Notes under the pieces: generated by a model
Told to the model about the DNA's origin: nothing
The model's database searches: none
What the model saw: the letters and a program-made list of their open reading frames with translations, nothing else
Translations under genes and position numbers: made by a program
Assembly (NCBI GenBank): GCA_002269645.1
Contig: NIVC01000291.1
Span: 696,229-760,228 of the forward strand
DNA: 64,000 bases
Direction: 5' to 3'
Origin: Macrostomum lignano
Lineage: Eukaryota
Shown here: positions 1-64,000 of the stretch, piece by piece
Numbering within the stretch: the first letter of the stretch is position 1
Layout of the letters: each line of letters starts with the position of its first letter

Positions 1-719
1 TGTAACCAGAGCGGTCTGTCCCGATTCCAAATGCCCTTGCTGCTCTACTGTTAGTAAGATTACAAGGTCTGATACATTATTCTATAATATCAGCAACCAT
101 TTTGTTACAAATTTCGCTATTAATCGCATATTCCTACTCATAGTAGCGCAGGTCAGTTTGGGCAGTTTGGGGCCTGTTTTGCTTACTGAGCACCCAACCT
201 CTCGCTGAAGTTTGCTTTCATTACTACTATAAGGCCTTTGATTGTCCATGAAGCAGGTCACAAAGATCAATTATTAATATTAATTAGTTGCATCTACATA
301 ATGAGCCTCTGAGCTGTTTAGTCTGGTGCCAGCACTGCAGTAACAAATTAGTAGCAAAATTTATTCTGAGACTCAATATATGCTTTATTATTCTGCTCTG
401 ATTGCCCAGTGATTTTCTCTCTTATTATTTGCTTAGGAAAATCAGTCAGATTGCGCAATAAATATATAAAGTGCATTGCCAACGCCCATGTAATGCCAAC
501 CAGTCTGGGTCGCTCCCGTTGCCATGGCGTTGCTTAGCCTCGTTGATTGGCGCCCCGCAACGGCATAGTTGCTAAAATTTGTTGCTATGGCTACTGCATT
601 GTGTCTGTTTACATTATTTGTGGTACAGGATATTAACTATGCACTGGGGTACCGAAATTATGTGCATTTTTGTACAATTAATTTCCACTGCAGTTTTTTT
701 CAAATTCTTTCAATAAGTG

Positions 720-1523
720 ACTGCTGGACTTGGAGCCTCACCTTCAGGTGCATGTAGGAAGTCAACAAGTGACTGGGCTTGGCGCCTCACCTTCAGGTGC
801 ATGTAGGAAGTCGATAAGTGACTGGGCTTGGCGCCTCACCTTCAGGTGCATGTAGGAAGTCAACAAGTGACTGGGCTTGGCGCCTCACCTTCAGGTGCAT
901 GTAGGAAGTCAACAAGTGACTGGGCTTGGCGCCTCACCTTCAGGTGCGTGTAGGAAGTCGATTAGTGACTGGGCTTGGCGCCTCACCTTCAGGTGCATGT
1001 AGGAAGTCGATTAGTGACTGGGCTTGGCGCCTCACCTTCAGGTGCATGTAGGAAGTCGATTAGTGACTGGGCTTGGCGCCTCACCTTCAGGTGCATGTAG
1101 GAAGTCGATTAGTGACTGGGCTTGGCGCCTCACCTTCAGGTGCATGTAGGAAGTCGATTAGTGACTGGGCTTGGCGCCTCACCTTCAGGTGCATGTAGGA
1201 AGTCGATTAGTGACTGGGCTTGGCGCCTCACCTTCAGGTGCATTTAGGAAGTCAACAAGTGACTGGGCTTGGCGCCTCACCTTCAGGTGCATGTAGGAAG
1301 TCGATTAGTGACTGGGCTTGGCGCCTCACCTTCAGGTGCATGTAGGAAGTCGATTAGTGACTGGGCTTGGCGCCTCACCTTCAGGTGCATGTAGGAAGTC
1401 GATTAGTGACTGGGCTTGGCGCCTCACCTTCAGGTGCATGTAGGAAGTCAACAAGTGACTGGACTTGGCGCCTCACCTTCAGGTGCATGTAGGAAGTCGA
1501 TTAGTGACTGGACTTGGCACCTC
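720..1523. repeat. 49-bp tandem minisatellite, about 16 copies (GTGACTGGGCTTGGCGCCTCACCTTCAGGTGCATGTAGGAAGTCGATTA)
   Basis: Unit starts at 769, 818 etc. (period 49). Units are near-identical with AACAA/GATTA variants and there are no unique spacers. Confidence 0.97.
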
Positions 1524-1654
1524 AAATTTCAATATTCTTCAGCTGAGGACGCAACATGAGGAGGCTTCAACCTTCAAGCAATTTGATGGTTTGCAGAAAT
1601 TAGCCGGTCTGTGTTAATGAATGAACAATCCAGCTCCATGTACGTAAGTTATAA

Positions 1655-1890
1655 AAGGATAGATAGAATCCTAATTTTCCAAACGAAAACCATTATAAAC
1701 AGAGCTATACGAAAGCTTAGAAAGGCAAGTCATGTCAATAGATCACTGGGTCTGCCTACTATAAAAAAACAATAACAGTTTTTGTGCTGAAAAATCTCCG
1801 TAATGTAGTTTTTGGTAAAACTTGCCTCCTAAATTTTTTTCACGAAATGTAGTTTCTCGTCCTTTCACTTGAGTTATTGAGTAGTCCTTG
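1655..1890. mobile_element. Diverged single-arm relic of the MITE family at 43082-43777
   Basis: Colinear similarity to 43545-43777 (AGAATCCTAATTTT..., CACTGG.TCTGCCT, TTTTTGTGCTGAAAAA, ending GTCCTTG). Confidence 0.6.
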
Positions 1891-2329
1891 GAGCGTACCT
1901 GCATGCTTGAAGAAGTCCTTGTGCTTACGCTAAATCATTCTTGCTTGTCTCTCAATTGCCAGAGGACAGTGGAGAGAGAAATATTGCACTGTACTTCTCT
2001 GCCCCCACCTAGTCTAATAAACATTCTTTGACGGGGAATGAGATTGGGGTGGTGGGCTGCACAGGCTATGTCTTGCTTTATCTGGGTGTACTCGTACTGT
2101 GGGGCATGTACGCATAGCTCTCTACCCCTCTGTGGCCCAGTGTACACCGGCCCCGTTCTGCCCTGCCCAACCCCTAATAGTCCGCGCTGCGGCGGCCAGA
2201 TGCTTTCAGTCAGGCATAGCGTGGGAGAAAAATAAAGAAGCGCCAGTCTTCGTGCTCTCAGACGACAGACACTGGCCAACCAGTTGTGCATTGGCGGCTG
2301 TGGCTGTTGAAGCCGCTGTCTGCACAATA

Positions 2330-9328
<6,999 letters not shown>

Positions 9329-9943
9329 CCAGCAATGCGGGGCGCCTTCGTGCTCTTTTAGTCGCTTCATTCGCCACGTGCCCAGGCCTGTCACCTCAGA
9401 CAGCCAGCTTCGACTTTGATTTTGGATTTTGACTGTACACAACTCTATCTGCTGTATGATAGCAAATCTTTCTGCCCGTTTTATTCTGTTAAGTACTAGT
9501 TTCTATTAATTAGCTCGTAGTAATGAAATTCAGCCAACTGTCACCTGGAGCATTCCACAGTCTGCCAAGCATAGAGTTTAAACTGCTCACCCAGAGGGAG
9601 TTCCAATGAACTCCTCACACTACTTATGTAAGATCTCCCGTCCTTTCTGGGACTGTGCGAAAGATATCAACACATTTTGAATACGAATATGATACCAATT
9701 TCTGCCTAAAGTTGGCTAATTGAAATTTTATGCATTATACTCGTATGAATATATGAGCCGTGATCTGTGAGCCGTTTTGCGTATATGTAATTGGGAGTAA
9801 AAAACGTTTTGCGTTTAAAGCTACTCGTTGGGTGAAGAATGGGAACAGTAGTACGAGCGTATGTGTAAATCTGGTGTAGTCTCGGTATTTGAGACCATTA
9901 AGGAAGGCAATAAGAAATGTGCACGCTTCCTTAACTTCAATTT

Positions 9944-11009
9944 ACTATAGCATTTTGCAAGCTAGTGGAGACTACGAGCAAGTAATTTAATCCAAGATAG
10001 CAAAAAGACATGCATTTTGAGCCTCACTGCTATTTGCCTATGATAAAAAGTGTGTCAAACCGGCAAGCAATTTAATCCAAGATAGCAAAAACACATGCAT
10101 TTTGAGCCTCACTGCTAGTTGCCTTATGATAAAAAGTGTGTCAAACCGGCAAGCAATTTAATCCAAGATAGCAAAAACACATGCATTTTGAGCCTCACTG
10201 CTAGTTGCCTTATGATAAAAAGTGTGTCAAACCGGCAAGCAATTTAATCCAAGATAGCAAAAACACATGCATTTTGAGCCTCACTGCTATTTGCCTATGA
10301 TAAAAAGTGTGTCAAACCGGCAAGCAATTTAATCCAAGATAGCAAAAACACATGCATTTTGAGCCTCACTGCTATTTGCCTTATGATAAAAAGTGTGTCA
10401 AACCGGCAAGCATAATCACCTCCCAGCGATGCAGTCTGTTCGAATTCTTGCCTGCGTGCTAAGTTGGCAATGCTTCTGTTGTTATCGCCTCTGTCGATAG
10501 CGCCGATTATCAATCTATGCTTTTCGTCGCTAATCTTAGCATACTGCACAGGTGGCGCTCCGGCATCTTCGGCAGCGATTCTGTCGATGTCTTCAAAAAT
10601 TGGTGCTGGCTTGGTCACTTTCGTCTGACATGTTGAAAGAACTGAGAGTGGAACGGCATGGACAGCGCTGTTTATGGATTTCAGTGCTTCAATGAGTGCT
10701 CCAAGGATTACATTGCTTGCCGGTTTGACACACTTTTTACCATAGACAACTAGCAGTGAGGCTCAAAATGCATGTGTTTTTGCTATCTTGGATTAAATTG
10801 CCTGCCGGTTTGACACACTTTTTATCATAGACAAATAGCAGTGAGGCTCAAAATGCATGTGTTTTTGCTATCTTGGATTAAATTGCCTGCCGGTTTGACA
10901 CACTTTTTATCATAGACAAATAGCAGTGAGGCTCAAAATGCATGTGTTTTTGCTATCTTGGATTAAATTGCTTGCTCGTAGTCTCTACTAGCTTGCAAAA
11001 TGCTATAGT
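9944..11009. mobile_element. Foldback-like non-autonomous DNA transposon: about 40-bp outer TIRs plus inverted arrays of an 86-bp repeat (5 copies left, about 3 right) around a 300-bp core
   Basis: ACTATAGCATTTTGCAAGCTAGT.GAGACTACGAGCAAG at 9944 and its reverse complement ending at 11009. Repeat period 85-86 at 10064/10150/10236/10321/10407, with inverted copies at 10715-10975. The core encodes YAKISDEKHRLIIGAIDRGDNNRSIANL on the minus strand (HTH-like). Confidence 0.85.
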
Positions 11010-11069
11010 GTTTCGGTACATGTTTATTGAAAACAATAGGTTTTGTAGCTTACATGTACATGTATAATA

Positions 11070-11235
11070 ACCGTTGGACTCACGACTGAGGTCGGGGTTT
11101 CGATTCCTGATCCCACTGGAACAAATTTTGTCCTTGAGCAAGGCACTTAACTCTGCATTGCTTCAGTTCACCCAGCTTTAAAATTGGTTGCCAGCATTAG
11201 CTGGGGTAACTGAGGGTGTGGTGACCCCCCAGTCC
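11070..11235 (+). mobile_element. 5'-truncated tRNA-derived SINE with a conserved central core domain
   Basis: tRNA-like TTGGACTCACGACTGAGGTCGGGG and B-box GTTTCGATTCC, followed by GTCCTTGAGCAAGGCACTTAACTC...TTGC...CACCCAGCT, which resembles the Deu/Nin/Meta SINE core. Confidence 0.62.
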
Positions 11236-11639
11236 TTGGACTGAACAGCCGTAATGCAGCCTTCCGCCCTTCGCAGATGCGCCGCGAAAAAGCTGCGGTT
11301 TTGAGCTGTCGGTTGCACATCTGCATATTAGGGCAGGTGTTCACTGCACTTTGGACTGCCCGGGCTGCCTGCCTGCCCTGCCGGGGTCTGGGCCTCGGCT
11401 CAGCCTGGTGGGCGTGGCGAAACATCTGCTTTATTGCTTTCATCGATTTCTGTTAGGTTGTCCTGGTGAGAGTAAAAATTCAGTACATCACGCATGTAAA
11501 TGTAAGCTAAACACTTCTCCGAGGTATAATATACCGACACAGTGATTGCTCGGTTCCTCATTTCCCCGTTGTCTCCATTTAATGAACTAGAGATACATGG
11601 GGAACTCAAAGTTATGCCCCGCAGGGGCGTAGCAAAGAG

Positions 11640-12655
11640 GGCATCATCAGGGCAGCAAGAGGGCAGGCAACAAGAGGGCAGCAAGAGGGCAGGCAACAAG
11701 AGGGCAGCAAGAAGGCAGGCAACAAGAGGACAGCAAGAGGGCAGCAAGAGAGCAACAAGAGGGCAGCAAGAGGGCAGCAAGAGGGCAGCAAGAGGGCAGC
11801 AAGAGGGCAGCAAGAGGGCAGCAAGAGGGCAGACAGCAAGAGGGCAGCAAGAGGGCAGCAAGAGGGCAGCAAGAGGGCAGGCAGCAAGAAGGCAGGCAGC
11901 AAGAGGGCAGCAAGAGGGCAGCAAGAGGGCAACAAGAGAGCAACAAGAGGGCAGCAAGAGGGCAGCAAGAGGGCAACAAGAGAGCAACAAGAGGGCAGCA
12001 AGAGGGCAGCAAGAGGGCAGCAAGAGGGCAGCAAGAGGGCAGCAAGAGGGCAACAAGAGCAACAAGAGGGCAGCAAGAGGGCAGCAAGAGGGCAACAAGA
12101 GAGCAACAAGAGGGCAGCAAGAGGGCAGCAAGAGGGCAGCAAGAGGGCAGCAAGAGGGCAGCAAGAGGGCAGCAAGAGGGCAGCAAGAGGGCAGACAGCA
12201 AGAGGGCAGCAAGAGGGCAGCAAGAGGGCAGCAAGAGGGCAGGCAGCAAGAAGGCAGGCAGCAAGAGGGCAGCAAGAGGGCAGCAAGAGGGCAACAAGAG
12301 AGCAACAAGAGGGCAGCAAGAGGGCAGCAAGAGGGCAACAAGAGAGCAACAAGAGGGCAGCAAGAGGGCAGCAAGAGGGCAGCAAGAGGGCAGCAAGAGG
12401 GCAGCAAGAGGGCAGCAAGAGGGCAGCAAGAGGGCAGACAGCAAGAGGGCAGCAAGAGGGCAGCAAGAGGGCAGCAAGAGGGCAGGCAGCAAGAAGGCAG
12501 GCAGCAAGAGGGCAGCAAGAGGGCAGCAAGAGGGCAACAAGAGAGCAACAAGAGGGCAGCAAGAGGGCAGCAAGAGGGCAACAAGAGAGCAACAAGAGGG
12601 CAGCAAGAGGGCAGCAAGAGGGCAGCAAGAGGGCAGCAAGAGGGCAGCAAGAAGA
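11640..12655. repeat. About 11-bp purine-rich minisatellite (GCAGCAAGAGG) with higher-order blocks
   Basis: About 1 kb of tandem units. Variant strings such as GCAGACAGCAAG and GCAGGCAGCAAGAAGG recur as larger blocks. Confidence 0.95.
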
Positions 12656-12933
12656 CACAAGTGCCCCAATAGGCTAGCAAAAACTGCATGTTTGCTATTG
12701 AATGACAGCATTTGGCAGCTGATGAAGATAAACAATGATAAGATAACCAAAACAATTTTGGAGCAGATATTAGACATATTCAAGCGGGTTGCTACGATGC
12801 ATTCTAACAACTACATGTAAACATAAGCTGTTACATACAATTCAGAGCACGAATTCCACATAACCCAGAAACCTGGTTGAGGCACAAGTGAAACATTTCA
12901 TGTACTTAGGATACAAAAGGTCAGTGACTTTCA

Positions 12934-15003
12934 TCAGCTCGCACAACGCTTCCGAGCACTCATTGAACTCTTGTGCTGACTGTAAAACTTCACATCCCTG
13001 GTCACCTCGGCGATGTCGAAGTAGTTCGGCCTCCGCTTGGACCACCTGTAGCCGAGGTGCAGAAAGAGGTGGCGGCCCACGGTTTCCGGGCCCGTCAGGT
13101 CGTGCTTCCAGTTGCGCTCCGCGTACCGCCTGCACAGCTGCAGCCGCCTGTCGTGCAGCCGCTTGGCGGCGGCGTCGGTCGACTTCGGACTGGCTGGAAA
13201 AACAAAGCGCAGATTGCAGTGAAACTCGAGCTGGCGGGGCATGCGAGCCGTGCTGTGCACCGCATCATCTTTTAGATATGCAACCCAGACCCTGAGGCTA
13301 GTGCGATTGGGCCTCATGAGTGACCGAGACACGGTTAGAGTGACAGACATATGAGTTTAGAGTGACTGACATATGGGTTAGAGTGACAGACATATGGGTT
13401 TAGAGTGACTGACATATGAGTTGGAGTGACCGACACTGTGGATTAGAGTGACCGATACTGTGGATTAGAGTGACAGACACTGTGGATTAGAGTGACCGAC
13501 ACTGTCGATTAGAATGACCGACGCTGTGGACTAGAGTGACAGACATTGTGAATTAGAGTGACCTAGATGCTGTGGATTAGAGTGACTAAGACACTGTGGA
13601 TTAGAGTGACAGACATTGTGGATTAGAGTGATCTTTGCAGTGGATTAGAATGTTTAATGAATTTTAGGCCAGCTAAGAAAATTCTAATCAAGTTCTAGAA
13701 CTAGTTTAGTTTAACTCTTTCAGTTGGCTCACACTAAAAGCTGACTTTCTGTGAGTAAAACTGTTGTTATAATAGAACTGCCTGAATTTCCTAGAGTGAC
13801 ACTTTGCACTCAATAGTGATCGGTTAAAGAGTAAAGTTAAAATCGTACGGTTGCCTCGATAACTACGAGTGCATATTTAATGGGAGCGACTCACAGCTCT
13901 CCAAAGTTCTGCACTTGCTCCTGAAGTGATGCAAACCGTCGTCAATCAGCGGGCTGAACACGGGCGGGTCCAGCAGCGTCACCACGTGCCTACTGGTGGC
14001 GTTGTCTGTCCACCAGCTCTGCAGCTGGCTGGTGAGCAGGTCGGGACCCGTGGTCGGGCCGGCGCCTCCCGTCTTGTCGTCCACTTCCATCATGGCGAAC
14101 ACGAGACGCAGGAAGAACGGATGTCCGGGCACGGATCCCATGGCGCTGTTCATGGCGCTGAAGTCCTTGCCGTAGAGAATCACAGCGTGCTCCTTGGCCT
14201 CCTGGTCCACGAAGGCCGTGAGGTTTTCGAGGCTCGGGAAGAACGGCTTCACGCACTCGACGTCCATGTCGATGTAGATGCCTGCGGGTCACGGATGTTG
14301 GAGGAGCACCGTCGACTTCCATTGGAATGGATTCTGGGTAGCTACAAGCTAAGCAGAGAAATGATAATTCAGTCGGCAGTTACTCAGCTGAGGCGTGCGA
14401 GCGCTCACCTCCGTAATGATGCAGAACCATGTAGCGGATGCTGTCTCCTCGCTGCACGTGCATCTTGAAGATGAGGAACTTCCGCATGAAGAACGGGTAG
14501 TGGTCATTGATGAAGGCAACGATGTCCTTGTCGGTCCACAGGTAGTACTCCCAGTCGGGGTTCAGCTTGAGGCAGTGTTCAATGTGCTTCCGGTATTCAG
14601 TGAAGATTCGTCGAGTCGTAAAGGTCTGGTGAATGATCTTGGGAATCGCTCCAGGTGTAACTGGGCGCGGTCCAGGCGGTATTGCAATGTTGCTAAAGTC
14701 CACTTTGGGATGCGATTCTTTACCCATGTAACTGTAGGCCAGGATTGCAACGGCCTGAAACGGTTCGGCTGCACTGAAGGAGTGGCCTGCACAGTTTCGC
14801 TGGCAGTGTCCACTGAGCTTTGAGAAAAACGGCCACACCCGTGAATAGCCAGCTGCCCTTATAATGTCTGAATGCATATATTGAGGCTGCATGTATTCAG
14901 TAATTAATTAGTAATAGAAAGTTCCTTTCGCACTCACCATCAGCGCCACGAATGCGGCGAGGAATTTGAAGCGACAGACCGACTGCAGAGAGCCTGGATT
15001 CAT
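12934..15003 (-). CDS. GT32 glycosyltransferase (SUR1/CSH1/OCH1-like, DxD), paralog A. Exons 15003-14938, 14754-14409, 14281-13895, 13193-12934; 352 aa
   Basis: Type II anchor RFKFLAAFVALMAVAILAY; IPKIIHQTF, LNPDWEYYLWTD, DSIRYMVLHHYGGIYIDMDVEC, NSAMGSVPGHPFF, TTGP and FLHLGYRW. The spliced length of 1059 nt is in frame. Confidence 0.9.
13325..13635. repeat. 20-22-bp minisatellite (GACACTGTGGATTAGAGTGACC) in intron 3 of GT32-A
   Basis: Degenerate tandem units. The same family is expanded in paralog B. Confidence 0.9.
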
Positions 15004-17122
15004 GTTCCACTGAGCTTGAGCTGAGTACGGCTGAGTAGGGCTGAGAAATACTGAGTACGGCTGAGAATGGCTGAGTGCGGCTGAGCTGACCTCAACTGTG
15101 GGTTGGCAAATAAAAGATGTTGCAATCCGCTATTCTCTCTGCCTACAAGATCAGAGCAGTTCCTATTATCTGAGTCTTGTCCAATCCTGCCCCGTCTAGA
15201 AAATTTTTGCTCTCCCTTTGCCGCGAGGGCGTACACAGGGCAGACATGTAGTGACAGAGCAGGGTTTTGTTCAGGTACTTTCCAAATTTTTAAGGAGTGC
15301 AATGTACGCTGTTGCATTGTTCCTTCTTTATGCGACTTGATACTCGGGTCGATTCTGCTAACGCACTGGAATCATAGACCTCCGGGAACTGCTTTGCCTA
15401 GGGTTCCCTGCTCAATATTTAACGGAATGGCAGGCGCTAAGTTAGACGACCGTCAGCTCATTTCAACAAATAGTATTGAATATTTTAGCTGAGCTGAGCA
15501 CCTTGAGTTTTTACCTCCATGGTATTTCATTTCTCAATTTTAATCCGATTCAAATGTGTAAAAGCGTACGCATTACGCTCGTAAACGCCAAAAGCATGCT
15601 TAAACCGCTCGTCATCGCGTATTGCCTAGAGTCATTTGATGCTCGAGAAATACATATCGTGCTGCTCAATAGTCATTTTTGAGTGCTTAAATGTCTAGGT
15701 CACGAGTGCGCAGGTGCACAGGTCAAAAAGAAGTGATCCACCTACCGTTTGCACAATCTGCAAGAAGCTCACGTTTGCAGCAATGGAGCACCCGAAGAAA
15801 ACTATCAATACTTTCTAGTGCAGGCGATTTATAAGAAATATCTTTGCATTCGGTTGCGGCATGTACTTCGGAGACTTAACGCTGTGAACACAACAACTGT
15901 GCGTCAGATGCTAATAATTTTCATGGGCCAGTGACTTCAAAATAGCATTGTGCGGTTGACGCCATGAATTTATTGTCTCTACTTGACTCTCATTTGTCTT
16001 GCGCGGTTTGCTTGTAACTCATTTGGCTGTTTGTTTTCGCCTTTTATTGTTTGTTTGTTTGCTGTCTGTCTACGTGCTTGTTTGCTTAGTTGCCTGCTTT
16101 TGTGTCTGCTTTGTATTAATTCCTTTTACATATTTGCTTTCTTACTGGCTTGCCTTCCCATTTGAAAAATTTTCATTTATCCTGCTATGTATAGTCATAC
16201 TTGTAAATATAGCTTTGCAGCTTCTGCAACTGCTATTGCAGAAGCTTCTGGGTGATTATTCTGTGTGAAAGTATACGGCATTCTGAGCTTCTTGTGATGC
16301 TGGTGCCTGTCTGTGATTAGGACAAAAAAATCGAGCTTTTGTCGATTCAGTATTCATCCATGGCCGGCCCCCACATTCTTTTACAGGGCAGAGTTCTCAC
16401 TAAAGCCGAGTTTCCAGTCCCTTCTTTCTATGGTAAATTTATACAGAAGTCCCTGGCAACAACACGGCTTCAACGAGTAGATAAATCTAAAACCTTGTTG
16501 ACTATGGAGTGTCTATGAATTAGATTTAGATTTAGATAGAGTTTGTTCTTGTGCTGTTCTGCTGAGTGTAATAAATGCAGGAATCGCTAAACTTATACAT
16601 TCAAACCGCTCAAATCAAAGTCCAGGCCAATCCATCACTCAGTCTCTTAGATGGTTGATGCAGTGAGTCACTACATTTCACTTCTACTCAAAAACACTAT
16701 TTAAGTGTTATTAATATATTAACACATGCTTTCGTGGTAAGTGACTCACCTTCAGGAGCCCCGGAACTGGGGGTCAGAGGGGGGCAGCTGCCCTATCTCA
16801 ATCAACGCTCAACTGTAAAGAGGAACCCAGCTAGGGAGGTCAAAGTGTTCAAAGACCCCAGCAAAGAAAAAAGTTTCTCTTGAAGGTTCCGAAATAGCGA
16901 AAAATCTTGCTTATCATGCTACTGTGGCTCCGCAATATTTTATCAGTGACCCGGTAAGTTCGTACCCCACCCAACCCCAGGCAGAAAATAGCTCCGGGCC
17001 GACTGCTCACCTTGGGCATCAGAAGAGCGGGTCCCTCTCATGGCGTTGCTTGGTGGAGGCAGCTGCACTGAGTTTTCTGTAATGCCGAATGCTGGGAAAT
17101 TTTCTATGTTGTGGGTTCCCCC

Positions 17123-17293
17123 GCTAAAGTCTTCCAGCTCCGAGCTGTCTGCAGCCATACCGCAGGTATCTCATCTCACGCTAAAGTCTTCCAGCTCCGA
17201 GCTGTCTGCAGCCATACCGCAGGTATCTCATCTCACGCTAAAGTCTTCCAGCTCCGAGCTGTCTGCAGCCATACCGCAGGTATCTCATCTCAT

Positions 17294-17337
<44 letters not shown>
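17123..17337. repeat. 57-bp tandem repeat x3 followed by a (CT)n microsatellite
   Basis: Units at 17123, 17180 and 17237; CT run at 17295-17337. Confidence 0.95.
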
Positions 17338-17342
<5 letters not shown>

Positions 17343-17842
17343 GAGTCGGGGATACCAAATTTGGCTGAGATGTGACAGCCAGCCTCTCCCAGAATTTCAG
17401 GCAGCTTTGTCCCCCATCCTCATTTTCCTTACAGCGCAACTGAGTGACCGGTTGACCTGTGCCCCTCTCCGCTGCATCTCCCACCCGAGGGTCCTGCAGT
17501 GGGAGGATATAATTAAATAATGAAAACTGTACTGAAGTCTATTTTTTAATTTAAAAAGTGGACTAGCGTGATAAAAATGATAGAAGCAATATATCGACAT
17601 TGACAGCTATCGAATTTCTATAATAATAAGACTATCATTAACTTATGCAAAGCAGGAATTCTAGGTTGCAGGTACATAATCAAGGTAGCAGACAGACATA
17701 TCAGGATGAAAAGGCTGCCTCATGCGGGATGACTCAGTTTCAATGTTAGCTGCAGAATTGAGGCAAGGAATTCTCTAGACCTGAAAGTGGCTCTAGCCAA
17801 GGACTAGAGAATTACTTGGTTGAGCACACTGAGCACTGCAGC

Positions 17843-17918
<76 letters not shown>
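17843..17918. repeat. (CT)n microsatellite
   Basis: Direct observation. Confidence 0.97.
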
Positions 17919-17922
<4 letters not shown>

Positions 17923-18359
17923 GCACGGGGGCAACATGAAATATCGGCTGGGGTGAGAAAAGTAAACTACTCGGACCATGAGCACAGCTGACTTTCTTAG
18001 CGCTATGGAAGACGCTACGAGCGTATAAGCGAAAACTGTTTGTCCCAATAGGCCATCGGGCCAGAGAATGTCCATCGCCAAGGTTTAGCGCGTTCTCAGC
18101 AATGCACCCTGACCTGAGCTTGGGTGATTTTGCCTAAATTTGTAGATTGTGCCCACGTACTCCAACCCGTGGCTCAAACCCGTGGCCCATGCGCATCTAG
18201 TCTGCGTAATATTTGCAGTAATTCAACTCAAAGTTTTGCCTCTGTTGAAGCACGAATTATATAAAAGCAACACCTACAGGTGCAAACAGAGAATTCCCAT
18301 ATCTTCCGAGTAAATCCGAATCCGACCCTACATTGCAAGCCGATGATCATAGCGGTTCG

Positions 18360-18707
18360 CCACAGAGTGGATGTCTGCTAGCCACTGAGTGGATATCTGC
18401 TAGCCACTGAGTGGATGTCTGCTAGCCACTGAGTGGATGTCTGCTAGCCACTGAGTGGATGTCTGTTAGCCACTGAGTGGATGTCTGCTAGCCACTGAGT
18501 GGATGTCTGCTAGCCACTGAGTGGATGTCTGCTAGCCACTGAGTGGATATCTGCTAGCCACTGAGTGGATGTCTGTTAGCCACTGAGTGGATATCTGCTA
18601 GCCACTGAGTGGATGTCTGCTAGCCACTGAGTGGATGTCTGCTAGCCACTGAGTGGATGTCTGCTAGCCACTGAGTGGATGTCTGTTAGCCACGGAGTGG
18701 ATGCCTG
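18360..18707. repeat. 22-bp minisatellite (GCCACTGAGTGGATGTCTGCTA), about 15 copies
   Basis: Period 22 (18381, 18403...). Each unit carries the small inverted repeat CCACT-G-AGTGG. Confidence 0.95.
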
Positions 18708-19069
18708 TCAATTGCGGGGTGGACACTGTAGATGTTAACTGCTGAGGGGATATCCGAACTAATGATTCTATAAAATCAAAATCAGCTGATATTCTGGTTG
18801 AAGACAAATTTAGAAACAGACTAGCACCGAAGTACAAAGTCGCTCTGTGGTTTGGCTCAAACTTTATCTAACTTGCAAAACTCGAACAGCCTATTCGTAA
18901 TCAGAGATTTGTACCGCCTGTGCACTCAAAACACCGATATATAAAGCGGAATTCAGAGCACGAATTCCACATAACCCAGAAACCTGGTTTAGGCACAAGT
19001 GAAACATTTGAATAATTTTGAGCAGACTACATTTCATGTACTTAATATAGATAAGGTCAGTGACTTTCA

Positions 19070-22000
19070 TCAGCTGGCACAACGCTTCCGAGCACTCATT
19101 GAACTCTTGTGCTGACTGTAAAACTTCACATCCTTGGTCACCTCGGCGATGTCGAAGTAGTTCGGCCTCCGCTTGGACCACCTGTAGCCGAGGTGCAGGA
19201 AGAGGTGGCGGCCCACGGTTTCCGGGCCCGTCAGGTCGTGCTTCCAGTTGCGCTCCGCGTACCGCCTGCACAGCTGCAGCCGCCTGTCGTGCAGCCGCTT
19301 GGCGGCGGCGTCGGTCGACTTCGGACTGGCTGGAAAACAAAGCGCAGATTGCAGTGAAACTCGAGCTGGCAGGGCATGCGAGCCGTGCTGTGCACCGCAC
19401 ATCTTGTAGATCTGCAACCCAGACCCTGAGGCCAGTGCGATTGGGCCTCATGAGTGACCGAGACACAGTTAGAGTGACAGACATGGGTTTAGAGTGACTG
19501 ACATATTAGTTGGAGTGACCGACACTGTGGATTAGAGTGACAGACACTGTGGATTAGAGTGACCTAGATGCTGTGGATTAGAGTGACAGACACTGTGGAT
19601 TAGAGTGACCGACACTGTGGATTAGAGTGACCGACACTGTGGATTAGAGTGACCGACACTGTGGATTAGAGTGACCGACACTGTGGATTAGAGTGACCGA
19701 CACTGTGGATTAGAGTGATTGACATATGAGTTGAAGTGACCGACACTGTGGATTAGAGTGACCGACACTGTGGATTAGAGTGACCGACACTGTGGATTAG
19801 AGTGACCGACACTGTGGATTAGAGTGACCGACACTGTGGATTAGAGTGACCGACACTGTGGATTAGAGTGATTGACATATGAGTTGAAGTGACCGACACT
19901 GTGGATTAGAGTGACCGACACTGTGGATTAGAGTGACCAAGACACTGCGAGTTAAAGTTACCAAGACAGTGTGGATTAGAGTGACCAAGACACTGCGAGT
20001 TAAAGTTACCAAGACACTGTGGATTAGAGTGACCAAGACACTGCGAGTTAAAGTTACCAAGACACTGTGGATTAGAGTGACCAAGACACTGCGAGTTAAA
20101 GTTACCAAGACACTGTGGATTAGAGTGACCAAGACACTGCGAGTTAAAGTTACCAAGACACTGTGGATTAGAGTGACCGAGATGCTGTGTGCAGGGTTAG
20201 GTGAGATCGACCAGCTGTAACCACAAGTTGTGCGATTCGTCGGCAACGTGGAATGATCGAATCAATCGGAGCAACTAAAATAGAATCGACACACAAAAAA
20301 GAGTGACAAAAATGCACAGAATAATGACCCTTGCACCTTACTGACTGTTGGTTATTCAAGGAGCGAAGGGCAGCTGAAGCGGGATTCCAATGAAAGCAAG
20401 CAGAAATGAAAATCACCATCAAAGCGACTCACAGCTCTCCAAAGTTCTGCACTTGCTCCTGAAGTGATGTAAACCGTCGTCAATCAGCGGGCTGAACACC
20501 GGCGGGTTCAGCAGCGTCACCTCGTGCCTTCTGGTGGCGTTGTCTGTACACCAGCTCTGCAGCTGGCTGGTGAGCAGGTCGGGACCCGTGGTCGGGCCGG
20601 CGCCTCCCGTCTTGTCGTCCACTTCCATCATGGCGAACACGAGACGCAGGAAGAACGGGTGTCCGGGCACGGATCCCATGGCGCTGTTCATGGCGCTGAA
20701 GTCCTTGCCGTAGAGAATCACAGCGTGCTCCTTGGCCTCCTGGTCCACGAAGGCCGTGAGGTTTTCGAGGCTCGGGAAGAACGGCTTCACGCACTCGACG
20801 TCCATGTCGATGTAGATGCCTGCGGGTCACGGATGTTGGAGGAGCACCGTCGGCTTCCATTGGAATGGATTCTGGGTAGCTACAAGCTAAGCAGAGAAAT
20901 GATAATTCAGTCGGCTGTTACTCAGCTGAGGCGTGCGAACGCTCACCTCCGTAATGATGCAGAACCATGTAGCGGATGCTGTCTGCTCGCTGCACGTGCA
21001 TCTTGAAGATGAGGAACTTCCGCATGAAGAATGGGTAGTTGTCATTGATGAAGGCAACGATGTCCTTGTCGGTCCACAGGTAGTACTCCCAGTCGGGGTT
21101 CAGCTTGAGGCAGTGCTCAATGTACTTCCGGTATTCAGTGAAGACTCGCCGAGTCGTGAAAGTCTGGTGAATGATCTTGGGAATCGCTCCAGGTGTAACT
21201 GGGCGCGGTTCGAAAGGTATTGCGATGTCTCTAAAGTCCAGTTCGGGAGGCCCTTCGTCAGTATTACGATTGTAGGCCAGGATGGCAACGACCTGCAACG
21301 ATTTGAATGAAACTAAGGATCTTCCAAATGTCTCTGGCAGTTAAACTTTGTCAAATTAGAAACCCTAATGGTTTTATTGATGGATTTTGGGCTATTCTGT
21401 ATTGACAGTTCATGTCTCAGGGCACAGCACACGGTTGGCTCCATCTCAAGCACTCTGCATGGCCCCTGATCAAAGCCAGCCCTAGTCAGAGTTACAAGCC
21501 AGCATGATGTGACCAAGCTGTTAAAAATGACCAGTAAGTAAGCCATAGTAGATTTTGTGCATGGTTTTGGAGTTCGGAAATGACTTAACAGTGGCGTAAC
21601 AGTCGTACATTGCTCAATGTGCGCATCAACTGTATGATTGTGACAAGGATGAAGGGAGAGTTGCTGTGATACCTAACATCAAGGAGGCTGAGATCTATGG
21701 CAGAATATTCTGGAGACTTATTTTCCCTTCATTTGTTGGCTCCGAACGAGCGGCTGAAACTGCTAGTAAAAATGCTAGTAAATATACTGAGACTTCAGAC
21801 AGAGCACACCCAGTCACACGACAGGTTAAGGTAGCATCACACCCAAACAATCTCATTCTTGACCAGCTGTGGAAGAGGAATTAAACTTGGGGTTTCCTGA
21901 GACGAGGGCTCGGACCGGAAGGTGAGAACATGTAGGCATAGTATAATTGTGCTAATGACAGTAGTAGGCACAGAATACACCAGAATGCTCAATCGACCGG

Positions 22001-23823
22001 TCGATTGAGGTATGATCGGAACTTAAAGGTGTGTCCTCGAAATGGAAACAACCAAATTGACACTCATCATCACCTGGTTCATCATTCGCCTAGAGAATGT
22101 AGATAACTCGTATTATTATGTAGTTTTGTGCAAATTTCAAATGCTATTATAGAGCTTCTGCAGTAAGTAGTGAAAATAAGTGAAATAATGTATATTACTT
22201 ATTTATTCTTCATCTCAGGAGTAATATCCATGGCTTTTTATTTCGAATTTAGATAAACGAGCTGATTGGGAGTTCTGTATTCTAGTAGGCGCAGGAGAGA
22301 AAATGAGTCATTCTGCTGCATTTTTTCATCGTAAATTTCGGGTTATTTTGACAAGTAACCCGAAAACTGCAAAATCAGGCAATAAGCTTCAGCTACACAG
22401 TAAGCTTTTGTACATGTTTATAAAATAAGAATAAGGTTTAAGGTTCAAGGGATCATCGCATCAAGAAAATGCAGCCTTATGATCAGGGCAGATGCTCACA
22501 CCTACGGCGCTGTCTGCGTACTTGTGCATGTATCAGTGTGGAGTGCATGTCTTTTGGACAGCTAAAGTACACGGTGCTGCACTTCACTGGAGCCTGCTTT
22601 TGCTGCAAAATGCAGTACATACGCTCGTATGATATGTATCGAGATGCATTGTAGAAAGTAAGCTTTTTGTTGTTTAACCAATTGATAAATATATCACACT
22701 CTGAGCAAGTTTATCAATATAGACATCAAACAAAACTGATACTTGCTGATTCACAAAGCTTACGGGGGGAATTGCTGAGACGTCAAGGCTTACAGATGGA
22801 ATTTGTCAAGGTCAGAAGCCACACGTAGTTTATACAAAAATTTGTATTCCATTCTTTGTCGGCTCCCCAACGGGGGGCGCTGATTGCTAGTTTGGTGCTA
22901 AAAACAGAAGACTTACCTTCTTGCAAATGTTTTTGCAGTTTTTACAAATTAATTCTGAAAGAACTCTTGGGAAATGATTTTGAGAAAGCTTGGCTCAACT
23001 TGGCCTCCCAGTGCTGCAACAGAGCGGACCAGTGCTGACAGCCCCTGCTCAGTGAATACCTGCATTGCCCGTGCTAACGGAAGAATTGCGCTCGCCCACT
23101 TCACTCTGCAGCCGGAGAATCGACATGAGCAGCCTGGCAAGCAGAAGCGAGCCGTTGCTCTGCTGTTGTTGACTTCAAGCACACAAACTCATTAATGCAC
23201 AGGTAAATACAAGCTTTTGGCTTACAGTTGAAGCTGCTCAGCTGCGGGGCTAGAATCAACTGCGTAGAGCACTACATGTACTCAGCTTAGACGACTCCAA
23301 GTTTTACCGCATGTTTGAGCAGGCGAGCGCATTTTCGTGTGAGTAAATAACTAGATTTCTCGCTTAGATGGGCTTCTCAGAGCTAGAGAGTGAGCTCATA
23401 GTTGCATGAATACGGCATAATGTGTAAAAAGCTCATTAGAGTGTAAAATGCATTCTGTAGTTAGGTCGCTTGTTTGTGGGATTTGTTAAAAGCTTACAGC
23501 GGAACTACTGTGCTATCTGACTAAATATTACCTTGATTCTGTCACCTATGGCCTCAATAAATAGTAAATATGCTGGATTTGAAGAATCCAAACAGTGAGA
23601 ATGCAGGGATGGGCTATTATAAATATAGCTTAGTGATCATGCCCACACAATGGAGTAGCGGAATGAAATGGCCATCATGGATGCAAATTGTCAAAATAAC
23701 TTGTCCAGCTCATGGCCAACTGGTAGCGAGAGAGCATGACTCAAGCAGGGGGCTTACCAGCAGAGCAGTCAGCAAAGCGACCACTTTGAAACGGTAGGTC
23801 GATCTGAACAGCACGCGCGCCAT
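19070..23823 (-). CDS. GT32 glycosyltransferase paralog B. Exons 23823-23758, 21292-20947, 20819-20433, 19329-19070; 352 aa
   Basis: Exon lengths are identical to paralog A (66/346/387/260). Exon 1 MARVLFRSTYRFKVVALLTALL ends at a GTAAG donor. Same catalytic motifs as A. Confidence 0.87.
19470..20180. repeat. Expanded 21-bp minisatellite (GACACTGTGGATTAGAGTGACC) plus a dimeric variant with GACACTGCGAGTTAAAGTTACCAA, in intron 3 of GT32-B
   Basis: Direct observation. Confidence 0.93.
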
Positions 23824-24577
23824 GAGCCAGGAGACGCTACTCCGCAGGTGCAACTTGCGAGAGCAACACAGTACTGGATGGAGGCGGCAATACAAGATAC
23901 ATATAGCTAGCGTTTGAGTACAGAGCTCAGTACTCTGGGGACTCAACGGGATCAAATTTCGGGCAGAAATGCCACCGCACTCCGTCTTCCCAATTGTCAT
24001 ATGCACCCCTGCCGGATTGGCCCAGCCTCCGTGGCAAGTGTACGTTACTCATTCCCTGCTCTTACTTTCCTCCCTACCTACTGCAGCCTTTCTGCTCTGC
24101 TCTTACTGACTCAAGCACGCCCTACTGCTTCATCGCTCTGCTACACTACCTGAGGAGGAATTTGACCAAAGCTCCGTCCTGCTCAGTGCTTGCTAAAGTG
24201 AAGAAAGCCGCACGCCCTCCCTGCGCTCAGCCAAGGAGTTCCAGAACCTGAGTCTGGAGTGCAAAACCCCATTTTCAGATTTTTCAGACTTTCGAAAACG
24301 CATAACGCTGAATGGGATTTCGATCGGGATAGACATATTCCATTGTAAATAATATTGTCATAATGTGAGAAAATTCCGGGCGTCAATGTCGAGAATTCCG
24401 GGCTCTGTGTTGTAACATACAAGAAGTTTTAAGTGTCTATGGCCATTCTTTCTCCTCATTTGTCAATTTAGTACCATAGACATATAGGCATAGGTATTTA
24501 TGGGCTTAGATTTACTGTAAAAGGAAAAAGAACGTCAGGATAAATTTTAATTTGTTAGCCTGCACCACGCTTCAAAC

Positions 24578-25355
24578 ATGATCAATCACTTAATCAATTA
24601 TTCAAATTTGCCTGGAGAAGTTGTATCTGGTATGTCGACTGAAGAGCTGGCCTGGATTTCAGCGGAGTCAAACAGCCGGTATTTGGAGGAATTGAGCAAG
24701 GAATTCGCGGACAACATCGAATCAGAAGAGAGTCTCGACCTTCCAGACGACGTGATTGAAGAGCTAAATGAGCTAGAACGCGGTGGTATACCCGATTCTT
24801 CTGTTCGGCAGATGGAGGACAATATAAACCGTTTAAAGAGATTTCTGGAAGATAACAAGCTGTCAACTGATCTATTACTAATTCCAAAGTCTATTTTGGC
24901 TAATTATCTGCGCTTCTTCTATTTGAGACTGAGAACAAAGGACAATCTGTACTATGCTCCAGCAAGTCTGATCAGCGTTCGAGCAGGACTGCATCGCTTC
25001 TTCTGTCTAAGCCGTCCGGATATTAATATTACATTGCCTTTGCCAGTGCCAATCGGATGCTGGTATCAATGGTGCGGGAGTACAAGCTGACTAATCAGCC
25101 TAAATCTCGAGAGGTTGAGAAGAGTGATCTACAGAAGATGATAAATTATTTTGACAGGTCTAATGGAGTCGTACTGCAAGACGAAGTCATGTTTTGACAT
25201 CCAATTTACTATACTTTGGATTGCGTGGATGAGAAACTCTTACCAACTCTAACTAAAGAAAGCTTCGCGTTTCTACAAGATTCTGAGGGGCGCGACTATG
25301 TCGCCCTGAATCATGACCTGAGTAAGAACTCAAGGGCATCTCTGAAGAACGTTTG
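24578..25355 (+). pseudogene. Crypton-type tyrosine recombinase relic (DUF3504-like), truncated and frameshifted
   Basis: LNELERGGIPDSSVRQMEDNINRLKRFL...LANYLRFFYLRLRTKDNLYYAPASLISVRAGLHRFF matches the Crypton core-binding domain pattern. Broken frames downstream give FGLRG*E (normally FGxRGRE, with the catalytic Arg region) and DSEGRDYV. The C-terminal HxxR/Tyr part is absent. Confidence 0.72.
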
Positions 25356-25380
25356 ATTTTAAAGGCCTGAAAAACCAAGT

Positions 25381-25578
25381 ATAAGATATTCTATGGATTT
25401 GAGGTCGGTATGTGATTAAATACCGACCGAATTTAAGTGAAATACCGACCGAAAAACCCATAGAATATCTTATTTAAACTACTTTAATTTTGCGGAATGT
25501 ATTCAGATAAATCCCGGAGCCATACTTGTATGTCTATGGTTGAAGTTGGGGATGGGGTGTGGGGGCGAAGCCCCCACA
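25381..25578. other. Two hairpin or inverted-repeat structures downstream of the Crypton relic
   Basis: 16-bp IR ATAAGATATTCTATGG (25381) / CCATAGAATATCTTAT (25458) enclosing GGTCGGTA...TACCGACC, and a 9-bp stem TGTGGGGGC-GAA-GCCCCCACA (25558-25578). Confidence 0.85.
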
Positions 25579-26854
25579 TTCTTACCATAGAGAAAATTTC
25601 ATTAAGAAATTTCTCGAGTCACGAAGGAAGAGAAGATAGAAGCTCGCTATATAGATACATACAATAATCCTCGCAATATGTCCGGGAAAGTGATCGATTA
25701 AATACCGCAAAATAAAATCTATGTCAATAACCTCCCTGAAAGTGAGCTTTAAAGTGGTTTAAATGTTCGTTACGTACCGGCCTTGTGAGTGTCTTCTGCT
25801 TCAGCTGTCCATGGAGTCGGCACTCCAGGCTCTGCTTCTACCAGGTCTCCTTGGCTCAGCTTGCTCAGGCTACAGGGAGGCAGTTCTGTACAGGACGCGT
25901 GGCCACACAAGGCTCTGGCTGTACGTTGCTGTCGCTTTCAATCCAAGCATGGAGAGAAAATCTGAGTGAAGTGCGCATGAAAAGGGATGAAAGCTTCTTG
26001 GGAAGGAGCAGTCGTGTGGGGGCTGCAGAGAAGCTATTGTAGAATTAGACTGGAAAACTGATTATTGCGTAAATGCGGAGTCAAAACATCTGACGCACGA
26101 TTGGTTACTACGAGCTATCACCTCAGGAAACAGGTTTATTTATTAGAGGCAAGGTGCTGGGTACATTGGCGCACTTAAAGCGACATTGTCACACAAGCGG
26201 CGAAAGTCATTGCTGCCCATTCCGCCGACTCCCCTGAGCAGGCACACTAGCGCGCAGATACGTACGCAGTCATCGAGCCGGGGCCGCTGGCACAAACAGA
26301 ACGCCGCGCCAGACCACGAGGCTCCAGGAGACCTGGACTGGCAAAAACAGCGAAAAGCCAAACAATCGATTTCTGACTATCTTTGAGACTGAAAGTAAAA
26401 CAACAGGCAATAGGCTTATCAGGCCATAAAATTTTGCGCATGAGCTTAGTCTGACTCTCTAAAAATGGCCCCCCATGAAGGCCAAATCGCCCATTCCTGA
26501 CACCATAAACTTCTAGTGGTCCTTGGCACTATCGCCTTACTTTGCGGCAGCGCCCCCGAAGCCCCCCGCAAACAAACTGACCAAGTCAACAGGCCACAAA
26601 CAGCTCTTAGTTATGCAAGGTGGGTGACAAAAATCTACGATATTCAAAACAGGTCTGTCAGCAGTTAAAAGTTTGTATTTATAAAAATGTGAGAAATAAC
26701 ACAGCAAACACGTGCAGAATTCTGGAGCGATTGTCACGCAAAGGACTAGCCAGAGCAGCTGAATTCCTGCAGCCGATGGGTGCCAAACCAAACAGCAGAC
26801 AATGCCGCAGCGTCAAAGAAGACCGACACCCACAGCGGACTCGAAGCTTCGCAG

Positions 26855-28700
26855 TCACTGAGGCGCAAATGCCGACATCTCCTCGTCAACGTCCGACGCG
26901 GTGGAGGTCGCCGAGGCGGCCGCGCAGGCGTGCACTTTGCGCCGCTTGCCGGTGAGGTGGCCGAGCTTGCTGGACACGATCCGCTTGCCCCGGCGGGCAT
27001 CGTCACCCGCGGCCAGCTCGGCGAACGGGTCGTCCGCTGCCGCTGCTGCTGCTATCGAAGAATCGACGAAAAATGTCGGCAGAAACGGGGCAGCGGCGGC
27101 TCCGGTGGAGCTCTTGGCTGAGGGCAGATCGCCGCGCTGCCGGTGCACCGCCGCCCGGATCGGCCGCGGGATCGCCGGCGAGGAGGCGGCGGCGGCAGCT
27201 ACGGATGACGAAGCCGTCAATGGCGGAGACAGCAGCGCCAACGTAGTCGCCAGGGCGGTGGGCGGGGCGTTGGAGGCGGGCGCGGCAGACGCGGTGGCTG
27301 CCGACGTTGCAAGGCTGTCGGCGTCGTCGAAGGCGTCAGCAATGCCGCAGCCCTGGAAGGCGGCCACAACGATGGCTTCGTCGTCCACTGCATCAAGGCT
27401 GGTGTCGCTGCCGCATCCGCCACCGAGACTGCCTTCGTCGTCGGCTTCAGCGCCGCTACCGCCGCCGCCGATGCCGCTGGACGCTGGTGAGCCGGGCGCC
27501 ACGGCAGCCGCCAACCTGCCAGCGGCCACCATGACCCGGTCTTGCCGCCCGTCGTCCTCATCATCCGGGCTCGAGCCGCCCGCCGTTGCTTTTTTCCGCT
27601 TTCGCGGCGGCCGCGGCGCCCCCCGGAGAGTCTGCGAAGCCGCCGCAGCCGCAGAGGCCGCGTCGACGAGCATCGGGCGCGGCTGCTTGTGGCGGACGCG
27701 AACCCGACGGGAGTGGCCACCGGCGGAGCGACCCGGCGCAGCCGACATCGCGGAAGCTGCGGCAGTTCCGGCAGCGGCGGCGGACAGGGCGGCGGGGTTT
27801 ACGGCTGTGCCGCCACTGCACTGAGGGGAAGCGGGCGCGGCGACTCCAGCAGCGAGTTCTGCTGAGTCCGCTGAGTCCAGTTGATGCTGCTGCTGCTGCG
27901 CCAAGGCCTGGCAACGAAGATGAGGTTTGCCACGTTCTGAGGATATTAAAAGTGCTTCCCAGTTTTGGGACCTAAGCAAGGCGCAGGTTTGAATTGGGGG
28001 CTGAAACTGCGATTGCCTACTAGAAGCAGTAGTAAGAAAAGAATGTGGAATTGTGTGTAAGAGTTTCGGCAGCGTAAAAGAGCTTCCTCAAGTCTGCGCT
28101 GCACATGCACACACACTGCCCTGCCTTCCCATAGACTCAAGCATGTACATTGTACATGCACACACTCTACCCTGCCTTCCCATAGACTCAGGCATGTACA
28201 CTGTACATGCACACACTCTACCCTGCCTTCCCATAGACTCAGGCATGTACATTGCGCATGCACACACTGCGCCTCGAGGTTCGGCGCTCATGGGTGTGAA
28301 TAGCAGGTGTCACTCCTGTCCCTCCTATATCTGCAGGTTTCACTATACTACTCAAAGTAGGCGGCCTCACCCGCAGACTAAGGTTGGCGAGCGCCCTGGC
28401 CGCCAGCGAGTCCTCGTCGGATTCGGCGGTGGCGGGCGTGGGCGCGGAGGCCGGGCTGGGCCGCAGGCCCCACTGCGGCGGGTGAACAGCGGCGAACCCG
28501 GCCTGCGCTGCCACCACGACGGCGGCTGTCGCGGAGGCGGGCAACGGCAGGCAGCCGCTGACATCGCAGCCGGAGGACTCGGAGCCGCCGTCAGCAGCCG
28601 CGTCCAGCTGCTGCTGCTGCCGAATCTGACTGGATCTCCGCCTGCTGCTGGAGGGCCTGAGCAGTGCAGGCAGTTGCTGAGCACCTGCCGTGTTGTCCAT
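26855..28700 (-). CDS. Ala/Ser-rich low-complexity, probably nuclear protein. Exons 28700-28371 and 27907-26855; about 460 aa
   Basis: Two GC-rich ORFs joined in phase 0 by CGG|GTGAGG ... CCAG|GCC, with basic clusters RKRKK and KRRK. No recognisable domain; upstream exons are possible. Confidence 0.55.
28100..28268. repeat. 51-bp tandem repeat x3 in the intron
   Basis: CATGCAC starts at 28104, 28155, 28206 and 28257. Confidence 0.9.
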
Positions 28701-28799
28701 TGGCTGATTGTGAGGCTGCAGAGAAAGCAGAGTTTGGATGGCTGTCAGTCATCATTGCAGCATAAAAAATCATGCAGCACTTCACATAGAATTTTAAAG

Positions 28800-31250
28800 C
28801 AATTGGCGATTTCAAATTTCCTTTGGGAAATCCCTTTGGGATTAACTTTAGGAAACTACTTTTTTAAATCAATTACAGATAGATAGATTGATAGATGCCT
28901 TGCAGCAGCTCATTTTAGATGATTTGATAGATGTAACTTTTATAGGCAATATATTTATCTTCAATAAATTTAATTGTCAAAACTGTGACAGCCAGAATGT
29001 ACACAACCAGCAAGCACCAGTGCAGCCACACTTGAAACCCCCCAACCTCTGTCTAGCTAAGGTGGGGTGTGTGCACCAGACTAGCTGGCTCGCTAAGCTG
29101 GGATGTTGGCAAAGTTTATCATGCTACCTTTTCTCACCCTTCTAGGCCCCTCAATTTTTCACAATTTGAAAATATAAATATACATGCAAAGTAGCAAAGT
29201 AGCACAAAATCTTCATTGCTATTCCATCTATTAAAATTAAAGGCCTTCTATAAGGCTTCAAAACTATAATGTAAATAAAAAATGAACACAATTAAATAAA
29301 AGCTGTATTAAAAAATCTAACAATAAATTTATCTTAAAATGATAAAAATAAATTGATAAAGACTTACCATACATATATCTGTAGAAACCTAAGGTTACAG
29401 TTTTTTATGTTTAATTTTGGTATAGCTAATTACATTATAAAATATATATATGCTAACTATGCAGTACATTAATATATATTTAAATGCAAAGGCAAGATTT
29501 TAATTTATAGCATTAATATGATTGCATACCTACCTAGATAGATAGATACTGACACCATTTTTAGTATATGGGTTTAAAAATGTTTTTAAATTTTAAAAAA
29601 GCTATACTTCTTTAAAAAAAGTTAAACTTATACGAATATGATATATGGACAAACAAACATTTTTGTATATGAAAAGATTTGAATTTAGGGAAAGGAGCAA
29701 CTTGTTTTGTTAGGCCTACTTGTAACTACTCTTCAAATTTTCAGACCTTATCTACTTGCAAATATTAGGAAGTGTTTGATGAATTAGTTATTTTGAAAGG
29801 GAAAAATAGAAATGAGCAACTAAGGATAATACTAAAAAGCATTAAGAACCAGATATTCCAAGACAAAGCTTAGTGTCATGACACACCAATCTTAGTAATG
29901 CCCTGGGCTAGCAATATTATATGCAACTTTATGTGACCTCATGACCCTTAGTAGTATACTACTAATAGTGCTAAGGCTTATAGAATTAGGCCAAAAATTA
30001 ATGAGGCCCTATAATAGAGTTTTACTATAGTTATGGATATTGAATTTTTAGACAGAATATATAGATATAAATATGGTATTATAAGAACATATATTTCTCA
30101 TCCATATCTAGTTCTTGTATCTAGTAATATCATTCAACTAAGACTTGAAAGACCACTAGTGTTATTGATTTAATGTAGATAGAGATAAATGAATGTTGCC
30201 AGTTTCAAAGTGAGAGGAACTTGTAAGTCCTTGCAATTTAGGAGTTAACTCTTAAGTAACAGACATGTTCATATTGTAGTTGGGTGGTAGGGGCTAGAGA
30301 GATGGTAGAAATAAGTTACTATAGGCCTAATGTTTTTGTTTTCACTTTCAAAGCAGATTTTAAGTCTCTATATGGATTTAGAGACTTAAACAATAGAGTT
30401 TCAATGCTATATACATATTGAGGTTGAGTGATGGAGGCTAATATTAAGATGAATGTTTTCAATTTTAGTGCAAAGGGGCTCTTAAGTCCTAGGGTTGAGG
30501 ACTTTTAATAGGCCCTATAAAAACTTTGGTGACACAAAACACAATGGTAGATATTTTAGAGATAGAAAAGTTACAACCAGTGAGACCATTGGGTAAAATA
30601 CCAAAAGTAGCGCAGCAGTGAATAAAAAGCGGAGACAATGTTTTAATGTCCTACTGCTCTAAAAAGACAAAAATTTATGACATGCTTTACTATTTTCTAA
30701 AGGTGACACTTAGATGTCTTAGTATATAGCTCGATTATTCTAAAATATGGCAGGCACTTTGGCAATCCCCATTTCAATAACAATTGCTAACAATATAACA
30801 GTATCTAGAGATAGGTGTCTAGTTCGGTGTTTAGAGATAGTCACTTACACAGTTAAATTTAACTAAGCCATTTTTATTTTATTTAAATCCAAATTGGGGC
30901 TGCCCTGGCCTAAGCAAAAAGTTTCTCAGAAAACAAAAAGTTCAAAAGTCGCTAATTTAAAATGTTTAAACAAACGGTCGATGAACATTACAAAGTCACA
31001 ACACAATAGATGTGTGAAAAACTTCTATTAGTGTTATTTGTACCGCTTTTAGTCTTTTAAATACTTGAAAATAATGTGCAAAGCATGTACGCTTACTGTT
31101 AATAGCTTTAGTTCAGTAACTAAAACCTTTGCTTTTGCTTGTGTCAACTAAAGAGTTAATCAATCAATTTTTTCGCAAACTCTCTATATAACACAGATTT
31201 TTAGGTGCTGCAATCATTAGATCTGAATTCTGTTAGGAAAACTGGTGTAG
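28800..31250. other. AT-rich, CpG-poor, ORF-free island
   Basis: No ORF of 60 aa or more between 29145 and 31284. Visibly AT- and TpA-rich with very few CG dinucleotides, unlike the flanks. Confidence 0.75.
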
Positions 31251-32106
31251 TCTACTATTCGGATCCAGTAGTCTACTACGTAAGTGTACAAGTACATGTA
31301 CGTGGTACATGTACGTAACATGCACTGTACATGTATACTACAAATGTACGTACATCTACATGTACTGCAGCATGTACTTCTGAATGCAGTCGCAAGTGTT
31401 CATGTATTTATTTTGCTCATTTTGTATGTTGTTATCCTCTGCACTAGGCTCTGGTTGTCACGGGTTTTTGTACGCGCAGACGAATACAATTTCATGCGCA
31501 CCTAATTATTTTATGATGGGGGCGCATGTTTGAGGAAGAAAGATCGACGACGCTATATTGTACATGTACTTCCCACGATATTCTGAATAAATTCGGAAAA
31601 CATAATGTACATGCAACTTTTGAGACCTAGACGCACATGACCTTGCTGTAATGGAACCGTTTTTTGAGGCACACTTTTACATGTAAATTGACGAAGAAGA
31701 AGTTTATACAAAGAGATTTGTTTTTAATGCCCGAAGTACATTTTTTACTGCACACAGTGCTCGCGTGTACTTTTAATACGGATAAGTGGCGTTGATTTAT
31801 CCGGCCGGGTTAGTACGCTAGTAAGTACAATACAGCGATTGCGGCATCAATTGCGCGAAGATCCCATCCAAAACTGAGAAAAATAAAGAGGAAACAAAAC
31901 AATTGAAAGGGGATAGTGGCTGTAAAAATCAAAACTTGGCGGTTGTCGAATTCGCATTGAAGAAGACGTTCCATTGCTAGTTTTTTAAACCGAGTCAGTA
32001 TTTCCGGATTATGGAGTACAGTAGTGTATCGTCTCCACGGCCTCTTTAACTGAACAGAAGTCCGTTTGTACTTTCCCATTGCTCATTAGAAACTCCGTAG
32101 GAAGTC

Positions 32107-35100
32107 TCAGTTGCCTGTCGAGCGTGGCTGCGACTCTTCTTTCTTGAAGACATCCATCAGCTCGTCCAGCACGGTGGCCACCTTCTGTGGATTGCGCTCG
32201 CTCAGGTTGATTCCCTTCACAATCTGCCGCTTCACTTTGGGCTGGACGCGGGCCTTGGCCTCGGTTGTCGGGATGTCCTCGTACGGATCGAACAGCGGAT
32301 TAAAGAAACCCTTCACGTTGCTGTACCTGTGATCGGGTAGTTAAAGTCGGTTTTTGGTCAAAGTCAAGCAAGATCATGAAGGTGCGTGAAGCCACGAATG
32401 GCACAACTTAGGAAGATCCTGACAGAAACCCAGCTAAGCATTGAAACCTAGTTGGTGCCCAACTGAACTCCTAATTCTGTCCTAAAACATGGTCGATAGC
32501 CCCTGAAAACCTTTCTGACTGGTGCCTAAGGCCAGTAGCCAATAGCTCTAGTAACCTAGCGAATTACGGGTGCTCCCGCTGAGACTAACGTAAATTTGAA
32601 CCGCCCAGAATAAAACCGGCCCTGTACATACTTGTCCTTGAGCGACTTGAATACGTTCAGCCGAGTTTTGACTTCCTCGAAGATGCTGTCCTCGCGGCCG
32701 ACCATGGAGCGCCAACCGGGCACCACCCGGTCCACATTCTTGGCGCTGATGCGGTCCTTACCCAGCAGGTCGTCCGGATTGGCGCCGGCTACCTGGGCAT
32801 CCTGTACCAGCTTCTCCTTGAACTCGTTGAAGCTGACAATAGGTACGGCCTTCTCCAGTCCGGCCTGGCCGCTCTTCTTTGGTCGCTTAGTGCCCGAAGC
32901 CTTCGGCTTGGCCGCCTTCTCCGTCACTGGACTGGTGGCCGGAATCTCGGCGATGGCCTGGCCGAGCAGTTGGAATCTCTGGTTGAGCTCTTCGCGGCGG
33001 TCCTTCACGAAGTCGTACTTGATCGGCCCGATGTAGATCTTGGTGACGTTGATGCGTTCAGCCAGCTCGCGGCCGGGCACCAGGGAGCGCGGGTAGGGCG
33101 AAATTGGGTTGCGCTTCAGATGCTCCTTCTCGAAGCAATACTCCAGGTAGATATTGTCCTCATTGATGAAGCGAATGTTCTTGATGATGGCGTCCGGTTT
33201 GATCTTCTTCTTGCCCTTCTTCGATTTAGCGTCGTCTTTGGCTGAAAGACGCGCAAAGTCACCATCAAAGTTTTTGAAAGGACAGCTGAGGCAGATTTAC
33301 CAAGAAATCAGCCCACTACTAACTTAAAATTTCATGAGATGCATTATATAACTGACGCAGCATGACTTAACTAAACTGGATAAAATACAACATGAAATTT
33401 CGCCTTGTTCTCATAAATTTACAATTAAATAACAACAACAGAAAAAGATTGGAGCCCCCAACTCACAGGAGCCAGCTTTGCTCTCAGTAATGCTGGTTGT
33501 TGGCAGCAGCACCTGTGGGAACGGCACACCAAGCTGCTTGTCACCGAATATCCACTCGCGACGTCGGTTCATGATCAGCTTCATCTTCTTGAGCTTGAAC
33601 TTTGCCTTCATCTCTTTGTCGGATAGAATAAAATAGGAAGCATCCATGATTTCTTCCTCTTGCTCTTGCTGGAATTGGGAAAAGTGGAAAAAAGGACACT
33701 TTATAAATCACGCTGGTGGAACTTCGCGTATCTTGCGTCAAACTCTTGCTCGATTCCGATTGGCATGCAGTACTGAACATCAGCTTAAGATTTAAAATAT
33801 CACCCCATAATTAATAGCCACTTCCCCTACATGACCTACACGCCCCCTTCCAGAATGCAACTAACCTCTTCAGAATGCTACAGGTCACCCTCACAAATGC
33901 TACTTTGAACGTGCCATCAAGTCACCCTCAGAATTAGCCAGATCCCACTCTCAACACGCAAGATAACGAGAGCCCGATCAGCTTAAAACGGAGTCAAACC
34001 ACCGTCAACTCCAAGGCGCACCTCCTGAGTCTCATCCTCTTCTACATCGTCGCTTGTCCCGGCTGCGGCACTGTCGACCTTGTCGTAGCAGACGGGGTGG
34101 CCAGGGAAGTCGGGGCCGCACACGGAACTGTTCGGATAGCCGATGTCTGACCTGGCCGTAAAGTTGCGCGGCGGCTCCTGAACTCCAAACTGGCTGCGGA
34201 ACAGGAACTTGTCCTGCGTGCCCAGCGGGTGGAAGGCGTACACGTAGGCCTGCGCGGTCTTCACCGGGCCGTTGCTGGGCAGCAGGTTGCCGGCGGCGAA
34301 CAGGCGGTTGTTCTGTTTCCAGCTGGAGTCCAGCACCGTACGCTGCTCTGTAGCTCCGTACGGAGTGTCGCAGTTCATGTCGCCATAGTTAATTGAGCAT
34401 TTATTGCTGCGCTGGAACGGGAAGTACAGCTCCATGTTGTCCACGGAGTTCTCGGTCGTGTAGATGCCGAATTTGAAGCTGGAAGGTAAACACGAAATAT
34501 ACAATTGAAAATCTTGACAAACTGAGCTAATCAATTGGTATGGAATAGTCAAGAATAGAGAGGTATTTCTTGGCACACAAATTAGAAAGAAGTCAACAGA
34601 ATGCCCAACTCACCGCTGTTTGTTGTACACGAGTCGCTGGCGGTATTCGGGAAACCAGCGCTCCAGCATGGTGTTGCAGATCTTCACCATGGTGTAGTCT
34701 GGGCCCTGGATCTGCACAATCAGATATTTGATCCATTTAAACTTGCCAACCTGCTTGTTTAGAATTCGGTTTGTTATGAGGATGACGCACTTTGATTTTC
34801 GAGAGCATTTTTTAATGATGGCAGAGTATTGCGGCTTCAGCAGGTTGAGATTCTCGTCTGCGGAAGAAAGTGGATGCAACAAGACTGATTACTTCGGTTT
34901 GGATTCATTCATACGAATTAAGAGACTTGTGTCTGAGCCCTGAGGTGATTTTGTTTCCTAGATATGCATTCAGCCATCTAAACAAGTTTTGAGCACCTTT
35001 CAGGAACAGTAGGTACTCGCAGACAACTGGCTTGTTCTGCTGGTGCCACTTGGCAATGTTCTGGCCAAGCTCAACGGCAAATTTGTGCTGCACCCGCTCA

Positions 35101-35629
35101 TCGCTCGTCAGGTTCCCCGACTCGTCGCGGGGCGGAAAGGTCTCGCGCTGGTCAGCGGCGGTCACATGCTCCCAGTAGGGTCCGAGCAGGTTGTTGTCTG
35201 TTGAGGTGAAGGGGCGCAGTTATCTTGTTCTGGCAGGTTAACTGTTGGTTTCAATTAATTTAATTTAATTTATATCAGTGTAAATTTTACCCTAACTTTA
35301 GCTTTTGCATCGCTGGCAATCTTTTTAATTGCAATTGCAAGTCACTAAAATACAATGGAACCCCGGAAATCCCAGAAAGCAAGCCTACCTGAGGTGAACA
35401 TTCGCAGGTTCCTCGGATCATTGAGCTTCTTGTCCAGAAACGCCTGCTTCCTTGCAGCCTTAGCCGCTGCCTCATCATTGCCCGCGGCGGCGCTGTTATT
35501 TGCTGGCGGCTGTTGGTCCTCCTGGATGAGAGCCGAGCCCTGGGCGTTGTTGTTGCCCTGAGAGTTCAGGCGATGGCATTCCTGCAGCTCCTGCTGGTCC
35601 AGTGGCATTTTTTGAGCGTTCAGCTCCAT
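32107..35629 (-). CDS. Orphan 8-exon gene, about 700 aa; N-half possibly a degenerate APE/EEP fold. Exons 35629-35389, 35197-34997, 34857-34751, 34711-34614, 34478-34022, 33668-33545, 33241-32590, 32326-32107
   Basis: The ORF fragments chain through GT-AG junctions with consistent phases (total 2100 nt) and host-like codon bias. The exon 2 donor and the 39-nt intron 3 are uncertain. Confidence 0.72.
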
Positions 35630-36084
35630 TTTCAAGCAGGCACAGACAGCTTAGCTGGATTTGGGTCTTTCGGTGCTTCAATTCGGTATCAAGTGAATTG
35701 CGATTAAGTGCCAACTGTTTCTTCGGCTTGACTTGAAAGACGGGGCATTGACTGACTTCAATCACATAGACATGCGCACAGCCTCCCTCCCGGACCAAAC
35801 AGCGTTTAGGCGTTCGGGCCATAGACAGCGATATACTTGAAGTATTTAAGCTGTCTCAGCCAAGCAAAGCAACAAAAGTTTGCTTTGACACTCGCACTTG
35901 CAGAGTTGCAGCTCGAAGAAAGAAGATTTGCGCACTCGAAACCTAGAGATAAATCTACCATTTTTAGGAAGCTGTTTGAATCGACCTTGAAGAAGGCATG
36001 TTGCATCTCATAAAGCATAGAGAAAACGATTTTCCGGGATAATATTAAACAAAGTGAAAGCTAAAAACGAAAAAATAAATACAA

Positions 36085-36454
36085 GGTCTGGTCTGGTCTG
36101 GTCTGGTCTGGTCTGGTCTGGTCTGGTCTGGTCTGGTCTGGTCTGGTCTGGTCTGGTCTGGTCTGGTCTGGTCTGGTCTGGTCTGGTCTGGTCTGGTCTG
36201 GTCTGGTCTGGTCTGGTCTGGTCTGGTCTGGTCTGGTCTGGTCTGGTCTGGTCTGGTCTGGTCTGGTCTGGTCTGGTCTGGTCTGGTCTGGTCTGGTCTG
36301 GTCTGGTCTGGTCTGGTCTGGTCTGGTCTGGTCTGGTCTGGTCTGGTCTGGTCTGGTCTGGTCTGGTCTGGTCTGGTCTGGTCTGGTCTGGTCTGGTCTG
36401 GTCTGGTCTGGTCTGGTCTGGTCTGGTCTGGTCTGGTCTGGTCTGGTCTGGTCT
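36085..36454. repeat. Pure (GGTCT)n pentanucleotide satellite, 74 copies
   Basis: 370 bp uninterrupted. Confidence 0.98.
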
Positions 36455-37252
36455 TCCACTAGATACTCCAAGTGGAACCAGTCAGGGAGACATGGCACAT
36501 CCACAGTGGCATCGTTCATTCATCCGTGGGCTGTCCCACCAAAAAGCAAGTTTAGTCTCGTCCGATTTTTCATTTATGCAGAACGGATAGGCGACTTTCA
36601 GAGCGCCTTCTCACACAATTTGGCATGATTTCAATCTTGGTTCAATCGGCTTTGATGATTTTAATTTTAAAGTTGAATAAATTGTCCAAAAGCAGAACTT
36701 TATAGTTTTCAGGGCCGTAGTTCATCTTTAGTAGTTCACCTTACCATACGAGCAACGGCTGCGTGGCTGCACGCCTCAAGCCAGATTTTCCAGCCTGGCC
36801 AAAGCATGGCAATATTGTTTAGAAGCCTGACCCATTTCACACAAGAGGCACGCTCTTGCACTGCCTTGGAGACTGTGTCTGACTCTCTCATCTCTCAGCC
36901 CCCTTTGCCTGGCTCAGTGCTCGCACGGCCTGTACAGGCTTGTAGTAACTCTGCAGACTGTGGGTGTGTAGGACTGCCAATTTTTCTTTCTTGAGCGTTT
37001 TTAGAATGTACATACGTTGTCCGAAGACAGACAGCTTTGACTCGGAACTCTGGCTGAGTAATTTCAAGTGATTATAAAACAGCTTTCTCGATCCGGTGCT
37101 GAAACCTTGCAAGGTTGCGCCAGGTCTAAGCCAGATTTAGAAAGATTCTGAGGATCGATGAGGTAGGCAGATCTTGCCATAAGACTTCCAGAACAGATCC
37201 GCTACGTAAAAAATCTTAGAAACCTTGACAGAGCCAGCCGCGCCTCTGCAGA

Positions 37253-39985
37253 ATGGAGACTGGCTTCAAGCGTCGGAACTTGAAGATTCTGGGCTCTCTG
37301 CTGATTGCCGCAGTTGTTGGGGTAAGAAACTTGAGCGAAAGTAAAAGCGACTGGTTACTCAGTTGACTGAGTTATTGAGTAAACTGGATTACGTACTTTT
37401 CAGACTTTGCTCTCAGGTGTGCTCAAACAGTGCACTAGTTCAAACTGTACTGTCAAAAGATCGCAAGTTCTGGGCTACAAAGCAATGTCCAAAGCACAAT
37501 CGGTCCTCAAAAACGTTTCCTCTGTGCCAAAAATTCTTCACCAAGTGTTCGCAAGCGAGCGAGTCTATGCAAACTACTTGCCCTTTGTCAACAGCTGCCT
37601 TAGCCGCAACCCTGACTGGCAGTACTACCTGTGGACCGACAAGACAGCCGAGAAGCTCATTGTCGATCGGTACCCGGAGTTCCTGGCCAAATACAAGCAG
37701 TACACCGACAACTTGGAGAAGGCCGATTCTATCCGGTACATCGTGCTTCATCATATGGGCGGTGAGTGCTAAGCCGCTCGAAGGGTCCCGCAGTACTCGT
37801 AACTTCGTTCAGAGAAATGCTCATTGAGGAAGGAGTATAGCTATATTAGCAGTATGCGAAGTATGTCCCTATGTGTATGCATGCACTGAATCGCTCAAAC
37901 AGGCATTTACCTGGACATGGACGTCGAATGCATCAGGCCATTTTTCCCGGCTCTGGAGGGTATCCAGGCCTTCCTCGACCAGGAGCGGCCGGAGCAGACC
38001 AACATTGGCCTGGCCCAGCGCTACTCGGCCATGAACTCGGCCATGGGCGCCCGGCCGGGCCATCCGTTCTTCCGGCACGTCATCGACCAGCTGCGGGCCG
38101 GAACTCGAGTCGGCGAAGCGCTGCGAACCACCGGCCCGCTGGCGCTGACCTCCGCACTCGAGTCCTACAGGCAAGTTCGAGCGGCTGCCGACGTGAAACT
38201 CCTGGATCCCAAGGTGTTTTCTCCGCTGATGGTCGATATGAACAAATGGAAGAAGATATGTCGACATCTTCGTAAGTGTCGTGATTTTGGTCGGTTTGGG
38301 ACCCTGCGGAACAACAAGTGCAGAATAACAAGTGCAGAATAACAAGTGCAGAATAACAAGTGCGGAATAACAAGTGCAGAATAACAAGTGCAGAATAACA
38401 AGTGCAGAATAACAAGTGCGGAATAACAAGTGCAGAATAACAAGTGCAGAATAACAAGTGCGGAATAACAAGTGCAGAATAACAAGTGCAGAATAACAAG
38501 TGCAGAATAACAAGTGCAGAATAACAAGTGCAGAATAACAAGTGCAGAAATGCTTTACGCATGCGAACAGCTACATGTTAGCCCAGCGGACAGGGGAAAC
38601 AAATTAATGTGAAAACTCGAACTGGAACATATTGCTGATCACGAGCGAGGCTTCAACAATTTTGTGTGCGAGTTTGTGCCAAAGAATAATTGCAGAGCTC
38701 CAAAAGCGTCTGGAACAGAAGTCTCCAAAGGGGGTCGCCATAGATTTTATTGTGGGGGGACAAAGCCGAGAATTCTACATGAATAAACTCCTTCATTATT
38801 TAAGGAATAGGTGGTGTTGTTGGCATTCAATTTGGCCACACAGACAGGCACTCATTTTGACACCACAGACAGGCACTCATTTTGGCGCCACAGACAGGCA
38901 CTCATTTTGGCGCCACAGACAGGCACTCATTTTGACCCCACAGACAGGCACTCATTTTGGCGCCACAGACAGGCACTCATTTTGACCCCACAGACAGGCA
39001 CTCATTTTGACCCCACAGACAGGCACTAACTTTGGCGCCACAGACAGGCACCAGACAGGCACTCATTTTGGCGCTACAGACAGGCACTCATTTTGACCCC
39101 ACAGACAGGCACTCATTTTGGCGCCACAGACAGGCACTCATTTTGGCGCCACAGACAGGCACTCATTTTGACCCCACAGACAGGCAATCATTTTGGCGCC
39201 ACAGACAGGCACTCATTTTGGCGCCACAGACAGGCACTCATTTTGACACCACAGACAGGCACTCATTTTGACCCCACAGACAGGCACTAACTTTGGCGCC
39301 ACAGACAGGTACCAGACAGGCACTCATTTTGGCGCCACAGACAGGCACTCATTTTGGCGCCACAGACAGGCACTCATTTTGGCGCCACAGACAGGCACTC
39401 ACTTTGACACCACAGACAGGCACTCATTTTGGCGCCACAGACAGGCAGTCATTTTGGCGCCAAGCGCACAATGCTTTGGTGCCCTGAAGTACAATTATTG
39501 ATTTCCATAACAGGTGAAAAGGTGGGGCGAGGGACAAAGCATTGGCATGTCCCCCATAGCTTTTACTGGGGTTTTGGCTGGGATTTTCAAGACTCTTGTA
39601 TTACGAGAATATATTTTTTGTGAAAAAATTTTCGAATCCATTCTAGACTTTTCCAAGAACATGCTGGATTATTATTATTTCTTTTTTAGGGTCTTACTGT
39701 AAGTAGGCTGAAACACATTTTTATCGACCGCAGATAATTTTAATTTCATTGCCAGTTTTGTCCGCCAAGTGGTCGAGCTCTTCTCGCTGGTCGCTGCAGC
39801 AGCGCGGCTGCGTCCAGCTCCAGGCCAAGGGGTGGCGCGCGGACGACAGCAACGGCAGCACTATCGGGCTGCACCGCTTCCTGCACCTCGGCTACGACTG
39901 GATCGCCGGCAAGCAGCGACTGCCGCCCGTCAGCCTGACGAAGGCCTTTCCGGGCAGAGTGAAATTCTACGGCGGGTCTGCGTGA
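37253..39985 (+). CDS. GT32 glycosyltransferase paralog C (most divergent). Exons 37253-37321, 37404-37761, 37903-38271, 39756-39985; 341 aa
   Basis: Anchor KRRNLKILGSLLIAAVVG; VPKILHQVF, NPDWQYYLWTD, ADSIRYIVLHHMGGIYLDMDVEC, NSAMGARPGHPFF, TTGP and FLHLGYDW. Intron phases 0/1/1 as in A and B. Confidence 0.88.
38305..38549. repeat. 14-bp minisatellite (AATAACAAGTGCAG), about 17 copies, in intron 3 of GT32-C
   Basis: Direct observation. Confidence 0.95.
38836..39461. repeat. 25-bp minisatellite (CCACAGACAGGCACTCATTTTGGCG), about 25 copies
   Basis: Direct observation. A 25-aa periodicity in the spurious ORFs confirms the period. Confidence 0.95.
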
Positions 39986-40452
39986 GGCCACCTCGCAAAC
40001 TTGAAATGTCAGCTCGCGTGCTGGCGACTCAGAAGACAAATTGTCGATTCAAAGCCCGTTCGGCCAGTCGCTGCCGAAATTCAACTTAAAGTTTCATGAG
40101 AATGTGTACATACGGTACGAGCGTATTACTCATTTGACCCGCTAGGCTGCAGACGGGTGCAATTTGCTCTTCGCAGCATTTTTGCTTTTTTTAGACTCAG
40201 ACGCCAAATTTTAGCGACTTGATTTCAAATATCAGATAACTCCTTAACCTTATGATTACCAGTGGCATGCTGTGCATGCCATCGTTCATTCTGTCAATTG
40301 ACCATAGACAGATTTGAAGTCGGTGGGAAAGCGAGTTTAGACAGAATCATTGTGTCATGCTGTACGCTCATTATTCCACGCTTAGGAATCATTATTTTAG
40401 GCTTCTAAAAATACATTCATGAGACAATGTGTTTGTGTATATGGTTTTGTCA

Positions 40453-40515
40453 TAGACAATGATAAATTTTAGTCACTCGTGGCTTCGCCACTCGTGAAAA
40501 ATTTATCATTGTCTA
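40453..40515. other. 63-nt near-perfect hairpin inside the piggyBac 3' region
   Basis: 18-bp arms TAGACAATGATAAATTTT / AAAATTTATCATTGTCTA around TCACTCGTGGC-TTC-GCCACTCGTGA. Confidence 0.85.
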
Positions 40516-40767
40516 CCTCCAAAACCATATACACAATCTATCATTGTCTGACTCAACCAGATGGAATGCTACCTGGTATGCATGCCAAGGTCAAAAACTG
40601 CTTGTATTGTCATATTGCGTCGCAGTGTAACGAAACAAATAGAAAACAACATACATTGTATGTACAAAAGTAAATCTTAAGAACATAAAGGCAAATGAAG
40701 CTGCATGCAAGTGAATGAAAAGAATGCTAGCAACAGTTCGATTGCAGTTTCAGCAAAGCGCCAGCAA

Positions 40768-42511
40768 TCAGTTAGCCGAGTGCCACTCAAAGAAGCACGG
40801 CTCAAGGCAAAGCCCAGGCTGACCGTCACAACCTTGGCAGAAGTAGACGGTCCGCTTTTTCAGTCTGCGCTGCAGGTAACAAACTCGGCAACGCTTGGTA
40901 GGCCGTTCTTGTGCTACGGTAGCGGGTAGCTTTTCCAGCCGGTGATGGATGTCTCTGGACTTAACCTGGATGGACTTAACTCTGGATCGACCATTTTCAC
41001 TGCTTTCAATCAAGTGCCTTACACACCTTTCAGTGTAGTTGAGAAAGCTCATGGATCCACCTAGATGCCGGTACACAATCCAGGAGTTGCGAACCAGTTG
41101 CTGTAGCAGAAACACCGCTAGCTTTACGAACTATTTGTGCGTTCGGCGACATGCGCTGTAAGGCTGGGCTGCGGCATCCATCCGATCCACACCTCCCATG
41201 TTCTGATTATATTGCAACATCGAGTTGGGCTTCAGCAGCTGTTGCTCCACACCACCGCGCAGTACCCGGCTAACCAAAGAGCTAGCAGCTGTTGAAGCGG
41301 AGTCCAACAGATAGACAGTCTTTGTTCCTGAGCTTTGCCTGTCAACCAGCTTCACAGCGAGGATGTCACCATGTCGGGCAAAGGAATGACTCGGTGGTTG
41401 CAAGAGCATATCTCGCAGAATCGGTGGAACGCCTCGGTCTTTGCGAACGGTCCCAGTTAAGGTTGTTCCTCGGGTCAGAAGGAACTTGGCCAGTCTCACT
41501 GATGAAAACCAACTGTCGCAAAAGACCCGATATCCAAAGTTCAATAGATAGACAAAGTTCTACGACGACTCTCTCACTGATTGAGAGCTGCGGCACATCG
41601 TTGCCGAACTGTTCATTTGCAATGGTGGTTGAATGTATCCGACAGTTCCACATGTAGCCTGTAGAAGACTCTGTAAGGCAGTACAACTTGATGCCAAACT
41701 TGGCTCTCTTGTTGGGCATGTACTGCTTAAAAATCAGCCTCCCTTTATAGAGCAGCAGCGCTTCATCAACGGCAATGCTTTGACCGGGCAGGTAGCTGTT
41801 CTTGCAAACAGTCTGGACCATGTCTAGGAAAGGCCTGATCTTGCACAAGGGATCATCAGCGTCGAAGTCAAGACATTCATCGCAACGCAGCCATGTCATG
41901 ATTTGTTGAAACCGCGAGCGAGGAAGCATCTTCATGCTTTGAAAGTAGGGATGAAAGTAGAACGGGTCCGTGGACCAGTAAGCCGTCACCTCCGGTTTCT
42001 GTACAACTCCGGTATATAATATAACGCCGATCACCTTCTTCATCTCAGAAACAGTGCAGGGCTTCCACGTTCTGAGCCCGTAAGGCAGTTCATCATCTCC
42101 GTGTTCTTCTTGAAACTTGGCAATATCCAGCTGCGCTCTCTTGTTTGTCCACATGCACATCTGAAGCAGCAACTCATCGGGTAGAAACTGCTCGAAAATG
42201 GCTGTCCAGCCGTCGTCAACATCAGCAGGTACGGAGAATCCCGGATTGACTCCGTTTGCCCCGAGGAACTCGGGAAGAGAATTAGCTCGAGCATCGGTCT
42301 CTGGAGTTACTGATCTCCAATCATCGTGCATCATTCCCTGATCGTCTTCCTCCGGTCCATCGTTGCCTTCTTGATTTTCGCCACCGTCCTCTCCCTCGCT
42401 CTCAGCAGTGACAAATGAGTCATCGCTCGACTCATCGCTCGATTCGCTGTCGAGGCCCAAGTTTTGCAAGGCTTGCTTGGCTGCTTGCCGTCGCTGTCTG
42501 ACCGCTTGCAT
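40768..42511 (-). pseudogene. piggyBac transposase (PGBD4-like), with one frameshift near 41550 and one W-to-TAG nonsense at 41131
   Basis: Acidic N-terminus, catalytic AVDEA / FCDSWF / GGVD, KRAKFGIK, and a C-terminal Cys-rich domain CRVC...C.GC...GLCLEPCF. Confidence 0.92.
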
Positions 42512-43081
42512 TGTTGATTTGGTAAGCTGGGGTGGTGAGCTAAGGAGGCACCAGTAAAAATTCTTGAAGTTAACTTTTCGCGCCTGTATTTGCTCTCTCT
42601 TGACTTTTTTCTAGCTTGGCCATAGACTATACTCCAGTCAAAGATGTCACTTCTCCTGTTGAGAAAGCGTTTTCTTGCCTGTCCATAATAAAGCAACTGT
42701 TTTGGAATTCTAAGTGTACAGCGCAGATATAAATTGTCTATGGCATGTCCATATCATGCAAGATAGAAATGTGGGGAAGGAATTCTGTCGTAAACAAGTG
42801 GTTAAAAATTGCTTATTCTATTTTTACTTTTTAAGATGGGGTACGAGCTAAGGCAGCCATCTCTGCCATCGAATTACATCTCAACTCAGAGCTCTCAGTT
42901 CATTCAGCCAAATTGAATTCTGAATGAACACCTGTTTATATATAGCTTTTGCTCACGCATCCTCCCTAGACTTGAATTTTTGTCATCTATTGAAAACAAA
43001 CCCTATACCTAGCTACAAATCAGATCGAGAATCGCGAGAGCAGAGGGCTCATCTCTGTTGCTGCTTGCTAACCATGAAACT

Positions 43082-43777
43082 CAAGGACGACTTAAGTAGA
43101 AGGACGGGAAACCTCGTTTCTTAGAAAAGTTTTGAAGGCACTTTTTCCCGTAAAAATACACTACGGAGATAGGAAGTTTTCATTTTTTCAGCACAAAAAT
43201 TGTTATTGCGTTTGATAGGAGGCAGATCCAGTGTTCATCTTTTGATATGTTGTGCCTTTTTTATTGCTCTATCGATATTTATAAAGCTTTTCGTTCAGAA
43301 AATTAGGATTCTATGTTAATTTTTTATTCTACGTATATTTCCTGTATCTAAAAATCACAAAAATGCATGGCACAGCTCCAATCTTTGGTTTTATGAATCT
43401 AGTTTATCATCTGTTACAAATATTTGCTACACAGTCGGGTAAGAATGATAAAATAGACTCATGAAGCTAAAGAGCCGAGCCGTGGCATTCTAATGTATTT
43501 CAAGCACAAGACACGCGAAAATATACGTAGAATAAAAAATTAACATAGAATCCTAATTTTCTGAACGAAAAGCTTTATAAATATCGATAGAGCAATAAAA
43601 AAGGCACAACATATCAAAAGATGAACACTGGATCTGCCTCCTATCAAACGCAATAACAATTTTTGTGCTGAAAAAATGAAAACTTCCTATCTCCGTAGTG
43701 TATTTTTACGGGAAAAAGTGCCTTCAAAACTTTTCTAAGAAACGAGGTTTCCCGTCCTTCTACTTAAGTCGTCCTTG
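43082..43777. mobile_element. 696-bp MITE, about 255-bp TIRs, CAAGG...CCTTG termini, 8-bp TSD ATGAAACT (hAT or P superfamily)
   Basis: 43082-43340 is the reverse complement of 43519-43777, with no mismatch seen by eye. ATGAAACT occurs at 43074-43081 and 43778-43785. Confidence 0.93.
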
Positions 43778-43828
43778 ATGAAACTGTGCTGCTCACGTGA
43801 CATACTGCGGTAACCGTGTACTGTTCCA

Positions 43829-45006
43829 GGCACTGGGAGTGGCTGGAGGTGTCTCTGTGTGTGCACTGGGAGTGGCTGGAGGTGTCTCTGTGTGTGCACT
43901 GGGAGTGGATGGAGGTGTCTGTGTGTGCACTGGGGGTGGATGGAGGTGTCTGTGTGTGCACTGGGAGTGGATGGAGGTGTCTGTGTGTGCACTGGGGGTG
44001 GATGGCAGGTCTCTGTGTGTGCACTGGGAGTGGATGGAGGTGTCTGCGTGTGCACTGGGGGTGGATGGCAGGTGTCTCTGTGTGTGCACTGGGAGTGGCT
44101 GGAGGTGTCTCTGTGTGTGCACTGGGAGTGGATGGAGGTGTCTGCGTGTGTGCACTGGGAGTGGCTGGAGGTGTCTCTGTGTGTGCACTGGGAGTGGCTG
44201 GAGGTGTCTCTGTGTGTGCACTGGGAGTGGATGGAGGTGTCTCTGTGTACACCGGGAGTGGATGGAGGTGTCTGTGTGTGCACTGGGGGTGGATGGCAGG
44301 TCTCTGTGTGTGCACTGGGAGTGGATGGAGGTGTCTGCGTGTGCACTGGGGGTGGATGGCAGGTGTCTCTGTGTGTGCACTGGGAGTGGCTGGAGGTGTC
44401 TCTGTGTGTGCACTGGGAGTGGCTGGAGGTGTCTCTGTGTGTGCACTGGGAGTGGATGGAGGTGTCTGCGTGTGTGCACTGGGAGTGGCTGGAGGTGTCT
44501 CTGTGTGTGCACTGGGAGTGGCTGGAGGTGTCTCTGTGTGTGCACTGGGAGTGGATGGAGGTGTCTCTGTGTACACCGGGAGTGGATGGAGGTGTCTGTG
44601 TGTGTACACCGGGAGTGGATGGAGGTGTCTCTGTGTACACCGGGAGTGGATGGAGGTGTCTGTGTGTGCACTGGGGGTGGATGGCAGGTCTCTGTGTGTG
44701 CACTGGGAGTGGATGGAGGTGTCTGCGTGTGCACTGGGGGTGGATGGCAGGTGTCTCTGTGTGTGCACTGGGAGTGGCTGGAGGTGTCTCTGTGTGTGCA
44801 CTGGGAGTGGCTGGAGGTGTCTCTGTGTGTGCACTGGGAGTGGATGGAGGTGTCTGCGTGTGTGCACTGGGAGTGGCTGGAGGTGTCTCTGTGTGTGCAC
44901 TGGGAGTGGATGGCAGGTGTCTTTGTGTGCACTGGGAGTGGATGGCAGGTGTCTTTGTGTGCACTGGGAGTGGATGGCAGGTGTCTGTGTGTGCACTGGG
45001 AGTGGC
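43829..45006. repeat. About 30-34-bp minisatellite (TGTGTGCACTGGGAGTGGATGGAGGTGTCTC), about 36 copies
   Basis: Direct observation. Explains six overlapping spurious ORFs. Confidence 0.96.
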
Positions 45007-45535
45007 TGTTCCGAATGAAAAGGAAAAATCATTAAAATTGCGGCAGTATTTCTGGTGCTTTCTAGACCCATGCTGTGAGCTGATTTGAATAGGTGTTATG
45101 GAAAGCTAGGATGCTGCATTGGGGAGCGGAAAAGTGACTGTGCAGTATTCCTGCACTTCATTCTATTTCAATCTGACTGTACGCTGTTGGTGTGTAAGAG
45201 ATTTTCTGTGTGGAAGAGAACTTACTAGGGTGAGCGCATCTAGCTTTGCTGAGTCAGGGAAGGGATTTCCTGGCAAGGTTGCTAATGGGAGCATATTGTG
45301 TCGATATAAGGCCTTTCAGCAGCACAGCACTCCCCAGCCAAGAGTGCGCAGGCAGTCATAGCGATTGGGGAGTGTGCTGGTGGGAGGTGGAGGCTTATTG
45401 AGTGTCAAAGTAGAGCTTAAACTTGCGAGTCAATGCCGGCTCACCCTCCGAGCAGCCTCACCCTAAGCGTAGAAGTCTGAGTCTCATCTCAATTGTGGTT
45501 CTAGTCAAGAAAATATTTCTAACGGCTTTGGCAAG

Positions 45536-47872
45536 ATGCCCCGACGCATTCTTCGCCTCACCGGCGTCGCTGCTATTCTCGTGAGTAATTCCTGAGCAGG
45601 CTTGCCGTAGCAATAAATCACAAATAACTCCATCCGAGATAGCAGATAGATACTCACTGAAGGTCACTCTGCCGTGTGACCAGCAGTTCCCATTAGTTTG
45701 ACCGCAACTATATGTCATGGACACTATCTAATCATTGTGAGTTCTCCCTCTCAGCCATCTCTTCCCCTTTTTTCCAAAAATTCTGTTGAGAAATTCATGT
45801 TTCTTTTTGGCCTCCAGCATCGTCATCTGGTCATCCTGGGCCGAGTAGAATTCACGCTAGAATAAGCTGCATCTGTCTTCTGAAGCAAGATCCAGCACGT
45901 CCAGTGGAACATACTCAGGCTTTTTTTAATTCGATTCCGTTGGTAATTTTGGCTGCTGCACCCCGCCGGCTCACAAATTTAGGCATGCAGCGCAATAATC
46001 GGATTCGAACTGCTGCTCTGGCAGCCAAGCAAGCCACGGCTTCAGAGTGGCAGCGCGAAGGTGGCCGATAATCAGGAGCCTCGGTATGGAGCGATACCGA
46101 AGATTCTTCACCAGACCTTCGAGACTCGGAAGGTGTTCAACGAGTACAGGAAGTACATTGAGCGCTGCCTCAAGCTGAACCCCGACTGGGAGTACTACCT
46201 GTGGACGGACGAGGACATTGTGGCTTTCATCAGCGACTATTACCCGTTCTTCATGCGAAAGTACCTTTCATTCCGGATGCACGTCCAGAGAGCAGACAGC
46301 ATCCGCTACATGGTTCTGCATCACTTCGGAGGTGGGTGAAGCATCCTGCTTTAGAATGCCTCGAACCTCCAATCACTATGAAAAAGTTCAATTTAGTTCA
46401 TCGATATGACATTGAATACATATAGAGGTCATTGTTTCAGGAATTGAGATCAGAATGGGTTGGTGCGAGCTAGAGCCACTGTTCTAAGAATCTGGAAGGG
46501 AGATCAGTATGGGTTGGTGCGAGCTAGAGCCACTGTTCTAAGAATCTGGAAGCGAGATTAGTATGGGTTGGTGCGAGCTAGAGCCACTGTTCTAAGAATC
46601 TGGAAGGGAGATCAGTATGGGTTGGTACGAGCTAGAGCCACTGTTCTAAGAATCTGGAAGGGAGATCAGTATGGGTTGGTGTGAGCTAGAGCCACTGTTC
46701 TAAGAATCTGGAAGGGAGATCAGTATGGGTTGGTGTGAGCTAGAGCCACTGTTCTAAGAATCTGGAAGCGAGATTAGTATGGGTTGGTGCGAGCTAGAGC
46801 CACTGTTCTAAGAATCTGGAAGGGAGATCAGTATGGGTTGGTACGAGCTAGAGCCACTGTTCTAAGAATCTGGAAGGGAGATCAGTATGGGTTGGTGTGA
46901 GCTAGAGCCACTGTTCTAAGAATCTGGAAGGGAGATTAGTATGGGTTGGTGCGAACTAGAGCCACTGTTCTAAGAATCTGGAAGGGATATCAGTATGGTC
47001 TCCCGACGATGAGAGTTAGGGACTCTTGCTCGTACTCTACGAACAATACGAGCTAGAGCCACTGTTCTAAGAATCTGGAAGGAGTTCGTTTCGCACAAAT
47101 GTACAGAAGTGTCCTTTCCAGGCATCTACATCGACATGGACGTCGAGTGCGTGAAGCCGTTCTTCCCGAGCCTTGAAAACCTCACGGCCTTCGTGGATCA
47201 GGAGGCCAAGGAGCACGCTGTGATTCTCTACGGCAAGGACTTCAGCGCCATGAACAGCGCCATGGGATCCGTGCCCGGACATCCGTTCTTCCTGCGTCTC
47301 GTGTTCGCCATGATGGAAGTGGACGACAGTCAACATCGGGGAGACGCTTTAGCGACCACCGGTCCCCGTTTGCTCACCAGCCAGCTGCAGAGCTGGTGGG
47401 CTGACAATGCCACTAATCGGCACCAGGTGACGCTGCTGGATCCGCAGGTGTTCAGCCCAATTATTGACGACGAGGCGCATGACTTCAAGACCATGTGCAG
47501 GCTGCTGCATGCTTGTAAGTGTTTTCGAAGTTTTAACTTTCTCTAGAATAAACAAGTGCAGTAGCCGTAAATGATAAATGGTTCGCTATTCAAAATATTT
47601 TAGCCACACCGAATCCAAAAGATGCAACTGCTCGGCGGGTTAAGGAGATGCAGTTGCAGCTGTGCAGGCGGTACGCGGAGCGCAACTGGAGTCGCGACCT
47701 GACGGGCCCGGAAACAGTGGGCCGCCACCTCTTCCTGCACCTCGGCTACAGGTGGAATAATTGGTTGAAGTGGAAACAAAAGCACCTTCACGCCTACTTC
47801 AGCTTTTTCGACATTCAAGACGTCGCTAAGAATGTGAATTTCTACACACAGAAAAGGAATTCTACGCTTTAA
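45536..47872 (+). CDS. GT32 glycosyltransferase paralog D. Exons 45536-45580, 45983-46331, 47122-47514, 47604-47872; 351 aa
   Basis: Anchor MPRRILRLTGVAAILACSAIIGFELLLW; IPKILHQTF, DSIRYMVLHHFGGIYIDMDVEC and FLHLGYRW. The spliced length of 1056 nt is in frame. Confidence 0.88.
46447..47080. repeat. 54-bp minisatellite, about 10 copies plus a partial one, in intron 2 of GT32-D
   Basis: Period 54 (46457, 46511...). Confidence 0.95.
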
Positions 47873-48038
47873 TAGGATTCTTTTTCTTTTAAAAAGTAAA
47901 TTTTGGCTAATAAAGACAGCTAGCTGGTACTTTCACTTTAAAAAAACTGGATGCTCATTTCTCTATATCGATCGAAGAAAGAGAATACATATTTTAGGTC
48001 GCGCATGAGATACGCAGTTTTGTGCGCTATTAATGACT

Positions 48039-48510
48039 AGTAGAAGGCATGAGGGGGCTTTTGGACAAAATTTTTCACGTCCTCCATAATCCCATTAAAT
48101 CCATCCATATTATCCCTGACAGAATCAGAAAAAAAGGGGGTCGCACTCGCTCCGAAAACGTCCTCCATAATCCACCTAAATCCATCCATATTATCCCCGA
48201 CAGAATCAGAAAAAAGGGGGTCGCACTCGCTCACAAAACATCCTCCATAATCCTATTAAATCCATCCATATTATCCCTGACAGAATCAGAGCATTATCCC
48301 TGACAGAATCAGAGCATAACAGTAGGACACCTGTTATGCTCACTGACACAGACATAATCCACTAACATCCACCCATAGCATCTTCGAAACAATCTGAAAA
48401 TAATCTGTATTCTTCTCCCCACATTCAATCCGCAACGTGCTACCACATCCCTAAAACTTTAAATCCCCTAACCCAGGGTCCTTACCCATTGAAAAAAAAT
48501 AAATAATTTT
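48039..48510. repeat. Left terminal inverted repeat containing three about 80-bp subterminal direct repeats
   Basis: TCCATAATCC..TAAATCCATCCATATTATCCC.GACAGAATCAGA repeats at about 48082, 48164 and 48243. The inner part pairs with the right TIR. The outer boundary is inferred. Confidence 0.75.
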
Positions 48511-48965
48511 ATTATTCATTAGTAAGAATTATATATTTATTAACGGTTGCACAGCTGATAGGATATGTATTAACTATTACAAGAGTATCAAAAATGGTAG
48601 AAAAAACAGACACTATGTAGGATCTGCGTTAGAATTCTTCAACAACATACAGAGCCAGCCTAGCGTTCCTTTGAGCCAGCAGCTAGATTCTCTAACGCGT
48701 TAGAATTTTCTATGTGAAAATTTGGTGTGCCCAAGCTTATCATGCGGGAAGCTTTTCACATAGAAAATTCTAACGGCGTTAGAATTTAAAACCCACCGAC
48801 TGAGTTGCACACAGTACTGAGAAAATTGCTACCCTCCTCTACTTAACCAATCGGCTGTCTCCAGTTGTTGAATCTTCTCTTTGAAATTCTAACGCGTTAG
48901 AAAAATTCTAAATGAACTGAATTTAAAAATTACACAACTTTCCACGCAGGATCACTGGCCAAAAT

Positions 48966-49442
48966 TTATTCTAGAAACTTCATCTTAGAGTTTAGTTCCC
49001 TAATTGGCATTGACACCTGTCTCAAGCCTGGGTAGGTAACAGACAGTTTGTACAGACGAATGTACAAATAGCCAGTTGATTCCTGGATGTTTACATTTTT
49101 ACACAAATGGGCGAACCGCACTTTAACATCTTGTCCAAAGTTCTCGGTGCGATAAGTTTTTAGCAGCCGCCCAACTTCGAGAATCCAATGTAGACCTCCA
49201 ATTTGAGTCTTCTTGTATTTTGCTAGAGCCGCCTTCACCCTAGTGATGATGTTCTGCTCGCCAGATGGAAGCTGGTGATCAACAGCGTCCATCAGCTGAT
49301 CAGCTAGTGTTACGCGGGATGCGTACAACTTCTCCCTGAATATCTGCAGATCCGCCATCTTCTTCTGCAGAGCCGCCGCCTTCTTCTCTTCGCTACTCAC
49401 ATTTTGCGCTTCATTCGCTGCGGCGATATCATCAGGGGCCAT
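48966..49442 (-). CDS. Polinton accessory ORF, possibly a DUF3102-like HTH protein (may extend to about 49720 through frameshifts)
   Basis: ILEVGRLLKTYR...FAHLCKNVNIQESTGYLYIRLY resembles the IxEIGxxL...SxRTAxxYM pattern. Pattern recognition only. Confidence 0.45.
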   Translation of the reverse strand: MAPDDIAAANEAQNVSSEEKKAAALQKKMADLQIFREKLYASRVTLADQLMDAVDHQLPSGEQNIITRVKAALAKYKKTQIGGLHWILEVGRLLKTYRTENFGQDVKVRFAHLCKNVNIQESTGYLYIRLYKLSVTYPGLRQVSMPIRELNSKMKFLE

Positions 49443-50433
49443 GGCGAAAAACTCGATTGGTAGGTCGCCAGTTTCTAGACCGAAAAAAGGTGGTTAGTTC
49501 CTCTCTTCTTCTTGCTTGTAGATGTGACGGAATATCCTGTAAAACTCTTTGTAGCATGGCACAAAGGCCTTGCTTATCTGTCAAATGAAGATTCCACTCG
49601 ACTTCCATTTTCTAAATTTTCTTGTCTTCTAATCTTCTAGTTTGGCGGACAATTTCTTAGATCACTTTCAGCGTGCTTAAGTTCCTGCAGTCGTCGTTTC
49701 TCAGTCGCAGTTGATGGCATATGCGGGGAGAATCAACCCGAGTGTTTCTGCATTTGCTTAAATACAGCTATACAGCTAGAAAATTCCAGAAAATTCTTAG
49801 ACTGTACAATCTTGGAGTCAAGCAGGGAAAAAATAATTGATATAGCTCAGTGAACGATAGAACATGAGGCGTGTGAATGTGAGGGTGAGCGATCGATTCC
49901 CTCCACCCGCTTGAAGTCCCCATACATTTCCTTGGTTGAATGGGTTTGTCAAAACGGAAAGGAAAGCACGCGTGGAACTTGTACATTCGCAAAATCGATT
50001 AGAGGGCTGCGCTCCCTCAGCAAATAGCAGTTACCCCACCCCCTTCTGCTTCTACTTTTCAAAATGCAGCTGTTGCGCTTGGTTAGGGCTGAGAATAACA
50101 GTTAACCCTTCCCGACTCAAGCGCCTCTCTCTACCCCGCCCCATATCTTCATACCGTAGAGACCAACTAGGCGGGCCACATTCCGAGGCCAAATCGGCGG
50201 GCCGAGGCCAACTCGGCGGGCCAACTGGCCTCGCAATTTGGCCAATAATCAATATCAATCAAGGAGGGAATCTCAACATACACAGTCCATGCATGCTAAT
50301 GGCGGCGAAGCGGTTGACTTTTTATTTTCTGCTCTTAGCTCTCTGGAGAATGAGAATCTCTCTTGTGCGCAACTCTTTAGGGAATAAAAAACTGTACTTA
50401 CTCAAATCCACACTTGCTCATGCCCTTCCCGAT

Positions 50434-50934
50434 TCAAGCGCCCCTTTCTACCCCCAGCTCTTTCAGCAGTCTTCCCAATTCATTGTTAGGAGCGCACAAA
50501 ATAAACTCTGCTCCCGTGCGTTCGCCCTCTCTCCCCGTGCACTCGCCCTCTCTCCCCAAACACCCGCCCTCGGCGTACACCCCCAACCCCAGTTTTGTCT
50601 TACTAAAAATAACAGCTTTAACTATCTTCCGAGCGATCGACTCACGAAATCCGCTTGAAATCCCCATATTGTCGAGTCTCCTGAGCATTTCTTTGTCCCA
50701 CCGATTCTTCTCCTCAGGAAAATCTCTATACTTGATGTCATGCCACATGCACACAGAGTCTAGCTCGTTCACAGGCTCATGCCCAGGATTTGGATTATCG
50801 TTTGTATCTAACTGAATTTCAAGTGGATTCAAAGGCCCGCAATATTTGTATCCGGGAATTGTCCAGCCTTTGTTTGGATGAGGAAGCTTTTGTATCAGTC
50901 CATGTGAATCTATTTTACCACCAGAGCGTTGCAT
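50434..50934 (-). CDS. Parvovirus-type phospholipase A2 domain protein (adintovirus PLA2X-like)
   Basis: PGYKYCGPLN (Ca-binding loop), PVNELDSVCMWHDIKY (catalytic HD), downstream WDKEM Asp, and C-terminal KTKLGLG. Confidence 0.88.
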   Translation of the reverse strand: MQRSGGKIDSHGLIQKLPHPNKGWTIPGYKYCGPLNPLEIQLDTNDNPNPGHEPVNELDSVCMWHDIKYRDFPEEKNRWDKEMLRRLDNMGISSGFRESIARKIVKAVIFSKTKLGLGVYAEGGCLGREGECTGREGERTGAEFILCAPNNELGRLLKELGVERGA

Positions 50935-50964
50935 TATTTTATTTAAAATTTTCTTTTTAAATAA

Positions 50965-52003
50965 ATGACAGATCAGAAACTTAAAAAACTCTACTACAGC
51001 GACAAAGGATTCTTTGTAGGCAAAAATGCCGTTAGTAAACTCATGGAGCTGAGTAAGGAGCCAAAAGCTACAGTAGAAAAATGGCTCTCTAAGCAGGCTG
51101 TCTTTCAAGTCTATTTCCCACCAGTAAAATTTGAAAGGCCCCATTTCAGTATTTATAAACCTAATGAAGCGCACCGAAGCAGATCTTTTGTTTCTCCCCA
51201 ACGACTCAGGCTACAAGTATGCTCTTACAATTATTGACATTGCTTCCAGATATAAGGAAGCTCGCCCACTCAAGACGAAGAAGTCAGAGGTTGTTGCCAG
51301 CGCACTGCAAGATATTTATAAAAACTCTCCGCTCACATACCCCCAAATCTTTATGACCGACCCGGGTAAGGAATTCATGGGTGTAGTGAAATCCCTTATG
51401 GAAAAGAAAAACACAGAGATTCGCTATGGCAGAACAAACTTGCACAGAGACCAGGCTTTTGTGGAAAGATTCAATCTAACTCTAGCCAAGAGACTATTCA
51501 CTAAGCAGACAGCGCAAGAACTCAAACTGAGTGCGGGGCAGTACTATACCAAGTGGACAGAAAGACTCCCCACTGTTATAGAGCAACTGAACAATGAAGT
51601 CACACGCATGACTGGATTGAAACCATCCCATGCAATTAAACAAGACACTGTCGAACTTAAGGCATCTCATAGAACAGACAACAACACGACAACCCCACAC
51701 AACACACACAACACAAAACACACCTCGAACTACCCTAAGCTTCCAGGAGTTGAATCACCATACATACTGACAAACTCTGAGTTTCTACGCTTTTTATATC
51801 TACCTGGAGAGCTAGAGAAAGACACCAAAAGAAGAGCTACAGATCCATACTTCAGCCTTGATGTGCATAAAATAGACAGACATTTTACCTCCGACTCCGG
51901 TGACTATTACTTTTTATCTCAAGCCTTTAACCCTAAATCCCCCACGCGGTCATTCACTAGAGCTGAACTCCTAGTGATACCAGCTGACACAGAAATTAAT
52001 TAA
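50965..52003 (+). CDS. Retroviral-like DDE integrase (one frameshift near 51172)
   Basis: ADLLF (D), YALTIIDIASRY, TDPGKEF (D), AFVERFNLTL (E), and C-terminal RATDPYFS...SFTRAELL. Confidence 0.92.
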
Positions 52004-52019
52004 AATATTAAAATAAAAA

Positions 52020-52465
52020 ATGACAAAGATTGAAACCAGAACCATCAATAAACTCAATAAAATCATTGAATCAAAGAAACCAGGTATTATATCAATTAAA
52101 GGTGCCAAAGTAAAAATCGATCCCACGCAGCAAATAGTTCAGTGTAATGAGCAAAGACACAGCATCACAGATGAAAAGTCAGGAGGAATCCTACCATTAG
52201 CAGCTCTTATCCGATCATTGCAGGCGCTGTAAGTGCCGCAGGTGGTGTAGCTGGAGGTGTAGCAACTGCTGTTAAAGCTGGTAATGATAGAGCCCACCAG
52301 CTTGAATTGCAAAAGATTGCAAGAGACAAAGGTATAACAATTAAGGCAGGAGAGGGCTGCCCCGATCGTGATGATTGTGAGAATGAAAATTCTGTAAGCA
52401 AGTCTGACATTGTCAAAGCAATCATGACACTGCACAATGCTGGGTTTACAATAATGCGCATGTGA
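52020..52465 (+). CDS. Adenovirus pX/mu-like core protein precursor (one frameshift near 52210)
   Basis: Restoring one C gives KSGG-ILPLAALIPIIAGAVSAAGGVAGGVATAVKA, matching adenoviral pX RGG-FLPALIPIIAAAIGA. Confidence 0.72.
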
Positions 52466-52589
52466 TGAGGTTTAAAACCCCACTTTATCCAGCTTCATAA
52501 ACCTAACGCTACTGATAGGATGTAGAAACAGTTCAACTTTTCTATCAGGGTGGTCACCCTCAAAAATTTTTTTTTATTTTAGAGAAAAA

Positions 52590-55500
52590 ATGCCAAAAGC
52601 TAATCCAGCAAAAGATTTAGTCAACAAATATTTTTCATTTACCCTAACAAGGCGTCTCATTTCAAGAAAAAGTAATTTACTAAGAGAAGCATGTAAACAA
52701 AAGTTTAACACCGACCCTGGTCACCTGGGAAGCTATGAAAAACAGTTGGAAATCATCAAACAATTAGAATCCAACCAGTATGCGCCTATACAAAATCCTG
52801 CAAAGGAACACCAAGAGAGGAGTCGCAACTTAGTTAACAAATACGAAACTCTCACTGGTGAAAAAGCAAAGTACCCACAAAATAAGCAGGAACAAGAGAA
52901 ATTAGAGCAATTAATCCATTTAAAAGAGTCGGAGCTTGCCACTGAAGAGATTAATTTTGCACAGAGGAAGTTTACAGAACATTACATAGAGTACACAATC
53001 CCAATTAACGGCACCAACGGCACCACCGCAAACATCTACGACTATAAAGACAGCATCCAATCAGTTGTTGATCACACACTCAAAACACGCAAGACCTTTA
53101 AACTACAGATATCATTCAAGATTGCGTTTTATATGCCTGCAAAACCCACTGAGCATCTCGAGTATTACATGACAACAAAGGCAAAGCCATTCACCCCAAC
53201 AGACACACTGGATCCTTTCCTTCAAGATGTCACTAAGAAAATTGAAGCGTTTACATCCAGAGGTTCCGGATGGGTCGTGGGAGGGATTCAAAGAGCGACT
53301 GTCATGGTCATGAAATATGACCCACTTAAAGCCTCCTCTTATATAGAGCTCCCACACAAGCTAGCCGGCAAAAAAGCTTGCATAAATGTTAAAAATAAAG
53401 ACAATTGCTGTGCTCTATGGGCAGTTCTTTCTGCACTTCTTTATGATAGTGTCCCTCACCACCCCGAAAGAACCTCAAATTATCAAAATTATTTCAACTA
53501 CTATCTCATCGAATGCGAAAAGAAGGGAATCAGGTTTGACAAAGGAGGCTTGGCATCTCTCAGATCCCAAAGCTAGAAGAAGTGTTTAATAACAAAATTA
53601 GAATCACAGTCTTTGAGTGGAGTGAGAAAACTGAAAAGTTCAACCGGTCAGATGTAGCAAAGACGTTTTAGATCCTGAGGGAAAAGGCGGACTGAAGTGG
53701 ATCTTCTAGTGATTGGTAATTTACTAGAGGAGGCTCACTATGTTTGGATTAAAGATCTTTCAAGACTCATTCACAAGCAGTTGAATAATCATCACGAGGC
53801 TGTTGCCATCTGCCGCTTGTGCCTTAAGCATTACAGTGGACCTGAACGCTTTGAAAAGCTAACAGAGCATGAATTATCATGCGAGGATCACCCGACAAAC
53901 TGCTCTCTTCCTTCAGCTGAAGAGAAGTATCTCCGGTTTAAGAACTATCACAAGATGGAGAAGCTCCCATTTGTTGTATATGCTGATTTCGAATGCTCAA
54001 TCGTGCCAGAAACTCAAAAACAAACTCAAACTCAAAAACATATCCCCAATTCAGTAGCATATGCCTTTATTAATACAAAAGGACTTGTTGAGTATAATTA
54101 TTTCTTTGGAGAGCAGTGTGTGGAGCAGTTTATTGCCAGAATGTTAGAGTTGCAAAAAGTATTAGCACCCTTCAACCTGTTCCAATAATGATGACTGAGG
54201 AGGATGAAAGCAATTTCCTATCAGCAACTCATTGCCACATCTGCAGGAAACATTTAACTTGCACTAATATTAAAAACCCACCGTTAGGGACCACTGCCAC
54301 TATACTGGGAAATTTAGAGGTGCAGCGCATAACACCTGTAATCTAAAGCTAAAATCGAACATTCATGATCTAACATATTTTGTCACAACGCAAAGAACTA
54401 TGACATGCATTTAATAGTTGAAAAAATCGGCATGATTCCAGACATACACCTTGATTGCATCGCAGAGAACAAGGAGAAGTTTAAGTGTGTTGATATTAAA
54501 CAGGATAATTCGGGTACAGGTAAAATAAGACTGAAGGATTCATATCAATTTCTAGCTGCCAGTCTAGACGAACTAAGCAAGAATCTAAAAGATGAACAAT
54601 GTACATATACAAAGATGTTTGCAAGTAAAATTAACAACACTGATGAATCATTTAAACTTTTAAGAAAGAAAGGCTTCTACCCCTATGAAAATATTACTGG
54701 GTATCACGTATTTGAAGAAGGTTTACCACCACAGGAGAAGTTCTTTTCAAAGCTAACAGACTCTGGAATCTCTGACAAAGACTATGAGCACGCGAAGCAT
54801 GTCTATAATTACTTTAATTGTCAAAACTTCTTCCAGTATCACCTGCTTTACCTCTACACAGATGTGTTTCTGCTGGCCGATGTGTTTGAAACCTTCAGAT
54901 ACACCTGGTACACAGCATATGGCCTCGATCCAGCACATTATGTGTCTCTGCCTGCCACTAGCTGGGAATCTTTGCTTAAAATGAAATGGGATCAAGATCC
55001 AGATTGGTACATTGAACTTCTTACAGACATTGACATGTACAATTTTGTCGAATCGTCAAAGCGAGGGGGAATCTCAATTTGCGTTAACAGGTATGCAAAA
55101 GCAAACAATCCCTACATTGAATCTTACAATAAGGAGCAGCCCTCAAACTACATTACTTACTTGGACGCTAATAATCTCTACGGGTGGGCGATGAGTCAAG
55201 ATCTTCCAGTTAGAGATTTTCGATGGCTACCCTCATCAGAACTAAAGTGGGACTTTTCATTGGCTGCCATTTATGAGTTGATGTTTACATTCCACCAGAG
55301 CTTCACGACTATTTCTCTGACTTTCCACCCTTCCCAGAGAACATCAAGTGCCCGAAAATAATCGAAACTCCCAATGATAATAATGGAACTTGGCACCTGT
55401 CAGGAACAGAAAAAGAACATACAGAGAAACTAACACAGAATCTAAACAACAAGACACGTTACAAAATCCATTACAAACTGCTTCAGTATTTTATCTCACT

Positions 55501-56415
55501 TGGTTGCAGGGTCACCAAAGTTCACAGGGCTCTTACATTTACAGAGGAAGCGTGGATGAAACCCTACATTGATAAGAACACCCAGTTTAGGACCAAAGCA
55601 ACCAACGACTTTGACAAGAACCTCTTTAAGTTGCCAACAACTCTGTCTATGGCAAGACTCTTGAGAATGAGCGGAAAAGAACAAACCTGAAACTTGTTAC
55701 CTCATCAGAGCCTGCTGTTATTCAGGCAAATATGTCAAAGCCAACATTCAAAGAACTCCATATCTTTAATAGCTACTTAGGTGTGATCATATTTTACAAA
55801 ACCAAGGTGACGCTGCGCAAGCCGATCTATACAGGTGTCACTGTTCTCGACGAATCAAAACGTCTGATGTACCAGTTCTTCTATGGCATGAAGCAGCAGT
55901 ACAAGGATAAAATGAAACTCTTGTACACTGACACAGACAGTTTTATTATGGACATTCAAACAGAAGACATTTATCAGGACATGCTGCAGCAAAAAGATTT
56001 GTTTGACTTGTCTGAGTATGATGAATCTTGCAGGACACAGAATGGCGATCAAGTGTTTGACGCCACTAACAAGAAAGTGATTGGGAAAATGAAGGACGAG
56101 ATTGCTGGTGACATAATCACTGAATTCATTGGGTTGAGAGCAAAGTCCTATTTTGTAAAATGTGAGTCGTCAGACCCAATTAAAAAATCAAAGGGAATTC
56201 CGAAACGTGTGGTTAGGAAGGAAATTAATGAAGCTGAATACAGAGACGCCTTGAATTGCAACAAAAAGACATCACATGAGTTCTCAAAGCTACAATCTAA
56301 AAACCATATTATTCACACAATTCAGCAAAAGAAGATTGGACTGTCAGGTGCAGATAACAAGAGATTCATTTTTGATGACAATATCAACAGTCTACCGTTC
56401 GGGCATGGAGATTAG
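52590..56415 (+). CDS. polB: Protein-primed family B DNA polymerase (about ten frame breaks)
   Basis: GSGW N-terminal region; exonuclease motifs YADFE, HN..YD and Y...DV; CHIC...DHCH...AH..CN insert; polymerase motifs YLDANNLYGWAM, K..NSVYGK (frameshifted), YTDTDS, GKMKDE, RAKSY, KGI and DNKR. Confidence 0.95.
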
Positions 56416-56488
56416 GTTTAGGAGGTTGGGTTTAGGAGGTGGAGGTTGGGTTTAGGTTTAAGAGAAAGTTTAATAAACCTCATAAAAA

Positions 56489-56951
56489 ATGACACAAATA
56501 ACTTTCTTGAAGATTTGGCTAACGAACTGGAAATCCCAAACTTTAGAGGAATATTTATGAGGGACACTCTGCCTGATTTTCCTCTAAGAAAGGAATGCGG
56601 CATCATGAACTTTGACACCACCGATAAGCCAGGATCTCATTGGGTTTGCTGGGTGATTGATCCCGATCGCAAGCACAAGTGTTATTACTTCGATAGCTAT
56701 GGGACGGCAGTACCAGAAGAGCTAAGAAATTATATGAAGGGAAAAAAAATAAAAAAATTTATCGCTCAGACTTTATTCTCCAAGGTCTTAGCAGTGATAT
56801 TTGCGGTGAGCTGTGCATGACTGTTTTGTATGCAATGACCAAAACACGAAAGACCTACAAGGAAATTATTCTTGCTGTGTTTCATAGGGTTCATTGTGCA
56901 TTTCTCGTCGTCCTTCTTACCGAATTTCTCGTTGTCCTTCTTTCCGCATAA
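56489..56951 (+). CDS. Adenain-like cysteine maturation protease (frameshifts near both ends)
   Basis: FRGIFMRD, GSHWV (His), YFDSYG (Asp), and Q.LSSDICG (Gln/Cys) in a shifted frame. The 3' end is uncertain. Confidence 0.88.
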
Positions 56952-57556
56952 TGTTGAAAAACTTTCTCGAGTTCATTTTCAGCTGACTCATGTCATCAGT
57001 ACCGACCATGTTCAAGTTCATTCGAATTGATTGTTCATAAAGATCCTGAATGGTTTTGAACTCATCCTCTGAAATGAACTTATCCTCGATTGCCCTTGAA
57101 ATGTACCCTATGATTGATGTGTGCACCCCTTTCTCTTTTACTTGCTTCTCCTGTAGCTGCTTTAGTTTTTTTCGCCTGTTTCGCGCTAATGCTCCAGTAA
57201 TTGCTGAAATAAGTCCACATGCAGCACCCACAGAGCCGAGCGGGATTGCGATTGGGGCTGTGATGACTGGCAACACTGAGACAGCTGCAGCAGATCCAGA
57301 TAGAACAGACACAGATCCTAGAATCATATTGCTGTAGTCGAAAAATTTACAGTGGTTGTCATAGCGCTTAATTTTCTTTGTGTTGTGGAAAATATTTTTT
57401 TCAAGATCATCTCGCATTTTTTGAATCTCCACCAGTCGAAACTGTTGAGAGTTACAAGTAATGACGGGTAGAGTTTTTGTGCTCATATTGGGGTGCACTA
57501 GGTGCTGTGGGTGTTGTGGGAGCGTTCGGATCATAAAGAGAATTTTGAGCATCCAT
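56917..57556 (-). CDS. Conserved Polinton two-helix transmembrane / coiled-coil protein
   Basis: N-terminal PTAPSAP (shifted frame), QQFRL, hydrophobic ILGSVSVLSGSAAAVSVLPVITAPIAIPLGSVGAACGLISAITGAL, and ISRAIED.FISEDEF. Confidence 0.7.
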
Positions 57557-57869
57557 TTTTAGAGAATTTTTAAAAAAAATCGGCAACTAGTTGGTGGTGG
57601 TTAGATTTGTTTTACGTTTGATTGTTTCGTCTGCAGTTGGCGCCAGCAGGTCTCTTCGAATCTACCTATTTATTTGTCTATGCGCTCCATTCTACACTTG
57701 ATCTCAAACAAACCGGTTGGCTCACGAAATTTGTGTCAGTCAAGTCGTTGGATCACTTATTTCCCTTGTGGTCTGTGGTGCCTCTTCAGCAGTATCAATT
57801 TTGAAGATTGTGTACTCCTCAAGACGACTGATTCTTCTCACGATTTCTGCCATTCGGTAAAAATTAAAT

Positions 57870-58422
57870 CTAAAAGACTTTAATTGCATAATCTTTCTTT
57901 ATTCTATCATGCAACGATGTTGACTGAGTCATGAACTCTTCTAAATTCCTCACTTTACCTGTGTTGGTTGCGACGTTTTCTTTAATTCTATCATGCAACA
58001 CTGTTGACTGGTTCATGAACTCTTCTAAATTATTTACTTTAGCTGTTTGTGAAAACTCCTTCTTCAAGAATACGCATCCGTCTATCAGTGGAATTTCTCA
58101 GAAGATTAATTGTCGATGTTAACCCATTGATTTGCGAGACTGTCGAAGTTTATTTCTGACCTAAGTTCATTAGTTGCGTGTACAACCTGTACATAAAGCT
58201 TATCACTTTCAAACTTCTGCCTGGCTACTTTTATGCGGAGATCTTCTATGTTTATCTGTAGCTGGTGCATGGAGCGCTCTAATTGTTTCAGTCTGTTTTT
58301 ATTCAGTTTGATCTCTGGGATCTCTTCGTCGCTGTGATATATCGCCTGTCAAGGATGGATATCTGAGCTGATGTAAGAGCGCTGTTGCCAGAAATGGATT
58401 CACCTGCAAAGTTTATTGACAT
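57870..58422 (-). pseudogene. Frameshifted coiled-coil ORF with an internal repeat (possible fiber-like virion protein)
   Basis: Starts MSINFAG. Heptad-like segments and duplicated KV.NLEEFM.QST.LHDRIK. Boundaries are uncertain. Confidence 0.45.
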
Positions 58423-58438
58423 CTTTTAATAGCAAATT

Positions 58439-59238
58439 TTAAATTACAGTTCTTTTTTCTTTGCTGATAATCACAAACTGGTAAGGCTGATTCCACTTGT
58501 CATAGCAAAGATTAACGAATTCCTCTTGTGAAATCTTTCTGCTTGAGTTTTTTGTTGGATTTATGAAATAGGCAGGCGCAATGACCTCATTGTAAAATCT
58601 TTTTAACCTGTCCTGTGGAATGGTTGGAAACAGGAGAATCAGATTGCAGTTCCCACGAATTGTTTTGTTCGGGAGCTCGAACCAGTTCTGTGCAATGTAA
58701 ATTACATTACAATTGTTATGTCGTCCTCTTGTAAAATAGTTTTCTATCTGCTTCTGTGGGCCTGTCATACAATCATCAAAGACGATCAAATGCTTTCTCC
58801 CCTTTTCTAGCTCATCTGGTTGGGGTAGAAGTTTGGTCTTTGGATCAGCCTGTGGATCTCCATAGGTGAACACTTTAATGTTCTGCCATTTTTCATTGTC
58901 TTTGAGGTGCTTTGATATTCAGCAGCTACAATTTCTGGGTTACTGGGAAGGCTCATTTGGTTATTAAAACATGCAATAATGTCCTCTTTGTTCAGCTTGT
59001 TTTGAAGCCCTGCAATCAGCATTCTATACTCATCTTGATACAGTGTGGGAGAGTAGATGTGCAGAGTGTCATAGTCGATAAAGCCAGGTCTAAGAAGCAT
59101 GTTAAAGACTCTGAATGTTTTACCTGAACCTGACGAACCAACAACAATGCATCTGAAGTGACTCGGGATTGACTCATGATGAGAAAACTTAATCTGATTA
59201 CGCGTCCAGTGAGGATTGAAGTCGTTTGAAAAGTCCAT
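58439..59238 (-). CDS. A32/FtsK-like genome packaging ATPase (one frameshift near 58878)
   Basis: Walker A GSSGSGKT, Walker B LIVFDD, RGRH motif, VIYIAQ and TIRGN. Confidence 0.93.
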
Positions 59239-59277
59239 TTTTTCTATGATGAAAAAATTTAAATAATAAATAATTTA

Positions 59278-59548
59278 GATGTGTCATTTCGGGACTTAGA
59301 TGTGTCATTTTGGGACTTAGATGTGTCATTTTGGGACTTAGATGTGTCATTTTGGGACTTAGATGTGTCATTTTGGGACTTAGATGTGTCATTTTGGTAC
59401 TTAATTGTGTCATTTTGGGACTTAGATGTGTCATTTTGGGACTTAGATGTGTCATTTTGGTACTTAATTGTGTCATTTTGGGACTTAGATGTGTCATTTT
59501 GGGACTTAAATGTGTCATTTTGGGACTTAGATGTGTCATTTGGGACTA
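59278..59548. repeat. 21-bp tandem array (ATGTGTCATTTTGGGACTTAG), about 13 copies, inside the Polinton
   Basis: Direct observation, between the core-protein stop and the ATPase start. Confidence 0.95.
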
Positions 59549-59588
59549 CTTGTACCTTTACATTTCTTGTACCCTCGGAAAGTACCCT

Positions 59589-59976
59589 TTAGTCAAATTT
59601 GAAACCACTTCCTTTTTTAATGCTAGCTCTCATCTTCTCATAGACTGCAGGGTCCACACTGTCTGGGTTTGGGCCAGCGGGGCCAGCGGGCCAGTGGAGG
59701 TTGAATCTCTTGTTTAGGTGTTACAGTATCCTTTATCTTTTTGGCTGCTGTGACTACACTGCCAGCCGCTTCGGCAACGTTCTTGATGTTCTCTTTGTTC
59801 TCTCCAATGACCTTAAAAATCTTAGCCCCCTGAGCGATCAAATCAGCAAGGCCATTCCCAGAGCGTTCTTTTCTTGGATAGTGGCCTGCAGGGAAAAGTC
59901 CAGATCCGCGTTTAATGAGATTAAGTTCCTCTTTGTCATAGTATTTGTCAATGTCTTTTTCGAAAATAATCGGCAT
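59589..59976 (-). CDS. Small putative virion core protein with repeated GxG motifs (frameshifted near 59680-59695)
   Basis: KRGSGL, RSGNGLADLIAQGAKIF (amphipathic), and the corrected C-terminus ...YEKMRASIKKGSGFKFD*. Confidence 0.6.
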
Positions 59977-59989
59977 TTTTACTTGAAAT

Positions 59990-61144
59990 AAATTATTTTT
60001 GTTGAACCGCGAAAGCAGAAGCTCTCTCGCCCTCTTATCGATGTATTTTCTCTCAAGCATTTTGTCCAGGATGTTGACAAATTCTTTTCTATTCTCGTCT
60101 TTCATTCCGGTCTTTGCCGCTCCTAGAAGAACAGCTAACCGCTTGTAGAATTCAGGCATGCCTTTTCCGGAAGAGCTTGGAGGTGATTCGAATGATTGGT
60201 CAGAGAGGAACTGTCATGTGGCGCTTGTCTTTGTTGAGGTGTGAATACTCTGTCATTGATTCGCTTCATTCGTTCTGGGGAGAGCCGCTCTAATTGTCGC
60301 CAAGTATCAGGGTTTGTATCTTTGTACTGCGAAACAACAATCGGTTCTGCGGCGTCAAGTTGATCAAGTACTTGTTCAACCTGGGTTTTTTGTTGCTGTG
60401 GAGGTGGTGTTGCTGTGGTTGTTGCTGTTGTTGTGGTTGCTTGTTGTTGTTGTTCTAGAAATTTATGACTTCCAACTGATCTGGCAAACCAAACCATTGT
60501 TTAAAGTATTTGTATTTTCTAAACCTGTTCAAGTCAATCCTGTTTTCATGTAAAACTTTGAAAACACCGTTCTTCTTGAGAATGTCTATGTCCCTCTCTA
60601 AAGCAAAGGTAACAAGATCTTTGTAATTTTTTAGCTGCTTTTCAGACGTTTTCTCTAGATTTTTAGTCATGTAATCAAGTAAAGTTTTAGTGTAGGGGAT
60701 TCTTTTAGTTTCTGCACCTTTATTGATTGAAATATTTTCCTTTGTCACTTCAATGTTGTAATCCACCGGTTCCTTGGTAATTTCTTTTCGCCAGGCGCTA
60801 ATTCCAAAAATATATTTTCCATCAACCATTACGGGGCCAAAAAAGTTATCCGTCACATTCATCTGCACTGGTTGTCCTGGTTGCTGAGCCTGTGGTTGTT
60901 CCGGTGAAGATGGGATTTTACCCAATGTGTTTTGCAACTGGCTCTCTTGAATATCATCAATTGTTTCCTTCACAGTGTCGATGTTTTTCTTCGCTTCTGT
61001 GTATCCGGGTTTGTGAAATTCGGTGGCTGCTTGGACGAATTCATTGTAAGATTGTTGTTCTTTGTTGATTAGTCCGGTAACTCGTTTCTCTGCTTGCGCC
61101 AGCTTTTCTAGTTCAGAGATATGATATGAACTTTTCTGCTTCAT
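59990..61144 (-). CDS. Polinton conserved hypothetical protein (frameshifted)
   Basis: ORF pieces 60455-61144, 60135-60497 and 59990-60159 chain together. The C-terminus RLAVLLGAAKTG...EFVNILDKMLERKYI is typical of a conserved Polinton ORF. Confidence 0.55.
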
Positions 61145-61174
61145 TTCTTATTTTATTTTATTTTTAGTTAAAAA

Positions 61175-62461
61175 ATGAACGACCCACTGACACCAGTTTT
61201 CTACAAAATTAACAAGCCTATTTTGAGTGATGATAGCACAATCAAAGCGACTCAGGTAAGAGTTCCGAGTCACGAAGAACCAGAATGAAACTAATCTTGG
61301 TCCTGGTCAAACACTGACATTTACATACAATGGATGTTCGTCTTTGGTTAGTGTGCACAGTCTTAAGAGCGGCTTCCATATGACATTTCAATTCAAGACA
61401 AAGGGTGGTGCGGATGCGGCTCGTGCTAACGTTGACAAGCATGATGCAGATGTGGCTCTGATCAGTAACTTTTGGGCGTACATGTTCAAGGAGTTTAGTG
61501 TATCGAATGGGAGCACTGAGTTGGAGCGAATCGCCAACTTTGGAATTGTCTATGACGCTCATTGTTTGATCGAGAATCCTGATTTTATTCAGTTGGGAAG
61601 TGGTGCGGGTTTTATTGCAGACGAAAAAAAGGAGATATCAATGACATTGGTTATAAAAATAGGAAGAAGAGATACAACTATGCATTGCAAGGTGCAGATG
61701 ATGCTGCTAAGAACCCGCAGTATCGGTCTGTTGATGTATTTGTACCATTGAGATTCATGAGTGGATTCTGTAATACATTTAATCGACTGACTAGTAACTT
61801 TAGCTACACTTTTAGAATGACTAGAGATGATCGCAGTAGAGTGTTGTGGACTGGGGCGGATCACACAAGGATGGAGGTGAAGCTAACCGGAATTGAGCTG
61901 TATTTGGAAGTCATTGAGCCAAAGACCGCACTAAAAGCGGATTATCTCAAGGCAATAGAGAAGGACATTGATGTTGCATACACAGCCTACATGTGTCGAG
62001 ATGAGCGAAACGAAACTAGAACAAACATCTGCATTAAAGAGGGATCATGCAGCAATCCAAGGTATATCATTATTAATATGAGAAACCCAAATAGCATTAT
62101 ACGCTACATGCATGGAGACGTGCGGTCCATTCAGCATGAAATCAGTGATAATCTTTACCCTGCACTGCCACAAAATGGAGATTTCAGTCAGAACAAGATT
62201 AGCAAATTTTACAGCGAGTTGGTCGACTTGGCTGTGAAAGAGAACAATGGAATTGCTATCACTGCTCTTCAATATGGAACTCTATATCCAATGTTTGGCG
62301 CTGATGTGTCTGCCAGACAAATTCCTACTGATAACAGCCCTGTGAATATCTTGACTAACATTGAGAGGACTGTCGCAACACCCGTGGACCTGTACATTAT
62401 CTATGCATTTGAGAGGAAGGTGAAGCTTAACATGATCAACAATTCATCCAGTAAAGTTTAA
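61175..62461 (+). CDS. Double jelly-roll major capsid protein (hexon-like; two frameshifts)
   Basis: DDSTIK N-terminal motif, NFWAYMFKEFSV...ELERIANFG, FVPLRFMSGFC, PRYIII, YPMFGADVS and a YIIYAFERKV C-terminus. Position next to the penton gene is as expected. Confidence 0.85.
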
Positions 62462-62482
62462 ATATTTTTTGTGGGTGAAAAA

Positions 62483-63340
62483 ATGGAAGCGATTGCTGAA
62501 AGACTAAATAATATTATTTCGCACTCCAAGGAGAGCATTCCTATTACAATAACTGGGCGAATTAATGACTCAAACGGATATTTATTCAAAATTAGAGCAG
62601 GCGATTAGCCTGGATCCAGGTGCTAATTACCATGTCTATCTTAACGACTTCACTGGTTGGTCAAACGTTCCCAATGTGTCGGCAGCAAATAATAAGTTTT
62701 ATTACAAATGGAAAGGTGCAGCAGCAGAACCTGTGGTATTCCCTGTGAGCACGCAAAGCGTGGATACCTACAATTACTTTCTAGAAAACGTTTTACTAAA
62801 AGAGGCCATTTTGAGACACCTGATGCGAGTAAGCCAGAGAAGAAACTGTTCCCTGTCAAACTAATCCTATGATCTCACTGTAATGAGAGTGGTCATGCAA
62901 GTTCACAAAAATGCGGAGGTTGAGTTTAAAGATGACACTTGGTATAGGGAATTAGGATTCGAGAAGAAAGTTTATAAGGCAGAATCCGCGGCGCGGACCG
63001 CCACTCAAGCGACGGGGCCGTTATCATGGCCCGGGAAAGTGTACGCGGTTTGTTCTTAGCACCCAATATAGCAGACATTGTAAAGGGTTTGAATATTCTA
63101 ATCAGAACTAATCTCAGTCTTGATTGGGTATTTAAGGAAAGCGAACTAATATTTGTACAACATCTCCAACTCTGTAGCTGGAGGACAGATGGTGGTAGAG
63201 AAACCAAATCCAGTGAAAAGAGTTGTATTGAGTAATAAGGAGATTCACGAGATTGTGCTACAGTTTGAGACTGAAGATGGGGTGGTGTTGATTTCAACGG
63301 TGAAGAGTTTGTATTGACGTTGATCATTGAGAGAATGTGA
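62483..63340 (+). CDS. Minor capsid (penton-like) protein (several frameshifts)
   Basis: VYLNDFTGWSNVPNVSAANNKFYY, WYRELGF, ILIRTNL, and corrected C-terminus EKPNPVKRV.L...EIVLQFETEDG..DFNGEEFVLTLIIE. Confidence 0.8.
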
Positions 63341-63904
63341 GAAAATGCGTTCCTTTTAAGTATGCTTGCAGAGAATAGAGTGGTATGAAAAATGCGCGCA
63401 TGTGTACTCAATCTCTTACCCCATTCTGACAGTTTGTGGGCGCGGGCATCGGGTGCGCGGGAGAGGGGAGTGTATGTGTGTGGGCGCAGCGCGCGTGGGG
63501 CAGAGAGATTTTCACTTTAACTGAGCCCAGCCGAGGAAGAATTCCGTCTCGAGGAAGGCCAGAATGCAAAGGATTTCGGCCTCGCGCGAAGGCCAAAATG
63601 AAAAGGGTTTTGGCCTTTGGCCTTTTTGGCCTTTTGGCCTTTTGGCCTTTCGGTTTTTTAACGCAATTGCTTAATGATTTCTGCAAAGTTATAGTCGCTG
63701 TCGTAATCTTTTACATAGGTACTCCATACTTATGAAACCAGTGTCTTTGGAGAGCTAGATTAATATTAGGGACATTGATATCAACGTCGGGCCAATATTT
63801 TCTCATGTACTCGCTGCATTCAAGTTTGCATCGGTACTTGGATTTTGTAATTGGGCTCGTGCGCCTTTGTAATAAGAACCTGGAGAGACAACTGGAAACA
63901 TTTT

Positions 63905-64000
63905 TATTGAGAAAATTTAATTTTTTTCAAAGGGTAAGGACCCTGCGCTGATGATTTAAAGTTTAGGGATGTGGTAGCACGTTGCGGATTGAATGTGGGG
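63905..64000. repeat. Inner portion of the right terminal inverted repeat
   Basis: The reverse complement CCCCACATTCAATCCGCAACGTGCTACCACATCCCTAAA matches 48417 onward, then diverges gradually. Confidence 0.92.

Follow-up and report, generated by a model that had tools for sequence, protein, structure and literature searches.

A frameshifted capsid-encoding Polinton beside a glycosyltransferase-family gene in Macrostomum lignano

Introduction

Polintons, or Mavericks, are here equated with adintoviruses; PMC12567637 places them in the family Eupolintoviridae. Their reported lengths are 13–25 kb, with terminal inverted repeats (TIRs) of 100–1500 nt (PMC10748475). Homologues of their protein-primed DNA polymerase B of type 1 (pPolB1) that are linked to an integrase number 20,702 in 960 genomes (PMC10748475), and flatworm Polintons have been recorded in bulk, with 748 pPolB1 copies found in 8 of the 73 genomes examined (PMC10748475, supplement) and further records in 10.1101/2025.04.19.649669 (section 10). 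Phospholipase A2 (PLA2) is described as characteristic of the virion modules of Alpha adintovirus (Mayetiola class; Starrett et al., PMC8502044), Beta adintovirus carries the accessory genes GasderminX and cupiennin, as described in a paper that used HHpred, and the pPolB2 Polintons of nematodes and oomycetes have an HNH insertion in pPolB (Jeong et al., PMC10748475).

Here we describe an element in a 64,000-nt stretch of a Macrostomum lignano contig (the window). Our literature search on Macrostomum Polintons found no description, and the element is new only within a kind that is well known and very abundant. Few endogenous DNA viruses of animals are as common as capsid-encoding Polintons, so a further copy adds little, and a frameshifted copy gives no answer to the question of the field, which is whether animal Polintons make particles. 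Some value lies in its divergent capsid clade, which has unbroken relatives, and in its uncoupled PLA2 and pX-like genes.

Results

The element and its insertion site

The DNA from about 48039 to beyond the right edge of the window is almost certainly an integrated capsid-encoding Polinton (Maverick/adintovirus; Table 1). This is shown by its gene set, gene order, motifs and capsid fold, the last established through a relative, and an earlier sequence-only reading was right to call it a capsid-encoding Polinton. The locus resembles known Polintons/Mavericks in its pPolB, rve integrase, adenain, FtsK/A32 ATPase and double-jelly-roll capsid, with candidate OTU-like motifs in pPolB, a probable penton and the visible inner part of a TIR pair, and its implied length of 16.3 kb and implied TIR of ~465 nt are within the reported ranges (PMC10748475); it differs in that all core genes are broken as written and the capsid is divergent. 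The gene list of the earlier reading was borne out by Pfam matches, motifs, relatives or fold for the integrase, pPolB, protease, ATPase, major capsid protein (MCP) and PLA2. For the TIRs it held for the inner pair only, the minor capsid label (mCP) is weaker and has no named family, and the pX label is tentative.

Of the TIR pair, the window shows no more than the inner 87 nt: 48417–48504 aligns with 63915–64000 at 91% identity (88 columns, E 2e-28), and the first 39 nt are identical. This pairing implies a right end at 64378, ~380 nt past the window edge. The claim that the genome is essentially complete and ends at ~64.38 kb stands for the ~98% that is visible; the right arm's outer ~378 nt, and any right copy of the TSD, would lie past the window edge. 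The interior of the left TIR holds three ~80-nt repeats (48049–48289) and a 23-nt duplication. A left end at 48039 is likely but not proven, because the terminal AGTAG is frequent in the window (43 + 53 occurrences) and AGAGA at 47980 offers another candidate terminus. The repeat cluster just inside the left TIR is possibly a replication or regulatory signal. The rest of the window yielded no further copy or fragment of the element, and no Rfam family matched between 47000 and 64000.

The window flanks of the element are eukaryotic. The element starts ~165 nt past the stop codon of a glycosyltransferase-family paralogue, with an AATAAA at 47909. The other two paralogues are 95–96% identical and stop shortly after, and sister exons match Pfam PF04488/PF04572; no alignment of the host paralogues runs across the junction.

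Table 1. Features of the element and its left flank (window positions).
Feature	Position	Strand	Evidence and remarks
Host glycosyltransferase-family paralogue, last coding stretch	47648..47872	+	Paralogues 13042-13142, 19178-19278
Candidate 6-bp target-site duplication (TSD) ATGACT, left copy only	48033..48038	+	Sequence; precedes AGTAG at 48039
Left TIR, ~465 nt if left end correct	48039..48504	+	Inner 48417-48504 pairs with right end; outer part putative
Short palindromic/inverted repeat cluster	48688..48916	.	Inverted repeats
Accessory ORF, 158 aa, unbroken	48966..49442	-	Coding-like in 3-periodic model
Parvovirus-type PLA2, ~166 aa from likely start	50434..50934	-	PF08398, E 3e-13
rve integrase	50965..52003	+	PF00665, PHROG transposase; D, D, E motifs in one frame
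Small basic/Gly-Ala-rich gene, pX-like	52020..52465	+	Break near 52210; motif halves in different frames
pPolB	52590..56415	+	PF03175, relatives, motifs
Adenain-like maturation protease	56489..56951	+	Weak PF00770/PF02902; His/Asp and Cys motifs in two frames
Conserved ~210-aa hypothetical gene, hydrophobic middle	56917..57556	-	One break near start
Coiled-coil-like gene, internal 84-nt duplication	57870..58422	-	Translations; probably at least 3 pieces
A32/FtsK-like packaging ATPase	58439..59238	-	PF04665 and motifs
Tandem array, 13 x 21 nt	59275..59547	.	TRF; between ATPase start and upstream gene
Small basic gene	59589..59976	-	Translations, start context; apparent break near 59690
~380-codon gene in three pieces	59980..61144	-	Coding-model frame switches, translations
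MCP, double jelly roll	61175..62461	+	7 relatives, profile, fold of relative
Minor capsid (penton-like, mCP), probable	62483..63340	+	11 relatives, directly after MCP, structural neighbours
Right TIR, inner part, cut at window edge	63915..64000	-	Pairing with left TIR

Integration and replication genes

Domains were scanned with Pfam on 120 stop-to-stop frames. The integrase match to PF00665 (E 7e-7, 29.9 bits) is under the curated cut-off of 32.6, and a frameshift near 51150 sets the N-terminal part, which starts in another frame, apart from the open DDE core. The pPolB matched PF03175 (E 8.5e-12, 45 bits) and has motifs Exo I–III, A, B and C, vOTU-like Cys/His motifs and an endonuclease VII (HNH) insertion, with a PF02945 match at 54283–54354. 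The candidate OTU-like Cys motif is at 53400 and the His motif at 53736; loose patterns for them match 83/120 and 98/120 of the best relatives, and no Pfam OTU domain was matched in the 120 frames.

Among 6647 candidates, in a search that took in proteins of 579–2000 aa only, 5349 were relatives of pPolB at E<=1e-10. The best 120 were 36–50% identical, and the best relatives per catalytic piece 44–51%; no phage record matched. Named hosts accounted for 29 of the best 120 (16 wasps, 7 moths or butterflies, 4 cnidarians and 2 molluscs). The pPolB2 Polintons of nematodes and oomycetes are alike in having a nuclease domain inserted in pPolB, but the HNH-like motif seen here is common to 95 of the best 120 matches, whose named members are from insects, cnidarians and molluscs, and it therefore marks a widespread type.

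Accessory genes

The PLA2 gene is apparently unbroken, with its calcium-loop and His-Asp motifs in one frame, and no pX-like tail was seen on it. The small basic gene at 52020..52465, which we take to resemble adenoviral pX, has no Pfam or PHROG name and is separate from PLA2, the two lying on opposite strands on either side of the integrase. The element is like Alpha adintoviruses in having PLA2, in that its named pPolB matches come from host groups prominent on the Alpha map list, and, as far as Pfam shows for the 120 frames, in the absence of gasdermin and cupiennin matches, several of the element's genes being fragmented and unassigned. By contrast, the PLA2 of Alpha adintoviruses is fused as PLA2X, whereas here PLA2 and the pX-like gene are separate, and theirs is called the archetypal PF03175 type, whereas the match here is weak; this likeness was judged from descriptions rather than reference sequences.

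The hypothetical gene at 56917..57556 had weak Atlas scores of 0.94–0.95 to unnamed eukaryote or virus clusters (recognition 2112, below the 2300 benchmark), and the 158-aa ORF had no Pfam match above cut-off and no PHROG. The small basic gene at 59589..59976 is possibly a core protein, and the C terminus of the adjacent three-piece gene presumably resembles Polinton PZ; neither gene had a family match above cut-off in Pfam or PHROG.

Virion genes

The MCP piece in the window matched PF21738 weakly (E 2e-4), and its relatives matched above cut-off. There are seven of these, 63–70% identical, all unbroken full-length proteins on contigs of at most 3.7 kb. The MCP is full length over 428/428 profile columns, with no stop and no inserted or deleted codon. 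A first fold from an 8-row alignment (pLDDT 32.5) was set aside. The structure model of an MCP relative (70–86% identical; not the window protein itself) reached pLDDT 93.5 and matched Sputnik 3j26 (E 1.5e-18, TM 0.63) and mavirus 6g44 (TM 0.65), with VIA Z of 20–25 to the PBCV-1, faustovirus, Sputnik and mavirus capsids. Virophages (Sputnik, mavirus) and Polinton-like viruses are thus alike in capsid fold, as judged from this model of a relative, but capsid sequence identity is only 8–12%, and they have a helicase and a tyrosine recombinase where this element has an animal-type pPolB and an rve integrase.

In a quick tree, the MCP fell in a small, well-separated, long-branched clade of few relatives from short contigs. 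Identity to sampled representatives beyond this clade was 14–31%, with two nearer rows at 43–45%, and BFVD held no close adintovirus capsid, its best named adintovirus row being 11% identical. An undescribed lineage is plausible for the capsid, given this small, separate clade.

The gene directly after the MCP is probably the minor capsid (penton), to judge by its size, position and viral structural neighbours, a weaker label than that of the MCP. It has 11 relatives (171–332 aa, 52–68% identity), of which the close ones are unbroken and full length, and the Atlas model of one relative has TM 0.78–0.79 to unnamed viral clusters. No named penton matched it in Pfam, PHROG or the sequence search of solved structures; that search was empty for both profiles (capsid and penton), for the capsid piece and for PLA2.

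The protease match to PF00770 (E 0.0045) and the ATPase match to PF04665 (Pox_A32; E 0.0024) were weak. What we take to be the His, Asp and Cys motifs of the protease and the Walker A, Walker B and arginine-finger motifs of the ATPase are present. The weak protease, ATPase and capsid matches are backed by these catalytic motifs and, for the capsid, by the relatives and fold. The protease is broken near its start, where the first frame closes after 23 codons, and between its His/Asp and Cys motifs. The ATPase has one break, near 58900, which leaves Walker A in a different frame from Walker B.

Frameshift load

All six core genes are frameshifted as written, so the copy is dead as written; it lacks the uninterrupted core ORFs by which PMC8097293 defines an intact Maverick. 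The suggestion that the element could encode particles is therefore not supported for the DNA as written. We found two frameshifts in the MCP (near 61270 and 61630), seven in the penton-like gene (near 62580, 62790, 62860, 62980, 63130, 63150 and 63280) and at least seven in pPolB (near 53550, 53670, 54150, 54280, 54370, 55280 and 55630), besides the protease and ATPase motifs split between frames. Particle production from this copy would require that the breaks be sequencing errors.

Homologue-guided alignment of 5.3 kb of the capsid, penton and polymerase genes gave 16 breaks and 0 aligned in-frame stops. The count was stable over three penalty settings (mCP 8 in one setting), and 14 of the 16 breaks are single-base events in the model. 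One stop, at 53676, is inside a poorly aligned pPolB insert. All catalytic motifs that were looked for are present across the element's genes. Lists of gene content can thus overstate intactness: the complete set here hides about one frameshift per 330 nt.

Origin of the breaks

With modest confidence, we read the locus as a Polinton that probably inserted recently past the 3' end of the host glycosyltransferase gene, with most breaks being local consensus error in the assembly. Assembly error is preferred over mutation in the animal because the breaks, almost all of a single base, are densely spaced and come without stops, large deletions or lost catalytic residues. Such error could have arisen where few reads covered a polymorphic insertion, or where reads of other copies were piled on the element. 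Assembly error at one rate throughout the window was rejected: over 3365 nt, nine host tandem arrays have 2 off-period spacings where 10 are expected, an 881-nt host duplicate has 0 gaps where 5.3 are expected, and open host frames extend for 1.4 and 3.1 kb. Since window-wide error is excluded, any error would have to be local to the element. Strict homopolymer slippage is unsupported, as 6 of 16 breaks are near a run of at least 4 (background 19%, P 0.07).

The main alternative, to which we give somewhat less than an even chance, is genuine decay, in which the frameshifts are real mutations, gained after insertion by a host with many small indels in its mutation spectrum, making this an early fossil like most vertebrate Mavericks. 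In a vertebrate survey, the great majority of copies are degraded (PMC8097293). The indel excess is confined to the element, the link to homopolymers is weak, and the substitution load is slightly raised: private differences at otherwise invariant columns are 16/234 in the MCP (relatives 2.8–6.9%) and 5/73 in the penton (relatives 0–5.6%), at or slightly beyond the upper limit seen among the relatives, and in 3 of the 5 pieces the end branch of the window copy is the longest. Decay sits poorly with 16 frameshifts and no aligned stop. Of random point changes, 4.7% give a stop, and if 3 to 8 substitutions are assumed for each indel, 2.3 to 6 stops are expected under neutral decay, with a probability of none of 0.10 to 0.002. 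Nor does the MCP have a large deletion or inserted element, and the catalytic residues are all kept. In the 21-nt array, private changes amount to 5/273, against 0–0.4% in host arrays, but all five are in two edge units, and the inner 11 units have shared variants only.

It is very improbable that the locus unites polymerase and capsid modules of different elements, whether through chimeric or collapsed assembly or through natural recombination: module exchange is documented in the group (PMC8502044; PMC10748475) and the capsid and penton relatives are closer than the best pPolB pieces (63–70% and 52–68% against 44–51%), but each core gene is single-copy, the genes are tightly packed and bracketed by a matching TIR pair, GC is uniform near 0.41, and close polymerase fragments could not appear because the pPolB search was of 579–2000-aa proteins and the capsid relatives' contigs are at most 3.7 kb.

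Returning to a recent insertion with local assembly error, a young copy is supported by the 16 frameshifts without stops, the kept motifs, the clean inner array units, the 39 identical TIR nucleotides and the unbroken relatives. Points against the error reading are that the error must be element-local, the weak homopolymer link, the stop at 53676, the raised private changes in the MCP, penton and 21-nt array, the longer end branches and the 91% identity of the inner TIR margin.

If the element worked as the literature describes for the family, the rve integrase would insert the linear genome through its TIR ends and, after release, pPolB would copy the genome by protein priming from the ends. 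The ATPase would package the genome inside a shell built from double-jelly-roll capsid and penton proteins, the protease would mature the particle, and PLA2 would aid membrane crossing at entry.

We regard it as rather unlikely, though worth stating, that this copy is young and comes from a still active lineage that is undescribed and narrowly distributed, with a capsid clade known from few short contigs and with PLA2 and pX separate. In this lineage, two head-to-head gene pairs may be expressed from 30-nt AT-rich spacers that match each other, and the polymerase and capsid genes may rely on host splice acceptors, for which acceptor-like sites lie before 52590 and 61175. In that case, and provided that the host is a laboratory-tractable invertebrate, virion formation by a Polinton could be followed directly in an animal.

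Identity and extent of the element

A genuine Polinton, missing little of its length, occupies the DNA from 48039 to the end of the window. Its capsid belongs to a divergent clade, and as written every core gene is broken. In a Pfam scan of 120 stop-to-stop frames of at least 50 codons each, PLA2 (PF08398, E 3e-13), pPolB (PF03175, E 8.5e-12) and the rve integrase (E 7e-7) were recognized, together with weak matches to the double jelly roll, Pox_A32 and the adenoviral protease; the remaining low-scoring matches look incidental. The element fits the Polinton definition in its polymerase, integrase, capsid, protease and ATPase. The labels pX-like and PZ-like, and the names of the motifs in the element's proteins, are those that we presume to apply.

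GC content is 0.41 inside the gene-dense 48039–64000 and 0.50 in the flanks, and 48417–48504 recurs in inverted orientation as the final 86 nt of the window (91% over 88 columns, E 2e-28). The left end is likely at an AGTAG at 48039; this motif is frequent in the window, which weakens 48039 as the exact end, and downstream of the host stop codon one alternative candidate (47980) precedes the first terminal repeat unit. An element starting at 48039 would end at 64378, and 97.7% of its 16,340 nt would lie within the window. The gene set and the inner TIR pair bear out the sequence-only reading of a near-complete capsid-encoding Polinton. About 1 kb of the element (49450–50430) lacks coding signal in all frames and would be an accessory region, either non-coding or heavily disrupted, and a short TTTTGGCC tandem run (63608–63659) just inside the right end has no counterpart at the left.

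Features of the element and its surroundings
Feature	Coordinates	Strand	Remarks
NACHT/STAND NTPase gene	2042–9076	+	GC-rich
Glycosyltransferase paralogues (four)	12839–14907, 18950–21325, 37345–39901, 46028–47872		PF04488/PF04572-like
Open frame	24551–25090	+	179 codons; no Pfam match
Open frame	32556–33296	-	246 codons; no Pfam match
piggyBac-like transposase	41369–42610	-	PF13843, E 3e-43, profile positions 4–201 of 349 only
158-aa ORF	48966–49442	-	
PLA2	50434–50934	-	
PLA2/integrase spacer	50935–50964		30 nt
pX-like gene	52020–52465	+	
21-nt array	59275–59547		13 tandem units
PZ-like gene	59980–61144	-	
PZ-like/MCP spacer	61145–61174		30 nt
MCP	61175–62461	+	
Penton-like gene	62483–63340	+	

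Capsid and penton-like genes

A capsid profile search of 1.84 billion representatives returned 274 proteins, with scores that fell sharply outside the element's own clade, from 872 bits to 412 and then to about 160 in other full-length proteins. Seven relatives of the C-terminal capsid piece (among 275 candidates; 63–70% identity) lie on contigs of 0.9–3.7 kb. A quick tree, midpoint-rooted and without named references, was built from 53 rows (the window piece, six of the seven relatives, the protein P0128 and 45 representatives of 380–520 aa); in it, the window piece and the six relatives formed one clade (support 100, branch 0.71). The model of the relative P0121, which is 70–86% identical to the window capsid pieces (pLDDT 93.5; 103-row alignment), matched the Sputnik, mavirus and PBCV-1 capsids (TM 0.5–0.65; Z 20–25). 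Within BFVD, this model matched virophage, MELD-virus and adomavirus capsids at 9–14% identity, and no close adintovirus capsid. The gene after MCP had 11 relatives among 31 candidates (52–68% identity), and an Atlas model of one relative matched unnamed viral clusters (TM 0.78–0.79). Penton is the natural reading of this gene by size and position; no search matched a named penton.

Frameshifts in the core genes

Frameshift-aware alignment to profiles of the relatives (six of seven capsid, nine of 11 penton and 50 of 120 pPolB proteins) revealed two breaks in MCP, seven in the penton-like gene (eight under one of three settings) and seven in the alignable part of pPolB (53223–56406), a density of one per 333 nt. 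These three genes had no stop codon in aligned positions, and one stop lies in a poorly aligned pPolB insert. For the protease, ATPase and integrase, breaks were judged from the frames of motifs or starts rather than from profiles: the His/Asp and Cys motifs of the protease are in different frames, as are Walker A and Walker B of the ATPase, and the integrase begins in a frame other than that of its DDE core. Of 13 predicted genes, we read PLA2 and the 158-aa ORF as apparently whole and the other 11 as broken (by inference for five accessory genes). As written, this copy is predicted to make neither polymerase nor capsid. The sequence-only reading, which overlooked the breaks, held that the element could encode particles; with all core genes frameshifted, that claim is not supported for the copy as written.

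As the source of the breaks we slightly favour consensus errors confined to the locus of a young copy. The 16 frameshifts came with no aligned stops, against 2.3–6 predicted under neutral decay at an assumed ratio of 3–8 substitutions per indel (P(0) 0.10–0.002; P 0.22 at 2 per indel). Single-base events account for 14 of the 16, MCP is full-length, all catalytic motifs are retained and, within the 21-nt array, the 11 inner units carry no private changes. Early decay of the inserted copy, which falls a little short of probable, would better suit the host DNA of the window, nearly indel-free in both arrays (2 versus 10 expected) and duplicates (0 versus 5.3 expected), and the weak tie of breaks to homopolymers (6/16, P 0.07; runs of 5 or more, 3/16, P 0.03). 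In each of the two capsid genes the element also departs from the relatives at 6.8% of the columns that are otherwise invariant, a rate at the upper limit seen among those relatives. Its end branch exceeds theirs in three of five pieces (0.31 against 0.09–0.22 in the piece of greatest length), a pattern that a more distant lineage would also produce.

Host surroundings

A host glycosyltransferase paralogue reaches its stop codon about 165 nt before the element, and an AATAAA lies about 125 nt before it, so the host coding sequence is probably uncut. Elsewhere the window holds three further paralogues, the NACHT/STAND gene, the piggyBac-like transposase, which is apparently truncated or frameshifted, and many satellites; the surrounding DNA is eukaryotic. 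The pPolB relatives bearing names (29 of the best 120) come from animals only. Two of the four glycosyltransferase paralogues are 95% identical, with satellite arrays in the introns, and the NACHT/STAND gene has a 75-unit CAA/CAG glutamine run within a 1034-codon open frame. In connection with the piggyBac-like transposase, a related sequence of about 250 nt at 1638–1874 matches 43090–43338 and 43521–43769 in opposite orientations. The two open frames without Pfam matches are possibly fragments of other mobile elements.

Mechanism and relation to known systems

The gene set, gene order, motifs and capsid fold are the observed part of the mechanism. Judging from the family, the rve integrase would insert the genome through its TIR ends, replication would be protein-primed, a putative vOTU domain would free the terminal protein (as proposed in PMC11161782), the ATPase would package the genome and adenain would mature the particle; PLA2 may assist entry, by the parvovirus analogy drawn in PMC8502044. 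Particle formation by animal Polintons is only indirectly supported; in the same paper, Starrett et al. mention unpublished work in which adintovirus DNA co-purifies with virus-like particles from insect cells.

By the 'intact' criterion of a vertebrate survey (PMC8097293), the element is not intact. It leans towards Alpha adintoviruses on account of PLA2 and of the hosts from which its pPolB relatives come. The work on that group describes a fused PLA2X (PMC8502044), whereas this element has PLA2 apart from the pX-like gene; because some related insect elements likewise carry PLA2 as a gene of its own (PMC11296320), the split alone is unremarkable. The element's pPolB carries an endonuclease VII insertion that it shares with 95 of the best 120 relatives, and such nuclease insertions are already known (PMC10748475). 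Related literature includes PMC11131425, PMC12567637, 10.64898/2026.10.13.758929 and 10.1101/2025.04.19.649669.

Possible expression signals

A literature search for trans-splicing in Polintons found nothing relevant among the papers listed. Splice-acceptor-like T-tracts with TAG lie at 52582 and 61167 (+), directly 5' of the pPolB and MCP start codons; two of the 13 such sites in the element precede these starts (naive P 0.002, calculated after the fact and with the AT-rich spacers as a confounder). PLA2/integrase and PZ-like/MCP are head-to-head pairs with AT-rich spacers of exactly 30 nt between start codons. The two spacer regions are 72% alike over 36 nt, and the spacers may act as a bidirectional promoter or initiator common to both pairs.
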